Below, piece by piece: positions 1 through 64,000 of a DNA stretch of 64,000 nucleotides. A program made the translations under genes and the position numbers. The DNA comes from a virus. Within the stretch, counting starts at the first letter, position 1, and the number at the start of each line of letters is the position of its first letter. Under the pieces are notes generated by a model. The model saw only the letters and a program-made list of their open reading frames with translations, did not search any database and had not been told where the DNA came from. The stretch spans positions 137,433 through 201,432 of the IMG/VR virus record IMGVR_UViG_3300049436_000052, one strand, 5' to 3'.

Positions 1-2
1 TA

Positions 3-332
3 AAATATTATAATGGAACTGAAACATTAAACAGAAATGGAGTATCAACTCAATGGGAAAGTATTGGATTTACTGGATTAACGAATAGTAGTATTGAATA
101 CAAAAATAATTTTTTAGCAACTGATGTTGTAGTTTCAAATCAAGGAATTGCATTAAATGGTGGGTATGTCAATGCTGAAACAAATGGTGCAGATCTTTCT
201 GTAGAATTAAAAAATGCACTATTAATAGGTAGTAAAATTAACGGATATAGAGATGTATTTGTAATTGAAATATTAAATATTGATGGAGCAACTGAAACAT
301 ATAATACATCATTAACTTGGAGAGAAATTTAA
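3..332 (+). CDS. 3' part of a probable virion structural protein (truncated by window edge)
   Basis: My translation of frame 3 is open from 3 to TAA 330-332 (KYYNGTETLNRNG...YNTSLTWREI*). It is Gly/Thr/Asn-rich like the other structural proteins here. Not in the ORF track because it has no start. Confidence 0.7.
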   Translation, partial: KYYNGTETLNRNGVSTQWESIGFTGLTNSSIEYKNNFLATDVVVSNQGIALNGGYVNAETNGADLSVELKNALLIGSKINGYRDVFVIEILNIDGATETYNTSLTWREI

Positions 333-342
333 AAAAAATATT

Positions 343-756
343 ATGAAAGATTTATTAACTGCAATGTTTGGAACATATTCTGGTAGTCAAATGTTAGGAT
401 ATTTATGGTTTTTTATTATTGGATATATAATATATGGACTGAATGAAACGACAGGTAGAGATATTGAATCATCAAATACACCCCGAAAATGGAATTGGAA
501 ATTCTTTTGGAAAGATAATATAAAAAGATATGTTTTAACTTTATTAACAACATATATCATTTTTAGATTTTACACAAATTTGTCAAATCAACCACTAGAC
601 TATTTTAATTGTTTCCTTATTGGTTACATTGGAGATTCTGCTTCTAAATATTTAAAAGATAGGGTTGGTTTTATTCAATCGAATCGTGAAGAATTGATGA
701 AACAACATTTAAATAATGAATTAAATAAAGAGAATCAAGAACAAATAAATCAATAA
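343..756 (+). CDS. Small membrane protein, holin-like
   Basis: 2-3 hydrophobic segments (MLGYLWFFIIGYIIYGL; YVLTLLTTYIIFRF; FNCFLIGYIG) and a charged C-terminal tail. Confidence 0.5.
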   Translation: MKDLLTAMFGTYSGSQMLGYLWFFIIGYIIYGLNETTGRDIESSNTPRKWNWKFFWKDNIKRYVLTLLTTYIIFRFYTNLSNQPLDYFNCFLIGYIGDSASKYLKDRVGFIQSNREELMKQHLNNELNKENQEQINQ

Positions 757-760
757 ACAA

Positions 761-1180
761 ATGAATTATACAACATACGACAGTAATAATTTTTTCATTA
801 AAAAAAATTCAACATATCCTATTCTAAAATACCCTCTAATTCAAAAATTAAGAGAGCAATATGATATAACTGATTCAATGTTAGAAGATTGCGCAGTAAC
901 TTTCTCTATGTTTAGCGATGATACTGGTTTATATAAAATTGCAAATTCTGCCGGAAATTTATTGATTAATTATGATTTAATAAATAATCCTGATGAGGAA
1001 AAATATACACTAACATATAAATTTAATTTATCAAATACCTCAAAATGTGGAAATTATAAAGGCGAATTTGTGATAGATTTTCTGTCTGAAGAATTTGCTT
1101 GCTTTAAATTAAAATTACCTATCAATAGTTATATTAATATTATTGTTTCAGATAGTATAACCAAAACCACAGTAATTTAG
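761..1180 (+). CDS. BppU-N-like (baseplate upper protein) beta-sandwich protein
   Basis: FFIKKNSTYPILK...VTFSM...LTYKF...NTSKCGNYKGEFVIDF...KLPI pattern resembles BppU-N family; recognised by eye. Confidence 0.5.
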   Translation: MNYTTYDSNNFFIKKNSTYPILKYPLIQKLREQYDITDSMLEDCAVTFSMFSDDTGLYKIANSAGNLLINYDLINNPDEEKYTLTYKFNLSNTSKCGNYKGEFVIDFLSEEFACFKLKLPINSYINIIVSDSITKTTVI

Positions 1181-1181
1181 A

Positions 1182-1727
1182 ATGTACGTATTAAATCAAC
1201 ATATCGTTAAAATAATCAAAGAAGAAGTTCAAAAATTTCTTAATCAATATTATTCAAATATTGGAATGTCAATTGAAGATGCTTTCAATTTAATAGATTA
1301 TCATAGTTCTTTTAGAAATTTATATCCTGGTTATGATAAAAATGATAACGAATATGAAGAAGAATTTTATTTTGATTCTAAAGAAATTGCTTATCAAAAT
1401 GTTGATAATATATTAGATATATTTAATTCATTACCAAATCCCATTCCAATATTTAGAACAATTAAGGTTAAATCAATAGATGAAATAAATTATGATTATT
1501 TAGGTGATTCGTGGTCATTTGACAAACAATCTGCTATTGATTTTGCAAATAATCAAGCAGGGGGAAATGTTTTATTATCAGCTAAAACATATTTTGATAA
1601 TGTTGATTGGAAAAATACTATTAGTGCCTATTTTTTATATTCAGATCTTTATAATTCTGAAAGTGAAAATGAAATAACGATTATCGATTCTGATAAACTA
1701 TTTGATGTTACTGCAAATTATCTTTAA
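1182..1727 (+). CDS. Putative ADP-ribosyltransferase-fold protein
   Basis: R-S-E-like triad: IPIFRT, GDSWSFDKQSAIDFA, SENEITI; N-terminal IIKEE leader. Confidence 0.5.
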   Translation: MYVLNQHIVKIIKEEVQKFLNQYYSNIGMSIEDAFNLIDYHSSFRNLYPGYDKNDNEYEEEFYFDSKEIAYQNVDNILDIFNSLPNPIPIFRTIKVKSIDEINYDYLGDSWSFDKQSAIDFANNQAGGNVLLSAKTYFDNVDWKNTISAYFLYSDLYNSESENEITIIDSDKLFDVTANYL

Positions 1728-1806
1728 AAATATTTTTTGTTAATTTTCGTTAAATTATAAAAATATTTGTTAATTTTGTCCAATAGAAATTTTTATAAAA
1801 TTTTAA

Positions 1807-2142
1807 ATGGCAGAAATTAATAAAATCACAAAAGAATTGTTTATAGATACAATAAATGCAATTCAAAAACAATTCGATCACGATGAAAAATGTCATGAAG
1901 CATTTGAAATCATACTTCCTAACGATTTTAATACAGGTTATGATAACAATATAATTGTTTGTCAATTGATAAAACTCCTTGGATTTATGATCAATGATGA
2001 AAGTTCATGGATAGAATATTTTATTTACGACTTAGAATTTGGGAAAAAATATCGTGATGGATGTGTTACTGACCAAGATGGTACTGTGAACATAGATATG
2101 TCAACACCTGAAAAACTTTTCGAATATTTAATGAAAGAATAA
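1807..2142 (+). CDS. Hypothetical protein
   Basis: 111 aa ORF with phage-like composition, collinear with neighbours. Confidence 0.7.
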   Translation: MAEINKITKELFIDTINAIQKQFDHDEKCHEAFEIILPNDFNTGYDNNIIVCQLIKLLGFMINDESSWIEYFIYDLEFGKKYRDGCVTDQDGTVNIDMSTPEKLFEYLMKE

Positions 2143-2160
2143 TAACTTATTTTTAATCTA

Positions 2161-4002
2161 ATGTCTTTCAATCCAGATAAAATAATTCTACTTGTTACTT
2201 GTGAACGCATTTCAAGAAGAAATGCATATTATGTTAAATTTCCATTTAATGAGCAACTTGTTGAAAGAATTAAAGAACTTCCAGAAGAAAATAGAAAATG
2301 GAATCCTACTGAAATTGCATGGGAAGTAAAATCTAGTTCATTGATGTCCTTAATTAGAAAATATAAAGGATCTGAGAAAATTTATTTTGATTTTGGTTCT
2401 GATGACAATAAAAAGAAATTTATTGAACTGGTTAAGAAAGATGAATTAGCTGAACTGGAAAAACAAAAAGCGATTCAAGAACTTGAAATAAAAAAGAAAC
2501 ATTGGGTCGAATATAAAAAATATTTGGAGGAAAATTATGAACAATTTAATGAAATGGTTCATAAGAATTTGAAAGAGGGTGTTAAATTATATCCTCATCA
2601 GATTCAAGCAGTTATGTTTTTTAATGAAATAAGAAGTGGTTTACTTGCTTTAGAAATGGGTACTGGTAAGAGCCTGACTTCCATAGCGTTAGCTGAACTT
2701 AATAAATTTGATAAAGTATTTGTCATAGTTCCCAACTGTTTAAAATTTAACTATTTACATGAATGTGAGCGCTTTACTAAAAATCATTCATATATTATTG
2801 GTTGGAATAAAAATAAATATACAATTGCAGAATCTAAATATATTATAGTTAATTATGATTATTTTAATGGCTCAGATAAAGAAAAAAGAGAAAATAAAAT
2901 AAAGGGTTTTTCTAAAAAAGTTGTTGATAAATTCAATAAATTAGAAATTGGTAAAATTGATTGTTTAATTTTCGATGAATCTCAAAAAATTTCTAACGTA
3001 AAAAGCCAAACTTTTTTAAATATAAAAAAAATATTTACTGATGATATTTTTAGAGATAAAAAAGTTTCTAAAATATATATGTCTGGTTCTCCAGCCCCAA
3101 ATAAAATTGGAAATTTATGGGGACAACTTAACGGTATTTCTCCATTAGATTTTCCAACGAAAACCGGATTTTTAGAAAAATATTGTGGTATGGTTTGGAA
3201 TCCAAACGAAGGTTGGGTTTATGAAGAAGAAAAAACTAGATATGAGGAATTATTTAGAGACATTTCACCATATATGTTTCGAAAAAAGAAAAAAGATGTT
3301 TTAAAAGATCTTCCAGATGTTATTATACAGAAAGTTGTTTTAGAAATGACTCCATCTGAATATCAAATTTATTTACAATTGGAAAGGGGGATTGCTAATG
3401 AATTTATTAATGAAGATGTTTTTAATCCAGCAACTAAATTACTTAGATTAAAACAATATACATCACATTTAAAAACAAAAAACGTTTCTGAATTAATTGA
3501 TATTGTATTAGAAACACCAGATAAATTAGTTATTGTTGATTTTTTTAAAGATGGTTTGTATGATCTTTTTGAAAAATATAAGAATGTTTCAGTTTTGCAT
3601 ACTGGTGATGTGAAAAAAACTGAAGATAGAGATAAGATGATTTATGATTTTCAAAATAATGAAAAAGTTAAAATCTTTTTTGGAAGTTCACAAACAATTT
3701 CAATTGGATTAACATTAACAGCAGCAAATAAAATTGGCGTTTTAACAATCCCTTGGAATTGGGATGATTTAGATCAACAAATTAGTAGGTTACAAAGGTT
3801 GGGGCAAAAAGACACAGTAAACGCATATCTTTTTATTTATAAGGATTCAATAGATGAATATACTTTAAATGTGAGTGAAAATAAAAAAAGAAATAGCTCC
3901 ATCATTATAGACGGTGAGAAATATGTTTCAAATATAGAGAGTGATGTAATTGATGGTGTTATTGGGATAATTAAAGAAAAACATAAAATAATTGAGAAAT
4001 AA
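2161..4002 (+). CDS. SNF2-family helicase with N-terminal HARP-like domain (SMARCAL1-like annealing helicase)
   Basis: N-terminal VKFPFNEQLVERIKEL..RKWNPTEIAWEV; LYPHQ Q-motif; LEMGTGKS Walker A; IFDESQ Walker B; SGSPAPN motif III; QQISRLQRLGQ motif VI. Confidence 0.9.
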   Translation: MSFNPDKIILLVTCERISRRNAYYVKFPFNEQLVERIKELPEENRKWNPTEIAWEVKSSSLMSLIRKYKGSEKIYFDFGSDDNKKKFIELVKKDELAELEKQKAIQELEIKKKHWVEYKKYLEENYEQFNEMVHKNLKEGVKLYPHQIQAVMFFNEIRSGLLALEMGTGKSLTSIALAELNKFDKVFVIVPNCLKFNYLHECERFTKNHSYIIGWNKNKYTIAESKYIIVNYDYFNGSDKEKRENKIKGFSKKVVDKFNKLEIGKIDCLIFDESQKISNVKSQTFLNIKKIFTDDIFRDKKVSKIYMSGSPAPNKIGNLWGQLNGISPLDFPTKTGFLEKYCGMVWNPNEGWVYEEEKTRYEELFRDISPYMFRKKKKDVLKDLPDVIIQKVVLEMTPSEYQIYLQLERGIANEFINEDVFNPATKLLRLKQYTSHLKTKNVSELIDIVLETPDKLVIVDFFKDGLYDLFEKYKNVSVLHTGDVKKTEDRDKMIYDFQNNEKVKIFFGSSQTISIGLTLTAANKIGVLTIPWNWDDLDQQISRLQRLGQKDTVNAYLFIYKDSIDEYTLNVSENKKRNSSIIIDGEKYVSNIESDVIDGVIGIIKEKHKIIEK

Positions 4003-4023
4003 TTAAATTTTTTTAAAATAAAA

Positions 4024-4033
4024 GTATTTATAA
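4024..4033 (+). promoter_or_regulatory. GTATTTATAA motif, putative phage late promoter
   Basis: Same 10-mer recurs 10-40 nt upstream of many start codons; here 18 nt before ATG 4052. Confidence 0.7.
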
Positions 4034-4051
4034 TTAATATCACGTAGTAAC

Positions 4052-4216
4052 ATGAAAAGAGAAAAAATATTAGTAGGAACATTTACAATCAGAATATCTA
4101 ATGAATTATTGGATAAATATAGAATATATTGTGATGAAAAGGGATTATCTTTATCTAAACGTCTACGTCTTTTAATAGAAAAAGATATTGAAAATAAAAT
4201 CGAGATTAAAAAATAG
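4052..4216 (+). CDS. Ribbon-helix-helix DNA-binding protein (54 aa, below ORF-track cutoff)
   Basis: My translation: MKREKILVGTFTIRISNELLDKYRIYCDEKGLSLSKRLRLLIEKDIENKIEIKK*. FTIRI strand followed by helix-G-helix is the RHH/CopG pattern. Confidence 0.8.
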   Translation: MKREKILVGTFTIRISNELLDKYRIYCDEKGLSLSKRLRLLIEKDIENKIEIKK

Positions 4217-4219
4217 TTA

Positions 4220-5824
4220 ATGAGATTAACACAAGAATTTGTTGAACAAAAAATTAATGAAAGGTGTATAGAAAAAAATTATAAACTTGTTGAACCTTTT
4301 ATATATAAAAATTGTTATACTAAATTTAAATTAAAATGTGAAATTGATAATTATGAATGGAGTGTAACTTATACTAATTTTATAAATAAAAAACGAGGTT
4401 GTCCTAAATGTTCTGGAGGATTAAAATTAACACAAAAAGATGCTGAATTTAATGTTAATAAAAGATGTGATGAAATGAACCATACACTTATCGAACCATT
4501 TATATATAAAAATAATAAAACAAAAATTCATTTAAAATGTAATAAAGATAATTATGAATGGTATGTAAAATATGATAATTATATAATTTCAAAAACAGGT
4601 TGTTCTAAATGTTCTGGAAATTTAAATTTAACACAAAAAGATGTAGAATGTATTATTAATGAAAGATGTAATCAAATGAATTATACTATTATTGAACCTT
4701 TTACATATAAAAATAATAAAACAAAAATACATTTAAAATGTAATAAAGATAATCATGAGTGGTATGTGAGTTATAGTAATTTTATTAATTCAAAAAAGGG
4801 TTGTCCTAAATGTTCTGGAGGATTAAAATTAATACAAAAAGATGTAGAAGAAATAATTAATGAAAAATGTAAAGAAAAAAATTATGAATTATTGGAAGAA
4901 TTTATTTATTCGTCTAATACTACTAAAATACATTTAAAATGTAATAAAGATAATTATGAGTGGCATGTATCATATAATAATTTCATTAATAATGATCAGG
5001 GTTGTCCAAAGTGTGGTGGAAATGCAAAACTTACACAAGAATATGTTGAAACTTGTATTTTAAAAAAATGTCAAGAAAGGGGATATCAATTAGTAGAATC
5101 ATTTAATTATTTAAATTCTAAATCTAAATTTTATTTAAAATGTAATATTTGTAATCATTATTGGCATACCACATATAGTCGATTTATTACTCAAGATCAT
5201 AATTGTTATATTTGTGGACATAAATTTAATTTAATAAATGAGGAAGTTGTAAAAGAAAATATATTAAATAAATGTAAAAAAGATAATTTAATGTTGATTA
5301 ATGATTTTAAATATGTGGGTAGGGAAAAAACAAAAATTTCTTTAAAGTCAAATATATGTGGACATGTTTGGACTACTACATACTCATGTTTAATTTATTA
5401 TGATACAGGTTGTCCTAAATGTAGAGGTGAAAGAATAATTCAAAGTATGATTAAAAAATATGGTGAAATTTGGTTAAAACACATACCCAAATTTAATCCA
5501 AATTCAATAATATATTTAGATCTAATCTCTGAAAAATTGAGACTAACAATTCAACACGCTCTTAATGGTGGTGAAAAGAAATTTGTTAGATATTGGGTGG
5601 ATGGATATATCGAAAAATATAATATTTGTATTGAATGGCATGAAAAACATCATAATTGGAATAGATATAAGAAAAGTGATGTGAAAAAAGAAAAATATAT
5701 AAAAGAAAACTTTCATTGTCATTATATCATTATTTGGGAAAAAGAATTTCTAAAAGATGTTGAAAATCAAATAAACTTAGTTGTTGAAAAAATAAATAAA
5801 ATAATTGATAATATAAAAAACTAA
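4220..5824 (+). CDS. Zinc-ribbon repeat protein with C-terminal PD-(D/E)XK/Vsr-like endonuclease (putative free-standing homing endonuclease)
   Basis: Six 67-aa repeats ending G/NCxxC; C-terminal QHALNGGE..YWVDGY..NICIEWHEKHH nuclease motif. Confidence 0.8.
   Translation: MRLTQEFVEQKINERCIEKNYKLVEPFIYKNCYTKFKLKCEIDNYEWSVTYTNFINKKRGCPKCSGGLKLTQKDAEFNVNKRCDEMNHTLIEPFIYKNNKTKIHLKCNKDNYEWYVKYDNYIISKTGCSKCSGNLNLTQKDVECIINERCNQMNYTIIEPFTYKNNKTKIHLKCNKDNHEWYVSYSNFINSKKGCPKCSGGLKLIQKDVEEIINEKCKEKNYELLEEFIYSSNTTKIHLKCNKDNYEWHVSYNNFINNDQGCPKCGGNAKLTQEYVETCILKKCQERGYQLVESFNYLNSKSKFYLKCNICNHYWHTTYSRFITQDHNCYICGHKFNLINEEVVKENILNKCKKDNLMLINDFKYVGREKTKISLKSNICGHVWTTTYSCLIYYDTGCPKCRGERIIQSMIKKYGEIWLKHIPKFNPNSIIYLDLISEKLRLTIQHALNGGEKKFVRYWVDGYIEKYNICIEWHEKHHNWNRYKKSDVKKEKYIKENFHCHYIIIWEKEFLKDVENQINLVVEKINKIIDNIKN
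4223..5428 (+). repeat. Six tandem 201-bp coding repeats
   Basis: Units start at 4223, 4424, 4625, 4826, 5027, 5228; a 34-nt identical block lies at 4397-4430 and 4799-4832. Confidence 0.9.
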
Positions 5825-6750
5825 TGGATTTTAATACATATATTTTATTGAATGAATCAAAAGGAATTCCTTTGATTGTAAAAGATTTAACAAATAATGT
5901 TATAGATAATTTTCTTAAAAATCCAGAAGAGTTTCTTTTTGAAAAGCAAAAAGATCGTGATATTTATTCAATAATTATATCTGGTAATAATGTTGAAAAG
6001 CCTTTTTTTAGTAAATTATATGTTTACATTACAATATTTAAAGATTTGAATAAAGATTCTTATTATAAATACGATTTGAGCAAATGGAATGAAAATTTAA
6101 AGATTTTTGACAAAGTTATGATTGAAATTAATATTACTAATGATGAAATTGATGAGTTGAAAGATTATTTAACCCATGAATTAATTCATGCTTATGAAGA
6201 TTATAATAGAAAGTTAAATACAAATAAAGGATTTTCTGATTTAGAAAAAAATACATTTTCACTTGAAACTCCAGAACAACAAACAGCTAAAGAAAATTTT
6301 GGCAATAATGATAAATTAAATTTGTTGTATCATTATACATATTATTTATTACATCCAGAAAGAAGGGCGAATATTGGTGCAGTTTATTTCGAATTAAAAA
6401 AATATAAACTAACTAAAGAAGATATAGATAATGGTGATTATAAAAAACTTTTTTACTATAAGTTATATCAAAAAATTAATGATGGGATTTCAAATCTAGT
6501 AAATTCTTTAAACGATGAAGAAATAAAATTATTTGGAGAATATATTAAAAAATCCTCAATCAAAAACCTATATTCAGATAATGTAAATCTTTTTAAACGT
6601 AGATTAATCGATTACATGAAAAAAAGATCTGAAGAAACTTTATATAAAATGAGAAAAATTACATATGAATATCTTTCTGATAATAATTTAATGGAAAATA
6701 ATAGTTTTGAAAATGAAAGAAAAAAATTATTAAAATTAATGGGAATTTAG
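5824..6750 (+). CDS. Zincin-like metallopeptidase (HExxH)
   Basis: LTHELIHAYED motif, downstream PERRAN glutamate; N-terminal MDFNTYILLNES leader. Confidence 0.65.
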   Translation: MDFNTYILLNESKGIPLIVKDLTNNVIDNFLKNPEEFLFEKQKDRDIYSIIISGNNVEKPFFSKLYVYITIFKDLNKDSYYKYDLSKWNENLKIFDKVMIEINITNDEIDELKDYLTHELIHAYEDYNRKLNTNKGFSDLEKNTFSLETPEQQTAKENFGNNDKLNLLYHYTYYLLHPERRANIGAVYFELKKYKLTKEDIDNGDYKKLFYYKLYQKINDGISNLVNSLNDEEIKLFGEYIKKSSIKNLYSDNVNLFKRRLIDYMKKRSEETLYKMRKITYEYLSDNNLMENNSFENERKKLLKLMGI

Positions 6751-6783
6751 AAGAAAAATAATATCAACTAAAATCTAACGAAT

Positions 6784-7149
6784 ATGGCTAGTGAATATCA
6801 ATATAATGTAAATCCTTTTCAAAATTATTTATTACAATTAATAGAAAATGGAATTGATATATCAGATAGAGAAATAAAGGGAGAAATTTATGAAACAATT
6901 TCAGCAATATTAGAAGATTTCCTATTGAATGATAACGATACTAAGTTTCTTGATTTTGAAATAGATTCGGATGGAGATGAATTTTATTGGGTTAAAGGAC
7001 GTAATTTAATTTCAAGTCTTTGGCTCAGTGGAATATTTCCAGAATTTCCACAATCACTTCAAAATGAAATAGAATATCAACATGAAAATAAAAAATATTT
7101 CTTCAACAAAAAAAGGAATGAGTTGATTATTGAAGAACTAAAAAAATAG
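6784..7149 (+). CDS. Hypothetical protein
   Basis: 121 aa acidic ORF, collinear. Confidence 0.7.
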   Translation: MASEYQYNVNPFQNYLLQLIENGIDISDREIKGEIYETISAILEDFLLNDNDTKFLDFEIDSDGDEFYWVKGRNLISSLWLSGIFPEFPQSLQNEIEYQHENKKYFFNKKRNELIIEELKK

Positions 7150-7177
7150 AAAATATTAATCTTCAAATTTTAATAAA

Positions 7178-7456
7178 ATGAATTGGAAAAAAGGATCAGT
7201 CTATAGTGATGAAAAAATGAAAATTTTTTCAGATTATAGTATTATTAATAATGGTAATACAAAAAAATTAGTTTGCAAAGTTTCTAAAAAACATCCTGAT
7301 TTTGAAAAGAATATTAAACTTATAGAAGCTGCACCAGAACTGTTGGATATTTGTAATCAAATAGTTAAAAAGTGCAAAAATCGATATGCTGGAAAGCGAG
7401 AAAAAATTGAATTTATATATGATATTTGTAGTGAAATTATAAAAAGATTAATGTAA
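7178..7456 (+). CDS. Hypothetical phage protein
   Basis: Contains NIKLIEAAPELL, a variant of the common phage 'NAxLIAAAPELL' motif; TAATG coupling to the polymerase. Confidence 0.7.
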   Translation: MNWKKGSVYSDEKMKIFSDYSIINNGNTKKLVCKVSKKHPDFEKNIKLIEAAPELLDICNQIVKKCKNRYAGKREKIEFIYDICSEIIKRLM

Positions 7457-10400
7457 TGGATAAAATAAAAGTATTATCAGAGATTAAATCCTTTTTAGAA
7501 GGTTATAATAATGATTTGAAATATATTGTGAATGTTGAGGGTGATCCTGGGGTGAATTATTGTGAATGTGTAATTGCAGAACCTAATAAACCACCTAGAG
7601 TTCAAAAAATTCAATACGAACCGTTTGTTTATATTAGAGATTTAAAAAAATATGATCGTGAATTGTATAAATTTAGTTCAAAAGAATTTATTGATAGTAA
7701 AAGAAAAAAACATGGAATAACTGTAACTAAATTAGAAACAGGTGGTTTTAGAAGGCTAATTAATGGCTATTTATATAGGGTGAGTAGTTCAAAATCTTTT
7801 AATGATATAATTACTTATTTTCGAGATGGTGGTGTTGATTTATATCAAAAAGCTGTTGATGAAGATGGTAATTTAATAAGAAATGCTAAAGGTGACATTA
7901 CTTATTCAAATAGAGAATTATTCTTTTCATTAAAAATCACAGAACAATTTTTAATTTCAACACAATCAAGACTATATAAAGGATTTGAAGAATATAAACA
8001 AATTACTAAATTAACATTTGATATTGAAACAACAGGATTAAGATATGAAATATGTAGGGTTTTTGCAATTGGTGTAAGAACAAATCGAAATTTTGAAACA
8101 ATTCTTGAAGTTGAAAAAGAAAATGATGATGATGCAGAAGCTAAATTAATTTTAGAATTTTTAAATTTGATCAGATATTTAGAACCGGCAATAGTGTTGG
8201 GACATAATATTGAATGGTTTGACTTTGATTTTATTTTAGGAAGGGCAAAAATATTGAAGTTAGATGTAAGTGATGTTATAATTTCAAATTTTAGACCAAC
8301 TGCTAGAATAAAAAGAAGAGGAAATGTTTCAGTAAAATATGGAAGTACCGCAGACAGATATACAGCTACTGAAATTTGGGGAGTTTCAGTGATAGATACA
8401 ATTCACGCAGCAAAAAAAACAGCAGCAGTGAATACTGAGATAAAATCTAGTGGATTAAAATATTTAGCAAAACATGAAAAAATTGCAAGAGAAAATAGGA
8501 TTTATATTAGTGGCGAAGATGATGGTATTGGTAAGTATTATAATGAAAATAAACTTTTTTTAATCGATAATAAAAATACTTATATTGAAATACCTGATGA
8601 ATATCAGGGAATTTCTAATAAATTATATAATTTACAAAAAATTAAAACAAAAGTTAGTGATGTTGATTATAATACTCAAAAAGTTATTTTAATTAAAGAA
8701 AATCCATTATTTATTAAATGGTATAAAGAAAATGCATTAAATAAAGGTTTAATTAATTTTATAGGTGGAAAAGATTTGGTTAAAAGATATTTATTGGATG
8801 ACTTATACGAAACAGAACAAATAGATGAATTATATAATCAATCATCATTTATGTTGGCAAAAATTGTTCCAACCACCTATCAAAAAATTTGTACAATGGG
8901 AACAGCAGCAATCTGGAACTTATTAATGATTGCATGGAGTTATGAAAACAATATTGCTATTCCAGAATCAGATGTAGTAGAGAATTTTCCAGGTGGACTT
9001 GCCCGTTGTTTCAAAACAGGTTATTCAGAAAGAATAATAAAGATTGACTATGCTTCACTATACCCATCAATACAACTAACAGAAGATGTATTTCCAATTT
9101 TTGATATTACGTCTGTTTTGAAAAAAATGTTGTTATATTTAACAACAACAAGAAACATTTACAAAAAAATGGGGAATGGTGATAAATTAAATAATAATGA
9201 AGTTGTTTTATTAAAAGAAATTGATCCCGAAATTTATGATCGTTACTTAAATAACTCTTTAACTGCAACAGATATTTCAATGTTTAAAATTAAACAATTA
9301 CCTATTAAAATTTTAAACAATTCATTATATGGTGCATTAGGTTCAAATATTTCATTTAACTGGTCTGATAATATATGTGCAAATAGAATTACATGTGCAG
9401 GTAGATTACATTTACGACATGCAATAAATTGGTTTAGTAGATATAATTGTGTTGCATTATTAGCAGTTACGGATGGTGTTAATTTTAATTATCCTGTTAA
9501 AACAAAAATAAAATTTGAAAATGATAATGAAACAATAGAATCAAATGAAGATCTTATTGAAAATATGTGGAAATATGATGATAAGGTTGGTATGTCTGCA
9601 TTGATTGAAAAATTTAATAAAGAAATTGAAAGATTCAATATAAGTTTAGGTAAAGAAAATTATATAAGTGTTGATGATGATGGAAAATCAGTATCTTGTC
9701 TAAATTTATCACGTATAAACTATGCTACATTATCGTTAAAAACTGATAAAAAAACAGGAGAAGAAAAAGAAAAGGTTAAACTTGTTGGTAATACGGTGAA
9801 ATCAAAAACGATGCCAGAGTATATTGAAGAATTCATTGATAATGGATTAGACTTGATTTTACACGGAAAAGGAAAAGAATTTGTAGATTATTATTATAAC
9901 TATGTTGAAAACATTAGATATATGCAAATTCCTTTGAAAAAAATTGCAAGTAAAAGTAAAGTAAAAACAACTATTGCAGCATATAAAAAACGTGGAAAAG
10001 ATAAAAATGGTAGAGATAAAGGAATGCAAGCATATATGGAGTTGTTAATAGAACAAAGAGAATTAATTGCAGAAGAATTATTTGAAAAACACAAAGATTC
10101 GTTAGATTTAAGCAAAGTAAAAAAAGAATTGACTATAAATGATAAGATGAAATTGATTAGTGATTATATGCCTCCAGAACCAGAATTAGATACTGTTGTT
10201 TATTACATCAACATTTCAAATAAAAAATCACATGGGGATTCTCACAAAATAAAAGATCGTGAAACAGGTAAAGAAAGATATTGTTCTGCTCTAATTTCAA
10301 AGGAAGATTTATTAAATAATCCTGATATGAAAGGAACATATAATTATGAAAAATATTTAGATGCATTTAATAAAAGAGTTGAATTGATTTTAGCTGGATT

Positions 10401-11115
10401 TGATCCTGAAATCAGAAAAAAAATTCTAGTTAAAATAGATAAAAAAGGAGAAATAAAAAAAGAATTGTTTACAAACGAACAATTGGAGTTAAAAAACTTT
10501 GATTCGGATTTATTTCATGAATCAATGCATTTAGAAGAGAAAGAAGTTTTATTTTGGAATAGAACAGGCTATAATCCAAAACTAATTTGGGATGGATTTA
10601 TGACATATGATGATAGTGAACATCAAATATATTATGAAATATATGAAAACGCTTTAAATTATTTAAATGGTTTAATGGAAAAATCAAACAAACCCAAAAT
10701 AAAATCTATTAATGAAAAACACGAGAAAAATGATTTGATTTTGTTGAAGAACTATGACAATTATATGATTGGGGTATTTAATGGGAATTATGTTCAAATA
10801 ATACGAGAAAATGTTGAAGTTCCTAAATCAGATATTGAAATAGAACTTGAAAACAAAAAAATAAAGAAAATTAAGGAACTAGAAGTTAGTGGATTGAAAA
10901 ATAAAAGTGAGGATGAAATTAGTCTTCAAAAACAAAACGAAAAATATGAAAAATACTTTCCCTTATTTAAAAAGAAATATAATATCAATGATAGTATTAC
11001 ATTTGATATGATGATTGGACAAATTGATGATTTTATTAAGATTTTTGATATTTTTGTTAGTGAATCTGAATTAGAAGTTGAAAACGAAAATCTTAAATAT
11101 CAAAATGCTGATTAA
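7456..11115 (+). CDS. polB: Family B DNA polymerase with 3'-5' exonuclease
   Basis: ExoI FDIETTG, ExoII GHNIEWFDFDF, ExoIII YLLDD; motif A IDYASLYPS; motif B KILNNSLYG; motif C variant AVTDG. Confidence 0.95.
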   Translation: MDKIKVLSEIKSFLEGYNNDLKYIVNVEGDPGVNYCECVIAEPNKPPRVQKIQYEPFVYIRDLKKYDRELYKFSSKEFIDSKRKKHGITVTKLETGGFRRLINGYLYRVSSSKSFNDIITYFRDGGVDLYQKAVDEDGNLIRNAKGDITYSNRELFFSLKITEQFLISTQSRLYKGFEEYKQITKLTFDIETTGLRYEICRVFAIGVRTNRNFETILEVEKENDDDAEAKLILEFLNLIRYLEPAIVLGHNIEWFDFDFILGRAKILKLDVSDVIISNFRPTARIKRRGNVSVKYGSTADRYTATEIWGVSVIDTIHAAKKTAAVNTEIKSSGLKYLAKHEKIARENRIYISGEDDGIGKYYNENKLFLIDNKNTYIEIPDEYQGISNKLYNLQKIKTKVSDVDYNTQKVILIKENPLFIKWYKENALNKGLINFIGGKDLVKRYLLDDLYETEQIDELYNQSSFMLAKIVPTTYQKICTMGTAAIWNLLMIAWSYENNIAIPESDVVENFPGGLARCFKTGYSERIIKIDYASLYPSIQLTEDVFPIFDITSVLKKMLLYLTTTRNIYKKMGNGDKLNNNEVVLLKEIDPEIYDRYLNNSLTATDISMFKIKQLPIKILNNSLYGALGSNISFNWSDNICANRITCAGRLHLRHAINWFSRYNCVALLAVTDGVNFNYPVKTKIKFENDNETIESNEDLIENMWKYDDKVGMSALIEKFNKEIERFNISLGKENYISVDDDGKSVSCLNLSRINYATLSLKTDKKTGEEKEKVKLVGNTVKSKTMPEYIEEFIDNGLDLILHGKGKEFVDYYYNYVENIRYMQIPLKKIASKSKVKTTIAAYKKRGKDKNGRDKGMQAYMELLIEQRELIAEELFEKHKDSLDLSKVKKELTINDKMKLISDYMPPEPELDTVVYYINISNKKSHGDSHKIKDRETGKERYCSALISKEDLLNNPDMKGTYNYEKYLDAFNKRVELILAGFDPEIRKKILVKIDKKGEIKKELFTNEQLELKNFDSDLFHESMHLEEKEVLFWNRTGYNPKLIWDGFMTYDDSEHQIYYEIYENALNYLNGLMEKSNKPKIKSINEKHEKNDLILLKNYDNYMIGVFNGNYVQIIRENVEVPKSDIEIELENKKIKKIKELEVSGLKNKSEDEISLQKQNEKYEKYFPLFKKKYNINDSITFDMMIGQIDDFIKIFDIFVSESELEVENENLKYQNAD

Positions 11116-11128
11116 TTGATCCAATTAA

Positions 11129-11138
11129 GTATTTATAA
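11129..11138 (+). promoter_or_regulatory. GTATTTATAA putative late promoter
   Basis: Exact motif 18 nt upstream of ATG 11157. Confidence 0.7.
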
Positions 11139-11156
11139 TAAAAATAATAATCAGTT

Positions 11157-11780
11157 ATGAAATTTACAAAAAAAGAAATTGCTGAGATCGTTGATGCAGA
11201 TGGTGAATTGATTGGCAATGATGCAGTTCCCACACATGGAAGTGACATGGGTAATCGATCAACAAATACAACTGATCAAAATGCAAAAATTGGTCATCAA
11301 CCCTTTGATTATAATACAATCACAAAATTTGGATTTTTTATGTATCCATTTTATGAAGGAAAAGAGGTGGACGAAAAGAAAAAAAATGATTTAATATATG
11401 ATTTGTATAAAATAATATATGAACAATATGTTGATATATTAAAATATTATTATAAAAATCCTAACAAACTAAAAAGTGATTATCGTAAGATTTCTGAAGA
11501 AACAATAGATTTACAAAAAGAAAAAAACGTTAAAACAGTTGAAAATTTACTAAAAGTAGTTGATATATTTTTTGATAAATCATCCAAAGAATCTGAAACA
11601 ATCGACGAATCAAATGTTTTAGAAGATAAGATGATTGAAAAGAAATCGGAAGATGAAATTTCAAAGAAAAGTGAAGACAATGGAATAAAAGATAAAAAAA
11701 TTCAAAAGATTGCTGGTTTAATTAGTAAATTAGAAAAAAAAGATATTAACGCTCTTTTAAATTTATTGGAAAGAAAATAG
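11157..11780 (+). CDS. Hypothetical protein (possible head-associated)
   Basis: 207 aa; EIVDADG and VLED [I/L/V]xE-type motifs; follows the late motif. Confidence 0.7.
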   Translation: MKFTKKEIAEIVDADGELIGNDAVPTHGSDMGNRSTNTTDQNAKIGHQPFDYNTITKFGFFMYPFYEGKEVDEKKKNDLIYDLYKIIYEQYVDILKYYYKNPNKLKSDYRKISEETIDLQKEKNVKTVENLLKVVDIFFDKSSKESETIDESNVLEDKMIEKKSEDEISKKSEDNGIKDKKIQKIAGLISKLEKKDINALLNLLERK

Positions 11781-11789
11781 TTTGAAGTT

Positions 11790-12575
11790 ATGGCAAATAG
11801 TCAATTAATTGATAAAAAATATCAAATTCCTAAAAATATTTTGGAATATATTCAAAAAGTAATTATTTCATATCCAAATTCAAACGGTATTAAACGTGCA
11901 AAATTCATTGTAAATAATGGTAGTTTAACATATCAAGCGTTGAAAGGTATGAAGAATTTTTTTGATTACTTTAACCCCAATGTAAATGATAAAACACAAT
12001 ATGAATTGGCTGGAGGTGATCTTATGAAAAGTTTTATTGAAAATACTTTGAATAGTGATAGAAAAAATGTTCAATTATCGAAAGAAGTTAAAAGAGATGC
12101 AAATGTTGATGTTAATTTAGGGAATAGGGCTTATCAAACACCAAGACTAAATGAAACAGATAAGGATGATGATAAAGAAATTACAAAAAATTCTCTTGTT
12201 GTTATTGTAAATGATGATAATAAATTTTTGTTATTAAAAAGATCATCAAACATTGATTGGATGCCAAATAAATTAGCATTAGTTGGTGGAAGAATTGAAA
12301 AAAATGAAAGTCCAGAAGAAGCAGCAATTAGAGAAGTTGAGGAAGAAACTGGAATTGATATTGACAAAGATAAACTAATTAAATCATTCGAAATAGAAAG
12401 AACAGATAAGGATTTGGATTATATTTTTCTTTATCGATTTGATGGTGAACCAACAGAAATTGAATTGAATAATGAACATTCAACATATGGATGGTATGAC
12501 GTTTCAGAAATTAAATTTTTAGATGTTGTACCGAATTTAATGAGTTACATTGATATTGCTTTTAAAAAACAATAA
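11790..12575 (+). CDS. Nudix hydrolase with N-terminal extra domain
   Basis: Nudix box GGRIEKNESPEEAAIREVEEETGI; RLNE junction precedes the Nudix domain. Confidence 0.9.
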   Translation: MANSQLIDKKYQIPKNILEYIQKVIISYPNSNGIKRAKFIVNNGSLTYQALKGMKNFFDYFNPNVNDKTQYELAGGDLMKSFIENTLNSDRKNVQLSKEVKRDANVDVNLGNRAYQTPRLNETDKDDDKEITKNSLVVIVNDDNKFLLLKRSSNIDWMPNKLALVGGRIEKNESPEEAAIREVEEETGIDIDKDKLIKSFEIERTDKDLDYIFLYRFDGEPTEIELNNEHSTYGWYDVSEIKFLDVVPNLMSYIDIAFKKQ

Positions 12576-12581
12576 TCTGTT

Positions 12582-12591
12582 GTATTTATAA
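12582..12591 (+). promoter_or_regulatory. GTATTTATAA putative late promoter
   Basis: Exact motif upstream of ATG 12624. Confidence 0.65.
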
Positions 12592-12623
12592 AAAAATAAT
12601 AGAAAAAATTAAATCATATTAAC

Positions 12624-12863
12624 ATGAGTAGATTAGAAGATATTAGTATTGCTTTTAGAAATCAAAATTTGGTTAGAAACGACTATAAAGCTAATGATCA
12701 ATATACACTTGGTCATCCAGATACATTATCTGATGGAGATGAACTTGGAAAAGATGAAGTAAATGGTAGTGTTGGAAGTTTAACTGACATTAAAACACGT
12801 GAAAGAAATCTTGTAAAAAACAAGTTCAATAAAAATAACGAATATAATGCTGGTAATGCATAA
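12624..12863 (+). CDS. Hypothetical protein
   Basis: 79 aa ORF after the late motif. Confidence 0.7.
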   Translation: MSRLEDISIAFRNQNLVRNDYKANDQYTLGHPDTLSDGDELGKDEVNGSVGSLTDIKTRERNLVKNKFNKNNEYNAGNA

Positions 12864-12871
12864 AATATTAA

Positions 12872-13774
12872 ATGATATTAAACGAATTAAAAATATTATT
12901 TAACAATTTAAAAAATGTTCGTAAATTATTATTAACAGAAGGAGTTAGTAATGATGCAATTATTAAGGCAATTAATGATCACGAATATGTTTATCTTTAC
13001 TATGAGGGTGATCCTGAAAGTGGTGGTGTTTCTCGTGGTGCTCGCACTGTTAGAATGTATTTGCTAGGACAAACAACGGCTGGAAACCTTGCTGTGCGCT
13101 CATTTCAGGACAGAGGTAAAAGTTTTAGTTTATCTCCAGAAAGTCCAAGAAAAAGAAAAGATCATGAATATCATATTGATGTTGATGGAAAAGAAAAACC
13201 AGGTTGGAGATTATTTCGATTAGATAGAATATCGTCTTTATATCCAACTGGAAAAAGGTTTATTGATAAAGAGGGAAATGTTATGATTCCACCACTTTAT
13301 AATGAAAATGATAAACAAATGACATCAATAATTGCATCAGTATCTGTAACACCCGAAAAATCAGTTCAAACAAAAGATTTGGATGTTGTTTCAAAACCGG
13401 ATATTACAATGCAAAAAGGAAAGAAATCTGATTTTGATGTGCAAACAGCAAGATTCAAACAATTCTATAATGCAAATAAGAATAAAAGAGAAGCAACTGC
13501 AAGGGACATAGAAAATTTATATAACATTGCAAAAAAAGTAATGAAAAAATCTCCAAATCGTTTTTTTGTTGCTATTAGTGATAAAGGAGATTTCCAATTG
13601 GTTGATGTTAAAAACAAACCTAATTTTCCAGAAAATGCTATTGTTGGTGATTTAACCGCACTATATAGTAAATATGTTTTAAGTTCTCAAGAAAACACCG
13701 AAAAAGAGAAAAACTTTTTCAACCAAACATTAAATAATTTAAAAAAACAAACAATCAATAAGAAAAATAAATAA
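12872..13774 (+). CDS. WYL-domain protein
   Basis: AINDHEYVYLYYEGD...RTVRMYLLG...AVRSFQ...PGWRLFRLDRISSL is the WYL SH3-like signature. Confidence 0.75.
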   Translation: MILNELKILFNNLKNVRKLLLTEGVSNDAIIKAINDHEYVYLYYEGDPESGGVSRGARTVRMYLLGQTTAGNLAVRSFQDRGKSFSLSPESPRKRKDHEYHIDVDGKEKPGWRLFRLDRISSLYPTGKRFIDKEGNVMIPPLYNENDKQMTSIIASVSVTPEKSVQTKDLDVVSKPDITMQKGKKSDFDVQTARFKQFYNANKNKREATARDIENLYNIAKKVMKKSPNRFFVAISDKGDFQLVDVKNKPNFPENAIVGDLTALYSKYVLSSQENTEKEKNFFNQTLNNLKKQTINKKNK

Positions 13775-13799
13775 TTTTATTCTTTTTTGAAGAAATTAA

Positions 13800-13809
13800 G
13801 TATTTATAA
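13800..13809 (+). promoter_or_regulatory. GTATTTATAA putative late promoter
   Basis: Exact motif 21 nt upstream of ATG 13831. Confidence 0.7.
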
Positions 13810-13830
13810 AAAACAATAAATTTTTATAAA

Positions 13831-14523
13831 ATGACTGAGAAAATAGATTTAAAAAAAATAGCTCAAGAAATTGACAAAAGAAAAAATGATGGAAGTGTTA
13901 CTCCATTATCAGAATCAACACAAATAAATGAAGCACTTTTAGGCAATAAATCAAATTTCTTAAAAAATCTTTATACATCAATTAAATATGGTGGAACCTC
14001 TGAATCAACAGAAAAAATTAAAGTATATAATAATATAATTAATGGTAAACCAATACATAATGTTTCTGAAGTACCACAACAACCAAAAAATGTTCAAAGA
14101 ATAGAAGAAAGAAAAACTATTCAAAATTATGAACCAGAATATCCTATTAATGATTTTGATAGAGAAGAACAAATGTATAGGGATATTGAAAAAAAGAAAA
14201 AATTAACATTTGGTGAATCGTTAGATCAGTTATCAGGAAAGGCTATTAATACAAATCAACCTCAAAATAATTATCAACAAATCAACCAATATAGTAAACC
14301 TGCGTTAAATGAAGAATTGATTGTTGGTAATGTAAAAAAACTTGTTGATAATTACCTTAATGAAAACTATAGCGCAATAATTGAAGAATCAATAAAAAAT
14401 GCAATTGTTGATATTTATGTTAGTGAAAAAATATTAAGTGTCTTGAATGAAAATGAAGATTTCTTAGAAAAGAAATTTAAAAGTTTTATTCAAAAAATGA
14501 GATCAAGCAATAAAAAAACGTAA
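13831..14523 (+). CDS. Hypothetical protein
   Basis: 230 aa; several INE/LNE motifs. Confidence 0.7.
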   Translation: MTEKIDLKKIAQEIDKRKNDGSVTPLSESTQINEALLGNKSNFLKNLYTSIKYGGTSESTEKIKVYNNIINGKPIHNVSEVPQQPKNVQRIEERKTIQNYEPEYPINDFDREEQMYRDIEKKKKLTFGESLDQLSGKAINTNQPQNNYQQINQYSKPALNEELIVGNVKKLVDNYLNENYSAIIEESIKNAIVDIYVSEKILSVLNENEDFLEKKFKSFIQKMRSSNKKT

Positions 14524-14543
14524 ATTCCTTTTAAATTTTTTTC

Positions 14544-14553
14544 GTATTTATAA
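14544..14553 (+). promoter_or_regulatory. GTATTTATAA putative late promoter
   Basis: Exact motif 18 nt upstream of ATG 14572. Confidence 0.7.
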
Positions 14554-14571
14554 TAGAAATATTATTTCTAT

Positions 14572-17500
14572 ATGACTTATGATGAATTTTTAAACAACTT
14601 CTTAAATAAATTTGAAGAAATAAGATCTTTTGCAGGTAAAATAAAATTTGCAAATGAATATTTAAGTAGAATTGGCAGTGGTTCTGGTAGAGTTGTTTAT
14701 GATATTGATGGTGAAAAAGTATTAAAAATAGCTAAAAATGCCAAGGGTATTGCCCAAAATGGTGAAGAAGCAAATATTGGTAATTATGATGATACAAGAC
14801 ACATAGTTGCAAAAGTTTTTAAATCTCCCGATGATGACTCATATTTAATTTCTGAAAAAGGAAAAAAAGTTAACGAAAGAAGAATCAAAGAATTGACTAA
14901 AATTCCAAGTTTACATGATTTACATTCGTTTTTAATGAATTATACATCACAAAATAACGGTGGAAGAAAAATCTTTGATCAAGATAAGGAAGTTGAACAA
15001 TTTTTATGGGATAATGAATTTGCTTATGATTTAGCTCAATTTATTTCTAATTATAGTCAATCTGCGGGCGACATGGGCAGACCAAGTACATATGGCGAAG
15101 TTCTTCGTGATGGACAACCAGCAATAGTTTTGACTGATTATGGTTTGTCTGATGAAGTATATAATAGTCACTATAGTCCACAAAGAAAACAAAAATATTC
15201 AATTTATGAAATAGATGATCTTGAAGAAATGTTAATACCGATTAATGAAAATTTAATGAATTTTATATTAAAAAGAGACAAATATCCATCTAAAACAATA
15301 AATAATATTGGCGAATTGTCTGATAAATTCCATGAATGTGTTGATAATGTTAAAGAATATTTAAATGTTGTTGAAAATAAAAAACAGTTTTATAATAATT
15401 TACTAGCATTACAAGAATATTTAATTTCTGAAAATTATTATAGTAGGGATAGGTTGAATGAAGAAAATGAAATAGATATTCAACAAATACCAAAAGTTCA
15501 AAAATGGTCAGCATTGGATAAAAACCGTGCAATTGAATTAGCAATAGAACTAACAGAAAGATTAAAATTATCACAACCAAAATTCTTAGGTGGTGGATCA
15601 TTGGGTTTTGCGTTTGAAATTAATCCTAATTTAGTTTTGAAAATTACAACAGATCCTAGTGAAGCTGATTCTGCATTGAAAATAATGAAATCAAATCCTA
15701 AACATTTAGCTAAAACATCTAATGTTTATAAAATATATGATAGTCAAAAGGATTTGTCGTATTTTGCGTTATTACAAGAAAATGTCCCAAATAAACCAGT
15801 TGATAATTTTAGAAGATTTAATAAAATATTTAATATAATATCTCCAAACGATATTTCATATAATGATTTTGTCGATTTAATAAGAAGTAGACAACCAAAT
15901 TTTGAACAATTAAATCAAATTGTTAATTTAATTTTAACTTATAATCAAACGGTTAATGTTTCAGAAAATACAAGAAAAGAAGTCCATGATTTTTTTCTTC
16001 AATTAGTTGAAATAAGAAAAGAATTAGTAAATTTGGGTGTTAAATCGGTTGATTTTATAAACCCAGAAAATTTAGGTTATAAAGACAATGTTTTAAAATA
16101 TTTTGATATTGGTGGATACAGAGCAGAAGAACCAACATTACCTGATGATTCGTTAGTGGTCGTAGAAGAAGAATATTTAAAAGAAGAATTTGATAAAGAA
16201 TATTTTAGTCAAATTGCCAATAAAATTGCTGAAATAAAAAAATATCCTCAATTAGAGTCATTAGGTTCAGGAGATAATGGAAGTGCATATGATATTGGTA
16301 ATAATAAAATATTAAAAATAACTTCTGATAAAAGTGAGGCTGCTGAAAATTTAAAACTTAAAGGAAAAAAACTTAACTATATTGCAGAACCATATGAAAT
16401 ATATTCAATAAAATCTAAAGTAAATCAAAATTCTCCAGAAGTTTATGTTATTGTTTTGGAAAAATTAAGAACAGATCGCAATTATTTTCACAAACAATAT
16501 GAAAGATTAAAATATGTATTTTCATTATTAGGAATTGATTTCTTTGATGTTGTTGATTACTATTATTATAAAAATCAAGGGTTTTATGACAACAATGAAA
16601 AAATTCAGAAAAAAATAATGCCATATTTTGAAAAAAATCCTAAAGATTGGAAATTTTTCGAATCTTTATTAAAAATATCAGAAGAAGTTGAAAGAAATAA
16701 TATTGATTCAATGGATTTCCTAAATCCAGATAATTTAGGATTTAAACCCAATGGAGATATTGCATTTTTTGATGTTGGATTTGGTGATGCAAATATGATT
16801 AGCAAACCTGAAGAACTAACTATAGATGAAAATAAAAGGGTTCTTTCATCCATGAAAGGAAGTTCAACTGTTGAGGTTAAGAAAAAATGTAGATTAGGTG
16901 GTTTAGGAAATACAAGTGCACAATGCAATAAAGGTGATATAAAAAATTTAAATATAAAACCATTAAATGAAACAATAGTTCCTAATAGAACTTTTTGGGG
17001 TTGGGTTTCACCAGAACTTGAATTTTATGAAGTTCCAAAATTAAATCACAAGGATTTTATTATGAGACAATATAAAAAATATGATTTTGGTTGGGATTAT
17101 GATAGAGTATTTGATCAAGCAATGAAAGATGGATGGGTTAGAGTTGTTTACGAAAACGAACCAAATTTACGAAGATTTTATAGTGAATTATTTCTATATG
17201 GAAATGATGAAGAACATGTAATTTATGTATTAAAAACATTATTTTATGATTTGGTAAAATACGGAAACAATAAAATTTTCGTTGATTGGGAAAATAATAA
17301 AAGTAGTAAAGTATTTACCACAGATAATTCAGAAAATAAAGCAGATTTTTTTGACTACCTATTTGAAAACATAACTAACGAAGGCGTTGCAGACAAATAC
17401 GCTGAAAAGGAATTTAATATAGAACCAAAATTTACTAAGTTTGAAAAACAATATAAAAAACAACAAAATATTGAAAATGAAGAAGAGGTTGTTGGACAAA

Positions 17501-18234
17501 TTAATTCGATTGGTGGTAAATCTTATAATTTAAAAAATAGTGATTGTAACATACCACTTTTGATCACACCCGAAATAAAAGATTATCTATTAAAATTTGA
17601 TTCAGATGAAAAATTATTGAGAAGTGGTGGTTTACCTACTGAATTATTAGATAATGCAGCATTTGGTTTTAATGACAAAACATTAACACAGTTATTACCT
17701 AAACAATTATCTATTAAATGGAAGGATGATTATGAAAATGTATTATATGAGGTTCAAAAAAGTGGTTTATCAAAATTAAATTGGGCAAAAAAAATAGATC
17801 TGTCTCAACCTATAGATGTGAGTTTTGATGGTAAGAAATTTTATATTGAAGATGGTCATCACAGATATTTTGCAGCCAAAGTATTGAACAAACCGTTAAA
17901 GATAAATCTCGAAATAAAAGCAAACCCAGTAATTAAATTGGGTGGTGATTTAGGATATGATAATTATCATAGATGTATATGGAAACAAGCACATGAAAAA
18001 AATAATGAACTTGATATCATGAATGAAGAAAAACCTCAAAAAATATCTCTTATTTGGCTTAACAAACTATGGAATTTCTTATCACCTAAACATAGAAATA
18101 ATCAATTATATAAAAAATGGTACGAAAAATCTTTAAACGGTACGATTACCGACAAAGAATGGCAACATTTTAATTATCTTCTAAAAAATGGTGATTCAAT
18201 GTACAATAAAAGCAATTTAACAAAAAAGAATTAA
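14572..18234 (+). CDS. Multidomain protein: three protein-kinase-like domains plus a ParB/Srx-like domain
   Basis: G-loop/VxK/DxG sets: GSGSGR..VLKIAK..TDYG; GGGSLG..VLKITT..ENLG..FDIG; GSGDNG..ILKITS..DNLG..FDVG; C-terminal PIDV..FYIEDGHHRYFAA. Confidence 0.8.
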   Translation: MTYDEFLNNFLNKFEEIRSFAGKIKFANEYLSRIGSGSGRVVYDIDGEKVLKIAKNAKGIAQNGEEANIGNYDDTRHIVAKVFKSPDDDSYLISEKGKKVNERRIKELTKIPSLHDLHSFLMNYTSQNNGGRKIFDQDKEVEQFLWDNEFAYDLAQFISNYSQSAGDMGRPSTYGEVLRDGQPAIVLTDYGLSDEVYNSHYSPQRKQKYSIYEIDDLEEMLIPINENLMNFILKRDKYPSKTINNIGELSDKFHECVDNVKEYLNVVENKKQFYNNLLALQEYLISENYYSRDRLNEENEIDIQQIPKVQKWSALDKNRAIELAIELTERLKLSQPKFLGGGSLGFAFEINPNLVLKITTDPSEADSALKIMKSNPKHLAKTSNVYKIYDSQKDLSYFALLQENVPNKPVDNFRRFNKIFNIISPNDISYNDFVDLIRSRQPNFEQLNQIVNLILTYNQTVNVSENTRKEVHDFFLQLVEIRKELVNLGVKSVDFINPENLGYKDNVLKYFDIGGYRAEEPTLPDDSLVVVEEEYLKEEFDKEYFSQIANKIAEIKKYPQLESLGSGDNGSAYDIGNNKILKITSDKSEAAENLKLKGKKLNYIAEPYEIYSIKSKVNQNSPEVYVIVLEKLRTDRNYFHKQYERLKYVFSLLGIDFFDVVDYYYYKNQGFYDNNEKIQKKIMPYFEKNPKDWKFFESLLKISEEVERNNIDSMDFLNPDNLGFKPNGDIAFFDVGFGDANMISKPEELTIDENKRVLSSMKGSSTVEVKKKCRLGGLGNTSAQCNKGDIKNLNIKPLNETIVPNRTFWGWVSPELEFYEVPKLNHKDFIMRQYKKYDFGWDYDRVFDQAMKDGWVRVVYENEPNLRRFYSELFLYGNDEEHVIYVLKTLFYDLVKYGNNKIFVDWENNKSSKVFTTDNSENKADFFDYLFENITNEGVADKYAEKEFNIEPKFTKFEKQYKKQQNIENEEEVVGQINSIGGKSYNLKNSDCNIPLLITPEIKDYLLKFDSDEKLLRSGGLPTELLDNAAFGFNDKTLTQLLPKQLSIKWKDDYENVLYEVQKSGLSKLNWAKKIDLSQPIDVSFDGKKFYIEDGHHRYFAAKVLNKPLKINLEIKANPVIKLGGDLGYDNYHRCIWKQAHEKNNELDIMNEEKPQKISLIWLNKLWNFLSPKHRNNQLYKKWYEKSLNGTITDKEWQHFNYLLKNGDSMYNKSNLTKKN

Positions 18235-18253
18235 CTAAAAAATTTACTTATTA

Positions 18254-18640
18254 ATGTCAAACATCTCCTATTCTGCTGTTGTTTTAAACGATAAATCTAA
18301 ACAACGTTTAATTAATAAATTTACAGATTATATTCCTAATGAATTTGAACTTAATAATTCATTTCATATGACTATTAACATGGGTGAAATAAACCCAGAA
18401 TATAAAAAATATGTTGGAATATCAGTTCAATTAGAAGTTATTAATTATGCAATTACCAATAATATGTTCATTATTGGAGTTAAAGGATTCTTTTCAGAAA
18501 ATATAAAACCATATATTAGTTTAGCAACAAATAAAAAAGATTCTTCTAAAATAAATCACAATGATTTGGATTGGATAAATTTAAAACATCCAATTAAAAT
18601 TTCTGGTAAAGTAACTGAAGTCGAAATTAAATTCGAATAA
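18254..18640 (+). CDS. 2H phosphoesterase-fold protein (tRNA-ligase CPDase-like), second motif degenerate
   Basis: YSAVVL..FHMTINMG (HxT) ... KPYISLA (H replaced by Y). Confidence 0.65.
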   Translation: MSNISYSAVVLNDKSKQRLINKFTDYIPNEFELNNSFHMTINMGEINPEYKKYVGISVQLEVINYAITNNMFIIGVKGFFSENIKPYISLATNKKDSSKINHNDLDWINLKHPIKISGKVTEVEIKFE

Positions 18641-18657
18641 ATTTTTAATATCTGATA

Positions 18658-18667
18658 GTATTTATAA
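18658..18667 (+). promoter_or_regulatory. GTATTTATAA putative late promoter
   Basis: Exact motif 12 nt upstream of ATG 18680. Confidence 0.7.
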
Positions 18668-18679
18668 TAAAAATTTATA

Positions 18680-19468
18680 ATGAGTAAAGGTGCTCCATAT
18701 TATTTACCACAAATGCATATGCCATATCAAATGGTGTTAAATAAACTTGATGAAGAAGGGATTGAATATAATTTAAATAAAATTCATCCAAATGATTTAA
18801 AAGCTTCTCAACCGTTTACATATTCTGATCAGGTTGAAAAAGTAAATAAAGAAAATAAATCACCTATTTGGATTGATAAAGACAATAATATTCTTGATGG
18901 ACACCATCATTTTGTTTTCTATTCGTCTAATAATAAACCAATTGACGTAGTTAGAATAAATCTTGATAAAAATTCATCATGTAGAATTCTTAATAAAATA
19001 CAAGACATTTTTGAATATGAAGAAAGATTATCTTCTGAAAATAGTGATAATCAAACCGACTTTTTAACAGATCTTGAACAATTAAATCAATCAACAGATG
19101 ATGAAGATACTGAAAATAATGCAAGAAATCCTCAAATAATTATTGCATTTAGAAAAGAACCAATTAAAGATAATTCAATAGTTGGAAACTTTTTTATTTT
19201 AGATAATAATAAAGGATTTGATAAATATGAAATCGAATTCGAAAATTTATTAGATACAGACAATATTGGCGTTACTTATAAGAAAAGTCAAGATCCAATT
19301 GATGTTCTGGCAAAATTATGGTTTCCAAATATAAATTTTGAAAAAATAAGTAATAGTCAAAATTGTTCACCAATAGATCTAAAAGCAAAGGCAATTGCAA
19401 AAAAAGCACAAAACATGGGTTGTGATGGAATTAAATATGGTGATAAACTATTACAAGGATTAAAATAA
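18680..19468 (+). CDS. ParB/Srx-like domain protein
   Basis: DLKASQ..PIWIDKDNNILDGHHHF..PIDVVRI. Confidence 0.65.
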   Translation: MSKGAPYYLPQMHMPYQMVLNKLDEEGIEYNLNKIHPNDLKASQPFTYSDQVEKVNKENKSPIWIDKDNNILDGHHHFVFYSSNNKPIDVVRINLDKNSSCRILNKIQDIFEYEERLSSENSDNQTDFLTDLEQLNQSTDDEDTENNARNPQIIIAFRKEPIKDNSIVGNFFILDNNKGFDKYEIEFENLLDTDNIGVTYKKSQDPIDVLAKLWFPNINFEKISNSQNCSPIDLKAKAIAKKAQNMGCDGIKYGDKLLQGLK

Positions 19469-19516
19469 TTATTTAAAAAAATAAAATTTAACACTATTTA
19501 GATTAAAACACGTTTT

Positions 19517-19870
19517 ATGAAAATATTAAAAATTACTAACATAACTCACCTCTTAGGAAAAAGAGAACATAACTTTAATTCAACAATTAGTATTGAATAT
19601 GCTGATGGTTTTATGAAAAAAAATACCTTGGTTAAACCAAATGAAACAATTTATATTACAATTGATTCAATGCCAATATCTGTACATCAATTAAGAATAA
19701 ACGGCTCAATTATCGTTAGCGAAATTAGTGAATCTGAACTGGCCGAAGCTATGAACAATACAAAGCATAAAGTTGTTAACAATATTATAAACCAAAATGT
19801 TGAAGCTGAAACAAATCAAAAAGTTAATAATGCAAAGAAACATGCCAAAAAACCAATAAAAAGAAGATAA
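19517..19870 (+). CDS. Hypothetical protein
   Basis: 117 aa, basic C-terminus; followed by a terminator. Confidence 0.7.
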   Translation: MKILKITNITHLLGKREHNFNSTISIEYADGFMKKNTLVKPNETIYITIDSMPISVHQLRINGSIIVSEISESELAEAMNNTKHKVVNNIINQNVEAETNQKVNNAKKHAKKPIKRR

Positions 19871-19892
19871 TTAAATCTCATAAATTTAAGTT

Positions 19893-19927
19893 AAAATGCT
19901 GGTAAGAAATTATCAGCATTTTTTTTT
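19893..19927 (+). terminator. Intrinsic terminator
   Basis: AAAATGCTGGTAA-GAAA-TTATCAGCATTTT stem-loop followed by a T tract. Confidence 0.8.
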
Positions 19928-19985
19928 CAAAAAAATTCAAGATTTTTAATTCTTTTACGTATTAGTATAAAAATAAGATATAACT

Positions 19986-21356
19986 ATGAAAGAAAAAATT
20001 AGAATATTATTTCATACACTGGATCAGGCTGGTGTTCAGTACTTTAGAGTATTATCGCCATCAATTCAACTTGATAATGATCATTCAGAAAATTTTTATG
20101 TAGAAATTAACAATGAAATTGATTTTAAAAAACCTGAAACATTGGATTATTTAAAATCTTTTGACATTATTCATTATCATCGTCAACTCTTGCCAGATAC
20201 AAGACAAATGGTTTTTCTTGCTGAAGAATTACGAAAGTCAGGTGTGGTGCTGGTTGTAGATAATGACGATTTCTGGAGACTAAATTTAGAACACCCTCTA
20301 TATCAGCTACATAGAGAAAAGAAATTAGAAATACCCATTATTGAAAATTTGAAAATTGCAGATTATGTTACAACAACAACTGAATTATTTGCGAAAGAAA
20401 TTCGTAAAGTAACTGGTAAAGATAATGTAATAGTATTACCAAACGCAATTGAGCCTGAAAATATGACTCAGTTTAAAAATAACTGGAAACCAGATCCTGA
20501 AGGTAAGGTTAGAATAACATATTCTGCGGGAAGTTCACATCTAAATGATTTACAACAACTTAAAGGCGTTTTTAATATATTACATGCTAATCCAGAAATA
20601 AAAGACAAGTTCAGGATTACCCTTGCAGGGTTTGATTGTATGGGCACTACTCAAACTATAGAATTTAATCAAAAATTTTCTGAAGAATTACAACAAAGAA
20701 ATCTATGGACACCACAAATAGTTAAATTTATTAATAAAACCAGAGGAAATGTTGATATGATTCCAAGACTTCCTGATGATCTAAAAAATAAATATAGAAA
20801 TAATGTTTTTACAGTCAAAGAACGAGACATTAAATCAGAAGAAAGTGTTTATTTTGAATATGAAAAAATATTAACAGATAATCATAACATTATTGAGAAT
20901 AAAGATTATTTAAGGTGGTTAATGAATTTTGAAAGAAATGTTGATTATCCATTTGGAGAACAAATTTATAAAAGAATATGGACACAAAAAGCAAATATTT
21001 ATGCCAAGGTTTTAGACCAAGCCGATATTGTACTTTCTCCACTTGCAGATAATGAATTCAACCATTATAAGAGCAATTTAAAGCAAGTCGAGTGCTGGTC
21101 AAGAAAACTACCCATAATATGTTCGGGAGTTTCTCCATACATTGAAGATGGTAAACATATGGAAAATTGTATATTAATTCCACCAAAGAAAAATGCACAT
21201 CAGGATTGGGCAAAATGGTTGAAGAGATTGATATTAGATAAAGATTTGAGAGAAAAACTTGGAAATCAATTATATGAAGATTTTAAGGAAAAATATCATT
21301 TGGCAAATGTAACAAATAAACGTGCAGAGTTTTATAAATCGATTATTAAAAAATAA
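19986..21356 (+). CDS. GT-B (GT4-like) glycosyltransferase with internal insertion
   Basis: VDNDD, ADYVTTTT, VIVLPNAI, ADIVLSPL..NEFN.YKSNLKQVE, LPIICS, LREKLG. Confidence 0.85.
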   Translation: MKEKIRILFHTLDQAGVQYFRVLSPSIQLDNDHSENFYVEINNEIDFKKPETLDYLKSFDIIHYHRQLLPDTRQMVFLAEELRKSGVVLVVDNDDFWRLNLEHPLYQLHREKKLEIPIIENLKIADYVTTTTELFAKEIRKVTGKDNVIVLPNAIEPENMTQFKNNWKPDPEGKVRITYSAGSSHLNDLQQLKGVFNILHANPEIKDKFRITLAGFDCMGTTQTIEFNQKFSEELQQRNLWTPQIVKFINKTRGNVDMIPRLPDDLKNKYRNNVFTVKERDIKSEESVYFEYEKILTDNHNIIENKDYLRWLMNFERNVDYPFGEQIYKRIWTQKANIYAKVLDQADIVLSPLADNEFNHYKSNLKQVECWSRKLPIICSGVSPYIEDGKHMENCILIPPKKNAHQDWAKWLKRLILDKDLREKLGNQLYEDFKEKYHLANVTNKRAEFYKSIIKK

Positions 21357-21386
21357 TCATAAAATGAATTTAATTAAAATTAATTT

Positions 21387-22334
21387 ATGAAGAATCCCTT
21401 TATCGTAATTATACCAATAAGAATTCTCAGAAAATTTTATATATGGTTATCAATTTTATTTAATTCGATAATGATTCGAATTGGTATTGCTTTAAGCAAT
21501 TCTGAAGAGCAGGTGTTTTATGCCAATTCTTTTGATAATGATGAGCGAAATAAAATGATTCAAAAAAAGCTTCATAGAAATCCATTGTTAAATAAATTTG
21601 AGGCAGGTCAACAAGATGAAAAATATAGTGAAATTTTTTATGATGTGTTGAAAAAATCTGATGAATTTTTAAGAAAGAACAAACCGTTTAAAATTGCTGT
21701 TGCTGCTGATAAACATGGGAGTAGTCTGGGAAAAGATGAATATGGAAAAAGGTGGGAACATTTTGGTTTTTTTGATTCAAAACATAAACATGCTGGAAAA
21801 ACGTTGGGGGAGATAATTGTTCAGGAATATGAAGAAAGAAGAACAAAAGACGATGATTATGAATTGTTGCATATTTTCAATAATGAACCAATTGAAGCTG
21901 GTTTGGTAAATGTTTATGGGGGTATTAATGATATTAATGAGCTTGAAAAATTCTCGATAGATTTTTTTAATAAATCCAAACAATATAAATTTCCTTTGAA
22001 GATTGTTAGAAAATCAGATGATGAAAATGATGTTAATATTGTTAATAAAATAGAACAATTGACAGAATTTCTTCATGTTAAAAAAATAGGTTTTGAATAT
22101 CGGCAATTGGAATTTTTTGTACCTTTGAAATATAAAACTGATGAATTAAATGAAGATTCGGATATTTTTAAAGAAATAATTAATTTCAATAACGTATATA
22201 TTAATGATGAATATGGGGATTTAAGAGGTTATGGTATTGTTAAATTTACAAAAAGGATTAAATATAATGATACTCATGAAGTGTTAAAATTTGAAGCCAT
22301 TGAAATGGAAATTATTAAGAATTATAAGAAATAA
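21387..22334 (+). CDS. Hypothetical protein with N-terminal hydrophobic segment
   Basis: 315 aa; FYIWLSILFNSIMIRIGIAL. Confidence 0.7.
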   Translation: MKNPFIVIIPIRILRKFYIWLSILFNSIMIRIGIALSNSEEQVFYANSFDNDERNKMIQKKLHRNPLLNKFEAGQQDEKYSEIFYDVLKKSDEFLRKNKPFKIAVAADKHGSSLGKDEYGKRWEHFGFFDSKHKHAGKTLGEIIVQEYEERRTKDDDYELLHIFNNEPIEAGLVNVYGGINDINELEKFSIDFFNKSKQYKFPLKIVRKSDDENDVNIVNKIEQLTEFLHVKKIGFEYRQLEFFVPLKYKTDELNEDSDIFKEIINFNNVYINDEYGDLRGYGIVKFTKRIKYNDTHEVLKFEAIEMEIIKNYKK

Positions 22335-22361
22335 AAATAATATTATATTAAATAAAAAGAA

Positions 22362-22751
22362 ATGATAAATAGTGAAAATTTAAAAAATTTATATGAATCA
22401 AATTTTGAAGGATTTTTAATAAGTTTAAAAAATGAAAACAATAAAGAAAAACTTAAAAATTTGTTTTTAGAACTGTATAATCATTTAATGAAATCTGATT
22501 CAATTTATGATGATAATTTTTTAGTATCGATTTTTCCAGTATTAAGACGAATTGTCGATAATGATAAAAATAAAATAGTTAATGAATTTGATATTGATAA
22601 ATACATCCAAAAATTTTCAAATAATTATAATAATTTTAATGAATTGATTAAATTAAATAAAACTGATTTGGGAGATTTGGGAATTGATAATGAAGCAATT
22701 TTTTGTGAAGAATTTGCAGATTTTTGGGTTGAAAATTATTTAGATAGTTAA
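22362..22751 (+). CDS. Hypothetical protein resembling the N-terminal segment of T4-like major capsid proteins
   Basis: NFEGFLISL..LKNLFLE..IFPVLRRIV; similarity judged by eye. Confidence 0.45.
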   Translation: MINSENLKNLYESNFEGFLISLKNENNKEKLKNLFLELYNHLMKSDSIYDDNFLVSIFPVLRRIVDNDKNKIVNEFDIDKYIQKFSNNYNNFNELIKLNKTDLGDLGIDNEAIFCEEFADFWVENYLDS

Positions 22752-22781
22752 GAATTATAAGAAATAAAAAAATAGTAGTTT

Positions 22782-23174
22782 ATGTCAAAGTTTTTAGAAA
22801 ATTTAAAAAATGCTGTTGAAACAGGAGAGTTTAATTCAGATGCAGCAAAAAGAATTAATGAGATTAATGATCTTGCGAATAAAAAAATTGGTGAAGGATA
22901 TTTAAATGATAAAGATATCAATCTTGATTCTGCTGTTGAATATACCGAAAGTGAAGATGCTATTGAAAAATTAAAAGAATTGAAACTTCAAGATGAAATT
23001 AATAATGAGGTTGCAAATTTACACAATCTTGAAAATAATTTATTGGATTCGTTTAGGGAATTTAGAGATACATTAGTTTTGGTTGAAGAAAAATATAAAG
23101 ATCATTTGGAAGATTTAAAATATAGTGATTTATTTTCTAAAATAGAAGAATTAAAAAGTAAATTTTCTTTTTGA
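22782..23174 (+). CDS. Hypothetical coiled-coil protein
   Basis: 130 aa acidic, helical. Confidence 0.7.
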   Translation: MSKFLENLKNAVETGEFNSDAAKRINEINDLANKKIGEGYLNDKDINLDSAVEYTESEDAIEKLKELKLQDEINNEVANLHNLENNLLDSFREFRDTLVLVEEKYKDHLEDLKYSDLFSKIEELKSKFSF

Positions 23175-23251
23175 GAATTGAAATAATTGTTTTAATTTTG
23201 CTTTTTTATAATAAGTTTTATTTTATAGATTATTAATTTAATATTATTAAC

Positions 23252-23731
23252 ATGAAAAATATCGAAAACGCATCAGAACAAACTTTAAAAGTTTTTACAA
23301 AAGTAAGAATTAATACATCAATTCCACAATGGGTAGAATTTGAAGTTCTATCAAACAACAAACAAAAGCAATTATATAAAATTGCTAAACTTAGTGAAGT
23401 TAGTGAATTCATTCTTAATGAAAATCTTTCAAATAATTTAAATTTTTCTATTGTCATCAACGAAGAAATTTTTGATGGTTTAACAGAAGAACAAAAAGAA
23501 ATGGTTTTTGAAGAATGTTTAACTGGTGTTGTTGTTAATCAGGATAATGATAAACTTTCTTTGAAAAAACCTACATTCAATACCTATTTTGGAATATTGA
23601 AGAAATATGGAAATGATACAACTGTAGTTCTACATGAATCTATTAAATCTTTGTTTGATAATAAAAAAGCAAAAGATGATCAAATAAAAGCTGAAACTGA
23701 AAAAGTAAAAGCTAAGAAATTTAGGGGGTAG
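23252..23731 (+). CDS. Putative phage metallopeptidase-like protein lacking HExxH histidines
   Basis: FSIVINEEIFDGLTEEQKEMVFEECLTGV resembles the phage metallopeptidase family, with EECLT where HELxH is expected. Confidence 0.45.
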   Translation: MKNIENASEQTLKVFTKVRINTSIPQWVEFEVLSNNKQKQLYKIAKLSEVSEFILNENLSNNLNFSIVINEEIFDGLTEEQKEMVFEECLTGVVVNQDNDKLSLKKPTFNTYFGILKKYGNDTTVVLHESIKSLFDNKKAKDDQIKAETEKVKAKKFRG

Positions 23732-23756
23732 AATAACATTTTCTATAAAATTTTTT

Positions 23757-23924
23757 ATGAAAAAAGATAAAAACAAGAAAAAGAAATCTCTTAAATCTAA
23801 AAAAATAGAATCTAATGAAATAGATTTCACACCTTATGATTTAAACGTTCTCGGCGGTATGATTCCATTTAGGGATGATGAATATAGTCCATACGATTTA
23901 AACAATTCTGGATTAAATGAATAA
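23757..23924 (+). CDS. Small hypothetical protein (55 aa, not in track)
   Basis: My translation: MKKDKNKKKKSLKSKKIESNEIDFTPYDLNVLGGMIPFRDDEYSPYDLNNSGLNE*; overlaps next start. Confidence 0.55.
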   Translation: MKKDKNKKKKSLKSKKIESNEIDFTPYDLNVLGGMIPFRDDEYSPYDLNNSGLNE

Positions 23925-24102
23925 TTTTGAAGAAACTTTATTTAGATTATTATTTTTTAATTTTAAAATTTCATATAATAAATGTATTGAAGATGATCTA
24001 GAATTAGAAATAGAAAGCGAATTTAAAAAAATAAAGTTTTATCTAACATTATTTGGTGAGTTGACAGAATTAGAAAAAGAATTGTTTAAATTAAATGAAT
24101 AA
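23917..24102 (+). CDS. Small hypothetical protein
   Basis: 61 aa, collinear. Confidence 0.55.
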   Translation: MNNFEETLFRLLFFNFKISYNKCIEDDLELEIESEFKKIKFYLTLFGELTELEKELFKLNE

Positions 24103-24111
24103 ATTTTTCAT

Positions 24112-24330
24112 GTGATGAATACTAAATTAACTTTACTGGAAAGACGTGAAATTGCCAGAAAGACAATACCTACAATGAGAAGAGATAGACGTAAAAATTT
24201 TAGAGGTTGGGTGTTGTTAATTTTTATGACACATAAAGAAGAAACTTATGATTATTTTGGAATTCCGAAATTTGAAAATGAAGTTGATGAATTTTATAAA
24301 ACACACCCTATAATTAGAAGGTTTTTATGA
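24112..24330 (+). CDS. Small hypothetical protein
   Basis: 72 aa; ATGA overlap with next gene. Confidence 0.6.
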   Translation: MMNTKLTLLERREIARKTIPTMRRDRRKNFRGWVLLIFMTHKEETYDYFGIPKFENEVDEFYKTHPIIRRFL

Positions 24331-24569
24331 AGAAAACCAAAGCATATTTTATTCAGCATTGTGATCATCCTAATTGTGATTTAGGTTCTTTCGCATATAC
24401 TTGTCCTTATTGTGATAAAGTAATTGATGATTATAAAATTTGGTGGAAAGAAGATGAAATTTATAAAGGAAATTCCCATAATTTCAATTGTAAAAATTGT
24501 GAAAAGGAATTGGTTGTTAAATGGAATAAAAAGAAATATACTTTCGAAGTAAGTTTAATTAAAAAATAA
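24327..24569 (+). CDS. Small zinc-ribbon protein
   Basis: CDHPNC, CPYC, CKNC. Confidence 0.7.
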   Translation: MKKTKAYFIQHCDHPNCDLGSFAYTCPYCDKVIDDYKIWWKEDEIYKGNSHNFNCKNCEKELVVKWNKKKYTFEVSLIKK

Positions 24570-24575
24570 ATTATC

Positions 24576-24806
24576 ATGATAAAGTTAAGAATAACACATA
24601 TTTGTGATGTTTGCGGAAAAGAAGTAACCAGACAAATTAAATTTAAAGGTTATGAAAATTTTGAAAGTTCGATTGGTGATTATGATGAAGCATATGTGCC
24701 TGAAACTTGGGGAGTTGGTTATAAAAAGAAAAAAATAATTTTGATGTGTAAAAAATGCCTAAAAAAATATCATCCAATAGATGTTGATGTTCCTGCAATT
24801 GCTTAA
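24576..24806 (+). CDS. Small zinc-ribbon protein
   Basis: CDVC ... CKKC. Confidence 0.7.
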   Translation: MIKLRITHICDVCGKEVTRQIKFKGYENFESSIGDYDEAYVPETWGVGYKKKKIILMCKKCLKKYHPIDVDVPAIA

Positions 24807-24817
24807 ATATTTTTTAT

Positions 24818-24925
24818 ATGAAAATAAACGATTTAAATCGTTGTGTTTGTTCTAAATGTGGCGATAAGCATACTTGTCATGATAAAGTTTCAGTTGAATT
24901 TTTTAAATTAAAAGATTTGAAATAA
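24818..24925 (+). CDS. 35-aa Cys/His micro-protein (not in track)
   Basis: My translation: MKINDLNRCVCSKCGDKHTCHDKVSVEFFKLKDLK*; TAATG coupling with 24925. Confidence 0.55.
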   Translation: MKINDLNRCVCSKCGDKHTCHDKVSVEFFKLKDLK

Positions 24926-25122
24926 TGAACGATATTGAACTTAAAAAGTATATAATTAGTTTTGAGCATATTTTCATGAGTTCATTAGAATTATTTTTTC
25001 GTGAAAATTATTTAGAATATATAGATACTAATTTAATTTCTGAATGTAATAAAGAAGATATTTTTAATGATAATGAAAGATTAAAAGAATTAGATTTTAT
25101 TGTTGATGTTGGTATGAAATAA
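24925..25122 (+). CDS. Small hypothetical protein
   Basis: 65 aa, followed by a terminator. Confidence 0.6.
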   Translation: MNDIELKKYIISFEHIFMSSLELFFRENYLEYIDTNLISECNKEDIFNDNERLKELDFIVDVGMK

Positions 25123-25149
25123 TTAATCCTAATAATATCTTTTTTTCAG

Positions 25150-25184
25150 AAAATCCTAATCATATAACGTGGTTAGGATTTTTT
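25150..25184 (+). terminator. Intrinsic terminator
   Basis: AAAATCCTAATCA...TGGTTAGGATTTT followed by a T tract. Confidence 0.8.
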
Positions 25185-25193
25185 GTTTTTTAA

Positions 25194-25203
25194 GTATTTA
25201 TAA
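25194..25203 (+). promoter_or_regulatory. GTATTTATAA putative late promoter heading the baseplate operon
   Basis: Exact motif 14 nt upstream of ATG 25218. Confidence 0.75.
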
Positions 25204-25217
25204 AAAATTAGAATTTA

Positions 25218-25616
25218 ATGAGATCATATAATATCAATTTCCCACTTAATGATGATGTTAACACCAATACATTCTTTTTGACTACAAAGACAACAAAGGA
25301 TGCATATACATCAAATTTATTATTGTTGTTATTAACACAAAAAGGTGAAAGATATTATATGCCTGATTATGGAACTGATTTACTTAAATTTATTTTTGAA
25401 CCGAACGATGATCAGACAGCAGTTGAAATTGAAGATGAAATTAAAAGAACAGTATCGCTTTATATTCCAAGTCTTCGAATTAATTCAATAATATATAGTC
25501 GGGATGTTGATGAAGATGGTAATGAAATTTCGGATAATCAATTAAGTGTAACCGTTAATTTTACATTCGTTGAAGATAGTTTTAATGAAAACGGTAGTTT
25601 AACAATTAATTTTTAA
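25218..25616 (+). CDS. Baseplate wedge protein, T4 gp25/GPW-like
   Basis: LLLLLTQKGERYYMPDYGTDLLKFIFEP..EIKRTVSLYIPSLRI is the gp25 family signature. Confidence 0.9.
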   Translation: MRSYNINFPLNDDVNTNTFFLTTKTTKDAYTSNLLLLLLTQKGERYYMPDYGTDLLKFIFEPNDDQTAVEIEDEIKRTVSLYIPSLRINSIIYSRDVDEDGNEISDNQLSVTVNFTFVEDSFNENGSLTINF

Positions 25617-25656
25617 AACATGAAAAAATAATAAAAGAAATATTTGAATTATATAA

Positions 25657-27495
25657 ATGGCAGACAATAATATAAAATACTCATCCAGAACATTTTCGGA
25701 GATAAAATTTGACCTTATAAATTATATAAAATCCGCATATCCTTCTGTTTTACAAGACTTTAGCGATAGTAGTGTGGGGTCAATTTTATTGGATATAAAC
25801 TCTTCTGTAGCTAACAATCTATCAATTAATACAGATAAGATCTTTTTAGAGACACAACTTGAAAATTCGACCCAAAGAAATTCATTATTAAATATTGCAA
25901 AGAACATGGGGCTGAATCTCCCTGCCAAACGTCCTAGTGTTACTATTTGCGATATATTGGTAACTGTTCCTGTAAAGGGAAATCAACCAGATTCTACTTA
26001 TTACCCAATACTTGAGGCGGGGGCACAAATCATTGGAGGATCTAAAATTTTCGAAACGCAGAATAATATAGATTGGAATAGTTCGGTAAGTGATTTAGGA
26101 GATCCAAATAGGTCAATAATTCCTAATTTGGATTCGAATGGTGTTATTGTTAGTTATAATGTAACCAAGAGAGAGGTTGTGATAAATGGCACTTCAAATA
26201 TTTATAAAAGGATTATAACAGATGCAGATATTTTTCCGTTTTTCACAGTAACGTTACCAGATTCAGATGTTATTGAGATTGAAAGCGTGATATTGTTGGA
26301 AGGGACAAATTTTTCGACAAATCCATCTTTAAGTGATTTTAATAATAATGATTATAAATATTTTGAGGTTGATTATTTGGCACAGCAAAGAGTTTTTGTT
26401 GAAGATACAGAAAATTCAAGTTCAATCACAAATACAAATAATATTAAAGCTGCTAGATGGATTGATGTTACAAGGAAATTTATTAAAGAATTTACATCAA
26501 ATGGATATTGTGTGTTGACATTTGGTTCGGGTGATGCTGAAACGAATGCATTTAAAGAAGGATTTTTAAAGGAAGGTGTGAGTAATAGGGCATTTCTTGA
26601 TAATTTTTTAAACAATACTGCTTTGGGTGAAAAACTAAAACCAAATTATACATTGTTTATCAGATATAGAACTGGTGGTGGAAGTAATTCGAATGTTGGA
26701 GCAAATATTTTAACAAGTTTTGGAAATTATAATTTGAGGGTTAATGGTTCAAGATCTGATTATAATCAAAATGTTCAAAGAAGTATTAAAGCAACAAATC
26801 CAATTCCTGCAATTGGTGGAAATGATGGCTTAACAATTGATCAGATTAGAAATTTAATTAAATATAATTTTTCCAGTCAAAACAGAGATGTAACATTGAC
26901 AGATTATTTGTTACAATTATATAAAATGCCTGGAAAATTTGGATCACCATTTCGTGCAAATGCTTTTAAGCAAAATAATAAAATTGTTTTATCAATACTT
27001 GGAAGAGGTTCTGATGGAAAACTATCAAATACAAGCAATACCCTATTAAAAGAAAATATTGCTGAATATTTAACACAATATAGAATGGTAAATGATTATA
27101 TTGAAATAAAAGATGGAAAAATATATAATTTAGCTTTTGATGTTGATGTTTATGTTGACAATATTTTAAATAATCAAATTGCCGCAAATATTATTGCAAC
27201 TGTTAGAGACTATCTTGATATTAATAAATATGAAATGAATCAAGATATTTTTATTAGTTTATTACAAAAAGAAATTTCGAAAGTTAATGGGGTTATTAAT
27301 GTTATTTCAATAAAAGTTTATAATAAAGTTGGTGGATTATATTCGACAAATGTTATTTCTCAAGAAATTTTAGATACTGTAACTGGTGAAATAAAAATTA
27401 TTAACAATACGATTTATTCTGATGAAGAATCATTATTTGAAATAAAAGTACCTGAAAAGGATATACGTGTTTATTTGCGTAAATCAACAACATAA
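25657..27495 (+). CDS. Baseplate wedge protein, T4 gp6/baseplate-J-like
   Basis: RTFSEIK..YPSVLQDFSDSSVG..., YRTGGG..NVGA, NPIPAIGG.D..TIDQIR, VTLTDY. Confidence 0.85.
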   Translation: MADNNIKYSSRTFSEIKFDLINYIKSAYPSVLQDFSDSSVGSILLDINSSVANNLSINTDKIFLETQLENSTQRNSLLNIAKNMGLNLPAKRPSVTICDILVTVPVKGNQPDSTYYPILEAGAQIIGGSKIFETQNNIDWNSSVSDLGDPNRSIIPNLDSNGVIVSYNVTKREVVINGTSNIYKRIITDADIFPFFTVTLPDSDVIEIESVILLEGTNFSTNPSLSDFNNNDYKYFEVDYLAQQRVFVEDTENSSSITNTNNIKAARWIDVTRKFIKEFTSNGYCVLTFGSGDAETNAFKEGFLKEGVSNRAFLDNFLNNTALGEKLKPNYTLFIRYRTGGGSNSNVGANILTSFGNYNLRVNGSRSDYNQNVQRSIKATNPIPAIGGNDGLTIDQIRNLIKYNFSSQNRDVTLTDYLLQLYKMPGKFGSPFRANAFKQNNKIVLSILGRGSDGKLSNTSNTLLKENIAEYLTQYRMVNDYIEIKDGKIYNLAFDVDVYVDNILNNQIAANIIATVRDYLDINKYEMNQDIFISLLQKEISKVNGVINVISIKVYNKVGGLYSTNVISQEILDTVTGEIKIINNTIYSDEESLFEIKVPEKDIRVYLRKSTT

Positions 27496-27507
27496 TGAAT
27501 TATTTTA

Positions 27508-28155
27508 ATGGAATTGATTAAAAAAACAATATTGCTTGCAACTACTACAGGTACTACAACTGGATGCACACATTGTTATGTAATTATACCAGATTTAACA
27601 GCTTTATATCATTTTAAAATTCAGTTATCACAAAATTTATTGGATTGCGCTTTTTTTGATGCTTATGAATATGATGGTGATTTAACTGGAACTACAATAA
27701 ATAATGTTACATATACAATAACGGGTGAATGTCAAAGTAGGTTAAGTGAATTAAAAAAATTTAGTCAAAGTAGTTATTTTGCAAATCAATATCTTGGAAA
27801 CGGATCATTTATTAATGATGGTGTTGATTATTTAAATTCGATTCAAAATATGAAAGTAGTTTATTATATTGGTGGTATAAGATATATTGATAATATTAAT
27901 GGTGATACAACAAAAACAACTTTTTATTTTACTAGAACAGGTTTTTCTGATTTGGATTTTATTAATAAACCAATTATAAAAAATAGTAATAAGGATAGAA
28001 TTATTAGTAATCCTAAAATAAACAATGATGTATTTATAGCAAGACAAGAACTATCAGCATTTCTTGACAATTCTAAATTAGAATATTTTGATAAATTAGT
28101 TGATTTAGAAACATATGCAGGTGGTAAATATTTTTACATGATTGATAATTCATAA
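27508..28155 (+). CDS. Putative baseplate/tail structural protein
   Basis: In the baseplate operon; TGTT motifs. Confidence 0.6.
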   Translation: MELIKKTILLATTTGTTTGCTHCYVIIPDLTALYHFKIQLSQNLLDCAFFDAYEYDGDLTGTTINNVTYTITGECQSRLSELKKFSQSSYFANQYLGNGSFINDGVDYLNSIQNMKVVYYIGGIRYIDNINGDTTKTTFYFTRTGFSDLDFINKPIIKNSNKDRIISNPKINNDVFIARQELSAFLDNSKLEYFDKLVDLETYAGGKYFYMIDNS

Positions 28156-28170
28156 CAAAAAAATAAAGAA

Positions 28171-29088
28171 ATGAGTATAGGGGTATTAGGGACAATAAAA
28201 CCAAGCGATGTAAATATTAATGACATTGATATTTATTATAATTATACACCAAATAGAGAAACAAACAATAATGATATTTTAAAAATAGATGATCCAAATT
28301 CATTATTGTCATACTGTTATTTGCCAGAAACAGATGGTAATTTTATTGCTGGAAATGAAAACATTTTAGATGGTTTATATAACTTAACACTTCCTGCAAC
28401 AATATTTAATCAATTAGGAATTTATACAATTTATATAAAACCTAAAACAATAACCACAACAATAATTGATTGTAGTGTATTGTCTTCACTTCCAACAGTA
28501 AAAGGAATAGTATTGGATTCAAATTTATTACCAGAAAATTTAAGAACAAATAATGCATTACAAGGTTATAGGGTTGAATATATTGATACAAGTGGAAATA
28601 AACTAAGAAATGTTGTAAGATATGTAGTAACCTCAAACAAAGTTGTTCCAATTTCTGAAAACATTGGAAATACTTCTCAAAAATCTATTAGATATAGATT
28701 TGATGATAGTGGAACATTAATATTTCTACAAGTAAGTCCTAGTTCTTCATCTGATGTTAAAGCAAATGTCTATCCATTCATTGGAATAGCAGGACAAACA
28801 ATTTTAATTTCAAATACATTTTTTTCTCCATTAACATTAGAAATTGAAATGGTTGAAAATACACTTGATAGTTTAAGTGGATTCATAACTGGAAATCAAG
28901 CATTTGATTTAACAAATGGTATTAAAACTCATTATGACCCTAACAATAACAATGCAATCACATATCAATATAATGTTTTTGAAATTAAAGATGATGTTGG
29001 AAATGTACCATTATATAATGTTGTTGAAAAAAGAACCAATATCGATAGTTCACAAGATTTTGATCAAATTGTTAGCGATATTTTATAG
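28171..29088 (+). CDS. Putative structural protein
   Basis: 305 aa, beta-rich, in the baseplate operon. Confidence 0.6.
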   Translation: MSIGVLGTIKPSDVNINDIDIYYNYTPNRETNNNDILKIDDPNSLLSYCYLPETDGNFIAGNENILDGLYNLTLPATIFNQLGIYTIYIKPKTITTTIIDCSVLSSLPTVKGIVLDSNLLPENLRTNNALQGYRVEYIDTSGNKLRNVVRYVVTSNKVVPISENIGNTSQKSIRYRFDDSGTLIFLQVSPSSSSDVKANVYPFIGIAGQTILISNTFFSPLTLEIEMVENTLDSLSGFITGNQAFDLTNGIKTHYDPNNNNAITYQYNVFEIKDDVGNVPLYNVVEKRTNIDSSQDFDQIVSDIL

Positions 29089-29116
29089 AATAGTATAAAT
29101 TTTCATAAAAATATAT

Positions 29117-29148
29117 AAAAAATCCTGTCAATTTTGATGGGATTTTTT
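29117..29148 (+). terminator. Intrinsic terminator
   Basis: AAAAAATCCTGTCA-ATTT-TGATGGGATTTTTT. Confidence 0.8.
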
Positions 29149-29157
29149 GTTTTCAAC

Positions 29158-29167
29158 GTATTTATAA
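29158..29167 (+). promoter_or_regulatory. GTATTTATAA putative late promoter
   Basis: Exact motif 15 nt upstream of GTG 29183. Confidence 0.75.
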
Positions 29168-29182
29168 TAAAAATTTCTAATT

Positions 29183-32100
29183 GTGGGAAAAGTAAAAGTT
29201 GTTAATAATAAATTAGATTTAAACTTAATAGGAGAATCTCCATCCGAAACAATATTTCAATTTGGAACATTTTTCGTTACTTCTAATTTTGATGGTAAAA
29301 AAACTAAAGATTATTCAGATCAATTGAGTAGTTTTGTAACGCCAATTACATTAAAGACATTAAACGTTTCTGAAACGCAATTAGATGTATTGAATGTTAA
29401 AACTAATAAAGTAGTATTAAATTTAGACAAATCTGATTTAAAAACATTTGTTAGATTTGGTTCAGCATATGAATTTTTCAGAATATCACTTCAAAACGTT
29501 ATTGTTAATTATCCAGGGAGTTTATTTGTAAATTCACAAGTAGTTAGAGGTGGTAATGTGACATTTAGTGGATTTACCTATAATCCATTGACAAACAAAT
29601 CACAAATAACAATTCCACTAAATGCTGTTGTAAATAAATTTGGTTTAATCGTTGATTATGGAAATACAACAGAGCCAGATAATATCGCATTAAAAAATTT
29701 AAATACATCCTATAATAAATATATTTTATGGACTTCATACACTCCAACAGATAATACACATACAATATTAGGGTTTACTGGTTTTACAAAAAATAATGGT
29801 GTTTTAATACTTGAAGTTCTTGGAAATCCTCTTCCAATGATGACAGGTACTAGCGGAATATTAGATTTTCATATTAAACCAACTAATTATGTTTTTGAAG
29901 AATTTAGAACAATATTGGATTATTATGAAAAATATATTGTATCTGAAAGAAGTGCTGACAATAGTGGGTTTGTTTTTGTAGTTAAAGATCCAACTTTACT
30001 TGATAATGGAACAATAAACTATGTTAATACAACAGTTTCATGGCCAACAACGGATAAATATAATATTGATATTGATAATTCGAATTATGATAATTTGTTA
30101 AGAATTTTATTAAATATAGGTAGTAAATATGATGAGATAAAAACAAATTTAATATCAAGATTTTTAACACCAACATCAATAAAAACCTATGATTTAACAC
30201 AAGAAGGAAAAGTTGATAAATTACTAAAAATATATGGTCATGAATTTGACATAATGAGACAATTTATTGATTCTATAGCATATATCAATACGGTTACATA
30301 TAATAAAGTTAACAATATTCCAGATCAGATTGTAAATAATCTTGCAAGAACGTTTGGTTGGAAATATTTTTCATTGTTGAATGAAAGTGAATTGGTAAGT
30401 AGTTTTTTGACAATTGATGAAAATGAAAGAAATACAAACACTGATTTATTACCATCTGAAATTGATATTGAATTATGGAGAAGAATTTTAATTAATACTT
30501 CTTATTATTGGAAAAGTAAAGGAACTAGAGACGCTATTAAATCAATGTTTTTGTTAATAGGAATACCAGAACCATTTATAAACATAACTGAATATGTTTA
30601 TACTGTTAATGGAAAAATAGATCCAAGAACACAAACAATACCACAAGCATATTTTCCAACAAATTCTTTTCCATATAATAATGATGGTTATCCTGTTGCT
30701 CCATTGGAGACAAATAGTTTCTTTTTTCAAGTTTCTGGTGATACTGATAATGGACAAACATATATGAATGTATTTCGTCAAGCAGGTTTTAATTTATTGA
30801 GAACAGTTGACAATAAAAAATCATGGATTCAAACAGGTGCAACAACAAGATCACATTCAACAACCCCCCAATATTATCAAGAAGATAGTAAACTTATAAT
30901 TAATACTAAGGAAATTGATGTTGCATTAGACACTGCTCGTGGAATTGAATATGATGTCTATAGATATATTAAAGAACAAGACTTTCCAGCAAATTCAAGT
31001 GGATATACAATACCATTTAATTATATTAACATTTCTTTAGGTTATACATTAAGTGCAAATACATTTACATTACCATTTACTCCAGAGGGTGATTTTGAAG
31101 TTAGATATAATGGAATTTTGTTAAATGCACCTAAAACGGGAACGACTAGTGGTATTACATATCAAAGTGATTATATTGTAAATGGAAATCAATTTACTTT
31201 AAATTATCCAGCATATTATACAAACAATAATAGAGATGTAATTCAAGCAACATATGTTTATTCAGGAGGCACTACAACACCAATTAGTGGGGTTACTGTA
31301 AAATATGTTGTTACCAGAGTAAAGGCTAATATAACAGGTACAATTGTTCCATTACCATCAAATGCAAATGGTGACATACAAGTAACCATTAATGGTATTG
31401 CATTAACTAAAGGAACTAACCAATTTACTGCTGATTATATTATTGATCCAAATAATAGTGGACAAATTATAATACAAAATCCTGAAATTATTTCATATTT
31501 AGCAATCCCAGAAAATAGTTATGTTCAGGTTGTATATATAACAGTAACAGGAAGCACAAGTATTGCAGCACGTAATGAATTGTTAAGGATCGATAGTTTT
31601 AATACTAGTAAATTATATTTTAGTTCAACAGCTAATAAATATGTTTATAAACTTAATTATAAAACAAAAAGTGCTAATGAAATAAAAATATTGATAAATG
31701 GTATTGCAATCGAACCATTAACTGATTATACTTTAAACAATAACAACCCATATGAAATATATTTACCAAATGGTTTAAAATATGGAGATGTGATAAGTGT
31801 TTATTATTTGATTGGTGGTTCTGATTATTTAAATCCTGTTATTAGTAACGATTTTGGAATTGGTGACATTTCAAATTTATCTTTTCTTGAATTTATCGAG
31901 CTAATTCAAAGAAAAATGATTAATGCAACAAATAGAAAAATTGTTACAGACTATAGTGGTGGTTGGTATCCAACATTATTAAAAATTTATATAACATATC
32001 TTGAAAGAGCAAATTTATCAACAACAGATCCACTAAGATCTAATGGATATACTTTTGAAAATTTATATCCGTTTTTGAGCAAATATAATGCTTTTTTTCA

Positions 32101-32857
32101 AAAATTTGTTGATCAATTATTACCAGCAACCATTATTTTAAGGAAAAGTGGCTTATTGATTAGAAACAGTATATTTACAAAACAAAAATTTACATATAAA
32201 AGAGGAGTTAATTTTGATAAAACAATTAATTATTTTGGTGATGATGGTAGTTTGTTTCTTAAAAGACCATTAACTAAAATAGTTAGTTGGACTAGTGATC
32301 ATGTTTGTGTTGATGAATTATGTAAAAATTTAATCATATCTGGCATTACAATTACATATCCAACAACCACCACCACAACTACATTATCACCATATACAGC
32401 AGTAATTGTATTTAATTCAACAATAACCCAACAATATATATCAACCCCAAATAATAGTGGATATTATCGAAAATATGATATTGATCTTCAATTTAATCCA
32501 GAAATAACGCCAACATATGTAGTTAATATGAATTTGAATTCGAATGTATTTTTAAGTGGTGCAACAAATATAAATGATTCTAGTACTGTTGTCTTATCAT
32601 TATATAAAAATAATATTATTACAAATACAACAATATTTAATCAATCTGGCACTACAGACAATGATCAAGTAATTTCAATTGAGAATGGTGATTTAATTAA
32701 AATTATTATTGAAAATACTGCATTAACAACAGGTGTTAATTTGATCGATACGGAAATAACATTAACACCAACAATATTAAGTGTTTCTCCAAATGGTGGT
32801 GAATTTACATTAATACCAGAATCAATAACTAATACTATTAATTCTTCAGGAATATGA
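29183..32857 (+). CDS. Large baseplate wedge/tail protein (gp7/gpI-like motif) with beta-sandwich insertions
   Basis: YYWKSKGTRDAIKSMFLLIG resembles the wedge 'KGT' motif; repeated V.YNG/V.ING..L..DY segments; C-terminal poly-Thr linker. Confidence 0.65.
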   Translation: MGKVKVVNNKLDLNLIGESPSETIFQFGTFFVTSNFDGKKTKDYSDQLSSFVTPITLKTLNVSETQLDVLNVKTNKVVLNLDKSDLKTFVRFGSAYEFFRISLQNVIVNYPGSLFVNSQVVRGGNVTFSGFTYNPLTNKSQITIPLNAVVNKFGLIVDYGNTTEPDNIALKNLNTSYNKYILWTSYTPTDNTHTILGFTGFTKNNGVLILEVLGNPLPMMTGTSGILDFHIKPTNYVFEEFRTILDYYEKYIVSERSADNSGFVFVVKDPTLLDNGTINYVNTTVSWPTTDKYNIDIDNSNYDNLLRILLNIGSKYDEIKTNLISRFLTPTSIKTYDLTQEGKVDKLLKIYGHEFDIMRQFIDSIAYINTVTYNKVNNIPDQIVNNLARTFGWKYFSLLNESELVSSFLTIDENERNTNTDLLPSEIDIELWRRILINTSYYWKSKGTRDAIKSMFLLIGIPEPFINITEYVYTVNGKIDPRTQTIPQAYFPTNSFPYNNDGYPVAPLETNSFFFQVSGDTDNGQTYMNVFRQAGFNLLRTVDNKKSWIQTGATTRSHSTTPQYYQEDSKLIINTKEIDVALDTARGIEYDVYRYIKEQDFPANSSGYTIPFNYINISLGYTLSANTFTLPFTPEGDFEVRYNGILLNAPKTGTTSGITYQSDYIVNGNQFTLNYPAYYTNNNRDVIQATYVYSGGTTTPISGVTVKYVVTRVKANITGTIVPLPSNANGDIQVTINGIALTKGTNQFTADYIIDPNNSGQIIIQNPEIISYLAIPENSYVQVVYITVTGSTSIAARNELLRIDSFNTSKLYFSSTANKYVYKLNYKTKSANEIKILINGIAIEPLTDYTLNNNNPYEIYLPNGLKYGDVISVYYLIGGSDYLNPVISNDFGIGDISNLSFLEFIELIQRKMINATNRKIVTDYSGGWYPTLLKIYITYLERANLSTTDPLRSNGYTFENLYPFLSKYNAFFQKFVDQLLPATIILRKSGLLIRNSIFTKQKFTYKRGVNFDKTINYFGDDGSLFLKRPLTKIVSWTSDHVCVDELCKNLIISGITITYPTTTTTTTLSPYTAVIVFNSTITQQYISTPNNSGYYRKYDIDLQFNPEITPTYVVNMNLNSNVFLSGATNINDSSTVVLSLYKNNIITNTTIFNQSGTTDNDQVISIENGDLIKIIIENTALTTGVNLIDTEITLTPTILSVSPNGGEFTLIPESITNTINSSGI

Positions 32858-33771
32858 AATTTGTAATAGCACTTCCAGATTGTGATTATTATTTGTGGCA
32901 AATGTTGGTTCAAATCAATAATTTTAGAAAACTAGGATTCGAAGAAAATACTATATATTTAATAGGAAAAACATCAATTCAAACAAGTTCAACATTACTA
33001 AAAATAATGAATGGTGGAATTAGATCAAGTTTTTTTATTTTTAATGATTTACGAATAAATCCAAGATATTCACCATCATTAAAACCATATCTAATGAAAT
33101 GTTTTATTGAACAACATCCTGAAATAAAAAATGAAGTATTTTTCTTTACAGATCCAGATGTTATATTTACTAAAAAAATAAAATTTTCTGATTCTGAAAC
33201 AAATAACAATGTTTGGTATATGAGTGATACACAATCATATTTAAACAGTACATATATTAAAAGTAAGGGTCTGGAGTTGTTTAAAGAAATGTGTAAAATT
33301 GTTGGTATTGATGAGGAACTTGTTGAAAAAAACGATAAAAATGCTGGTGGTGCACAAATAATTGTAAAAAATACAACTAGCGATTTTTGGAAAAAGGTTG
33401 AATTGGATAGTGAGAATTTATATATACACATGATTGAAACATCAAATAAATATAATCCAAAACATCCAATTCAAGCATGGACTGCTGAAATGTGGGCAAC
33501 ACTTTGGAATGCTTGGCTATTTGGACACGAAACTAAAATTATAAAAAAAATGAATTTCTCATGGGCGACAGATCTAATTAACAAATGGGATGAAAGTTCT
33601 ATTTATCATAATGCTGGTGCTGTTGTTGAAAATGGTGACTATTTCTTAAAAAGTAAATATCAAAGATCACCATTTAATTTAGATTTAAAAATTACTAATA
33701 AATATTGTTCATTTAATTACGTTAAAGAAATTAAAGAAACAGAAAAGAATTTTAATAAAATATTGTTTTAA
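32854..33771 (+). CDS. GT-A glycosyltransferase resembling plant hydroxyproline O-arabinosyltransferase / peptidyl-serine galactosyltransferase (GT95/GT96)
   Basis: YYLWQ, YSPSLKP, FFTDPDVIF (DxD), GGAQIIVK, AWTAEMW, HNAG parallel HPAT's YNKWQ, YVVLNRP, EPDHVF, GNSPVII, GWVLEMY (recalled from memory, by-eye alignment). Confidence 0.7.
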   Translation: MKFVIALPDCDYYLWQMLVQINNFRKLGFEENTIYLIGKTSIQTSSTLLKIMNGGIRSSFFIFNDLRINPRYSPSLKPYLMKCFIEQHPEIKNEVFFFTDPDVIFTKKIKFSDSETNNNVWYMSDTQSYLNSTYIKSKGLELFKEMCKIVGIDEELVEKNDKNAGGAQIIVKNTTSDFWKKVELDSENLYIHMIETSNKYNPKHPIQAWTAEMWATLWNAWLFGHETKIIKKMNFSWATDLINKWDESSIYHNAGAVVENGDYFLKSKYQRSPFNLDLKITNKYCSFNYVKEIKETEKNFNKILF

Positions 33772-35612
33772 TGGGTGTATCAAGAAAATATAATTTAAAT
33801 ATTAGTGATGTTATGAGTTGTGGTATTGGATCTGTTACTGGTAATACAATTACTTGTAGTATTTTAGATCCGTTTAGTGTTACATATGATACTAATCCAC
33901 CAACAATTTGTAATTATCCATTAATTAATTTAGATGATTTAAAAGCATTATCAACCATAAATTATGAAAATAGAATTTCGGATTTAATCAATAAATTACA
34001 AATAGAAAATGAATCATCAAAAGAAAGTTTAATTGAAGATGCTCAATATGAAGAGCTAGATTGTGATTATAAAAGTGATTTAAGTACTAATTTCATTGTT
34101 TACAAATTTTTAAGCGGAATTAGAATAATAAATGCTGGAAGTCCAAGTGGAATTATTGAATATAAAGTATATCCTGTTGGCGGAGATCCAAATAATTATC
34201 CTTGGGTAACAAATCCAACGTTCTTAAACTTAGATCCAGATGGAATATATATTGTATTAATTAGAGATAATTTAAATAATCTAATATTAGATACTCATAG
34301 TACAACCATATCAATGCAACTATTACTTCCAAGTACTACAACCACATTGGCAAGTAAAACAATATCTTTAAATCAGATTAATACATCAACATCATTATTT
34401 TCAGCATATAAAAATGGATGTGTTCAAATCAATCCACAATTATCTTCGTTTGAAAGACTTGAGATTGATTTTACTACGAACACAATAATTAGTGGTTGTG
34501 GCGAATTTTCATTAACATTTACATGTAAACCAAATAATTCATCTCAATTTTATCCTTATTGTAATATTGTAAAGAATACAGTTGGAACATCTTCTTCTTC
34601 TGGTAATTTATCTATTGAATATGGCGATACTGTTTGTTATAATATAATGGGAACTAATAACGCATATGGATCAACGGTTTGTGGTGATTTTTGTATAAAT
34701 AATGTCAATGGATTAAATACTGTCAATCCAATAATTGATATTACAAATAATTGTTCAACAATAGTTAAAATAACCCAACCATTAGATATTGTAGTCAGTT
34801 TGAGTGGTATTACAACCACCAATACAACAAATTCACAAATTGTTAATGGTGTTGTAAAATTTTCACAATCAATACCTAATGGTGAATTTATTAATATTCA
34901 ATTTTCAGCAGCTAATTCAGTTAGTGCTAGTGGTACTTTTTCATCAACAGAAATTTTTAGAAAAAGAACAATTGATTCAAATTATGTTAGTCAATGTGTT
35001 ATAGGTAATATTTGTTCACAACCACAAACATTAAATTTAATTGCATGTAATGGAGATAAATATTGTTTTAATATGGTTATTAATTTAATTTCTGCTGGAA
35101 ATACTGGAACTAATAGTATTTCAATAACAAATATAAATAGTTCTAGTGGGGTGTTGTCTTCAATATCAACAGGTAATACAATTTCATTTACAAAATCAAT
35201 ACCAATACCATCTGTAGTTTTTGGTGTTTGTAGGCAAAATTCAACACCATCATCTTCAAATGGTTATTTTAATATTACACCATCATTACCTAATGGAGAA
35301 TATGTAACATTAGGATTTCAAATTAATCAAGACTTATTCGGATCTTCATCATCAAATATTAGTTATTATTGTAAACCTAATGGCTGTGCTAATTTTGTTT
35401 TGAAATGTCAATATAGTCTTTCATCATCTTGTTCTAATACTTGTAATCGAAATGGAAATATAACTATTAATAGTGGCGATTGTTTATGTTATACGAATTC
35501 ATTAAGTAATAAGATAGTATCTCAATTTACGTTTACTACAATATGTAGTAGTTCTGGAATTTCTCCATCTATATGTAGTGGAAAAAATGGTGATTATTTA
35601 TTATGTACATAA
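33771..35612 (+). CDS. Cys/Ser/Thr-rich putative tail-fibre/virion protein with three repeated modules
   Basis: TAATG-coupled to the GT gene; STTTT linker, then three ~125-140-aa beta-rich modules. Confidence 0.6.
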   Translation: MGVSRKYNLNISDVMSCGIGSVTGNTITCSILDPFSVTYDTNPPTICNYPLINLDDLKALSTINYENRISDLINKLQIENESSKESLIEDAQYEELDCDYKSDLSTNFIVYKFLSGIRIINAGSPSGIIEYKVYPVGGDPNNYPWVTNPTFLNLDPDGIYIVLIRDNLNNLILDTHSTTISMQLLLPSTTTTLASKTISLNQINTSTSLFSAYKNGCVQINPQLSSFERLEIDFTTNTIISGCGEFSLTFTCKPNNSSQFYPYCNIVKNTVGTSSSSGNLSIEYGDTVCYNIMGTNNAYGSTVCGDFCINNVNGLNTVNPIIDITNNCSTIVKITQPLDIVVSLSGITTTNTTNSQIVNGVVKFSQSIPNGEFINIQFSAANSVSASGTFSSTEIFRKRTIDSNYVSQCVIGNICSQPQTLNLIACNGDKYCFNMVINLISAGNTGTNSISITNINSSSGVLSSISTGNTISFTKSIPIPSVVFGVCRQNSTPSSSNGYFNITPSLPNGEYVTLGFQINQDLFGSSSSNISYYCKPNGCANFVLKCQYSLSSSCSNTCNRNGNITINSGDCLCYTNSLSNKIVSQFTFTTICSSSGISPSICSGKNGDYLLCT

Positions 35613-35625
35613 ATTTTAAATTATT

Positions 35626-35635
35626 GTATTTATAA
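35626..35635 (+). promoter_or_regulatory. GTATTTATAA putative late promoter
   Basis: Exact motif 11 nt upstream of ATG 35647. Confidence 0.7.
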
Positions 35636-35646
35636 AAAAAACATAA

Positions 35647-37857
35647 ATGGCATTTATTGGTAAAAAAAACCCAACAGTTCTAAATATAAAACTAACTTCA
35701 AAAGGTAGAGAATTACTATCTGAAGGTAAGTTAACATTCAATTATTTTGCATTAGGTGATAGTGAAATTGATTATAATTTTAATTCTTTAGCACAATTAA
35801 ATCCATTTTATAATCAAATATTAAAACCAGTAGATGAGAATCCAAATATTATATCATTTATTCCAAAAACAATTTCAGGAGATCCATATAATTTTATATC
35901 AAACGTTTCATCAGTTCCAACAATTGTTCAAAATAATGCAAATAGTATTGGGTTTTTTAATATTACTGGCAATAGTGTTAGTTTTTTAACAGATGGGGAT
36001 CATGTAAAACAACCAGATGTCATGATTAAAGTAGATAATCTTACAGGTGGTACTTTATTGGAATTATTTAAAGCTCCGACATATTTAGCCAATGTTAACG
36101 AACCTAGTGTTGGTGATTTTATGTTGGTTAAGTGGTCAAATAAATACGACATAACAAGCGGAACAACTGGTTATAATATTGATTTATCAAATCCAAAACC
36201 AATTTTGGTATATAAAATACAATCAATAATATCTGGATCGTTATTCAACGATAATTTAATTGTTGAAGTTGACAGAGAATTGCCTAATTTTAGTGGTATT
36301 ACTGGAACAACAAATGTAAATGTAGGTGCAATAATATTTTATAATTATATTAATTTTACTGGAGATACAATATATAACGATTATTCAACCAATTATGAAA
36401 ATGAGAGTGTATTGGCATTTTTACAAAACTGCCAATGTCCTACGATAACGTTTCCATTTTGGAATTTATCTATTGTATATATTGATGAAATTATTGGAGT
36501 TCAAACAGACAATAAGAAATTTCAAAAATTTTCATCTAATTTATATGGTGGTTTTGTATCATACATACAAAATCAAAAACCCGTTTTTAACAAATTAGGA
36601 ATAATTCATTATTCTAATTTTTCTCCTTCCAATACATATGGTGAAGAACTTTATGTTAATACTGTTGATAATAATGTACCTATATTAGACATACCAACAA
36701 TAATGTGGCATAAATCATCAACAAATTTGATGGGTGTTAAATTAAAAGCAATTAACACACTAAAAACATTAACTGGTGAAACCAAATCACTAAACATTTC
36801 ATATTATGATTTGGGTGATTTAGACGGAAATGTTGTTGGAAAAGTATTTCCAAGTTTAAAAGTATTTGTTATTGAAGATCAAGAATTACTTTTTGCATTG
36901 TCTTACAAATCAAATAGATCTTGGACTTTACCAAATTATAGTGTGGGAACAAATGATAATATTGTAATTGGATGTCCAACATGTTCAATAGACTTTGATG
37001 TTACAGTAACAAATCCGACTAGTCTTATTAGTGGAAATGGATCTTTATATATTGATAATATTGTTAATCAAATTACTGGAAGTAAGTTAATTTTAGATGT
37101 TAGTGGTTTAACTAGTGGTCAAATTTATTTTGATCAAATAGTAGCAAATGCATTAATTGGCAATTTAAGCGCTGATACATATAGTGTGACAATACATGAT
37201 TTGGGTGCATTAAATTGTCAAGGAAAAACAATTGTAATGTCTAATCCAACAAGTATATTATCTATTTATAATACTGGAACAACTCAAAGTGGTTTAGATC
37301 CTGATTTTGAATTATCTATTATTAATCCTACTACTATTAGAGTTTATTTAAATGACATTGGAACTATTTATGGAACTGGTTATACTCAAATAGTTTCATA
37401 TGGAGCTACTGCACCAATATCTTATTTAACAATTGGAACATATCATGAATTCAATAATCTAACATTCTTAAATCCATATACTATATATGTTAAAGATAAA
37501 TATACTGGATCGACGGAATTTATAATAACTAAAGACTATGTTGCTGCTGGAAATCCTTTAAATAGTAATTTTATTGTTTCAAATCAGATGGTAGATAGTG
37601 GTGGTACATATGTCATACTAACTAATTATTTAACAACGATAAATCCAAGTGTAAATCCAATTATTGGAACAATTGAATTTAGTGCATATGAATCAACATC
37701 AGTTCCCTCAAGTTGGGAAGTGTTGCCAATTGGAGATCCTAATGGAACTTCGAAAAAAATATATATAACTGGAACTAGAAATTATACTGTTTCAGTAAGA
37801 GAGAGATATCAAACAATTGAAATGTATAAGTTTACAAAAACAACAATAATAGTGTAA
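35647..37857 (+). CDS. Putative baseplate/tail protein
   Basis: N-terminal LTSKGRELL..G.LTFNYFALGDSEIDY is a typical phage baseplate/collar N-terminus; C-terminal Ig-like segments. Confidence 0.6.
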   Translation: MAFIGKKNPTVLNIKLTSKGRELLSEGKLTFNYFALGDSEIDYNFNSLAQLNPFYNQILKPVDENPNIISFIPKTISGDPYNFISNVSSVPTIVQNNANSIGFFNITGNSVSFLTDGDHVKQPDVMIKVDNLTGGTLLELFKAPTYLANVNEPSVGDFMLVKWSNKYDITSGTTGYNIDLSNPKPILVYKIQSIISGSLFNDNLIVEVDRELPNFSGITGTTNVNVGAIIFYNYINFTGDTIYNDYSTNYENESVLAFLQNCQCPTITFPFWNLSIVYIDEIIGVQTDNKKFQKFSSNLYGGFVSYIQNQKPVFNKLGIIHYSNFSPSNTYGEELYVNTVDNNVPILDIPTIMWHKSSTNLMGVKLKAINTLKTLTGETKSLNISYYDLGDLDGNVVGKVFPSLKVFVIEDQELLFALSYKSNRSWTLPNYSVGTNDNIVIGCPTCSIDFDVTVTNPTSLISGNGSLYIDNIVNQITGSKLILDVSGLTSGQIYFDQIVANALIGNLSADTYSVTIHDLGALNCQGKTIVMSNPTSILSIYNTGTTQSGLDPDFELSIINPTTIRVYLNDIGTIYGTGYTQIVSYGATAPISYLTIGTYHEFNNLTFLNPYTIYVKDKYTGSTEFIITKDYVAAGNPLNSNFIVSNQMVDSGGTYVILTNYLTTINPSVNPIIGTIEFSAYESTSVPSSWEVLPIGDPNGTSKKIYITGTRNYTVSVRERYQTIEMYKFTKTTIIV

Positions 37858-37859
37858 AT

Positions 37860-38786
37860 ATGGCAGATATTAGATTTAAAATAAGTGGTAATACAAATCC
37901 TTTTATAGCAAAATTGTGGAATAGTGGATGTACTGCACTATTACAACAAAAATCAATTGACTATTCTGGAACGTGTGTTATATTTGGAGGATTAGACGCT
38001 AATACATACTATAATGTTTCCATAAACGATAAAATAGATACAATATATTCCAAACAATTTTTAACACCAGCACCAATAACACCTTCAATATTACCAACAA
38101 AATATGTTTGTTTAATAGGTACTCTATATAATTCAAGCGATTATGTTCAACAAATATCAAGTCCAAAGGAATTGTTTATATCACCAATATTATCAACTGG
38201 TGAATGTGTTGATGTTAAATTAAGGATTAATACAACAAATTATTCTAATACCCAAAACAGTATAACTCTATATTGTGGGGGTGTTGCACTATCACCAGTA
38301 TATTCAAATTCAGGACAACAATATAAAACAATAAATATTAAACCAAATGATAGTATTTGTTATACAATGACAACATATGCCACATCATCTCCAGGCGTTC
38401 AATTCTCTGGTACATCCAATATTGAGATTATTGGAACAACAGGACATAATATCACATCTTTAATCTCTTCAACATATTATTCCAAATCAACGTGTTTGTC
38501 GATATCAAATACTGGATCAATATCAGCAAATCAAACAATATTTGTATTATCACCAAGTAGTATTTCTTATAGTTTACCAATAATAATAACTTCAACACAA
38601 ATGTGGGAAATTGATGTAACAACAGTTCCTTCATGGATTAATTATGCATTTGTTGATGGAAATAGTGGAGATAGTCCAGATTTATTTGTTCAAGCAAATG
38701 ATACACCTAATCTAAGAAATGCGATGGTTAAAATTTGGTTAAAAAATAATCACAATATATTTGTTGTAATTAATATCACAATTTAA
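37860..38786 (+). CDS. Putative virion protein: fibronectin-like N-terminus, Pro/Thr linker, module shared with 33771, BACON-like C-terminus
   Basis: FGGLDANTYYNVSI; TPAPITP; WEIDVTTVPSWINY..GNSG..VQANDT..RNAMVKI (BACON-like). Confidence 0.55.
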   Translation: MADIRFKISGNTNPFIAKLWNSGCTALLQQKSIDYSGTCVIFGGLDANTYYNVSINDKIDTIYSKQFLTPAPITPSILPTKYVCLIGTLYNSSDYVQQISSPKELFISPILSTGECVDVKLRINTTNYSNTQNSITLYCGGVALSPVYSNSGQQYKTINIKPNDSICYTMTTYATSSPGVQFSGTSNIEIIGTTGHNITSLISSTYYSKSTCLSISNTGSISANQTIFVLSPSSISYSLPIIITSTQMWEIDVTTVPSWINYAFVDGNSGDSPDLFVQANDTPNLRNAMVKIWLKNNHNIFVVINITI

Positions 38787-38793
38787 AAATAAT

Positions 38794-39495
38794 ATGGCAA
38801 GCGTTAAATATACGATAGTTAATGGAGGAGTTCCTTTTAAAGTAGAACTAATACCTAGTTCAATTCCAGCTAATATGCATAATTCTGTTGGACAATTTGA
38901 ATTTTTAAATGTTCCAAATGGTTCGTATGTTCTAACAATTACAGATGGAAATGAATGTGTTTTTGAGGAACAAATAACTGTCGATCCTTCAGTTACAACA
39001 ACTACTACAACACAAATACCAAGTAATTCTATTGTAGTGGGTCAAACAAATGATACTAATGTAATTTTTAATGAAGATGGAACAAATAGAGATAGTCATT
39101 ATAGTGGATATCCAGATGTAAATACTTCTACAATATACTTATGGTTTAAAACATATGATGGTTTTCCAATAACTAATCAAAAAACGTTACAATATTCATT
39201 AATTGGAGATAGTGGAACAACTTTTAGTTTTAACAGTTTAAGTGATGAAATTCATTGTGAGGTAATTGAAAATATAAATAATGCACCATCAATTAGTGGC
39301 AATATAATATTAAAATCAGGATTTATTGAAACATATTTTGAATATACATATATGAAAAATCCATTAATTCCAGACTATACTATTAATTTAACTACAATTG
39401 AAAATATATTTTATAACGGTCTTGAATTGACTGGTGGAACAAATCAATATGGTATTACATATAATACCAATAATAATATAATAATGAAATTTTAA
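38794..39495 (+). CDS. Putative virion protein with poly-Thr linker
   Basis: FLNVPNGSYVLTITDGNEC (SprB/Ig-like) followed by VTTTTTTQIP. Confidence 0.55.
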   Translation: MASVKYTIVNGGVPFKVELIPSSIPANMHNSVGQFEFLNVPNGSYVLTITDGNECVFEEQITVDPSVTTTTTTQIPSNSIVVGQTNDTNVIFNEDGTNRDSHYSGYPDVNTSTIYLWFKTYDGFPITNQKTLQYSLIGDSGTTFSFNSLSDEIHCEVIENINNAPSISGNIILKSGFIETYFEYTYMKNPLIPDYTINLTTIENIFYNGLELTGGTNQYGITYNTNNNIIMKF

Positions 39496-39507
39496 GTATT
39501 TATTCTC

Positions 39508-40263
39508 ATGGCAGCAGGTTATACGGTATTTTTTAGTTATTTATTAGAATCAGATTCTGGAAATACAACAGGATTTGGTTATAGTACTGCAATTCATTGT
39601 AATTATATTAATCAGATTTATTTAGATAATATAACCAATAAAGAAGTTAATATATATTTTAATGATGTTGATGATTTTAAATTTCTAAGTACTACTGGAG
39701 ATACTGGATATACAATAAATAAAATATATATTTTAGTACAGTTAATTAACAATTCATTATATTCTAACCTGAGTGATGTAAAACCAACATCAAACGAATG
39801 GAAAAAATATGATGTTACAACTCAAATTAGTGGTTATACAAGTGGACAACTTTTATCAGCAATTGATTTGAGTAGTGTTGTTTTTAAAGTTCCACTGTAT
39901 CTATATTATAATGAAACATTAATGCCAACATATGATTTAAGTTATTTAAATTATCCATTAGTTAGTCAAACAGGAACAACAGCATTAGATACTCCATTAT
40001 GTTTTGGTGATGAACAATATTTTATTGGAAATGTCACAACAGACATTCAAGCAGTCGCATATACAACAGACTTAGTTATAAATTTACCTATAAACGAATT
40101 TAATTCATCAACTAATGAAAGTTGGGATCAAGATAAAGTATATATTACAGAAATTGGATTATACGATTCAAATAAAAATCTTGTTGCAATTGGGAAACTG
40201 AATAACCCACTTCCAAAAGATTCAACAATTTCCCGAACAATTGTATTTGGAATTGATTTCTAA
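39508..40263 (+). CDS. Tail-collar/baseplate-like structural protein
   Basis: C-terminal VYITEIGLYDSNKNLVAIGKLNNPLPK resembles tail-collar fibre (DUF3751-like) motif; GTATTTATT motif at 39496. Confidence 0.65.
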   Translation: MAAGYTVFFSYLLESDSGNTTGFGYSTAIHCNYINQIYLDNITNKEVNIYFNDVDDFKFLSTTGDTGYTINKIYILVQLINNSLYSNLSDVKPTSNEWKKYDVTTQISGYTSGQLLSAIDLSSVVFKVPLYLYYNETLMPTYDLSYLNYPLVSQTGTTALDTPLCFGDEQYFIGNVTTDIQAVAYTTDLVINLPINEFNSSTNESWDQDKVYITEIGLYDSNKNLVAIGKLNNPLPKDSTISRTIVFGIDF

Positions 40264-40331
40264 TCTCGCCCAAAAATAGTTTCAGATAACATTATTATTA
40301 AAGCCAATCCAAATATAATAAATATTATCAT
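40260..40331 (-). CDS. 23-aa hydrophobic micro-peptide (not in track)
   Basis: My translation: MIIFIIFGLALIIMLSETIFGRD*; minus-strand GTATTTATAA at 40342-40351 sits 10 nt upstream. Confidence 0.5.
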   Translation of the reverse strand: MIIFIIFGLALIIMLSETIFGRD

Positions 40332-40341
40332 AAAATTTTTT

Positions 40342-40358
40342 TTATAAATACAAAAATA
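40342..40358 (-). promoter_or_regulatory. Minus-strand GTATTTATAA overlapping a TATTTTTG (TAnnTTTG) element
   Basis: + strand reads TTATAAATAC (40342-40351) and CAAAAATA (40351-40358). Confidence 0.55.
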
Positions 40359-40459
40359 AACAAATTTATCATTATTTTCATTTGATTTATATTTTTTTAT
40401 AAATTCCTAGTATTTATTATAAATCTTTTGAAATTAATTAATTAAAAATATATATAAAA

Positions 40460-40651
40460 ATGAAAAATTTAGAAATTACTGGTGAAATAAAACCAAAATC
40501 AATAATCATTGATGGAATTTTACACAATAAGTTAAAATTATTTTGTAAAGGAAAAAGCCTAAAAATGGGTGGAGTTATTGAGAATTTAATTGAGTTGTAT
40601 TTGAAAAAATCTCAAGAACTTAATAAATTAATTGAAGAAAATAAGGAATAA
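40460..40651 (+). CDS. Ribbon-helix-helix protein
   Basis: KSIIIDGILHNKLKLFCKGKSLKMGGVIENLI; GTATTTATTA variant at 40410. Confidence 0.75.
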   Translation: MKNLEITGEIKPKSIIIDGILHNKLKLFCKGKSLKMGGVIENLIELYLKKSQELNKLIEENKE

Positions 40652-40666
40652 TAAAAAGAATTTAAA

Positions 40667-41278
40667 ATGGAAAATGCCTACATACTTTCACTTGATTTAA
40701 GTACTACAAACATTGGATTTTGTTTATGGTCAGATACAGGAAATTTAATAGAAATGAAACATCTTGAATTAAAAACGCCAAAAGACATTTCTGTCAACAA
40801 TAGGGATATTTATAAAGCACAAATTTTTTTAAATTATGTGAATGATTATAAAAAATATGTTTCTGATTTATTAAATGGTAAAATAATACATATTGTTATT
40901 GAAGAACCTCTATTTGGGAGTAATAATTCATTAACGGTTTCTACTTTAATGAGTTTTAATGGAATTTGTAGGTTTATCCTTTATCAAGTTTTTAATATAT
41001 ATTCTCAAAAAATTTCAATTTATGAAATACGTAAATTAATGTGTCCAGAATTTGTTAACTTAACAAAAGTTAAGGGAGTTATAAAAGAAACACTATCATT
41101 TCCAAAAGGTTGGAAAAGTGAAGAAAAGAAAAAATATATTTGGGAAAAAGTTGCAAGAATGTTACCTGATGCCAAATGGTTTTATAAAAAAAATGGTAAA
41201 GATTTATCTAATCTAAATTATGATTTATCAGATAGTTATGCATGTGGTTATGCATATTTCAAAAAAATAAATAAATAA
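40667..41278 (+). CDS. ruvC: RuvC-like Holliday junction resolvase
   Basis: LSLDLSTTNIG (D), IVIEEP (E), DLSDSYACG (DxxD). Confidence 0.85.
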   Translation: MENAYILSLDLSTTNIGFCLWSDTGNLIEMKHLELKTPKDISVNNRDIYKAQIFLNYVNDYKKYVSDLLNGKIIHIVIEEPLFGSNNSLTVSTLMSFNGICRFILYQVFNIYSQKISIYEIRKLMCPEFVNLTKVKGVIKETLSFPKGWKSEEKKKYIWEKVARMLPDAKWFYKKNGKDLSNLNYDLSDSYACGYAYFKKINK

Positions 41279-41294
41279 TATTAATAATAGTTAT

Positions 41295-41603
41295 TTGAAA
41301 TCCATTTATTTAATCCAATCAATTGAAACTGGTTGCTATAAAATTGGCACATCAAAAAATCCAAATAAAAGAATAGAGAAATTACAAACAGGAAATTCAT
41401 CAAAATTAAAACTTATTTTCACATTCAAATCAGATTTAGCTACTCAAATTGAAAAAATTTTACATAGAAAATATTCACATTTAAAAAGACATGGTGAATG
41501 GTTTGAACTATCATTAAATGAAGAACTTACCTTTATAAAAGATTGTGAATATTTTGAAAAAAATTTAAATATTTTAAAAGAAAATGAAAATTTTTTTAGT
41601 TAA
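41295..41603 (+). CDS. GIY-YIG (T5orf172/Mug113-like) endonuclease
   Basis: SIYLI..CYKIGTSKNPNKRIEKLQTGN..IEKILH..GEWFEL; TTG start. Confidence 0.85.
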   Translation: MKSIYLIQSIETGCYKIGTSKNPNKRIEKLQTGNSSKLKLIFTFKSDLATQIEKILHRKYSHLKRHGEWFELSLNEELTFIKDCEYFEKNLNILKENENFFS

Positions 41604-41605
41604 AA

Positions 41606-41637
41606 TTTGTTAATTGTTTGATTTTGTTTTAATTTTG
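41606..41637 (+). promoter_or_regulatory. Bacteroidota-type primary-sigma promoter
   Basis: TTTG 41606-41609, 20-nt spacer, TAATTTTG 41630-41637. Confidence 0.55.
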
Positions 41638-41668
41638 GGAAAAATAAATTTACTTAAAAGTTAGATAG

Positions 41669-43114
41669 ATGACACCTAATCGAGTACAAAATGCTATAAA
41701 GATTATAGAACATGCAATTAATAATAATATTGGAATTAAGCAAGCAGCTACTGAAATTGGTTTTGGCGAAACATATGTAAAGAATGTGAAATTAGATCTC
41801 TATAAAAGTGTTGAAAGAGGAATAGTTGAACAAAGTGTGTTAAATTCTTTTTTGGAAATATATAAAAAATATCAAGAATCTAAAATTTCAAATTTAACAA
41901 AAAATGAGGAATTGACCACCACACTAAAAACATTTTCATTAAATGATAATTCTACAAAATTAACATTTAAAGAAGATGAAGCAGAATTGGAACATAATAC
42001 AAATTCAAATTACCCACCAAATCACATTAAAACATTAGAAGAATTACTTCAATTTCATAAAATAGATTTGAATTTTTGGAATGTTAAAGAACATACAATT
42101 AATAAATGGGATGTTACTTCATTTAAAAATGATAATCCACAAACAATTCAAAATTTCCAAGTCAAAGCCAGATTAGAAAAAAAAGTAGATCATGTGAAAT
42201 ATAAGCAAGCAGCAGAAGTGTTTCTTGATATGATAAAAAATTATTCCCCACCAACATTCAATTTAGATTATAAAAAATTACCTAATCACCCTGAACATAA
42301 TTTATTAGAAATTTCTATATTCGATTTGCATTTGGGAAAACTTTGTTGGGAAGGAGAAACCGGAGAAAATTATGATGTAAAAATAGCATCAAAAAGATTT
42401 CTTCAGTCAATTAATGAATTGATTCAAGAATCAAAGGGTTTTGAAATTTCTAAAATATTATTTCCAATAGGAAATGATTTTTTTAATTCTGATACAATTA
42501 ATAATACAACAACAAAAGGAACTCAACAAGATGAAGATTTGCGTTGGCAAAAAACGTTTACATTAGGGGTTACTTTATTGGTTGATGGGATAAATTTATT
42601 GAAAACTTTGAACGTTCCAGTGGATGTGTTAATCATACCTGGGAATCATGACTTTTCTAAATCGTATTTTATGGGTTCATATCTTGAAGCATGGTTTAGA
42701 AATGATGAACAAGTAATGGTTAATAATGGAGCATCTCCTAGAAAATATTATAAATTTGGAGAAGTTCTATTAGGTTTTACTCATGGTAATGAAGAAGCCG
42801 AAAATAGTTTACCACTATTAATGGCAACAGAAAAGGAATCTAAACCTATGTGGAGTGAAACTAAATTTCATGAATGGCATTTAGGACATAAACATAGGAA
42901 ATCAAATATAAAGTATAGTGTCTTAAATAAAAATAGAGAACTAAATGAAGATTTAGGAATAATGGTTCGATATTTATCTAGTTTAACTGGAACAGAAGAA
43001 TGGCATCATAGAAAAGGTTTTGTGGGACAAATAAAAGCTGCTGATGGTTTTATTTGGAACAATAAAACAGGATTGAGAGCACATTTAAATACAAATTACA
43101 TTATTGAAAATTAA
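41669..43114 (+). CDS. Calcineurin-like metallophosphoesterase with N-terminal helical/HTH region
   Basis: DLHLG, GNDFFNSD, PGNHD, THGNE, GHKHR. Confidence 0.85.
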   Translation: MTPNRVQNAIKIIEHAINNNIGIKQAATEIGFGETYVKNVKLDLYKSVERGIVEQSVLNSFLEIYKKYQESKISNLTKNEELTTTLKTFSLNDNSTKLTFKEDEAELEHNTNSNYPPNHIKTLEELLQFHKIDLNFWNVKEHTINKWDVTSFKNDNPQTIQNFQVKARLEKKVDHVKYKQAAEVFLDMIKNYSPPTFNLDYKKLPNHPEHNLLEISIFDLHLGKLCWEGETGENYDVKIASKRFLQSINELIQESKGFEISKILFPIGNDFFNSDTINNTTTKGTQQDEDLRWQKTFTLGVTLLVDGINLLKTLNVPVDVLIIPGNHDFSKSYFMGSYLEAWFRNDEQVMVNNGASPRKYYKFGEVLLGFTHGNEEAENSLPLLMATEKESKPMWSETKFHEWHLGHKHRKSNIKYSVLNKNRELNEDLGIMVRYLSSLTGTEEWHHRKGFVGQIKAADGFIWNNKTGLRAHLNTNYIIEN

Positions 43115-43125
43115 TTATATATAAA

Positions 43126-43629
43126 ATGAAAACACAAAGTCTATTAAAAATATCAAAGAGAGGGCGACCACCAAAAGATAAAAAAACTTCTAATGTTGAT
43201 GAAGTAATCACAAAAAACAATATTGATGATGTCGTAAAGAATAAAGTTAATGAACTTTTGACAGATGTTACACAATCAATAAAAGAAAATTTAAAAGAAG
43301 GTGAAACAACTGAAACTAAGATCAAGGAAAGGAAATGGCTTGAAGAACAAGTAACGTTACTTTCAGAAGAAAATGAAAAACTTAGACAACATGTTGCTTA
43401 TTTAACAAATGAATATCAACCAACAGAAGAAAATATTAACAATGAAAATAAAAGAGCAAACGATGAAGGAATCATGAAAAATGTGATTGATTTTTTCAAC
43501 GATTTTCAAACAAATTATATTCCAGGTGTTGATCCCAATGGAAGACCAAATATGATTATTTGGCCATTGCCATTTGTAAATAGAATGATTGGATATTTTC
43601 CATTTTTAGGACAACATAGAAGAATTTAA
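43126..43629 (+). CDS. Hypothetical coiled-coil protein
   Basis: 167 aa; heptad segment LEEQVTLLSEENEKLRQHV. Confidence 0.7.
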   Translation: MKTQSLLKISKRGRPPKDKKTSNVDEVITKNNIDDVVKNKVNELLTDVTQSIKENLKEGETTETKIKERKWLEEQVTLLSEENEKLRQHVAYLTNEYQPTEENINNENKRANDEGIMKNVIDFFNDFQTNYIPGVDPNGRPNMIIWPLPFVNRMIGYFPFLGQHRRI

Positions 43630-43641
43630 AATAAACAAATT

Positions 43642-43779
43642 ATGATACAAATAATTTATGTTTGGATACTATTAACTATAATTAGTCTATTTTTATTTGG
43701 AATTTCTTATTATTTCAATTGGAAAATGAAATTGCAAAAAATATTCATGATTTTATTTTATTTTATAGTATTTTTTTAG
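43642..43779 (+). CDS. Small membrane protein, possibly extended to 43817 by -1 frameshift
   Basis: MIQIIYVWILLTIISLFLFGISYYFNWKMKLQKIFMILFYFIVFF*; stop follows a T7 run. Confidence 0.5.
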   Translation: MIQIIYVWILLTIISLFLFGISYYFNWKMKLQKIFMILFYFIVFF

Positions 43780-43866
43780 GAGGATTTGCGCTTGTTTTAA
43801 ATTTAGGTTTAATTTAAAATTATATTTTATATTTTGACGTTTTTTTACAATTGAATTCGATAAATA

Positions 43867-44952
43867 ATGGTTCAAAATCCAGAAATTCAAAGTATTGTAA
43901 AAAATACTTTTAATGAGGTTAAAAATTATTTGAAGTCAGATCAGATTTCCGTTAATTGTCCTCGTTGTGCAGAAGAAAATGGAGGAATTATTGATGGTAA
44001 GTTTAATCTCGAAATAAATACGAAAAAGAACCTGTTTCGTTGCTGGAAGTGTTCGAATCCTTACTTTTCCGGTTCATTGAAAAAATTGTTGAGATTATAT
44101 GCAACAAGATCTAACTATGAATTGTATAAATCATATGTAGGTAATAATTATTTTTTCGGAAATGGTGAAATTGATATAGACTACGAAGATTTATGGATTG
44201 AATTGCCAAAAGAAGTGATATTATTTTCACAAATGGATTATACAAATCCAAGCCATTTAGAGGCTTATAATTATTTAATACTTGATAGAAAATTAAATCA
44301 AGAAATAATTTTTAAATTTAGACTTGGTTTTTGTTTAGAAGGAAGATACACAAAAAGAATTATATTTCCTTCTTATGATGAGAATGGTATTGTTAATTAT
44401 TTTGTTGCAAGAAATTATGACCTAAAAAATAAAAAGAAATCTCCATATGATAATCCTAAATATGGAAAAGATAAAATTATATTTAATGAAGGTTATATTA
44501 ATTGGGATTCATCAATTTATTTAGTTGAGGGGGTTTTTGAGTTAGCAACATTCCCAATAAATACAATACCATTATTAGGAAAAAAACTGTCAACAACGCT
44601 ATTTAAAAAATTAAATGAGTTAAAACCAAATATAGTTATATTATTAGATCCTGATGCACATAAAGATGCTGTTGAATTATATTATCAACTATATTCAATA
44701 TACATTGGACAAGAAGAAAAAATTAAAATTATAAAATTACCATATGAAAAAGATTTAGATTTGATTAGAAAGAATAAAGGTATTGATGATGTTATTAAAT
44801 GTTTGTACAATGCCAGAACTCTAACTATCGATGATTATTTTAGTAAAAAGTTAGTTAATTTAAATGACGGAAGAAATTCAAACAGAAAATTCCAAGATTA
44901 TTCAAAATATTCTGAATGGGGGAGATCTGGAAGCACAAAATCATTTATATGA
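43867..44952 (+). CDS. dnaG: DnaG-type primase
   Basis: CPRC..CWKC zinc finger; RIIFP..G.VNYFVARN; YLVEG; LLDPDA TOPRIM. Confidence 0.9.
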   Translation: MVQNPEIQSIVKNTFNEVKNYLKSDQISVNCPRCAEENGGIIDGKFNLEINTKKNLFRCWKCSNPYFSGSLKKLLRLYATRSNYELYKSYVGNNYFFGNGEIDIDYEDLWIELPKEVILFSQMDYTNPSHLEAYNYLILDRKLNQEIIFKFRLGFCLEGRYTKRIIFPSYDENGIVNYFVARNYDLKNKKKSPYDNPKYGKDKIIFNEGYINWDSSIYLVEGVFELATFPINTIPLLGKKLSTTLFKKLNELKPNIVILLDPDAHKDAVELYYQLYSIYIGQEEKIKIIKLPYEKDLDLIRKNKGIDDVIKCLYNARTLTIDDYFSKKLVNLNDGRNSNRKFQDYSKYSEWGRSGSTKSFI

Positions 44953-45457
44953 AATTTGTAAAAATAATATTGAAGCATATTTGAAATATAAATATCCTAA
45001 ATATATTGATTATGATGATGATGTTTCTGAAATAATTACAAAAATATTTGATAATTTAAATTTATTTGATCAGAATAGATCAAATCTTAAAACATGGATT
45101 ATTTCAATAACAAATAACCATATAATTGATAAATGGAGAGATAATAAAATTTCATCAATAAAACAAAATAAAAAAAATAATCAAACAATTTCTGAAGATA
45201 TTAATGAAACATTTTTTAGTAGTAGTTCTACAACACAAACGAATAAAAATATTGATTTTGAAACGAAAGACCTTGTAAATTATTTATATTCTCAAATCTC
45301 ATATCCAGATTGTGAATTGTTAGATATGAAATATGTTCAAGGCTATACGCACGAAGAAATTGGGAATAAATTTAATTTAAGTAGTGCAACAATTTCAAAT
45401 AGAATTAATTATATTAAATCAAAGTTGAAAAAGAATAATAAGGATTTGTTAAAATAA
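44864..45457 (+). CDS. ECF-type RNA polymerase sigma factor
   Basis: Region 2: DDVSEIITKIFDNL..FD..SNLKTWIISITNNHIIDKWR; region 4: MKYVQGYTHEEIG..LSSATISNRI. Confidence 0.85.
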   Translation: MTEEIQTENSKIIQNILNGGDLEAQNHLYEICKNNIEAYLKYKYPKYIDYDDDVSEIITKIFDNLNLFDQNRSNLKTWIISITNNHIIDKWRDNKISSIKQNKKNNQTISEDINETFFSSSSTTQTNKNIDFETKDLVNYLYSQISYPDCELLDMKYVQGYTHEEIGNKFNLSSATISNRINYIKSKLKKNNKDLLK

Positions 45458-45464
45458 AAAAATA

Positions 45465-45878
45465 ATGGAAAATTACACTCCGAAAGTTCATGAAAACGGT
45501 AAATATGTTGAAATGCTTATAGAAGCCAAAAAATGTAAATGCTGTGAAAAGATTATGATTCCAGAACTTGGATACCACTCCATTTTTCCAAAATTTAATA
45601 GGATAAATCAAGAAGCACAAATGAAAGCAGGTGGATTTGTTTATAGTACAAGCACTTTGGTTGATGATAAGCCTATTTGTTTGGAATGTGAACAAGCAGG
45701 AAAAGCAGATTTTTTATGTCAATTATGTAATGAAAGAAAAACTTCTGATAAGAAAGAAGAATCATTTGGTTATCCTTCTGATTTTTTGTGTAAAGATTGT
45801 TATGAAACAAAATCTGCCAAAATTTGGGATGAAAAGTGTAATGAATTGATGAGAAAACATCAATATGATTTTGAATAG
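45465..45878 (+). CDS. Cys-rich (multi-CxxC) hypothetical protein
   Basis: CKCC, CLEC, CQLC, CKDC. Confidence 0.7.
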   Translation: MENYTPKVHENGKYVEMLIEAKKCKCCEKIMIPELGYHSIFPKFNRINQEAQMKAGGFVYSTSTLVDDKPICLECEQAGKADFLCQLCNERKTSDKKEESFGYPSDFLCKDCYETKSAKIWDEKCNELMRKHQYDFE

Positions 45879-45955
45879 TACAACAATTTAAAATATAATT
45901 AATTATATTAAATCAAAATTGAAAAAAAAATAAGGATTTATTTAAATAAGAAAAT

Positions 45956-46354
45956 ATGAAAAATTTAATAAGTATTGAACCAATAGCAGTGAAGGATAAA
46001 AATGATGTTGTTAAAGCATTGACAATTCTTGAAAAAATTGGTATTAAAAGGATGACTGAAGAACAAAAGAAAAATTATCTTGCTGATGAAACAAGAACTG
46101 TTGATAATAATTTTATGATTCAAGAAGATGATGGTGGGTTTAGAATACAATCACATTATATTGGATTTGGAATATCTTTGGAAAGTCTTGAAAAACAAGT
46201 TAACGATATACTTGAAAAGCATCCAAATATTTGTGATAAAATTAATGAAATTCTTGATAAAAAAGAACAACTTACTAAACAGATTAATGATATAAAAGAA
46301 AATATTGATGTTCTAAATAAAAATATATCAATGATTGAGTTAAAAGAAAATTAG
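45956..46354 (+). CDS. Hypothetical protein with C-terminal coiled coil
   Basis: 132 aa. Confidence 0.7.
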   Translation: MKNLISIEPIAVKDKNDVVKALTILEKIGIKRMTEEQKKNYLADETRTVDNNFMIQEDDGGFRIQSHYIGFGISLESLEKQVNDILEKHPNICDKINEILDKKEQLTKQINDIKENIDVLNKNISMIELKEN

Positions 46355-46360
46355 AAAAAT

Positions 46361-46750
46361 ATGAAATATAAACTAAATGGATTAAATGAATTGAGTAAAC
46401 AATTTAATAGTTTTGTTGTAGAAATGGGTTTTGATAATAATGACATACCACTTAGAATAGCACTTATACATTCCGAAGTATCAGAAGCTTTTGAAGCTTA
46501 TCGTAAAGATAAATATGCTAATATTAATAAATATAATGAAAATGTTATATCTATTGATAAATCAGATGAAAAGTTTAAAGAACTATTTGAAAATACGATG
46601 AAAGATTCATTTGAAGATGAGTTGGCAGATTCAATCATTAGATTACTTGATTTATGCGGTAAATTGAATATTAATATTGAAAAGCATATTGAATTAAAAA
46701 TGAGGTATAATGAAATGCGTGGTTATAAATTTGGCGGTAAAAAATTTTAA
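46361..46750 (+). CDS. MazG-like (all-alpha NTP pyrophosphohydrolase) protein
   Basis: IALIHSEVSEAFEA ... FEDELADSIIRLLDL. Confidence 0.85.
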   Translation: MKYKLNGLNELSKQFNSFVVEMGFDNNDIPLRIALIHSEVSEAFEAYRKDKYANINKYNENVISIDKSDEKFKELFENTMKDSFEDELADSIIRLLDLCGKLNINIEKHIELKMRYNEMRGYKFGGKKF

Positions 46751-47048
46751 ATAAAATAGAAAAAACTAAAAAACAAAAATAATAGGATGATTACAATAAT
46801 AGTAGAAAGAGATAAAACTTGTAAAATGGCAAGAGTTAGTGATGGTGTTGGGAATGGGATGGAAGGAAATTTTTGGGATTTTCATAATGGTTGTCATGGA
46901 TTATATAAGTTTGGTGAATTTAATACAGTAACCGAATTTGCTCATGTCCTCAAAAAATTTCATGAAGCAAATGGTGAAAAGGTAAAAATCATTAACTCTG
47001 ATTATAAATGGAATGCTTGATTATAAGTTTGGTGGTAAGAATTTTTAA
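46709..47048 (+). repeat. 42-bp imperfect direct repeat (35/42) at 46709-46750 and 47007-47048
   Basis: AATGAAATGCGTGGTTATAAATTTGGCGGTAAAAAATTTTAA vs AATGGAATGCTTGATTATAAGTTTGGTGGTAAGAATTTTTAA. Confidence 0.85.
46787..47020 (+). CDS. Hypothetical protein between the direct repeats
   Basis: 77 aa; EGNFWDFHNGCHG. Confidence 0.75.
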   Translation: MITIIVERDKTCKMARVSDGVGNGMEGNFWDFHNGCHGLYKFGEFNTVTEFAHVLKKFHEANGEKVKIINSDYKWNA

Positions 47049-47088
47049 CAAAATTAAAAATTAATATGAGTATTATTATAAATAAATT

Positions 47089-47418
47089 ATGGAAATAAAA
47101 ACGATTACAATTGATGGACAAGATTTTTTCCTTGTACCTAAATGTGAAACAAAAACAGATTTAGATGTTCTTATTGAACCAATTGAACAAAAGATTAAAA
47201 AAATATTCTATGTGAAAACACGATATATGTGGGGTAAAGAATATGACCAAAACCTTATTGATGGTAAGGATAAAGATGGTGGGTGGTGGAAATATCGTAG
47301 AGAAGAATGGGAAAATGGTGATTTCACTTGGATTAGAATGTTTGGTGGTGAAGTTGAAGCGAGAAAAGAAGATGTTGTTGTTTTGGAAAGTTGGTATCAA
47401 AGAACGATTAAACCATAA
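47089..47418 (+). CDS. Hypothetical protein
   Basis: 109 aa, Trp-rich C-terminal half. Confidence 0.7.
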   Translation: MEIKTITIDGQDFFLVPKCETKTDLDVLIEPIEQKIKKIFYVKTRYMWGKEYDQNLIDGKDKDGGWWKYRREEWENGDFTWIRMFGGEVEARKEDVVVLESWYQRTIKP

Positions 47419-47471
47419 TTTTTTAAAGTTTTTCGCAGAGAACTATGATTGAAACACGATTGTAGTATTGT

Positions 47472-47602
47472 GTTTAACGTAAAATGTATGGTGTCGTGGC
47501 TGCCTTTAATCGAAGCCACATAGTTTCAAAACTTAACAACTTTAAATATGGAAAACGAACTTTCAAAAACAGAGCAGCCATGCACTATACATAATGTTAG
47601 TA
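47472..47602 (+). mobile_element. Integron attC-like site
   Basis: GTTTAAC (RYYYAAC, 47472-47478) ... GTTAGTA (47596-47602); arms AACGTAAAATGTATGGTGTCGTGGCTGC and GCAGCCATGCACTATACATAATGTT are imperfectly complementary with bulges. Confidence 0.65.
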
Positions 47603-47916
47603 GTAGTACGGGTTGGGAGACAACTGATTTTATGTACGGAATTAAAGTATTACTTTCTGAAAAGCCAAAAGATAAAAGTTTACTAAAAGCTATCGAGGAG
47701 CTTGGGGAACTTTTGGTTAAATTATTGCAATACCTAAACAAACCAGAATCTATAAGCGAAGGTGATATTGAAGAAGAAATTGCAGATTGTGAAATGCAAT
47801 TTCATATTCTTAACAACTATTTCCCAGTTCCTCAAAGTATAAGAGAAAGGAAGATTGATAAATTTTTACAATCAAAAGATTATAAGCAGTACAAAACTAA
47901 ATACGAAGGTAAATAG
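47548..47916 (+). CDS. Second MazG-like protein, with an N-terminal leader encoded inside the attC-like site
   Basis: KAIEELGELL ... IEEEIADC; leader MENELSKTEQPCTIHNVSSS. Confidence 0.8.
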   Translation: MENELSKTEQPCTIHNVSSSTGWETTDFMYGIKVLLSEKPKDKSLLKAIEELGELLVKLLQYLNKPESISEGDIEEEIADCEMQFHILNNYFPVPQSIRERKIDKFLQSKDYKQYKTKYEGK

Positions 47917-47940
47917 TATTACTGCTAACTATTATATATA

Positions 47941-47989
47941 TTTTTATGGTTGTAAATATCATTAAACTAGATAATTACAACCATAAAAA
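47941..47989. terminator. Long hairpin, bidirectional terminator between convergent genes
   Basis: TTTTTATGGTTGTAA (47941-47955) / TTACAACCATAAAAA (47975-47989) perfect 15-bp inverted repeat. Confidence 0.8.
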
Positions 47990-48002
47990 TTAAAGATTAA
48001 AT

Positions 48003-48407
48003 TTATAAGATTTCAATAACCTTAGAACCGTTTTTTATTTCCATTTTTGGTATCGTTATTCTTAAAATACCATTATTTAATGAAGATTTAATTTCGTCAA
48101 CGTTAATATTTTCAGGAAGTGTAAATATTTTTTCATATTTTCCAAAAAAAGTTGATTTTTTATTGTATTTTAGATCATCAATTTCTTTACGTTCAGCATT
48201 AATAGTTAATTGATTATTTTCAACATTAATTTTAACATCTTCTTTTTTTATTCCAGCTAAAGAAAATTCAACAAAATATTCATTATCATTTTCAATTATA
48301 TCATAAGGAATTGAATTAAAATTAACAACATTTAATTTATTGTCGAATAAATTATCTAACATCATATCAAACAAATTGCTTGAATTATTCCATTTTTTTA
48401 TTAACAT
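48003..48407 (-). CDS. Small heat shock protein (Hsp20)
   Basis: YDIIENDNEY..LAGIKKEDVKI..LTINAER..GKYEKIFTLPENI..NNGILRITIPK. Confidence 0.95.
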   Translation of the reverse strand: MLIKKWNNSSNLFDMMLDNLFDNKLNVVNFNSIPYDIIENDNEYFVEFSLAGIKKEDVKINVENNQLTINAERKEIDDLKYNKKSTFFGKYEKIFTLPENINVDEIKSSLNNGILRITIPKMEIKNGSKVIEIL

Positions 48408-48554
48408 ATTTTTTCAGTTTTTAGTAAAATTATTTTTTGTTTTTGTGATTTTATCAAAAAACGTACAAATCTAATTTTTAACTAAATAAGTGACATTTTG
48501 TTATAAATTTTAGAAAAAAATATGATCTTTTGTCAAAATAAGAAAAATTATATT

Positions 48555-48562
48555 TATTTTTG
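48555..48562 (+). promoter_or_regulatory. Bacteroidota -7 element TATTTTTG(CA)
   Basis: TAnnTTTG 23 nt upstream of ATG 48586; TTTG at 48529-48532. Confidence 0.55.
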
Positions 48563-48585
48563 CATTTAAATAAATTTTAAAATTT

Positions 48586-51500
48586 ATGATAATAACTAAA
48601 ATTTGTCATCTTGCAGACATCCATTTGCGTAAAGCAACCACACGTAATGAAGAATATATACAAGTTTTTGAAAATTTATATAAATCTTTAGAAGAAAAGA
48701 AACCAGATAGAATAGTGATTGTGGGTGATCTTGTCAACGAATATTTAGATTTAAGTCCTAGTCAGATTTTATTGGTAAGTAATTTCTTAAATAGATTATC
48801 TGAAATCGCTGAAGTCCGCATCACCAAAGGGAATCACGATTGTCTTGGGGCTAATAGAAATTTAATTGATTCAATTGGAAGTATTGTTGAAATTCTTAAA
48901 AATCCCAAAATAATTTATTATAATAAAACAGGCTTTTTTTATGATGAAAATGTCATTTGGTCGGTTTGGAATCATAGAGAAAAGAATAATAATCCTTGGA
49001 AACTAAAAGAAGCTAAAACAATAGATAAAAATAATTATACTACTATTGATTTATTTCATGATCCGATTTATGGTTGTAAAACATCTTCTGGATATGAAAT
49101 GAAGGATAAATATTATTATACCCTAAACGACTTTAAAGGCACTATTTCTGCTTTTGGTGATATTCATCTCATGCAATATCTAAACAAGGAAAAAACAAAA
49201 GCATATTGTGGTTCATTAATTTCTCAAGATCATTCTGAAGGAAATTCTAATTTTCATGGATATTTGTTATGGAATATTCAAAATAAAACTGTTGAAGAAA
49301 TTCCAATTCACAATGATTATTCTTTTAAGACAATTAAAATAACACCGTTTGTCGATTTTGATGGTTTAAAATTCGAAATCGAAAATTCGACTAAGTTTAT
49401 GAAAGTTAGGTTTGATTGGAATACTTTACCACAAACAAAAAATAATGACAATGAAAGAAAATTGGTTGAATATATAAAATCTAAATATGAAAATATTATA
49501 AGCATATCTCATAAAACATCTTTTATTGTAGATGATAAGATAAATATTAAAGAAAACCATACACTACAAAATATTTCAAATAAATCAGTACAACATGAAA
49601 TTTTTAGAGAATATCTTGAAAAAATAGGTACAGAAAAGAAATTAATTGATGATGTGATTACATTAGATGAAGAAATATTTGATAATTCAGAATTTGTTAA
49701 TGATTTCAATATTCAATGGGATGTGATTAAATTTGGTGGTAAAAATTTTATGTCATATGAAAATATAGATGTTGATTGGCGAGATAAAAGTGGATTGTTT
49801 CAAATATTTGGCGAAAATACGGCAGGCAAAACAACAATTTTTAAAATTTTAACATATATTCTTTTTAATAAATCATTAGAAACTGAAACAAGAATTAAAT
49901 ATGGCGATTTGCGATATGTTAATAATCGTAATAATTCTAATGAGACTGAGACTTATCTTGTTTTGAAAGCAAATGAAGAATATTATGGATTGAAAAGAAA
50001 AACTCGAATTGTAAAAAATGGAGATGGTATAGTAACAAGTACACCAACAACAGTCAATTATTATTTATTATCCACTCCAGATGATGTAATGGATGACAAC
50101 ACTTCCATCGAAAATTTAGACGATACTAGAAGAACCAAAACACAGAAAAAGATTGAATCTATAATTGGTTCATATGAAAATTTTATGCGTATTTGTTTTA
50201 TCACATCAGACACAATGAATCATATTTTGAAAAATACTGAATCTGAATTTATTGATACATTATTATATGATTCTGGTTTGGATATATTTGATAAAAAACT
50301 TGAAAATCTTAAAATCTACCAGAAAAAAATTAATGAAAAGCAAAGAATAATTTGTAATGTCGATGTTTTATCAGTTGAAAATTCAACATTAACTCAGGAA
50401 AATGTGAATTATTTAGTTGAGATAAAAAACATTGAAACAATAAATTTACCAAAAATACAAACTGAAATTCAAAATAATAGAATTTCTGTTGATGATTTTA
50501 ATAAGAAAATGTATAGAATTGACCCTGAAATTTACAATCTAAACATAAATAATATTAATTATGATATAAGCGTTCAAAACAAAAAAATAAACGATTTACG
50601 AGCAAAAAATGAAGTATTGTTAAAAAATATTTCATTATTAAAGACAACATATGATGAAGACAGATTAAAATGTTTATTAGAAGATAAAGAAAAGGAAAAA
50701 CAAAAAGAATACCAACAAAGACTTCTTATTAAAACTATTGAAGGAGAAATCAACGAAAATCAACATCAGATAGAAATTATCAATGGAGATGTGTTTCGTC
50801 TAAAAAATCAAGGTAGAGAATGTAAAGAGGAAATTAAAAGACTAAAAGAATCAAAAATATGTCCAACGTGTGGTCAAGAATTAACTGCTGAACATCAAAA
50901 ACATCTTGATGAAAACATAAAAATTGTTGAAGTAAAAATGTATGGCATTGCAGATCAAATAAAAGCTAAAGAAAATATTGATAAACCAAAATATCTTAAA
51001 ATTATTGAAGAAAAGAAAACAAAAATAGTTTCAATTCAAAACGAAATAACTAACAATAGCTTACTTTTTGAATCAATGCTTAAAGAAATTGGAACATTAG
51101 AAAACGATAAAAATGATGTAGATAAATATAAAACATTAAAATCAGAAATTGAACAAATACCATTGATTATACAAAATGAACAATTAAAAATTGATATTCT
51201 AAATCAAAAGATTATCAGTTATAATAATAGTTTGATTCAGATAGAAGAAAATAAAAAAACTGAAAAGATTATTGAAAAAATAAAATCTGAAATTTTTGTA
51301 TTGGAACAAAGTGAGAATATCGAAAAGGAAAATATTTTTAAAAGAAAAACTTTTATATTGAATAATGAAAATAAAATTAATAATAATAGTCAATCAATAG
51401 CAGCATTTAAAGCACAAGAATACCAAGACATGATTATTAATTTATATAAGAAATGTGTTCATAGAGATGGAATTCCAAGACAAATGCTTATTAATTATAT

Positions 51501-51906
51501 AATACCTAGAATAAATTTAAATTTAGATGAAATTTTATCAGCCTCACAATTTAAAATTTGGTTAGATATTGAAGATCTAAGACCCAAATTAGTTTATAAA
51601 AACATACCAACTTCAATAATTGATTGTATTAGTGCTTCTGGTAAAGAAAGAACATTTTCAAGTATTGCAATAAAATATGCTTTAAATCAGATAAATGTTA
51701 AATCAAAACCATCCATTTTTATATTAGATGAAGTAACTGGTAAATTAACAGAAGAAAGTCTTGATGAGTTTAATGAAATATTAAAACAAATAAAAACTAA
51801 AATGAAAAGAATTTTAATCATAGAACATCGGGCAAATTTAGATCCAGATCATATGATTAATGTTTTCTTAAATGAAAATAGGATATCATCACTAGAAATA
51901 AACTAA
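48586..51906 (+). CDS. Mre11/SbcD nuclease - Rad50/SbcC ATPase fusion (gp47-gp46-like)
   Basis: LADIH, VGD, GNHD, GDIH nuclease motifs; GENTAGKT Walker A; CPTC zinc hook in coiled coil; SGKE signature; FILDE Walker B; IEH. Confidence 0.9.
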   Translation: MIITKICHLADIHLRKATTRNEEYIQVFENLYKSLEEKKPDRIVIVGDLVNEYLDLSPSQILLVSNFLNRLSEIAEVRITKGNHDCLGANRNLIDSIGSIVEILKNPKIIYYNKTGFFYDENVIWSVWNHREKNNNPWKLKEAKTIDKNNYTTIDLFHDPIYGCKTSSGYEMKDKYYYTLNDFKGTISAFGDIHLMQYLNKEKTKAYCGSLISQDHSEGNSNFHGYLLWNIQNKTVEEIPIHNDYSFKTIKITPFVDFDGLKFEIENSTKFMKVRFDWNTLPQTKNNDNERKLVEYIKSKYENIISISHKTSFIVDDKINIKENHTLQNISNKSVQHEIFREYLEKIGTEKKLIDDVITLDEEIFDNSEFVNDFNIQWDVIKFGGKNFMSYENIDVDWRDKSGLFQIFGENTAGKTTIFKILTYILFNKSLETETRIKYGDLRYVNNRNNSNETETYLVLKANEEYYGLKRKTRIVKNGDGIVTSTPTTVNYYLLSTPDDVMDDNTSIENLDDTRRTKTQKKIESIIGSYENFMRICFITSDTMNHILKNTESEFIDTLLYDSGLDIFDKKLENLKIYQKKINEKQRIICNVDVLSVENSTLTQENVNYLVEIKNIETINLPKIQTEIQNNRISVDDFNKKMYRIDPEIYNLNINNINYDISVQNKKINDLRAKNEVLLKNISLLKTTYDEDRLKCLLEDKEKEKQKEYQQRLLIKTIEGEINENQHQIEIINGDVFRLKNQGRECKEEIKRLKESKICPTCGQELTAEHQKHLDENIKIVEVKMYGIADQIKAKENIDKPKYLKIIEEKKTKIVSIQNEITNNSLLFESMLKEIGTLENDKNDVDKYKTLKSEIEQIPLIIQNEQLKIDILNQKIISYNNSLIQIEENKKTEKIIEKIKSEIFVLEQSENIEKENIFKRKTFILNNENKINNNSQSIAAFKAQEYQDMIINLYKKCVHRDGIPRQMLINYIIPRINLNLDEILSASQFKIWLDIEDLRPKLVYKNIPTSIIDCISASGKERTFSSIAIKYALNQINVKSKPSIFILDEVTGKLTEESLDEFNEILKQIKTKMKRILIIEHRANLDPDHMINVFLNENRISSLEIN

Positions 51907-51912
51907 GAAAAA

Positions 51913-51922
51913 GTATTTATAT
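51913..51922 (+). promoter_or_regulatory. GTATTTATAT late-motif variant
   Basis: 22 nt upstream of ATG 51945. Confidence 0.6.
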
Positions 51923-51944
51923 TTAACAAAATAACAACAAAAAC

Positions 51945-53096
51945 ATGGATTTTAAAAAATACGACAAACTGAGAAAAAAGTCTAATTCAAAGGATTTTGA
52001 AGGAAAAAACAATGATTTAGATTTTTGGTTATATAAATTTTCGTTTCTTGGGAATGGAGGATCGATATTTTTTGCGTTCTTTTTGATCTACCCATCTCTA
52101 TATAAAACAATATCACTTCATTTAGTTGAGGGTGTGTGGTCAAATATGTTATCTATTATTTTGACTATATTCATTTTAGTTATTTTTGAAATAACTAAAA
52201 GATATTTAATTCGAAACTTTTCAAATGATTTCATCGAAAACAATAAAAAAATAAAACCATCTAATTTTGCTTGGTTTGTAATTACAATTTCATTAATCTC
52301 ATTAAGTTTTTATTTTTCAATAACAGGATCAAAAAATCTAGCAACTACAAGTATTATTAAAAACGATAATATTGAAAATGTTTTTAAAAGTGAAAGAGAT
52401 AGTCTAAAAAGAGAATCTGATAATAGAAAAGAATTGTATTTAAATCGAAATAATAAACTTGAGATACAAAATGATAGTTTATTAAGCGAAAAATCACAAA
52501 TTCCTGAAAATTTTTATAGTAAAAAATCTGGAATACAAAAGACTATTGATCGTAATGAAAAAGAAATTGAATCAAATCTAAAGAAAATTAATGAATATGA
52601 TGCAGAACTAAAGTTTCAGATTGAAAAACTAGAAAAAAAGATTGAAGGTACTAAAACAGATAATAGTGTTGAGGATAACCAAAATATATTTTTATTTGTT
52701 ATACTTGTAATTTTTATTGAATTACTAATCATATCTGGTATCTATTTTAGGGAATGGTATGAATATAATTTAAGGTTGATTAATCAAAACAAATATGAAA
52801 AACTTTATTTAAAAAAAGATAGATATCAAACATTAGTATCATATGTTTACAATAATGGTAAATATGGTGTTGGTGATAAAGTAACTCCCGTTCTTAAACT
52901 CAAAGAACTTGTATCTGAAAAAACAAAAATTCAAAATTCGAATAAATTTATTGATGAGTTTTTTGATGAAATGGATAAGCATGGTATATTTACTACAAAC
53001 GGTAAGAAAAGATATATTGGAATGACATATACTGATGCAATGAAAATCATTGATAATTTTGATGATTCTTTACAAATTTTAGAAAATATGGTTTAG
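51945..53096 (+). CDS. Membrane protein: three TM segments, coiled coil, TM, soluble C-terminal domain (DUF4407-like topology)
   Basis: Hydrophobic segments GSIFFAFFLIY, ILTIFILVIF, WFVITISLISLSFYF, IFLFVILVIFIELLIISG. Confidence 0.65.
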   Translation: MDFKKYDKLRKKSNSKDFEGKNNDLDFWLYKFSFLGNGGSIFFAFFLIYPSLYKTISLHLVEGVWSNMLSIILTIFILVIFEITKRYLIRNFSNDFIENNKKIKPSNFAWFVITISLISLSFYFSITGSKNLATTSIIKNDNIENVFKSERDSLKRESDNRKELYLNRNNKLEIQNDSLLSEKSQIPENFYSKKSGIQKTIDRNEKEIESNLKKINEYDAELKFQIEKLEKKIEGTKTDNSVEDNQNIFLFVILVIFIELLIISGIYFREWYEYNLRLINQNKYEKLYLKKDRYQTLVSYVYNNGKYGVGDKVTPVLKLKELVSEKTKIQNSNKFIDEFFDEMDKHGIFTTNGKKRYIGMTYTDAMKIIDNFDDSLQILENMV

Positions 53097-53097
53097 G

Positions 53098-53688
53098 ATG
53101 AAAATAGACAATACCACATTTCCAGCAAAAAAATTTAATTATATTTCTGAAGTTTCAGAAAAAACACAAATAGTTGTTTCAAATAGTCTTAGAAAAAATA
53201 ATTATCATTTAATTCGTTTACAAAATAAAGAATTTGAAAAAACTAAGAAATGGAATATGTTTACAATTTCAAGAGAAGGTAATATTTATCAACATTTTTC
53301 TGATGATTATTATTCAAATTTTTTAGAAAATGAGGAATGGGATAAAAAAATAATTTCTATTGTTTTAGAAAACATGGGATTGTTATATCAAATTGATAAC
53401 AAATATTATAATTTCTTGAATGAATGTTGTGATGATGAATTGGTTGTTGAAAAAAAATGGTTAGAATTTATTTTCTGGGAAAAATATAATAATAAACAAA
53501 TAAGAAGTTTTATTGATCTATCATATTTTCTTTCAAATAAACACCAGATACCTTTAAATCTAATTGATTTTTTTAATTATCATAAGGATACTACTAAATT
53601 TAAAGGAATCGTATTTCATTCAAACTACTACGATCAGTCAACAACAATAAATCCAACGTTTGATGTTGAAATTTTCAATAAAAAATAA
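53098..53688 (+). CDS. Amidase_2 (N-acetylmuramoyl-L-alanine amidase)-fold protein, zinc ligands partly lost
   Basis: QIVVSNS (HHT expected), FTISREGNIYQ, ISIVLEN, Y..KQ, FHSN, INP. Confidence 0.6.
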   Translation: MKIDNTTFPAKKFNYISEVSEKTQIVVSNSLRKNNYHLIRLQNKEFEKTKKWNMFTISREGNIYQHFSDDYYSNFLENEEWDKKIISIVLENMGLLYQIDNKYYNFLNECCDDELVVEKKWLEFIFWEKYNNKQIRSFIDLSYFLSNKHQIPLNLIDFFNYHKDTTKFKGIVFHSNYYDQSTTINPTFDVEIFNKK

Positions 53689-53695
53689 TAAATTT

Positions 53696-53705
53696 GTATT
53701 TATAA
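53696..53705 (+). promoter_or_regulatory. GTATTTATAA putative late promoter
   Basis: 13 nt upstream of ATG 53719. Confidence 0.7.
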
Positions 53706-53718
53706 TAAAATTTTAATT

Positions 53719-54192
53719 ATGAATGACAATCACAATTTTTTTCAAAAAAGAATAAAAGAAATTCTTTCCAGAACAAATATGCAATCCCATAAAAATACAT
53801 CAAACTCAAATACTTTGTTTTGTGAACAAGTAAAGAAACTTCGCAAATTAAATGAAATGATCGATGATGAAAATAATGTCAATAAAAAAACAAATTATGA
53901 TCAAAAAAGAGAAGAAGAAAAATTTTTGAACGCATTTAATGATATGAATGTTCATGTTAAATTCACAGATTTAATAATAACAGATGATTTTATTTTTTGG
54001 GGAGGTATAATCAATGGTGTGATACAATTCATATACAAAGTAACTGATGATAAACAAACATCAGGAATTGAGTATAACTATTTAGAAAATTTTTCACCAG
54101 ATAATCCAGAAAACGATGAAATAATAAAAACAATTGAGAATTATTACAATACGTTTTATCAATATTGGAATAATAATTTAATTCAAAAATAA
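53719..54192 (+). CDS. Hypothetical protein
   Basis: 157 aa; followed by a terminator. Confidence 0.7.
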   Translation: MNDNHNFFQKRIKEILSRTNMQSHKNTSNSNTLFCEQVKKLRKLNEMIDDENNVNKKTNYDQKREEEKFLNAFNDMNVHVKFTDLIITDDFIFWGGIINGVIQFIYKVTDDKQTSGIEYNYLENFSPDNPENDEIIKTIENYYNTFYQYWNNNLIQK

Positions 54193-54217
54193 GATAAATA
54201 TATTCTTTTTTCTTTCT

Positions 54218-54250
54218 AAAACCATTTCCTATTTTACGAATGGTTTTTTT
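54218..54250 (+). terminator. Intrinsic terminator
   Basis: AAAACCATT...AATGGTTTT followed by a T tract. Confidence 0.7.
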
Positions 54251-54269
54251 GTTTTTTTATCATATCTAA

Positions 54270-54279
54270 GTATTTATAA
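54270..54279 (+). promoter_or_regulatory. GTATTTATAA putative late promoter
   Basis: 11 nt upstream of ATG 54291. Confidence 0.7.
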
Positions 54280-54290
54280 AAAAATATCAA

Positions 54291-54497
54291 ATGAACAAAA
54301 CTGAAATTGAGGATATTGTTAGAGATGAAATTGATAAATATTTCAGCAATTCACTTGACAATGAACTTGGTAAAATTCTTAGCAAAAGCAATAGTAAAGT
54401 AAGAAAGGAATTAATTTCAACAATAAAAAATTCATTAGAAACAGTCATAAAAACACTTTGGACAAAAAAAGATTTTTGGATTGGAAATATTAAATAA
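54291..54497 (+). CDS. Small hypothetical protein
   Basis: 68 aa after the late motif. Confidence 0.7.
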   Translation: MNKTEIEDIVRDEIDKYFSNSLDNELGKILSKSNSKVRKELISTIKNSLETVIKTLWTKKDFWIGNIK

Positions 54498-54508
54498 TAA
54501 AAAGAATA

Positions 54509-57500
54509 ATGAACGAAGAAACAAAATTTAAGCCAACACTAAATAAACCAGTGAACGATCAATCAAAGAAATTTGAAAAAAATTCTAATTCAATTATGAT
54601 CCAAAATGGTATTAAATTGAATGAAGAAAATAAAGGAAAACTTTTAAAAAGACATAAATTATTTGATTTAGATAAAATGGAAGTTTTAGTTTCATCAGAA
54701 CCAATACTAAAAGCATTATATAGTAAATTAGAACAAAGAGGTAAACCATATTTTGGATTTCACATGAATGAAAATATTATGAGTTATATTTTCAATAGTC
54801 AAATAATCACTGATTCTAATAATTTTCAAAAATATAAAAATACTCAAATTCCAGAAAAAGCAAAAAAAGTCGATAAAAGTGGAATTAAACAAATTGAAAA
54901 AAGAGGAAAAGAAAAAATGAAAAAATTTAAAAGAGATTTGAAAAGCAAAGAAAATGAAATAGAAGAAAACCAAGAAGGTAGGGAAGAAAATATGCCACAA
55001 CCAACAAATCCAAATATTGAACATGAAATTCCATCAATCGATGATGAAACTGATATTATTATTGATGATTTGATTGATAAGTTTATGGTCTTTGGTGGTT
55101 CTGAATTTATTGGTGAATTTCCAGATATGAAAAGTGCATTAGAAAATGCTAAAAATTGGAAAGCAAAACATAGTACATATCCAAAAACTTGGTTAGTGAC
55201 TTCAAATGGAAGTTACAATCAACTTGATGATGATGGTAATGTTATTAATGAAACTACAACTGCTGCTAGTGCTGGAGGTGCTGCTGGATATGTAGGTTAT
55301 GCAGGCCCTGCTGCTTGGGGTAGTGGCGATTTGATGAAAACAAAAGGAAAGAGTAAAGTAATGCGTAAACCTATTTGGAATATGGGAACTATTGTCAATG
55401 AAGATTATTTAATTAATTCTGAGAATTTTGAAAGATTATTTAAATTTTTAGATGAACAAAACGATATTGATTATATTCAAACAAATAGTGATGCATATGG
55501 AGATTTGAAAAATATGAATGGCGATAATATCAATATTATAAAAAACGATATTAAGAATAAAAAAATGGATAATCCAAACTTAGAAACCGTTAAAGAAGAA
55601 AAGAATTTAAATGAAAAAGCAGTTTCAAAAAAACAACAAAAATTTATGGGAATGGTTCATGCACTTCAAACAGGACAAATAAAACCAAGTGAAGTAAGTG
55701 ATAGTATAAAAAAAGCAGCAAAAACCATGAAGAAAAAAGATGTTAAAGATTTCGCTTCAACCAAACATGAAGATCTTCCAGAAAGAGTTGATGAAAATAT
55801 TGTACTTCCATTAGAAAATCTTTATAAAAATGAAATTAATCAAGGTAAAACTGATAAAGAGGCTGCAATGATATTGTTAAATAGATTAACCAAGGGCAAA
55901 TATACTTCTTGGGATGAGAATAAAATAAATGAATTTGTTGAAAAAATTATAAAAGCAATGAAAAATACAAATATAAACGAAGGAAATTTAAATGGTGAAG
56001 AACCAACAAAAGTATTATTTTTGATTAACGAAAAAGATCCTAATGATCCAGATTTGTTTGCATATTTTCCAGAAGAAAATTATGACAGTAATGGAATTTT
56101 AAAAACTGGATATTCACATGTTGGTCAACACTCTGCTGTTCATCCTGATTATGCTGCCAAAAGTAGAGAAGCAACTCCTGAAGAATTTGCAGATCTTAAA
56201 GCAGAACTTGAAAGTATTGGATATAACTTAGAAGTTTTAAATCGAGAAGGTGTTAATGAAAATGAAGAAAATGATGAAAATTTACAACCAGATGAAAATG
56301 ATTGTTTTATTCAAGATAATACAAGAGGTGGTTATGATGTTTCATGTGATGGTAAATTTATTGGTAATTATGAAGAAATGGATATTGCATTAAACATAGT
56401 AAAACAATGGAAATTAAAAAGTAATTGGTATCCAAGTACTTGGTTTGTTTCAGATCATGGAAATGTTTCATTAATTGATGATGAAGGTAATATCATAAAA
56501 GAATCAAGTATATTAGAACCAATTGAAGGTACAATGGCAATGAGTCCAGATCCAATTGATCAAAGTACAATGCCTAGAGGAATGAATACAGATAGTGGTG
56601 GAATGAGTGAAGAGTTTGATTTTAATAAAATAAATGAAGAATTAGATAATTATAAACTTCATCACAACAGATTAAAAAAATTGAATGAAGATAGAAAACC
56701 TTCTTCACTGATATTAAAAGATCGTTTAGGTGTTGATAATCAAAAAAACTTTAAAAAGGATTTGTCTCATAGTGGAACTAAAGAAATTATAGATATCGAA
56801 AAAGAATTACAATACAAAGATCAGCAAACAGATATTAAAGATCCTCAAAAATTATCACAAGATATTGAAAAAACAGAACTAAAAGCAACAAAAGGAAATG
56901 CTTTAGAAAATGTTGGTGATTCTGCCAATGATAAAGGTAATGAAATTCCAAAAAGAAATTTGACAGATGAAGAAATGGATGAAGTTAATAAATATCGTTT
57001 AGGAATGCAAGATTTGGTTTATGATAATGAAACTGGTGAAAGATTTGAAGATCGTATGAAAAATGATATGGGTGATAGATTATATAAAGAAAGAGAAGAA
57101 AAAATGAAATTCAGAGCAGAAGCTCCAATGTATAATAAAGACACTCAACCAACTGAAAAAGGTAAAAAAGTATCTGTACAATATAATAAAGATAAATCAA
57201 TGTGGAATCAAAGAAGTGGTCTTCAAGAAACATTTATTAGTGGAAAATATTTTGACGAATTAGGTAAAAAAAGAATTATAGATTTTGAATTGAAAAACGT
57301 TACAATTTGTGAATCAAAAGAAAATTTATTTGAATTGGATTTAGTTGGGGTTGGAAACAATTTAGAATTAAACGAAAATTTAAATAAATTTATAAACGAA
57401 TTTCAATTTTATACAGATGGTGTTAAAGTATTTCATGGTAAGAAAACTGTTAAATTAATTGAGGAAAATAAAAGTGATGATTTTGATAAGATGAAACATT

Positions 57501-57565
57501 TATTGTCATATAATCCAAAAGATTTTGTTAATACTAAAAAAATTAAAGCAAATCGTGGATTTTAA
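54509..57565 (+). CDS. Mosaic polyprotein-like putative internal head protein, including a DUF3008-like domain and a duplicated module
   Basis: EKAVSKKQQKFMGMVHA..DVKDFASTKHEDLPE (DUF3008-like); two FIG..M..AL..K.WK.K..YP.TW.V..G..DD.GN.I.E modules; many [I/L/V]NE junctions. Confidence 0.7.
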   Translation: MNEETKFKPTLNKPVNDQSKKFEKNSNSIMIQNGIKLNEENKGKLLKRHKLFDLDKMEVLVSSEPILKALYSKLEQRGKPYFGFHMNENIMSYIFNSQIITDSNNFQKYKNTQIPEKAKKVDKSGIKQIEKRGKEKMKKFKRDLKSKENEIEENQEGREENMPQPTNPNIEHEIPSIDDETDIIIDDLIDKFMVFGGSEFIGEFPDMKSALENAKNWKAKHSTYPKTWLVTSNGSYNQLDDDGNVINETTTAASAGGAAGYVGYAGPAAWGSGDLMKTKGKSKVMRKPIWNMGTIVNEDYLINSENFERLFKFLDEQNDIDYIQTNSDAYGDLKNMNGDNINIIKNDIKNKKMDNPNLETVKEEKNLNEKAVSKKQQKFMGMVHALQTGQIKPSEVSDSIKKAAKTMKKKDVKDFASTKHEDLPERVDENIVLPLENLYKNEINQGKTDKEAAMILLNRLTKGKYTSWDENKINEFVEKIIKAMKNTNINEGNLNGEEPTKVLFLINEKDPNDPDLFAYFPEENYDSNGILKTGYSHVGQHSAVHPDYAAKSREATPEEFADLKAELESIGYNLEVLNREGVNENEENDENLQPDENDCFIQDNTRGGYDVSCDGKFIGNYEEMDIALNIVKQWKLKSNWYPSTWFVSDHGNVSLIDDEGNIIKESSILEPIEGTMAMSPDPIDQSTMPRGMNTDSGGMSEEFDFNKINEELDNYKLHHNRLKKLNEDRKPSSLILKDRLGVDNQKNFKKDLSHSGTKEIIDIEKELQYKDQQTDIKDPQKLSQDIEKTELKATKGNALENVGDSANDKGNEIPKRNLTDEEMDEVNKYRLGMQDLVYDNETGERFEDRMKNDMGDRLYKEREEKMKFRAEAPMYNKDTQPTEKGKKVSVQYNKDKSMWNQRSGLQETFISGKYFDELGKKRIIDFELKNVTICESKENLFELDLVGVGNNLELNENLNKFINEFQFYTDGVKVFHGKKTVKLIEENKSDDFDKMKHLLSYNPKDFVNTKKIKANRGF

Positions 57566-57597
57566 TTTTTTAAATTGAAAATTTTTAATAATTTTGT

Positions 57598-57632
57598 AAA
57601 AGCATTATTTATATCAATAATGCTTTTTTTTT
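57598..57632 (+). terminator. Intrinsic terminator
   Basis: AAAAGCATTATT...AATAATGCTTTT followed by a T tract. Confidence 0.8.
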
Positions 57633-58040
57633 ATGGAAGAGAGTATAAAGTATCACCTAGTTCGGGAGAGATTAACACTGTATGAAGATTTTACAAAAAA
57701 ACTACTATACAACATTTATAAGTTTTATGTAGATAAGGAATCTTTAAATACAGATGAAAACATTAACAATCACTATTTATGGTGTTATAATAAAACTTGT
57801 GATGATTTTTTAATGGAAGAAATCGATTTTAAATCAAATGACAATCTTAAATCATATTTCTTTGGATATTATTACAATCAAATTTACAATGTGAAAAAAA
57901 TGGGGTCGCTTGCATCATATCAAAAGTTTTGGAAAGAAATATTTCTATTAAGCAATTCTATGAATAAAAACAGTTTAAAAATACTTATTGAATTATATTT
58001 AATATTTGACATAACAATTAAAGAAAAAATAGTTCAATAA
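57633..58040 (+). CDS. Hypothetical protein
   Basis: 135 aa, aromatic-rich. Confidence 0.7.
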   Translation: MEESIKYHLVRERLTLYEDFTKKLLYNIYKFYVDKESLNTDENINNHYLWCYNKTCDDFLMEEIDFKSNDNLKSYFFGYYYNQIYNVKKMGSLASYQKFWKEIFLLSNSMNKNSLKILIELYLIFDITIKEKIVQ

Positions 58041-58109
58041 ATATTTTTTACATTAAAAAAATCTTACTATTTTTACAAAAAAATAATTATATTAAAAATA
58101 ATAAATTTT

Positions 58110-58364
58110 ATGAATCTATTAGAATTTTACAAAAACAAACTATTAACGCATTTTGTTTATCAAAAGGAACTTCAAGAAGCAAATCTCAACACTGTCTTGA
58201 ATAATCAAATTCTTGAGCATGAAAAGAAATTAAAAAGAATGGAAAAGATTCTAAATAAAATTGCGTTGATTAATCAAAACATAAATCTTGTTAATCAATA
58301 TTTGGTTGAAGCAACAAATAATAATATACCACAAAACCCACAAGGATATTCACATGCAGAATAA
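58110..58364 (+). CDS. Hypothetical coiled-coil protein
   Basis: 84 aa. Confidence 0.65.
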   Translation: MNLLEFYKNKLLTHFVYQKELQEANLNTVLNNQILEHEKKLKRMEKILNKIALINQNINLVNQYLVEATNNNIPQNPQGYSHAE

Positions 58365-58554
58365 TATAATTAACGAAATATATCAAATATTTTTCATATT
58401 ATCGATATTATTTACGATCTACATAATAGGTGCATTTATGATTAAAGCATCTATTCTAATTTTTCGAAAAATTGAAACATCTTATGAATTATCAAAATCC
58501 GAAAAAATAATTCTCTGGATTTCATTAACAGTTATTTTATCTTATATATTTTAA
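58354..58554 (+). CDS. Small two-TM membrane protein
   Basis: More likely start is ATG 58354 (MQNNIINEIYQIFFILSILFTIYIIGAF...IILWISLTVILSYIF) than the TTG at 58288. Confidence 0.65.
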   Translation: MQNNIINEIYQIFFILSILFTIYIIGAFMIKASILIFRKIETSYELSKSEKIILWISLTVILSYIF

Positions 58555-58557
58555 ATT

Positions 58558-59022
58558 ATGCAATCATTAGATTCTGTTTTAAAACCTTTATCAAATAATC
58601 TTATCTTAATAAGAAAAAATTTAGATAATAATCAATATGAAATTGAAATGGGAATTCCCAAAGATTGGATTTTTGAAAAAAATAATAATATAGATTGTGA
58701 AGTATTGGGTGAGAATGAAAATGGTAAACTTATAAAGATAATGCCATTAAATGAAAAGGTTCTTATTGATAATCTGATAATTTTTGCAGAAAAAATAGTT
58801 ATGGTTAACGAAGAAATCGAAAAACAAAAGGTTGAATTTGAAAAAAAAATGGAAGAGACTAGAATAACACTAATTAATCAATTTATGGAGTTTCATAATG
58901 ATATGGAAAAGAAAATAACCTTATCATTCAAAGAAGAAAAATCAGAAACTTCAACAACTGATAAAGAAAAATCTAAGAAAAGAAATAACAAATCAGAAAA
59001 TAGTGGCGAATCAAATGAATGA
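58558..59022 (+). CDS. Hypothetical protein
   Basis: 154 aa; coiled-coil C-terminal half. Confidence 0.7.
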   Translation: MQSLDSVLKPLSNNLILIRKNLDNNQYEIEMGIPKDWIFEKNNNIDCEVLGENENGKLIKIMPLNEKVLIDNLIIFAEKIVMVNEEIEKQKVEFEKKMEETRITLINQFMEFHNDMEKKITLSFKEEKSETSTTDKEKSKKRNNKSENSGESNE

Positions 59023-59344
59023 TAATGAAGAAAAATACGATCCTGATTATGAACTTTTTTTGAATTCATTAAAAAAAGAAGTTATTAACGATAAAAAGTC
59101 TTCGGCAAAGCATATTATTCAATATGGAAATACATATCTTGAAGAAATTGAAAGAAAAAGACTTATCAACGAAAGAAAAAAAAATAGATTTATCGAAGTA
59201 ATTTTGAAAAAATTTCCATTAAAATATGATTATGAAGAACTTTTTCATCAATCGTATGAGGATATTAGAATTTTATATAATGAACTAATAAAACCCAAGC
59301 AATCTTTTTTTAGAAAGATACTTAAGTTATTTTTTAACAACTAA
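59003..59344 (+). CDS. Hypothetical protein
   Basis: 113 aa. Confidence 0.65.
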   Translation: MANQMNDNEEKYDPDYELFLNSLKKEVINDKKSSAKHIIQYGNTYLEEIERKRLINERKKNRFIEVILKKFPLKYDYEELFHQSYEDIRILYNELIKPKQSFFRKILKLFFNN

Positions 59345-59355
59345 AACTTATTCTT

Positions 59356-60111
59356 ATGACAATATTTGAAAGCATATTTAATGCAACTAATATTTATAAC
59401 ACACTGTTTTTAAATATTAAATCGGTGTTAATTCATCCTACATTGGATGAATTAAGAAGTGAAAATAAATCATTATATGAATATTGGATGGAAAAAAATT
59501 CATATAAGACAAATAGAGATAAATGTGATGAATTGTTTTATCAAAATAAAGCAATTCACTATCCAGAATTTTCAAGAATTTTATCTCTTACCTATGGTGT
59601 GGTTGAACAATCAAATGGTGAACCAACAAGAAAATTCCAAAGAATTGTTAATGAAAATGAGTATTTGGTGATAGCACCATTATTTGATTTTTTACATCAA
59701 TTTGATGATGTAAAGTCATTTCCAACCCTGTGTGGATATAATATCATATCATATGATATACCGTTTTTGATTAAAAGATTTATCTATAATATTGATAGTT
59801 TCGAAAACAAGAAAATCCCATCAATCCTAAAAAATTCATTAAATTCTAAAACATGGGAAAGTTCAGTAGTGGATTTGATTGGAATATGGAAATTTAATGG
59901 TAATAATGTAGATAATGTTTCATTAGACCTTGTCACAAATTTCCTTAAATTAAAGAAAACTGTTGAATTGTTAAACCCATCAGAACTTTCTAAGTATTAT
60001 TGGGATAATATAAAAGAAAAACCAGCAGAAGTGCTAAAAACATTTGATCTTCAATCAGCAACAACTGTGAATTTATCATTTCAGTTTCTTAATAAAATGA
60101 GAAGTTTCTAA
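59356..60111 (+). CDS. PolB-related 3'-5' exonuclease-fold protein (DnaQ-like), ExoI/ExoIII acids lost
   Basis: FLNIKSV (DIET expected), LCGYNIISYDIPFL (ExoII intact), VVDL..WKF, TFDLQSA. Confidence 0.7.
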   Translation: MTIFESIFNATNIYNTLFLNIKSVLIHPTLDELRSENKSLYEYWMEKNSYKTNRDKCDELFYQNKAIHYPEFSRILSLTYGVVEQSNGEPTRKFQRIVNENEYLVIAPLFDFLHQFDDVKSFPTLCGYNIISYDIPFLIKRFIYNIDSFENKKIPSILKNSLNSKTWESSVVDLIGIWKFNGNNVDNVSLDLVTNFLKLKKTVELLNPSELSKYYWDNIKEKPAEVLKTFDLQSATTVNLSFQFLNKMRSF

Positions 60112-60117
60112 AAAAAT

Positions 60118-60144
60118 AAAAGCGATAAGAAATTATCGCTTTTT
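60118..60144. terminator. Bidirectional intrinsic terminator
   Basis: AAAAGCGATAA-GAAA-TTATCGCTTTT between convergent genes. Confidence 0.85.
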
Positions 60145-60149
60145 AAATT

Positions 60150-60452
60150 TTAAGTAGTTAACCACTCTAGTTTATCGCTAAAACTACCATCAATAGATTT
60201 TGATTCATAAAATTTATCAAAATCAAATTCTGATAAATATGCTCTCTTCATTCTGTTCTCTCCATAAAGAAGATAATCGATAACATCAATTATTTTTTCG
60301 AAGAAAATATAGATTTTTGTATCCATAATAAATATATATGGATTACTATCATTCCATTCCTTTCCTTCAATTGAATAATTAAAAAGAATTCCAATTACCT
60401 TAGTATTGTCTGAATAATATTCTTCGTGAACTGTTTTAATTTTTGTCTTCAT
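60150..60452 (-). CDS. Hypothetical protein
   Basis: 100 aa; preceded by a host-type promoter. Confidence 0.7.
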   Translation of the reverse strand: MKTKIKTVHEEYYSDNTKVIGILFNYSIEGKEWNDSNPYIFIMDTKIYIFFEKIIDVIDYLLYGENRMKRAYLSEFDFDKFYESKSIDGSFSDKLEWLTT

Positions 60453-60466
60453 ATTTTCTTTTTATA

Positions 60467-60497
60467 CAAAAATAAGCAAAATTTTATAATAATCAAA
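60467..60497 (-). promoter_or_regulatory. Bacteroidota-type promoter
   Basis: Minus strand TTTG (60494-60497), 19-nt spacer, TATTTTTG (60467-60474). Confidence 0.55.
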
Positions 60498-61314
60498 AAC
60501 TTTTGCTATTTATCACAATATAATCAATAGGATTTCTAATAATATTATTTTTATAAATTTCATAATGAAGATGTGGTGCTGTTGATAAACCACTATTTCC
60601 AACACTTCCAATCAAAGTACCTTTTAAAATCTTTTGATTTTTCTTAACAAATATGTTTTTTGTTAAGTGAGCATATTTAATTTTAAATCCTAATTCATTA
60701 GAAATTGTAATATTATTTCCATAACCCCAATTCGAATATTCAATTTTAGTAACAACACCATCCATTGTTGAATAGACATTAGTATTGTATTTTGATGATA
60801 TGTCAACACCTTTATGAAATAATATTTTTCTTAATATAGGATGTTTTCTCCAACCGAAATTAGATGAAATTTTTAATGTGTCGTTAATTGGTTTTATAGG
60901 AAAAATATTTGGAGATGAATTAAAAAACTTTTCATTCTTTTTTACAATGTACGATGTTGTAATTAGCTTCATTAGTTGATTTGTGGTGTAATTTGAAAGT
61001 TGTAAAATTTTTAGATCAAGATTATTCGAATTACTAATAGAATCGTCTAACAAATCAAGTTCAAGTTCAGTACTATCAGCGCAATTAATCCCAAATAATT
61101 GTGAGTAGATATATTCGTTATAATAGGTAATTGAATCTAAACGAGATTCAACAACACATATTCTTTTTTCAAGTTCTTTATATTTTTTTTGAAGACAATT
61201 GTTTTTATATATTAAATTAAGATTCGAATTATTCTTTATAAGATAATTGCTGTAAGTGATACATCCAACAAGGCATATAAAAATTAAAACAATTATTAGT
61301 ATTATTTTTTTCAT
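60493..61314 (-). CDS. M23 family peptidase with N-terminal TM and coiled coil
   Basis: FGWRKHPI..HKGVDI..YAHL..GNSGLSTAPHLHYEI. Confidence 0.95.
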   Translation of the reverse strand: MKKIILIIVLIFICLVGCITYSNYLIKNNSNLNLIYKNNCLQKKYKELEKRICVVESRLDSITYYNEYIYSQLFGINCADSTELELDLLDDSISNSNNLDLKILQLSNYTTNQLMKLITTSYIVKKNEKFFNSSPNIFPIKPINDTLKISSNFGWRKHPILRKILFHKGVDISSKYNTNVYSTMDGVVTKIEYSNWGYGNNITISNELGFKIKYAHLTKNIFVKKNQKILKGTLIGSVGNSGLSTAPHLHYEIYKNNIIRNPIDYIVINSKSF

Positions 61315-61380
61315 TTTTCATTATTAAATAAAATTATTTTTGTTGAATAAATTTATTCAAACTAAGGATAGGTTCTAAAC

Positions 61381-61414
61381 AAAAAACCCCAGAAACGAGT
61401 AATTTCTGGGTATT
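61381..61414 (-). terminator. Intrinsic terminator (minus strand)
   Basis: CCCAGAAA...TTTCTGGG stem with an A-run on its left. Confidence 0.6.
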
Positions 61415-61457
61415 TAGTTGATTTATGGTCTTATTTTTTCTCAAATATTTTTTTTAT

Positions 61458-61485
61458 AAAAATAAAGCCTACATAAATAGTAGGC
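61458..61485 (-). terminator. Intrinsic terminator (minus strand)
   Basis: GCCTAC-ATAAATA-GTAGGC hairpin with AAAAATAAA on its left. Confidence 0.6.
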
Positions 61486-61522
61486 AGGTTGAGAAAATTC
61501 TAAGATATTGATTTATATAACT

Positions 61523-62122
61523 TTAAATATTAATTATTTTTTTGATTGAATAATTTTCGTTATTAGATGGGGTTAATAGATAATCTTCAGTATAAAAAAC
61601 GGGATAATCCTTCACATTACATGTTTTTATCAATGTCATTCTTAGTAAAATAAGACCATTGTTTAAAAACTTAACAAATCCTCTTTTTGTTTCATCATAA
61701 AAACCATCTCTTCTAGGATAATAATAATCATAAGAAAAAATATCAGCATTATTTCTTTTATAATAATCAATTCGAATTGGCGTAATGGAAGCAATATTCC
61801 ATTTATTACTATCTAATCTATAAAGATAGATGGTTCTTAATTTCATTTCATTTAATTCAAAAGAATTTGTTGGTTGTGATGAATTAAAATACGAAATGAT
61901 ATAAAGTTTATTGTTCTTCACAAACGAATATGTTGACTTAGAAAGATAATCTTTCAAATCTGGTTTAGATAAATCATAAACATGATTATACCAAATCCCA
62001 ACCATTTCATCAAGTTTAAGATTTTGAGGTTTATCAAAAAAACCATTAAAAACGCCTCCATATTGTGCAAACACACAATAAAGATTAGTTAATGTTAATA
62101 ATATCAAGAATATTTTTTTCAT
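61523..62122 (-). CDS. Secreted/periplasmic hypothetical protein
   Basis: Signal peptide MKKIFLILLTLTNLYCVFAQ (Bacteroidota-style A|Q cleavage). Confidence 0.7.
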   Translation of the reverse strand: MKKIFLILLTLTNLYCVFAQYGGVFNGFFDKPQNLKLDEMVGIWYNHVYDLSKPDLKDYLSKSTYSFVKNNKLYIISYFNSSQPTNSFELNEMKLRTIYLYRLDSNKWNIASITPIRIDYYKRNNADIFSYDYYYPRRDGFYDETKRGFVKFLNNGLILLRMTLIKTCNVKDYPVFYTEDYLLTPSNNENYSIKKIINI

Positions 62123-62129
62123 AATAAAT

Positions 62130-62600
62130 TTATTGTAATGATTTTTTATAATCTTCTAATGTAGTTATATTGAATGTTGAAATAATTTCATTACGTTTCT
62201 TTTTAATTTCTAACCTTTGTTTTTCTTCTTCTAACTCTAATTCTTTTAACTTATTAGCGGCACTTTCGTTTTCAGATTTTACTAACATATAATTATTTAA
62301 ATTATAGTCCAATATTTGTTCTTTTTTACCATCAACATTCTCAGCCACAAAACGTCCATCTTTGCGAATGCCAATAATTTTTAATTTATTATTGACAAAC
62401 ATATTGTTTGGGTGTGGTTCAACCCAAAATGGCTTAAAATCTTGATTAGTTTTTTTATATTCATCAATGTATTTTTTTACAGCACTGAATGAATTGCTTT
62501 CTTTTGTATTCTCATCAGATACTAAACATTGGAATTTTTCGTAGTTTGTATCGAATTCGATATCAAAACCTCTATAATTTTCAATTAATATTTTGCTCAT
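62130..62600 (-). CDS. Hypothetical protein
   Basis: 156 aa. Confidence 0.7.
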   Translation of the reverse strand: MSKILIENYRGFDIEFDTNYEKFQCLVSDENTKESNSFSAVKKYIDEYKKTNQDFKPFWVEPHPNNMFVNNKLKIIGIRKDGRFVAENVDGKKEQILDYNLNNYMLVKSENESAANKLKELELEEEKQRLEIKKKRNEIISTFNITTLEDYKKSLQ

Positions 62601-62619
62601 AATTTTTTTGTTTTATTAT

Positions 62620-62629
62620 ATTATACGAA
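62620..62629 (-). promoter_or_regulatory. TTCGTATAAT motif, putative second promoter class
   Basis: Same 10-mer on + strand at 63610-63619; TTCGTATAAG on - strand at 63495-63504. Confidence 0.5.
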
Positions 62630-62658
62630 GAAATAAAAAATAAGTTTTAAATTTTTAG

Positions 62659-62868
62659 TTAAACTTTGTTAAAAACTGCACTAACTAAGATAATTACATT
62701 CTCAGGTAGTTTGTTTTTCAATTCTTGTTTTATTAAAATCGAAGCAATTTGATCTGAAAAAATTTCACCAACGTTTGTAGTGTTTCTATCGTTTATTTCA
62801 AACAATACTTCTTCAGTATCTGTATTGATAAATTGCACATTTAATCTAGGACTTTCTTTTTTATACAT
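62659..62868 (-). CDS. Small hypothetical protein
   Basis: 69 aa. Confidence 0.65.
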   Translation of the reverse strand: MYKKESPRLNVQFINTDTEEVLFEINDRNTTNVGEIFSDQIASILIKQELKNKLPENVIILVSAVFNKV

Positions 62869-62872
62869 AGTT

Positions 62873-63490
62873 TTATTTTTTATATGTTGAATACTTATAA
62901 TAATTTAATTTAAATATTTTAATATTTAAAAACTTTCCCGACCATAAATTGTTATAGTTATATAATGATTTATCTCCTTTTGTTTGAAGGAAATCGATTG
63001 AATTCTTTACTCTGGGATGTTTAGCATCCCTAACAACCCACCAACCATTGATAGCAGCATGTGAACTTTCAATCCATATAGTATCACCATAACTAATCTT
63101 ACCTTTAAATATGTTGATTGAAGTATCTTTTAATGATGGCAATCCTTGTGGTAAATTAAGCATATCTTGTGATATTGCAATCCATCTTAAATCACTAGCA
63201 TTAGTTGGATTTATTTTTGAACCATCACCAGTAACAGTAGGTGAACTATCACATTGATTTACTTCTGCATTATATATTGTTCCCCAAACATTATCATACA
63301 GAAGTTCACTTTCAAGAAATTTAAAACTAGATAGACTTGTTTCGAACCTATTTAGATTACCATTTATATTAATAAGGTATAGAACTAATGTTAATACCAA
63401 TCTTATTGCAAATTTAAAAAACATAACATCATTTTTTAGATTTCGCAAAGATAGAAAAAATTTTTTATATATTTTTAACATTAATTTCAT
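62873..63490 (-). CDS. 3D-domain (double-psi beta-barrel, lytic-transglycosylase-like) protein with N-terminal TM
   Basis: TIYNA..QCDSSPTVTGDGS..RWIAISQD..YGDTIWI..WVVRD..IDFL; true start may be a downstream Met. Confidence 0.75.
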   Translation of the reverse strand: MKLMLKIYKKFFLSLRNLKNDVMFFKFAIRLVLTLVLYLININGNLNRFETSLSSFKFLESELLYDNVWGTIYNAEVNQCDSSPTVTGDGSKINPTNASDLRWIAISQDMLNLPQGLPSLKDTSINIFKGKISYGDTIWIESSHAAINGWWVVRDAKHPRVKNSIDFLQTKGDKSLYNYNNLWSGKFLNIKIFKLNYYKYSTYKK

Positions 63491-63609
63491 ATTACTTATA
63501 CGAATTTTTTTTAATTTTGTTTCGTTTTTATAGATAAAATTTGTTAAAATAATTTAAAATTAAATTAATAACATATTTTAAAGAAAAATCAAAACATTTT
63601 GTAAAATTA

Positions 63610-63619
63610 TTCGTATAAT
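63610..63619 (+). promoter_or_regulatory. TTCGTATAAT motif
   Basis: 25 nt upstream of ATG 63645; divergent partner at 63495-63504. Confidence 0.5.
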
Positions 63620-63644
63620 ATAGAAAATACTAACAATTAAGATA

Positions 63645-63902
63645 ATGAAAAAAGAAAATAACAAAAATTTCATATTAACGATACCAAAACCAGAACTATC
63701 TGAAAAAGTTGGAAAAGAAAAACAAATTGAATATAATAATGTGATCTATAAACATGGAAGTAAGGTTAGTTTAAGTTTTTTCGGAAAAACATTTCAAATA
63801 GAATTATTTTTTGATGAAAATAAAAAAATGTTAATGTTTAACGATCCAGATACAAAACATCCTTTTAATTTTTTAGGTTATATTGAAAATGTACAATTAT
63901 AA
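63645..63902 (+). CDS. Hypothetical protein
   Basis: 85 aa. Confidence 0.65.
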   Translation: MKKENNKNFILTIPKPELSEKVGKEKQIEYNNVIYKHGSKVSLSFFGKTFQIELFFDENKKMLMFNDPDTKHPFNFLGYIENVQL

Positions 63903-63913
63903 ATAAAATCAAC

Positions 63914-63994
63914 ATGAAAAAATCAAAAAGTAATGACACAGGAATTTTATTAATAGTAATCATTATTGTTTTACTGATTGTAATTTCTTGTTAA
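63914..63994 (+). CDS. 26-aa single-TM micro-peptide (not in track)
   Basis: My translation: MKKSKSNDTGILLIVIIIVLLIVISC*. Confidence 0.45.
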   Translation: MKKSKSNDTGILLIVIIIVLLIVISC

Positions 63995-64000
63995 AAAAAT

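Follow-up and report, generated by a model that had tools for sequence, protein, structure and literature searches.

Three predicted minimal kinase units, a two-cysteine element, and interchangeable cargo in a core polyvalent protein of huge phages

The T7 protein gp0.7 serves host takeover by phosphorylating host proteins. In CdiA and Rhs, conserved short peptides (VENN and PxxxxDPxGL, respectively) mark where a constant N-terminal region gives way to a C-terminal enzyme that varies. Polyvalent proteins, which occur in phages, plasmids, and conjugative elements, carry two to fifteen unrelated conflict-type domains per polypeptide in variable architectures (Iyer et al. 2017; PMC5512222) and, C-lobe-less kinases included, are predicted to enter the cell with DNA (PMC5512222). 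Among their domains, Kinase-PolyVal has lost the C-terminal kinase subdomain and kept the active-site residues (PMC5512222; PF18762, PF18760). Prohead proteases of the S77 type cleave after Glu (PMC5694885, PMC9026906).

The window analyzed here is a 64,000-nucleotide stretch (positions 137,433 to 201,432 of IMG/VR record IMGVR_UViG_3300049436_000052) of a 334-kb phage genome. One ORF in it (14572..18234, plus strand) encodes a 1,220-residue protein, P0001, as an earlier, sequence-only reading had proposed. P0001 holds at least seven modules, and its residues 1 to 800 are shared by more than 118 homologues that diverge thereafter. A kinase module and a Cys element followed by variable cargo recur in more than 190 clusters (50% identity) and in 263 IMG/VR loci. 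With its many unrelated domains and relatives that swap cargo, P0001 belongs to a large, previously undescribed family of the described polyvalent-protein class. The earlier view that this architecture is unusual for a phage was not borne out, because the family is rich in members and its class includes C-lobe-less kinases (PMC5512222).

Three kinase-like units occupy the positions first assigned to them. K1 (aa 1-215; 14572..15216, +) starts with MTYDEF and has a core at aa ~30-198, with the loop GSGSGR at 35-40 (G35xG37xG39), K52, E66, D167, and D189. It is followed by a helical linker domain, LNK (aa 224-312; 15241..15507, +), that begins at a conserved INE (224-226), is modeled as helices with pLDDT 84-92, and is conserved across 118 homologues; a search for a known family matching LNK found none. 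The second unit, K23a (aa 318-535; 15523..16176, +), has a core at aa ~337-515 with K357, E364, D494, N500, and D512 and a tail that ends in VVE/LKE. The third, K23b (aa 548-753; 16213..16830, +), has a core at aa ~563-738 with K582, E589, D715, N721, and D734 and a tail that ends in IDE (751-753). The claim that the second and third units share KITxDxSEA and DFxNPxNLG held up: K23a and K23b are 28% identical (E = 3e-16) and, judged from this alignment, are true paralogues. The relationship was visible only on piece-by-piece comparison, as self-BLAST of the whole protein found no repeats. K1, with its DMGRPSTYG motif, had been set apart as a different type. It aligns to the other two units with an hhalign E value of only 2.5e-4, motifs in register, and on that evidence is a different and more distant type than the K23 units.

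Fold models spanned aa 1-545 and aa 751-950, and the second unit filled the list of structural matches to the former. In a model with a pLDDT of 91, K23a aligns to the kinase N-lobe through DFG, which bears out the proposed kinase fold for this unit, and its best structural matches are Hanks-type protein kinases (PKR, Stk1, MPS1). The features of a protein-kinase-like N-lobe are present, namely, a five-stranded sheet, a Gly-rich loop, a beta3 Lys, and an alphaC Glu. Structural alignments end at DFG (e.g., CDK2 residues 1-152), the activation segment and the C-lobe helices alphaF to alphaI are absent, and each unit stops ~20 residues past DxG. Loss of the C-lobe with retention of the active site, inside a phage polyvalent protein, is a trait of the Kinase-PolyVal type. 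K1 matches phrog_4301 (E = 2e-16), and its secondary-structure order in the model agrees with a kinase core. A PDB profile search with K1 returned the SteC kinase (E = 5e-4) and PKC-iota (E = 0.05) with the catalytic loop and DFG aligned.

General searches were far less revealing. Neither PF00069 (Pkinase) nor PF18762 (Kinase-PolyVal) matched anything in the phage genome at an E value of ≤10, PF18762 did not match the family units, and Pfam kinase models matched 0 of 117 family units at an E value of ≤1. The sole link between P0001 and PF18762 is an Atlas feature neighbor at rank 52, which is a lead only. A single-protein PDB sequence search with P0001 found nothing, and a whole-protein Pfam search gave a weak DUF1015 match alone. 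A tblastn search of a phage collection recovered no cultured relative except for one hypothetical gene of Xanthomonas phage Xoo-sp13, which is K1-like (26% identity) and whose surroundings were uninformative.

Across 55 to 62 diverse sequences, each of the three unit types keeps the Lys, the Glu, and the two Asp residues with little or no variation, a pattern that points to catalysis or, at a minimum, to the binding of nucleotides. In a joint alignment of 62 sequences, D494/D715, N500/N721, and D512/D734 are invariant or at least 90% conserved, giving both K23 units the catalytic-loop Asp and Asn and the DFG Asp; K1 has D167 and D189 and lacks the catalytic-loop Asn. One or more units might instead be a pseudokinase scaffold or an ATP-dependent switch (compare JAK JH2, RIO, and Bud32), with the module serving mainly as a carrier or chaperone. 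The missing Asn and unusual DMGRPSTYGE loop of K1, the absence of activation segment and C-lobe throughout, and the position of the module as the constant carrier part of the family would suit such a role. The near-invariance of the four residues in every unit type speaks against it, and we consider it very improbable. The data support three units with a kinase fold, arranged in tandem and with their catalytic residues intact. These K1 and K23 minimal units run from the N-lobe to the DFG Asp, keep ATP-binding and catalytic residues, and are predicted kinases.

Relatives differ in the cargo behind this constant part. The commonest cargo is a CCA-adding enzyme (PF01743/PF12627), found in 71 of 119 homologues, and many homologues also carry PF13563, PF02834, or PF08302. 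Other cargo includes 2H esterase, GNAT, ART-PolyVal, ParB, and WGW domains, and in this phage a CCA enzyme, an ART-PolyVal protein, and a GNAT-like protein are encoded by separate genes. If the kinase-like units acted on RNA ends, nucleotides, or small molecules in a tRNA/RNA repair kit, the fusion of most relatives to the CCA-adding enzyme and 2H phosphoesterases would be explained, and the units do lack the C-lobe, which binds protein substrates. However, the best structural matches of the second unit are protein kinases, and we know of no RNA kinase with this fold. Furthermore, the ART, GNAT, ParB, and WGW cargo is unrelated to RNA repair, so the fusions may stem from joint delivery and not from a common pathway. 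We regard the repair role as improbable.

In P0001, the cargo opens with a WGW domain (aa 803-937; 16978..17382, +) that has FWGWVSP at residue 808. Directly behind a TNE (935-937) lies a recurrent linker module, GVADKYAEKEF...F..FE..Y (aa 938-967; 17383..17472, +); of 243 family proteins, 20 have this module of ~30 residues behind a hydrophobic-[ND]-E border. A ParB/Srx-like domain (aa 990-1145; 17539..18006, +) contains, at aa 1093-1098, the EDGHHR that had been read as ParB-like. The domain matches phrog_1033 (ParB-like; E = 1e-4), and DGHHR aligns to the GCHR of sulfiredoxin as the conserved D/G-G-x-H-R nucleotide-binding motif that follows a beta-strand in the ParB/Srx superfamily. D1094, G1095, H1097, and R1098 do not vary among 66 sequences, in which H1096 is at least 90% conserved. 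Pfam ParB_N gave no match to the domain at an E value of ≤0.1. DUF1015 is below threshold (19.6 bits versus a cutoff of 25.8), yet it matched 63 of the 66 members; other weak matches were to ParBc_2 (11 members), DUF6551 (6), and DndB (2). Sequence similarity supports a ParB/Srx-like domain, which in many related phages is a stand-alone gene of ~165 aa. The C-terminal tail (aa 1151-1220; 18022..18231, +), after MNE 1150-1152, is common to few homologues (P0003, P0072, P0079, P0121, P0132, and P0142).

Between the kinase module and the cargo lies the Cys element (aa 755-800; 16834..16971, +), with the pattern TVxVKKKC(773)RLGGLGNTSxxC(785)N[QK]GDIxNL...[ILV]xE(800). Its mean identity is 66%, with C, G, S, C, N, G, N, and E invariant, and a search of 1.84 billion proteins placed it in 193 representative clusters, nearly always behind the kinase module. 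It is modeled (pLDDT 58-69) as two short strands flanking a Cys loop, and the literature searched had nothing of relevance on CNQGD. Where residues are identical, codon identity was 0.566 in the element versus 0.60 to 0.62 elsewhere, with switches between Ser and Leu codon families. This indicates selection on the peptide rather than on DNA and rules out that the element serves as a recombination site in the DNA or folds as a structured RNA. A role as an address tag used across the genome was also ruled out, as the 334-kb genome holds one copy. The element ends in I/L/V/M (68 of 68), any residue, and Glu (68 of 68), LNE 798-800 in P0001. Past E800, conservation collapses at once, and differing cargo domains begin 1 to 5 residues later.

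The module borders resemble cutting sites for the head protease of this phage, which suggests that P0001 may be packaged in the capsid and reach the host as fragments. Our leading reading, to which we assign a probability of about 45%, is that P0001 is a core polyvalent protein of a clade of huge phages with T4-like heads, is composed of a kinase module, a Cys element, and interchangeable cargo, and is loaded into the prohead, cleaved, and injected. The protein would be loaded into the prohead and cut after Glu by an S77 (gp21-like) protease, at least at [ILV]-x-E800 and possibly also at INE226, behind each K23 tail, and at TNE937. Injection with the DNA would then bring the freed kinases and cargo enzymes to host targets, which they would modify early in infection, in the manner of T7 gp0.7 and the T4 Alt and IP proteins. 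On the sequence evidence, capsid loading and cleavage are plausible.

The main alternative, which we think unlikely without dismissing it, is that P0001 stays intact as a cytoplasmic multienzyme factor for host takeover or counterdefense and is neither packaged nor processed. Its conserved hydrophobic-x-Glu tripeptides would then be structural domain ends. Precedents for unprocessed polyvalent proteins exist in N4 vRNAP and ArdC (PMC5512222). The borders themselves provide evidence on both sides. All seven junction tripeptides listed in the sequence-only reading exist, and those at INE224 (71 of 82), IDE751 (as [VI]-[DNST]-E in most complete K23b tails), and LNE798 are conserved. Others fared poorly: LNE295 is conserved in 5 of 82, and LKE536 is conserved in 3 of 82 in the column alignment, although a hydrophobic-x-Glu recurs there in ~20 ungapped copy 1 tails. 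K23 tails bear a conserved [LI]PE or [VI]DE, TNE 935-937 is located at a recurrent border, and every WGW or ParB module has a hydrophobic-N/D-E ahead of it. The proposed xNE/xKE punctuation therefore stood as a family-conserved hydrophobic-x-Glu at borders and failed as a count. P0001 contains 20 [LI]xE (16.5 ± 3.6 in shuffles) and 22 x[NK]E (20.4 in shuffles), neither above chance, as would be expected if the protein stayed whole; hydrophobic-x-Glu is common in this Lys/Asn/Glu-rich proteome.

Several conserved instances, ISE93 and LQE401 among them, fall inside folded domains, which also favors the intact protein. The K23a tail strand and the N-terminal helix are confidently modeled as folded parts with high pLDDT, so their conserved Glu residues may be structural. 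In the models, accessible hydrophobic-x-Glu does occur at module borders: the [ILV]-x-E800 region has a pLDDT below 70, and INE224 comes after a loop with a pLDDT of 36. An invariant [ILV]-x-E exactly where conservation ends and unrelated cargo starts is at odds with an uncleaved protein, and the best-supported candidate cut would part the kinase module from the cargo.

The genome also encodes a candidate enzyme. An S77 (T4 gp21-type) prohead protease (PF03420, 32.9 bits, above the cutoff; phrog_207, E = 1e-29) sits inside a T4-like head module in the order protease, scaffold-like protein, and gp23 homologue (E = 2e-25). The scaffold-like protein is enriched in [LIVM]NE (6 versus 1.7). In the gp23 homologue, M-[IL]-[NK]-E precedes [SAT] (66 of 66 relatives), and in this phage the propeptide I-N-E is located where T4 gp23 is cut, between FLTE and AEIGG. 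This T4-like protease, together with a capsid-protein propeptide bearing I-N-E, counts against an unprocessed P0001.

Stand-alone ParB, WGW, ART, and GNAT genes start with leaders of the type M.LK..I...I.EYLNE, which resemble the T4 IPII/IPIII targeting peptide MKTYQEFIAE (PMC9026906). The leader motif occurs in 33% of stand-alone cargo genes versus 5% of genome ORFs, counts that are not independent because the stand-alone proteins are related to each other. If P0001 remained intact, the leaders would be linker remnants of gene fission or fusion; against that, this genome has ART and GNAT genes that are unrelated to each other yet carry near-identical 17-aa leaders. The family N terminus, MTY[DE]EF in 71 to 79 of 83 members, likewise resembles the T4 peptide, and no other ORF of this genome was found to have an MTYxEF N terminus. 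Residues 11-13 are LPE in 55 of 83 family members and Leu-Asn-Lys in P0001, whose N-terminal helix is modeled as folded.

A promoter-like motif, GTATTTATA, lies 28 nt 5' of the P0001 ATG (14544..14552, +). Its general form, [GC]TATTTAT[AG], is found 8 to 60 nt upstream of 41 ORFs in the phage genome, including the head protease, the scaffold-like gene, baseplate/fiber genes, and the stand-alone ART gene. Upstream of the P0001 gene, GTATTTAT is kept in 40 of 40 related loci examined and the full motif in 31 of 40. The P0001 gene and head genes thus have a promoter-like motif in common, which fits poorly with a purely cytoplasmic factor, and P0001 may be made together with virion proteins. In contrast, the position of the gene favors the intact protein: it sits within a replication block (PolB, NUDIX), outside the head module. 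P0001 is a core gene, and the PolB-NUDIX...glycosyltransferase block is conserved around it in 55 to 63 of 78 related loci.

A broader form of the packaging model is doubtful. It would make the family a modular cargo system of a clade of huge phages with T4-like heads, with a tri-kinase carrier, a two-Cys junction, modules that are pluggable or bear targeting-peptide (CTS)-like leaders, and cleavage at every hydrophobic-N-E border, so that one gene would load the capsid with several separate kinases and effectors, to be injected along with the DNA. If the leading reading, that of a loaded and cleaved P0001, is true, hundreds of uncultured huge phages deliver premade kinases and RNA- or protein-modifying enzymes to the host, and the targeting-and-cleavage logic of T4 extends to polyproteins. 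Hydrophobic-N-E borders, LNE-ending leaders, and the Cys element would then provide a sequence rule for injected effectors in metagenomic phages, and the new minimal kinase families, ~200 aa in size and invisible to Pfam, would be candidate host-takeover enzymes. Packaging aside, three predicted, apparently active kinase domains in one core protein of a prokaryotic virus are a target for biochemistry.

Like other polyvalent proteins, P0001 consists of several unrelated conflict-type enzyme domains, and its homologues shuffle ART-PolyVal, GNAT, and ParB-type domains. Unlike them, its family keeps the kinase module, the Cys element, and the cargo in one set order, and P0001 is encoded by a core gene with conserved synteny in a clade of huge phages, in which the CCA-adding enzyme is the commonest cargo. 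Its kinase units resemble Kinase-PolyVal in lacking the C-terminal subdomain and keeping ATP-binding and phosphotransfer residues. They differ in occurring as three units of two types per chain and in matching neither PF18762 nor PF00069. Signature residues of the PF18762 family are a Glu ahead of strand 2 and a Gln in the final strand of the N-lobe, along with an insert between the His and the Asp. T7 gp0.7, SteC, RIO, and Bud32 are likewise small kinase-fold enzymes without much of the canonical C-lobe. T7 gp0.7 has weak N-lobe similarity to the units (hhalign E = 0.006 for K23 and 0.65 for K1), and the K1 profile match to SteC covers its N-lobe. Unlike P0001, none of these is known to form a triple tandem or to carry swappable cargo.

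The Cys element, like VENN and PxxxxDPxGL at pretoxin junctions, marks a border between constant and variable parts; unlike those polymorphic-toxin junctions, it has two Cys residues and CNQGD and belongs to a phage rather than a secreted toxin. The parallels to T4 are the gene order of protease, scaffold, and gp23 with an S77-family protease, the likeness of MTYxEF to MKTYQEF, and diverse small effector genes that, as in IPI/II/III and Alt, share only a short N-terminal leader ending in hydrophobic-x-Glu. Unlike the T4 internal proteins, P0001 carries several modules in one 1,220-aa chain that has candidate sites inside it; hydrophobic-N-E is the typical motif here, and the leader, known here from sequence alone, is longer (~17 aa).

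The open reading frame at window positions 14572 to 18234 (+) encodes 1,220 residues as claimed, and the three kinase-like units and EDGHHR motif reported in the sequence-only reading are correctly placed to within a few residues. Units 2 and 3 (K23a, aa 318 to 535, and K23b, aa 548 to 753) are paralogues (28% identity, E = 3e-16), and unit 1 (K1, aa 1 to 215) is of the other type that had been proposed, sharing only the Gly-loop/Lys region with them in direct comparison. Profile-profile comparison of K1 with units 2 and 3 aligned 160 columns (E = 2.5e-4), matching the Gly loop, Lys, catalytic Asp, and DxG to their counterparts. For aa 1 to 545, an AlphaFold2 model (83 homologues) has a mean pLDDT of 91 and disordered loops at 209 to 223 and 535 to 545. 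Its best 50 PDB matches in Foldseek are all kinase-like folds, headed by tandem-kinase entries (EGFR-KDD and TYK2 JH2-JH1). For K1, the evidence of a kinase fold is indirect and consists of profile matches (SteC, E = 5e-4; PKC-iota, 0.05), an order of secondary-structure elements in the model that fits a kinase, and hhalign. The Pfam kinase models Pkinase and Kinase-PolyVal had no match in the genome or in any unit of the family.

Structural comparison with PDB kinases indicates that the units lack all parts beyond DFG. Alignments of 55 K1 and 62 K23 sequences show little or no variation at the Gly loop, Lys, alphaC Glu, catalytic Asp, and DxG Asp, and the same is true of the catalytic-loop Asn in the K23 alignment. 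Such conservation speaks for functional nucleotide sites; that the units serve in pseudokinase roles appears very improbable. Most homologues keep a segment of ∼35 residues between K1 and the linker domain (aa 224 to 312), ending before INE and reading ...ADGNDDILSD.G...DIR.GMWA.MPY.VGDG.GV; here a short disordered loop (window ∼15217 to 15240, aa 216 to 223) is all that remains of it.

More than 118 metagenomic proteins of 700 to 2,135 aa share aa 1 to 800 at 40 to 60% identity and diverge beyond that point. The kinase gene is syntenic in 55 to 63 of 78 IMG/VR loci, with a PolB-NUDIX block on one side and a glycosyltransferase on the other, and the two observations together point to a core gene whose 3′ end varies. 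Family proteins carry from one to three K23 units. A CCA-adding or poly(A)-polymerase head is found in 71/119 members, and many have 2H phosphoesterases, GNAT, or ART-PolyVal. The frequency of CCA-adding and 2H cargo suggests that the kinase-like units might act in RNA or nucleotide chemistry, a role that we nevertheless consider unlikely. In this phage, the CCA-adding enzyme, the ART-PolyVal protein, and the GNAT-like protein are encoded by separate genes.

The cargo of this protein consists of a WGW domain (aa 803 to 937), which has a confident predicted fold and matched no known family or solved fold, and a ParB/Srx-like domain (aa 990 to 1145). The ParB-like assignment made from the EDGHHR motif is supported: the DGHHR motif, a ParB-like PHROG match, and an alignment to sulfiredoxin agree, and sub-threshold matches to DUF1015, ParBc_2, and DndB occur in nearly all members, although Pfam ParB_N itself did not match aa 990 to 1145. 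Both domains also occur as stand-alone genes in related phages.

The xNE/xKE junctions proposed earlier fared unevenly: [LI]xE and x[NK]E counts in this protein are at chance, and a genome-wide count did not place it among the [LIVM]NE-rich ORFs, but the borders themselves are conserved across the family. The clearest is the end of the Cys element (aa 755 to 800), the best-conserved piece in the entire family (consensus ER.xS.M.GS.TV.VKKKC.LGG.GNTS.ACNQGDI.NL....[ILV]xE), where I/L/V/M (68/68) and, after one residue, Glu (68/68) are followed 1 to 5 residues further on by unrelated cargo domains; conservation ends at this Glu. A search of 1.84 billion proteins found the element in 193 representative clusters, practically always downstream of kinase units; this genome has a single copy. 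Its synonymous sites are free to vary, so selection acts on the peptide itself, and a model of moderate confidence places both Cys in a loop closed by a pair of short strands. Among candidate cuts, one after E800 would be the best supported.

Roughly 15 to 20 residues past DxG, the K23 tails carry a conserved [LI]PE (copy 1) or [VI]-[DNST]-E (copy 2). INE224, C-terminal to a disordered loop, is kept in 71/82 homologues, LNE295 in merely 5/82. A hydrophobic-N/D-E precedes WGW or ParB modules wherever these are present. Two further recurrent elements always lie immediately C-terminal to such a border: a linker module of ∼30 residues, EGVGDKYAEK.F.I.PEF..FE..Y (20/243 family proteins; here window 17383 to 17472, aa 938 to 967), and a module start with hydrophobic-NE and then [TIV]GEGN..PY (∼9 proteins). 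The ORF by far richest in [LIVM]NE in the genome encodes 1,018 aa at window 54509 to 57565 (+) (14 versus 2.5 expected, Poisson P = 4e-7); the promoter-like motif described below is absent directly upstream of it.

Where WGW or ParB is a stand-alone gene, the hydrophobic-N/D-E closes an amphipathic leader at the N-terminus (type M.LKKFI..TIREYLNE). Outside the window, the stand-alone ART-PolyVal gene (G000:C1:109456-109893 on the whole genome; PF18760, E = 1.6e-6) and GNAT-like gene (G000:C1:97898-98392; E = 0.004) open with the nearly identical 17-residue leaders MELKSFILKTISEYLNE and MKLKEIIKMTISEYLNE, which have YLNE at the end; in relatives, the kinase protein carries these domain types as fusions.

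The motif GTATTTATA lies 28 nt upstream of the kinase gene and is kept there in 40/40 relatives examined (full motif in 31/40). Of 86 genome copies of [GC]TATTTAT[AG] (for example, at window 11129, 12600, 13800, 14544, and 18655), 41 lie 8 to 60 nt upstream of an ORF start, a placement not seen for the control TATAAATA (7/170). The ORFs behind it include head protease, scaffold-like, large virion-type, baseplate/fiber, and ART genes, and the motif is probably a late-type promoter of this clade. It also precedes a gene divergent from that of the head protease (L085:1951-6918 = G000:C1:23950-28917, −), whose 1,655-aa product has an endolysin-like domain at its C-terminus and may be a lysin carried in the virion or an ejection protein. 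The window is AT-rich (∼25% GC), its genes lie almost exclusively on the plus strand, and the source record of 334,326 bp is judged complete. Just upstream of the kinase gene, and syntenic with it in 63/78 loci, window 13831 to 14523 (+) encodes a 230-aa protein of no known family with 4 [LIVM]NE sites versus 0.6 expected (P = 0.003); the GTATTTATAA motif in its upstream region is common to the kinase gene.

Taken as indirect evidence, the borders, leaders, promoter-like motif, T4-like head module, and consensus N-terminus of the family lead us to rank loading of the kinase protein into the capsid, where it would be processed, as the single most likely scenario, with a probability of roughly 0.45. 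The sequence-only reading, in which separate kinases arise by prohead cleavage, is partly supported in its interpretation and confirmed in its observation. Several points count against capsid loading: replication genes surround the gene, folded domains also contain conserved hydrophobic-x-Glu, the model gives a confident fold to the N-terminal helix and the K23 tail strand, and the sequences behind the leader statistics are related to each other. The main rival, an unprocessed cytoplasmic multi-enzyme, seems to us somewhat unlikely.

The head module resembles that of T4. It consists of a 595-aa protein (ORF at G000:C1:29026) whose S77 (gp21-type) protease domain spans aa ∼440 to 595, an acidic scaffold-like protein of 681 aa with an excess of [LIVM]NE (6 versus 1.7; P = 0.007), and a homologue of the capsid protein gp23 whose propeptide site (...FENQLSYM-I-N-E|SSD, compared with ...FENQ...FLTE|AEIGG in T4) is conserved in 66/66 relatives. 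T4-type proteases cleave after Glu and strip internal proteins of their short targeting peptides (PMC5694885, PMC9026906). The T4 internal proteins IPII/IPIII begin with MKTYQEFIAE, and the kinase family has the consensus N-terminus MTY[DE]EFKQNFLPE. The capsid gene is directly followed by one for a 751-aa HNH/homing endonuclease. The gene at L085:15767-16594 (= G000:C1:37766-38593, −) strongly matches beta-glucosyl-HMC-alpha-glucosyltransferase (phrog_842, E = 1.5e-42), which suggests that the phage DNA may contain T4-like glucosylated hydroxymethyl-cytosine. The architecture, held earlier to be unusual for a phage, is not unique: besides having its many homologues, the kinase protein matches the described class of polyvalent proteins, which includes C-lobe-less kinases (PMC5512222). 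What is new is the minimal kinase families, the fixed tri-kinase carrier, the two-Cys junction element, and the T4-like leader and border motifs.

Follow-up and report, generated by a model that had tools for sequence, protein, structure and literature searches.

Organization of the baseplate/fibre operon

The window analysed here, a stretch of 64,000 nucleotides (positions 137,433 to 201,432 of IMG/VR virus record IMGVR_UViG_3300049436_000052), comes from a 334-kb jumbo phage and contains a gap-free string of baseplate and fibre genes in which a glycosyltransferase gene, P0001, is embedded. The features on which our analysis draws are the following, in window coordinates:

25147-25185: terminator-like hairpin just before the gene string 25218-40263
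25218..27495, plus strand: gp25-like and gp6-like baseplate wedge genes, which open the string
29183..32857, plus strand: upstream structural protein P0317 (1224 aa), the presumed main acceptor
32363..32383, plus strand: seven threonine codons (ACA ACC ACC ACC ACA ACT ACA), T1061-T1067 in the context YP-T7-LSPY, the presumed O-glycosylation site
32399..32842, plus strand: C-terminal beta-sandwich of P0317, approximately residues 1073-1220 (pLDDT ~90)
32854..32857, plus strand: ATGA overlap of the P0001 start with the stop (TGA) of ORF 29183..32857
32854..33771, plus strand: P0001 (305 aa), predicted GT-A fold, phrog_4417 member, structurally closest to GT95/GT96
33151..33159, plus strand: codons of D100-P101-D102, the DxD invariant in the family alignment, presumed divalent metal and nucleotide-sugar site
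33769..33773, plus strand: TAATG overlap of the P0001 stop (TAA) with the start of ORF 33771..35612
33771..35612, plus strand: Ser/Thr/Asn/Cys-rich structural protein (613 aa) containing PSTTTT, a possible further acceptor
38794..39495, plus strand: 233-aa protein carrying the only other poly-Thr run of the genome
38995..39012, plus strand: six threonine codons, T68-T73 in the context DPSV-T6-QIPS

P0001 is confirmed as a real gene of this operon, and both overlaps with its neighbours are present, as an earlier sequence-only reading had proposed; the translational coupling that this reading also claimed is suggested by those start and stop overlaps. Its label of wedge gene for the upstream neighbour is not established, as Pfam and PHROGs returned no match for P0317, which lies three genes past the gp6-like wedge subunit in the same string. 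P0317 begins with some 1040 conserved residues, continues with a poly-Thr linker and closes with a variable beta-sandwich at its C terminus, with the T7 run directly preceding the confidently folded C-terminal domain, whose fold resembles carbohydrate-binding modules and adhesin tips in weak matches. A megablast search of the region against deposited phages gave no match, and a scan for sigma-70 promoters, which returned fewer sites than in shuffled sequences, was uninformative.

Fold and family of the transferase

The AlphaFold (AF2) model of P0001 (pLDDT 97.3, pTM 0.93) adopts a GT-A fold made of a single Rossmann-like alpha/beta/alpha domain, in which the DxD follows strand 95-99, a beta-strand begins at residue 2 and no membrane segment is visible. 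All five motifs noticed in the sequence-only reading occur in the protein (YxxWQ as YYLWQ at residues 12-16, LKP at 76-78, DPD at 100-102, GGAQ at 165-168 and WxxEMW as WTAEMW at 209-214) and most are kept across the family. In an alignment of 56 family sequences, W15, D100, D102 and G166 are invariant, as are H252 and K266, and Y12, Q16, A167, Q168, W209, M213 and W214 show a conservation of 90% or more; for LKP conservation is partial, the family consensus at this site being PSxRP. Together, the modelled structure and the alignment support the assignment of P0001 as a glycosyltransferase of the GT-A type whose DxD is invariant.

At the level of structure, the nine best Swiss-Prot models retrieved with Foldseek are SGT1 and the HPAT/RDN/PLENTY proteins of plants (E 5e-12 to 2e-8, TM 0.59-0.69), and GT8-type matches rank below them (TM 0.45-0.52). 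The same order was obtained with AFDB clusters, among which clusters of HPAT-like domains come directly after P0001's own family. The designation 'GT95/GT96-like' thus holds insofar as the closest named folds are exactly those of plant GT96 and GT95 enzymes, but does not extend to membership of the Pfam HPAT family (PF23452, curated cut-off 23.9 bits), which P0001 does not match at E<=0.1, and identity is just 12-18%. The HPAT HMM found nothing at E<=10 in the whole phage genome, nothing in three bacterial genomes with family members or in 401 Pseudomonadota genomes, and weak matches in 2 of 56 P0001 relatives (best E 1.3e-4). Pfam, NCBIfam and PDB sequence searches with P0001 and with the family profile gave no meaningful match, Pfam Glyco_transf_8 included for P0001, and the TALE-repeat matches of the profile were rejected as spurious low-score repeats.

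By sequence, P0001 belongs to phrog_4417 (E 4.7e-72; its residues 1-297 align with positions 1-292 of the 293-position profile), a PHROGs family of function unknown that contains at least 790 clusters at 50% identity. To call the protein a eukaryote-like enzyme is misleading, for it forms part of a separate and very large family found in phages and bacteria, whose chromosomal Bacteroidota members adjoin genes for a C39-ABC exporter, HlyD, LanC-like and radical-SAM proteins in RiPP-like peptide clusters. HPAT-like domains were found fused to PqqD as well, and such kin are in line with a peptide-directed activity. In some relatives the transferase is joined to a GT2, GT25 or methyltransferase domain, and in viral loci the gene after the transferase often encodes a GT6, GT2, GT11, GT32 or methyltransferase, the pattern expected if a P0001-type enzyme starts a glycan that the others extend.

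Association with threonine tracts

Runs of five or more threonines are exceptional in this genome: two occur in 97,118 aa, with 0.04 expected, and both are encoded within the baseplate/fibre operon. One is the T7 run of P0317, directly upstream of P0001; the other is the T6 run of ORF 38794-39495, which recurs at the same place in a relative (L006). Among 47 homologues of P0317, nine combine a poly-Thr run with an adjacent transferase gene, none has the run alone, three have the transferase without the run and 35 have neither. In the three exceptions the transferase follows another fibre gene, one that carries a (TS)n linker. The residues T1063-T1067 are invariant in the nine homologues, and their flanks vary. 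Because the C-terminal module of these nine is also of a single type, the co-occurrence within the jumbo clade may stem from a single cassette exchange or two, and not from numerous independent ones.

Mucin-like tracts, defined as 30-aa windows with at least 70% Ser/Thr, are encoded by the gene at position -1 in 30 of 58 other dereplicated viral loci (52%), compared with 25 of 478 genes (~5%) at the other positions from -6 to +6 (Fisher p 2e-18). The -1 proteins are of two kinds, major tail or major head proteins that terminate in poly-Thr tails and fibre-like proteins whose linkers are mucin-like; in Bacillota prophages, specifically, P0001-family genes come after genes for major tail or capsid proteins with a terminal poly-Thr tail. 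Cultivable phages that carry the family include Enterococcus phage phiFL1A, in which gp51 follows the major tail protein gp50, the Lacticaseibacillus phages iLp84 and PLE3, and Chryseobacterium phage MA9V-3. A dense Ser/Thr tract at -1 is missing in ~30-48% of the family loci. The pairing of a transferase with a poly-Thr linker recurs in hundreds of phages, and many phages therefore probably sugar-coat their particles.

Proposed acceptor and donor

The best overall explanation of these trends, and on the structural model and the sequence comparisons a probable one, is that P0001 is a GT-A transferase that glycosylates poly-Thr tracts of virion proteins. Comparison between genomes strongly favours O-glycosylation of baseplate and fibre proteins that the phage itself encodes, as had been anticipated from the sequence, and the likely acceptor is the poly-threonine linker of the upstream protein, a candidate site designated by comparison of gene neighbourhoods. 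With just seven residues, T7 could also be a plain flexible linker, and a complex prediction for P0001 with P0317 residues 1035-1095 scored 0.00, a value that gives no verdict either way.

What was observed in silico, namely a GT-A fold with a conserved DxD, the family assignment, the adjacent position of the genes and the joint presence of transferase and poly-Thr run, suggests the following mechanism. P0001 would be a soluble, cytoplasmic, metal-dependent enzyme made late in infection together with the baseplate and fibre proteins, and, given that each of the nearest solved structures is that of a retaining enzyme, we infer a retaining mechanism. Drawing on a nucleotide-sugar presumably supplied by the host, it would be catalytically active in transferring a first sugar to threonine hydroxyls within the short poly-Thr tracts of virion proteins, either ahead of assembly or while it proceeds. 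The enzyme would chiefly modify the T7 linker (1061-1067), which connects the conserved body of P0317 with the variable C-terminal beta-sandwich; the T6 run of ORF 38794-39495 is probably a second target. The presumed biological effect would be a hinge that is glycosylated, stiffer and shielded from proteases, beside a probable receptor-binding tip.

Several other acceptors and donors were considered and rejected. Hydroxyproline is not indicated as an acceptor, since the phage genome has no prolyl-hydroxylase-like gene: no 2OG-FeII_Oxy_3 match was obtained in the complete 334-kb genome, in a search confined to phage genes in which the controls were matched. No thymidylate-synthase-type hydroxymethylase was found in the phage genome, and DNA glycosylation was dismissed for want of a hydroxymethylase that would make glycosylatable bases. 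A special phage-encoded NDP-sugar pathway was likewise set aside, as the genome gave no NTP_transferase match and a sub-threshold epimerase-like match only (genome 103696-104094).

A different choice of protein acceptor can be envisioned, in which P0001 O-glycosylates dispersed serines and threonines of several fibre proteins, at [S/T]GxT sites or in the downstream Ser/Thr-rich protein, and the poly-Thr runs are linkers. Of the [S/T]GxT motifs in the ORFs of the window, 39 fall within ORFs 27508-40263 and a single one lies elsewhere, and the downstream protein, whose gene is start/stop-coupled to P0001, consists of 24% Ser+Thr, compared with ~11.6% in the ORFs of the genome. However, the recurrent partner of the family is the upstream poly-Thr or mucin-like tract, not SGxT, and SGxT may be abundant just because fibre proteins are composed of beta-rich repeats. 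SGxT peptides had been put forward, alongside poly-Thr peptides, as acceptors to try in the sequence-only reading; nothing that we found ties this motif to P0001, the data indicating the poly-Thr linker instead, and we regard dispersed modification as rather unlikely.

Somewhat harder still to reconcile with the genomic context is a non-protein acceptor, be it a host envelope polysaccharide or teichoic acid (for superinfection exclusion or receptor masking) or modified phage DNA. Many phage glycosyltransferases do act on host envelope glycans or phage DNA, GT-A folds take many substrates, and the nearest solved folds include two enzymes with glycan acceptors, WbbM and LgtC. Conversely, the P0001 gene is embedded in late structural genes and overlaps them, the adjacency to Ser/Thr tracts is position-specific, and gain or loss of the transferase goes with the poly-T module. 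The lack of a base hydroxymethylase in the genome and of a visible membrane segment in P0001 speaks against such acceptors as well, as does the occurrence of the bacterial relatives in peptide (RiPP-like) rather than polysaccharide clusters, and we consider this explanation improbable. Finally, it is most implausible that P0001 is a catalytically dead GT-A fold which helps the adjacent fibre protein to assemble as a chaperone or joins it as a minor part of the virion, although the tight coupling to structural genes and the frequent position of chaperone genes after phage fibre genes might recommend the idea. DxD, His252, Lys266, GGAQ and WxxxMW are invariant or nearly so among relatives of 33-74% identity, and a chaperone would not readily account for the many cases in which the family is fused to, or encoded next to, other glycosyltransferases and methyltransferases.

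Relation to known glycosylation systems

The top Swiss-Prot structural match of P0001 is SGT1 (SERGT1) of Arabidopsis, a GT96 peptidyl-serine alpha-galactosyltransferase (E 4.9e-12, TM 0.65, 14% identity); the Chlamydomonas SGT1 is matched at E 1.7e-8, and identities to GT96 are in the range of 12-14%. SGT1 O-glycosylates serines in repetitive structural proteins and offers the closest functional analogy to the activity proposed for P0001, although it is a secretory-pathway membrane protein of ~750-800 aa, whereas P0001 is a bare catalytic domain of 305 aa. The GT95 enzymes (PF23452) HPAT1-3, RDN1/2, PLENTY and NOD3 match nearly the whole protein (Foldseek E ~1e-10 to 3e-11, TM 0.65-0.69) at 15-18% identity. 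Like P0001, the HPATs are GT-A folds with a DxD, and they act on hydroxyls of extended repetitive peptide segments, as P0001 presumably does; unlike them, P0001 has no N-terminal membrane anchor, and its acceptor would be threonine rather than hydroxyproline. PDB searches returned no solved plant GT95 or GT96 structure, and the solved GT8-type retaining enzymes LgtC (1g9r), glycogenin (1zcu/3u2t), Skp1 alpha-galactosyltransferase (6mw8) and GlyE (5gvv) are 9-11% identical to P0001.

To our knowledge, glycosylation of phage virions has so far been demonstrated for actinobacteriophages only, and the enzymes responsible in mycobacteriophages Che8, Corndog and Myrna reportedly belong to other glycosyltransferase families. 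In these three phages, extensions of virion proteins are reported to receive O-glycans from glycosyltransferases that the phages encode (Freeman et al. 2023, Cell Host Microbe 31:1216, as cited in PMC12619734). The system proposed here is similar in pairing a phage glycosyltransferase with a dedicated Ser/Thr-rich tag, namely the T7 run directly upstream and the T6 run in the same operon. It differs in that a system of the mycobacteriophage type would have its tag at the C terminus of the capsid and tail-tube subunits, an arrangement matched by the Bacillota relatives, whereas the presumed target in the jumbo phage is an internal linker of a baseplate/fibre protein, and not a capsid or tail-tube protein, since the genome holds no other poly-Thr runs. 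The open literature that we searched contains no report linking GT95/GT96, DUF7164 or the P0001 family to phages, and no description of poly-Thr glyco-tags in phages of Gram-positive bacteria; within that literature, the earlier suggestion of an undescribed system stands.

Implications for phages and for the evolution of GT95/GT96

If the P0001 family represents the initiating enzyme, sugar-coated virions would be common among phages of Bacillota, environmental phages (probably of Bacteroidota) and jumbo phages, with consequences for how phages recognize their hosts and adhere to mucus, for the stability of virions and for the way therapeutic phages are recognized by the immune system. A tag located at the hinge before a variable distal domain is placed such that its glycan could affect receptor binding or protease resistance. 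The plant GT95 and GT96 enzymes would, if the relationship is true, gain small, soluble counterparts from microbes on which structure and mechanism could be studied, and the minimal pair of enzyme and poly-Thr tag could serve glyco-engineering.

A broader scenario, which we put forward tentatively, is that phrog_4417 and plant GT95/GT96 form one ancient, peptide-directed GT-A clade that reads tracts of hydroxy amino acids and that phages have turned into a portable glyco-tag. Its settings would include poly-Thr tags of phage capsid, tail and fibre proteins, precursors of Bacteroidota and PqqD-fused RiPP systems, and Ser/Hyp repeats of plant walls. Under this scenario, a short poly-Thr run combined with a P0001-type enzyme would let phages of many phyla, jumbo phages included, sugar-coat chosen parts of the virion, and the eukaryotic GT95/GT96 enzymes may descend from a prokaryotic or viral ancestor.

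Fold and family of the transferase

The 305-aa transferase is encoded by ORF 32854..33771 (+), the sole long frame at its site. Pfam, NCBIfam and PDB sequence searches returned no real match; the full-length PHROGs match was phrog_4417 ('unknown function', E 4.7e-72). This family comprises 790 clusters at 50% identity (E<=1e-3), with at least 595 loci in IMG/VR and 134 in species-representative bacterial genomes, and is annotated as hypothetical in all 77 deposited phage genomes that carry it. An alignment of 56 members showed W15, D100, D102 and G166 to be invariant, together with Y72, Y129, F235, H252, G255, F264, K266 and P273, and Y12, Q16, A167, Q168, W209, M213 and W214 to be at least 90% conserved. 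The five motifs picked out in the sequence-only reading (YxxWQ, LKP, DPD, GGAQ and WxxEMW) are all present and, given this conservation, are family signatures rather than chance, although LKP is only loosely conserved. There is little doubt that the gene is real and encodes a real GT-A enzyme family.

Among Swiss-Prot AlphaFold models, the nine best structural matches were all SGT1 or HPAT/RDN/PLENTY/NOD3 proteins: Arabidopsis SGT1 (E 4.9e-12, TM 0.65), HPAT1/2/3, PLENTY, RDN1/2 and NOD3 (E 3e-11 to 3.5e-10, TM 0.65-0.69, 15-18% identity) and Chlamydomonas SGT1, followed by GT8-type proteins (TM 0.43-0.52). In the AFDB fold clusters, the transferase's own family ranked first (TM 0.87-0.92) and eukaryotic 'HPAT-like domain' clusters second (TM 0.6-0.68). 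The ESM Atlas agreed, adding DUF7164 and PqqD-HPAT fusions. GT95/GT96 proteins are therefore very likely the nearest characterised structural kin, as the earlier label 'GT95/GT96-like' had it, the first nine matches belonging to exactly those families. The HPAT HMM, in contrast, misses the window transferase and matches 2 of 56 relatives (best E 1.3e-4); because of this weak sequence link, we place the enzyme beside GT95/GT96, in a sister family that shares the GT-A fold, rather than inside either of them. The same fold occurs in Orf49 of the Lactobacillus myophage LP65 (BFVD Q5ULR5, 342 aa, TM 0.77) at only 19% identity, so the family probably extends further than sequence searches show.

A baseplate operon in a jumbo phage

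The window spans bases 137433-201432 of a 334,326-bp IMG/VR virus record, 100% complete by CheckV; the virus is a jumbo phage. Contigs of its relatives measure 327-365 kb, and the window has a G+C content of 25%. From 25218 to 40263, all genes lie on the + strand with intergenic gaps of at most 95 nt, and no terminator-like hairpin was found inside this string.

25147-25185: strong terminator-like hairpin (17 pairs, then a T-run) directly upstream of the gp25-like gene, probably marking the operon boundary
25218-25616, +: gp25-like gene, first of the string
25657-27495, +: gp6-like wedge gene, second of the string
between the wedge gene and the 1224-aa ORF, +: two small ORFs
29183..32857, +: 1224-aa ORF directly before the transferase; T7 run at residues 1061-1067
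32854..33771, +: transferase, then five more S/T-rich ORFs
38794-39495, +: ORF in the same operon; T6 run at residues 68-73

The transferase gene overlaps both neighbours: its start codon shares ATGA with the TGA stop of the 1224-aa ORF, and its TAA stop shares TAATG with the start codon of the 613-aa ORF 33771..35612. The downstream product, described earlier as Ser/Thr-rich, indeed contains 24% Ser+Thr against about 11.6% genome-wide, and the earlier count of [S/T]GxT motifs was reproduced (39 in the eight structural ORFs of 27508-40263, 1 in all other window ORFs); these motifs may relate to glycosylation or merely to the repeat content of fibres. Just before the operon, a 159-aa ORF (23252-23731) matches PhageMetallopep (Pfam, putative phage metallopeptidase; E 1.4e-7).

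Poly-threonine tracts accompany the transferase

Across the 523 ORFs of this genome (97,118 aa, 5.3% Thr), the T7 and T6 runs are the only two of at least five threonines, where 0.04 would be expected. T7 is encoded by mixed codons and is therefore no pure DNA repeat. Nine homologues of the upstream protein (44-60% identity) all keep T1063-T1067 unchanged, whereas the domain after the run differs widely among them; more remote homologues carry a longer run, of 25-40 T/S/P residues. The T6 run recurs at the matching place in a relative (L006).

We scored 47 IMG/VR homologues of the upstream protein, which share 58-66% identity with it across roughly the first 1026 residues. Nine loci have both the poly-T run and a transferase within 2-12 nt, none has the run without the enzyme, 35 have neither, and three have a transferase elsewhere in the locus without the run, in each case directly after another fibre gene carrying a long (TS)n linker. 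The Fisher p value for this co-occurrence (1.6e-7) overstates the independence of loci: all nine positives have the same type of short C-terminal module and may represent one or two cassette exchanges.

The association extends across the family. Among 58 viral loci left after dereplication, 98% have a same-strand gene as immediate upstream neighbour, and in 30 loci this neighbour encodes a 30-aa window with at least 70% Ser/Thr, compared with 25 of 478 genes at other positions from -6 to +6 (Fisher p 2e-18). Mucin-like repeats of the type TTTSTTTSTTTP(V/T)P occur in the products of these neighbours. In Bacillota prophages, the upstream gene encodes a major tail protein, major head protein or protease-capsid fusion, each ending in a pure poly-Thr tail. 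PHROGs assignments of upstream proteins include phrog_88 (major tail protein, 13 times), several major head families and head maturation proteases; in phiFL1A, the family member gp51 directly follows the major tail protein gp50, and the member iLp84_9 sits between the capsid and connector genes. In a Pseudogracilibacillus prophage (L139:5630-5995), the transferase is preceded by a 122-aa protein with a short folded N-terminus and about 65 residues of TTTSTTTKP-type repeats, which may be a dedicated glycosylated decoration protein.

Proposed activity and comparison with known systems

Fold, conservation and gene context together suggest that the transferase probably O-glycosylates neighbouring virion proteins on poly-Thr tracts. 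The earlier proposal that the phage O-glycosylates its own tail/baseplate proteins gains from poly-Thr adjacency, conservation and joint gain and loss with the transferase, with the enzyme recast as a GT95/GT96 sister. On the same grounds, the enzyme would be made late, in the cytoplasm, would bind an NDP-sugar through DxD and a divalent metal, with H252 possibly as third ligand, and would attach the first sugar to threonine hydroxyl groups in the T7 hinge of the upstream protein; T6 of ORF 38794 would probably also be a target.

Glycosylated hydroxymethyl bases are unlikely because no thymidylate-synthase-type hydroxymethylase was found in the phage genome, and hydroxyproline is an unlikely acceptor because no prolyl-hydroxylase-type gene was found there. 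No gene for a nucleotidyltransferase was found, and the one epimerase-like match in the genome fell below threshold; a host sugar nucleotide is therefore the probable donor.

The gene right after the family member in environmental loci is often a GT6 or GT2 (seven each), GT11, GT32, GT34, GT7C, methyltransferase or radical-SAM enzyme, and fusions to domains of this sort occur in part of the family. This is in line with a family member that initiates a glycan and partners that extend and tailor it. GT6 is common as the +1 gene (for example, L013:8928-9680), and GT11 (fucosyltransferase) occurs in one locus among the environmental loci L013-L103; together, the two would supply the enzymes needed for histo-blood-group-like glycans on virions. 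No second transferase adjoins the transferase gene in the window phage. A GT4-like gene 11.5 kb upstream, outside the baseplate operon (19986-21356; 456 aa, phrog_7162, weak GT4/Glycos_transf_1 C-terminal match), could extend the glycan or have another role.

Mycobacteriophage virion glycosylation, cited in PMC12619734, is functionally the closest known system; closest in fold are GT96 and GT95. Relative to the mycobacteriophage system, which is reported to target capsid or tail-tube C-termini, the enzyme family here is different, the putative tag is poly-Thr, the carrier is a jumbo phage and the predicted target is a hinge within a baseplate/fibre protein. Full-text literature searches found nothing linking the phrog_4417 family, GT95/96 or DUF7164 to phages.

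Chromosomal relatives

In a quick maximum-likelihood tree, 129 members fell into four groups. Poly-T/S neighbours occur for 19 of 24 members of a Bacillota prophage clade, 32 of 48 of a large environmental viral clade, 11 of 17 of a clade that includes the window alongside other large phages, and 2 of 37 of a clade of Bacteroidota chromosomal fusion proteins (500-590 aa); the last two clades are weakly joined. The chromosomal members do not lie in polysaccharide loci; those of Chitinophaga adjoin C39-peptidase ABC exporter, HlyD, LanC-like and radical-SAM genes, a RiPP-like peptide cluster that, with the PqqD-HPAT fusions, suggests peptides as substrates of the whole clade. In two Chitinophaga chromosomes (L090:2577-10104 and L114:2403-8824), a 580-aa fusion of the transferase domain to a Glyco_transf_7C-like domain lies in such an exporter/LanC-like cluster, which appears to represent an undescribed Bacteroidota cluster for a glycosylated RiPP.

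Follow-up and report, generated by a model that had tools for sequence, protein, structure and literature searches.

The locus in the window

The DNA analysed here, called the window, is a stretch of 64,000 nucleotides and represents bases 137433-201432 of an AT-rich virus record of 334,326 bp. At the locus under study a long hairpin is followed on the + strand by a small cargo gene, which starts inside the hairpin loop, and then by a conserved element on the right side (Table 1). The hairpin element is delimited by GTTTAAC (47472-47478) and GTTAG (47596-47600) and has a length of 125-128 bp. Its arms (47484-47503 and 47574-47592) form 19 bp including two G.T pairs, with one bulged T at 47494; they enclose a loop at 47505-47573, and the base of the structure is closed by the pairing of TAACGT (47475-47480) with ATGTTA (47594-47599). 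The two ends of the cargo segment, X and X', are complementary at 14 of 14 positions (12 Watson-Crick and 2 G.T pairs), and X' begins at the last base of the cargo stop codon. X carries the G which is invariant in the whole family. If the G of GTTA is numbered 0, this base takes position 10 in the helix; it is 47606, the eleventh base of X.

Table 1. Features of the locus and hairpin units elsewhere in the genome
Feature	Position	Strand	Description
Left boundary	47465..47478	+	GTATTGTGTTTAAC, X' motif ATT-N5-TAAC; ATT at -11..-9 and TAAC conserved in 84 units
attC-like hairpin site	47475..47599	+	Stem, loop and base pairs; fold, covariance model, covariation
Cargo ORF, 122 aa	47548..47916	+	ATG 47548 in the hairpin loop
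X, 5' end of the cargo segment	47596..47609	+	GTTA-N5-AGT; pairs with X'
X', 3' end of the cassette	47916..47929	+	ATT-N5-TAAC, complementary to X; TAAC 47926-47929 is the proposed second crossover core
Right element, orphan attI-like site	47930..48005	+	TATTATATATA core 47930-47940, hairpin 47941-47955/47975-47989, AT-rich tail
Array loci	Window, one unit; genome 211.0-212.0 kb, three units; genome 205.3-206.1 kb, two units	+	
Solo seventh hairpin of this genome	80371-80495	-	

An earlier sequence-only reading of this DNA had described an RYYYAAC...GTTAG element of about 130 bp with bulged complementary arms, a cargo start codon in its loop with EQPCTIHNVSS encoded across the right arm, and the complementarity of the two cargo ends; all of these were reproduced, the bulge being a single T. 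The RNA fold of the + strand hairpin has a z value of -4.3 against shuffled sequences, whereas the same 151-nt stretch, folded as single-stranded DNA, does not stand out on either of its strands. Covariance model R1 matched the hairpin with 68 bits (E 1e-9), and according to the covariance-model search it is the only hairpin of this kind in the window.

Several other types of element were also considered. In an Rfam search of the region 46000-49000 with E-values up to 10 only noise was obtained, with no riboswitch, ribozyme or intron among the matches. An intron was ruled out by the local gene order: exons are absent on both sides, since the ORF before the element ends at 47418 and the gene after it is in convergent orientation. 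A DGR repeat was likewise ruled out, since the differences between the two hairpin copies of this genome (see below) are not adenine-specific. In the promoter and terminator scan nothing exceeded the shuffled sequences. The sole match in a nucleotide search of phage records was an irrelevant 150 nt, and no relatives were found through the neighbouring 1106-aa protein.

The cargo ORF reads EQPCTIHNVSS through the 3' arm and the junction, and its residues 1-20 form a leader derived from the loop, the 3' arm and X. A leaderless protein of 110 aa, encoded in an ordinary operon of another jumbo phage, matches residues 21-112 with 58% identity; since the homology begins at residue 21, the first 20 residues of the cargo can be regarded as encoded by the scaffold. 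The cargo had been called MazG from the sequence alone; a match to PHROG 2245 (NTP-pyrophosphohydrolase, E 1.9e-5) speaks weakly for a MazG/YpjD-like protein, while there was no match in Pfam and the single match in the PDB, YpjD (2gta), had an E-value of 0.36.

The left boundary of the locus shows weak homology to the 3' end of a unit of another array of the same genome (unit 2a). No partner X for its X' motif was found upstream of it; a decayed cassette probably once lay there, with this boundary as its 3' end.

Further units in the same genome

At least six units were found in three loci of the genome, all of them on the + strand and one of the six in the window; the number of covariance-model hits in the genome was also six. 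A second copy of the window hairpin, 81% identical, is located 27 kb downstream (unit 2b). Its homology stops just after GTTA and a different ORF follows, so that the search for other cargo behind the same leader, proposed in the sequence-only reading, was positive within this very genome. The start of this second cargo is complementary to its own end over 17 bp in a sequence unlike that of the window, and both cargos are followed by TAAC and the conserved right element. The latter is present in three copies in the genome (78-89% identical), the other two being 3' of arrays 2 and 3, and the third copy follows a hairpin which has a wholly different stem sequence, the same architecture and a 15-bp end pairing. 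The copy at array 3 runs directly into a recombinase gene.

The motif-specific end pairing was seen 5 times in the genome against about 1 expected. Genome-wide scans for generic GTTA...TAAC pairing and for TAAC-hairpin-GTTA did not rise above the shuffle background, therefore such generic scans are unusable as evidence alone. It should be emphasized that the feature which exceeds chance is the recurrence of the whole design, not the end pairing by its length alone.

Array 2, outside the window, consists of three units without an adjacent recombinase, a layout which would qualify as a CALIN; altogether two of the three arrays in this genome have no recombinase beside them. Contigs of the same phage from other bioreactor metagenomes, available at low depth, contained the same arrangement, with neither excision joints nor alternative cassettes.

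The recombinase gene

No tyrosine recombinase was found in the window, in line with the earlier statement that an integrase is missing from it. The search for such an enzyme elsewhere in the phage was successful: the only match to PF00589 (Phage_integrase) in the 334-kb genome lies beside array 3 at 206555-206955, 21 kb downstream of the window cassette. The ORF starts at 206208, directly 3' of the right element and 96 nt after the last TAAC of array 3, and its N-terminal domain is Phage_int_SAM_4. The protein belongs to the Xer/IntI clade. Among the NCBIfam models, XerA/integron integrase and the integron integrase TIGR02249 match it best, with scores below the cut-off for both; on TIGR02249 the two pieces of the protein reach 100.8 and 42.2 bits and its intact relatives 151-156, the cut-off being 265. 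The closest solved structures are those of archaeal XerA (5hxy, 4a8e).

The intact homologues are 266-268 aa long, and in them the catalytic Lys region is separated from HxxR by about 49 residues. Their alignments to the IntI models and to IntI4 (2a3v) are split in two stretches, and the IntI-specific insert is absent. Compared with these homologues, the segment with the HxxR arginine is deleted in the recombinase of the present genome and the frame is shifted, thus the tyrosine-bearing C-terminal piece is found in another frame. Judged by its sequence, this recombinase is an inactive pseudogene. Since the HxxR box is missing, both the cassette of the window and the orphan attI-like site beside it have probably been left behind as frozen relics.

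Arrays beside recombinase genes in related phages

Searching viral contigs with this protein yielded 54 viral loci with intact recombinase homologues. By a strict screen for hairpin and end pairing, units were recognized in 24 of these 54 loci, all upstream of the recombinase and on its strand; on the opposite strand the same screen detected none in 493 kb. A looser threshold gave about 90 units on the recombinase strand, nearly all of them directly upstream, in arrays of up to about 9. Many of these units form contiguous arrays, in which a hairpin of regular length (117-123 nt) stands between the cassettes. Where the arrays reach the gene, they end about 45-95 nt before the recombinase start, and in at least 10 related loci the sequence TAAC-TAYTATATRTA is situated between the last cassette and the start of the gene. 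The same motif is present in the window at 47926-47940. A search of viral contigs with the pattern of the right element gave no match.

In order to avoid a bias toward the neighbourhood of recombinases, a covariance model built from 27 hairpins was run on whole phage records. In three records of 280-330 kb, each with one tyrosine recombinase, all hits of the model were 0.6-3.5 kb upstream of this gene and on the same strand, while a fourth phage record, which carries a native homologue of the window cargo, had neither the enzyme nor the hairpins.

Contigs assigned to Bacteroidota (Flavobacterium, Bacteroidales, Prolixibacteraceae) also carry homologues of the recombinase together with small arrays, and the nearest integrases of cultured phages are those of Cellulophaga and Polaribacter phages (32-40% identity); therefore the host is probably a member of Bacteroidota. 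One relative is flagged as a provirus. Against a role in the arrays, the enzyme could simply be a lysogeny integrase, and it may also serve lysogeny in the smaller relatives. In the Polaribacter Freya phages the stretch preceding the integrase gene is of variable length. A scan of Freya_10 and Ingeline_1 restricted to TAAC/GTTA found nothing; the core of the family is (T/C)AAC/GTT(A/G), and Freya_10 and P12002L do carry hairpins.

Common anatomy of the units

The design is the same throughout the family: (T/C)AAC-G is followed by a stem of 17-20 bp with free sequence, a loop of 60-90 nt, T-GTTA and the cargo, and in each unit the first 15 or so nucleotides of the cargo pair with its last 15 or so. 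The consensus of the junctions (n=84) is ...AT....T.TA.....T-GTTA-N5-AGT and ATT-N5-TAAC-G.TT. For the family core it can be written as N5-(T/C)AAC-G and T-GTT(A/G)-N5-AGT, where AAC and GTT are invariant. The end helix has typically 15 bp. Its N5 part differs between the cassettes and covaries within each of them (about 90 units), and in 86 of 90 units helix position 10 is occupied by a G.T pair.

The stems have a median of 17 bp and a 74-nt loop, and their sequences are wholly different between units, with only the cores and a few fixed positions conserved; the stem includes a TATAC box. Among 27 hairpins, compensatory changes were found at 16 of the 17 variable stem pairs. The covariation score of these hairpins was 0.518 compared with 0.169 in shuffles, none of 500 shuffles being as high, and in slid registers the pairing of the stems fell to 36-48%. 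In 47 stems we counted 651 Watson-Crick pairs, 62 pairs of G in the 5' arm with T in the 3' arm, 2 T.G pairs and no A.C pair. Folding is restricted to the + strand: calculated with DNA parameters, the single-stranded + strand was more stable than the - strand in each of the 47 units. On the 5' side of the hairpin, TAACG is followed by 1-8 unpaired nucleotides, which make up an asymmetric spacer. The bulges have no fixed position (unit 1 differs from unit 3b in this respect), and it is the G.T wobbles which are conserved instead.

The cargo has a median length of 315 nt, is coded on the + strand in 85 of 90 units and is almost never homologous between units. An ORF runs from an ATG in the loop into the cargo in 34 of 90 units, 24 of which read GTT as Val. 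Among the ten largest cargos there are five orphan DNA methyltransferases of the C5 or N6/N4 type. As an observation apart, the G.U pairs of the sense strand, the start codon in the loop and the strong RNA fold are features that would also fit an mRNA element.

Position of the crossover

Two positions of the crossover were compared. If the exchange took place at GTTA, the hairpin would be part of the upstream cassette; if it took place at the TAAC 5' of the hairpin, then hairpin, X, cargo and X' would form one unit. Homologous cargos are too rare to show whether hairpin and cargo travel together, hence the linkage of hairpin and X and the boundaries of the arrays were used for this purpose. 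Three phages, 88-98% identical outside the array, differ from each other only in the array. On its left side the variable part borders on the stop-TAAC of a conserved gene, beyond which the hairpins are no longer the same; its right limit is TAAC-GTTCCC, located about 75 nt ahead of the recombinase ATG. Similar hairpins tend to share the downstream X, not the upstream X', and in three loci the hairpin, X, X' and leader are held in common while the next hairpins are different.

IntI cuts the bottom strand of canonical attC sites 5' of the C in the ...AAC of the folded strand. Here the folding strand is the + strand, so the cleavage rule of IntI predicts a cut between TAA and C. Altogether the position at TAAC is favoured, i.e. 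the hairpin belongs with the cargo into which it leads, and the TAAC core at 47475-47478 is proposed as the crossover point in the window. One comparison fits exchange at GTTA better: units 1 and 2b have in common the 81% identical hairpin and some sequence upstream of TAAC, while their X differs, and this pattern is left unexplained by a crossover at TAAC.

These results bear on two suggestions of the sequence-only reading. The hairpin had been considered as a resident attC; it is probably not a site of this kind belonging to an upstream cassette, as the boundaries of the arrays, the motif at their end and the linkage of hairpin and X speak for crossover at TAAC. A truncated downstream attC had been supposed after 47929; instead, a copy of a conserved site stands there, which elsewhere abuts the recombinase gene. 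Because the arrays which reach the recombinase mostly end in TAAC-TAYTATATRTA, the right element appears to be attI-like and not a broken attC.

Proposed mechanism and alternative explanations

The region 47479-47929 is best explained, with a probability of roughly 0.7, as a single gene cassette belonging to a site-specific recombination system which resembles integrons and is common in Bacteroidota phages; the idea of an integron-like cassette with ends pairing in the excised circle received support. According to the proposed model the cassette would have the structure G-hairpin-GTTA-X-cargo-X'-TAAC, and its + strand would fold when single-stranded. In an excised circle X' and X would prolong the base of the hairpin, giving a continuous helix of about 36 bp, in which the inner stem and the X/X' helix might serve as two arms for recombinase binding on either side of a TAACG/TGTTA centre. 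The small XerA-like tyrosine recombinase encoded next to the arrays is the presumed partner of these sites; it would cleave the folded strand at 5' ...TAAC, between the last A and the C, like IntI on the bottom strand of attC, and the cut strand would be exchanged with the attI-like TAAC-TAYTATATRTA located just upstream of the recombinase gene. With exchange at this site, cassettes would accumulate one behind the other, the left flank being fixed and the attI-like site forming the other end. The cargo genes are carried by the strand that folds and are oriented toward the recombinase gene, many of them starting in the loop and thereby obtaining a short N-terminal leader through GTT (Val).

An explanation purely at the RNA level would regard the hairpin and the X/X' helix as mRNA control of each small cistron and the recombinase as an unrelated lysogeny integrase. 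The z value of the + strand RNA beside the unremarkable DNA folds, the location of all wobble pairs on the sense strand, the loop start codons and the sense orientation of most cargos agree with it. Nevertheless we consider it unlikely, since it accounts neither for the close and directional placement of the units next to one recombinase gene in whole genomes nor for the conserved TAAC-TAYTATATRTA end site, the arrays of near-identical phages differing exactly at TAAC and the unrelated cargos in one scaffold; furthermore there is no Rfam match, and the two helices would compete for the TAAC/GTTA cores in a linear transcript, while in a circle they would stack. A role of the hairpin in the mRNA (translation start, stability) is compatible with a role in the DNA, and both may coexist. 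Shuffling by homologous recombination, with the flanks being repeated regulatory modules similar to the PeSL cassettes of T4-type phages and swapped by ordinary recombination or segmental duplication, would be in accordance with the repetition of left and right elements at 78-89% identity in this genome and with the mosaic boundaries of homology. We find this quite unlikely, as the stems of the relatives share structure and not sequence, the 5-7 or so conserved bases per junction are too few, and neither the cassette-specific covariation of X and X' with its invariant G.T pair nor the strict link to a recombinase gene would be expected.

Capture of host-type cassettes by IntI at a resident attC, with crossover between G and TTA and a truncated downstream attC, i.e. 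a canonical integron CALIN as supposed in the sequence-only reading, was not borne out and is very unlikely in our judgement. The genome is without IntI, the recombinase and its relatives beside arrays are without the IntI insert and below the integron-integrase cut-off, and the window holds a single hairpin. Although AAC/GTT cores are present and GTTTAAC fits RYYYAAC, the R' sequence GTTAGTA does not fit GTTRRRY; the homology of units 1 and 2b does end exactly at GTTA, yet the leftmost hairpins differ between sister phages and are therefore not resident. The downstream element is a conserved attI-like site rather than a remnant of attC, and, in contrast to canonical cassettes, it is the coding strand which folds. 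CALINs in phages, one of them a Polaribacter phage, are reported in PMC9892861. A transposable element of the TIR type, similar to a MITE with cargo, would explain X and X' as its terminal inverted repeats and TAAC as a target duplication of 4 bp. The presence of TAAC on both sides of each unit and the 15-bp inverted ends recall such elements; this origin is still highly improbable, because the inverted ends vary between units except at fixed positions, there is no associated transposase, all insertions share a single site next to a tyrosine recombinase, where they form one array, no copies are scattered at unrelated TAAC sites in five whole genomes, and the strand-specific wobbles imply folding and not recognition of a duplex.

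Relation to known systems and significance

Integrons are regarded as bacterial devices which are defined by IntI and its special insert, and this insert is considered a requirement for attC hairpins. The proposed phage system has in common with them the hairpin sites with AAC...GTT cores, free-sequence stems and one folding strand, the complementarity of the first bases of each cassette to its own site, and the stacking of diverse single-gene cassettes at an attI-like site, which adjoins a recombinase gene of the Xer/IntI clade on its 5' side. The order along the folding strand is also identical, with cassettes, attI and then the recombinase in sense. Differences are found in the enzyme, which has 266-268 aa in the phages and lacks the IntI-specific insert; in the cassette ends, which pair over 15 bp instead of 7; in the conserved G.T wobbles, which seem to replace the extrahelical bases of integrons; and in the cargo, which is on the folding strand, directed toward the recombinase, and often starts inside the hairpin loop. 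The carriers differ too, being phages including jumbo phages.

In CTX, XerCD integrates folded single-stranded phage DNA, where a hairpin mimics a duplex core site. The hairpin formed from one DNA strand and the Xer-type enzyme without IntI insert are common to both cases, but in CTX a whole phage genome enters the host dif, with no cassette arrays or attI-like site beside the enzyme gene. In the pdif modules of Acinetobacter plasmids the XerC/D sites are duplexes of 28 bp with a conserved sequence, and the PeSLs of T4-type phages are conserved promoter/stem-loops used by homologous recombination. Both resemble the present units as small gene modules with short bounding repeats shuffled between related replicons, whereas the phage sites described here conserve structure, not sequence, and are strand-specific.

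Qi et al. (2023) reported CALINs in 17 phages including Polaribacter phage P12002L (PMC9892861). The sequence of its P12002L_attC1 primer maps to P12002L 30005-30058 on the minus strand, where it has the same TAACGG...ATTGTTAG design directly after an X' end. Orphan DNA methyltransferases are among the cargo there as well as in the relatives studied here. In that work the sites were treated as ordinary integron attCs without integrase, and the IntI1 assay on P12002L_attC1 gave no verified recombinants; within the part available, PMC9892861 does not describe a dedicated recombinase, an attI-like site, an extended end pairing or a family of arrays. Since P12002L_attC1 shares the design, part of the phage family was already known and had been filed as ordinary attC. 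In our literature search no description of the full phage system was found.

Whether the system amounts to a gene-capture platform of the Bacteroidota phages' own, combining an insert-less XerA-like enzyme, leader fusions by loop starts and mainly counter-defence cargo such as orphan methyltransferases, is in our estimation evenly balanced. If the integron-like interpretation is true, the insert-less enzyme would mean that the IntI insert is not needed for the recombination of hairpin cassettes, and the phage system would be either a precursor of integrons or a convergent copy of them. Its confirmation would widen the definition of integron-type systems and provide a testable model for the origin of integrons from Xer recombinases. 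It would likewise account for the exchange of small accessory genes, among them many anti-restriction methyltransferases, by Bacteroidota phages, and the compact design, in which the recombination site supplies the start codon as well, might find use as a tool. For annotation it is of practical consequence that small phage ORFs starting in such hairpins bear a scaffold-encoded leader, which is foreign to the native protein.

Hairpin scaffolds and their cargo

It was found that three units from viral loci with recombinase homologues (L031 4903-5211, L074 5100-5418 and L029 881-1252) have the hairpin, both mutually pairing cassette ends (X and X') and a 30-aa leader peptide in common, while their cargo bodies are unrelated. 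This combination of a shared scaffold and unrelated cargo suggests that one scaffold serves repeatedly for different genes.

The cassette of the window (unit 1) was also compared with its sister unit downstream in the genome (unit 2b). In the stretches compared (window 47439-47599 and L002 1465-1624) the hairpins are 81% identical, and the likeness continues as weak homology for about 40 nt upstream of TAAC, yet the X segments of the two units are unrelated. A simple crossover at TAAC does not fit this pattern.

In the 47 hairpin stems collected from L024-L077 and this genome, nearly all wobble pairs have the G in the 5' arm and the T in the 3' arm (62 versus 2 in the opposite orientation). 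The T that precedes GTTA by 15 nt shows 95% conservation.

Recombinase and other elements of the genome

The only tyrosine recombinase gene of the genome is a pseudogene: the segment with the HxxR arginine is deleted and the frame is shifted, thus the C-terminal tyrosine piece lies in another frame. Elsewhere, a 115-aa ORF begins inside the loop of a solo hairpin, at which neither an X/X' partner nor an attI-like site (array end beside a recombinase gene) is present. Around the cassette, a second MazG-type gene, a far clearer match than the cargo itself, stands 800 bp upstream, and the small heat-shock protein gene is convergent with the cassette.

Coordinates of the hairpins and genes discussed
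Feature	Location	Strand	Remark
ECF-type sigma factor gene	window 44864-45457		2 kb upstream of cassette
MazG-type pyrophosphatase gene	window 46361-46750		PHROG E 1.7e-27
Hsp20/alpha-crystallin small heat-shock protein gene	window 48003-48407	minus	phage-encoded
Solo family hairpin	genome 80371-80495	minus	covariance model 55 bits; outside window
Tyrosine recombinase pseudogene	genome 206208-206985 (= L022 1153-1931)		outside window
Family hairpin, CAAC/GTTG core	L078 (Polaribacter phage Freya_10) 1-140		at start of record

Cultured Polaribacter phages

Across ten near-identical isolates (records Freya_1 to Freya_10) the integrase position ranges from 98 to 4195, hence the length upstream of the integrase is variable in cultured phages. 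Polaribacter phage P12002L is virulent and has no integrase, yet it carries complete family units (L090 14502-15197 and 31120-30053). One unit sits between tail genes, and others flank methyltransferase genes in the stretch reported as a CALIN, a cluster of attC sites lacking integrase (PMC9892861).
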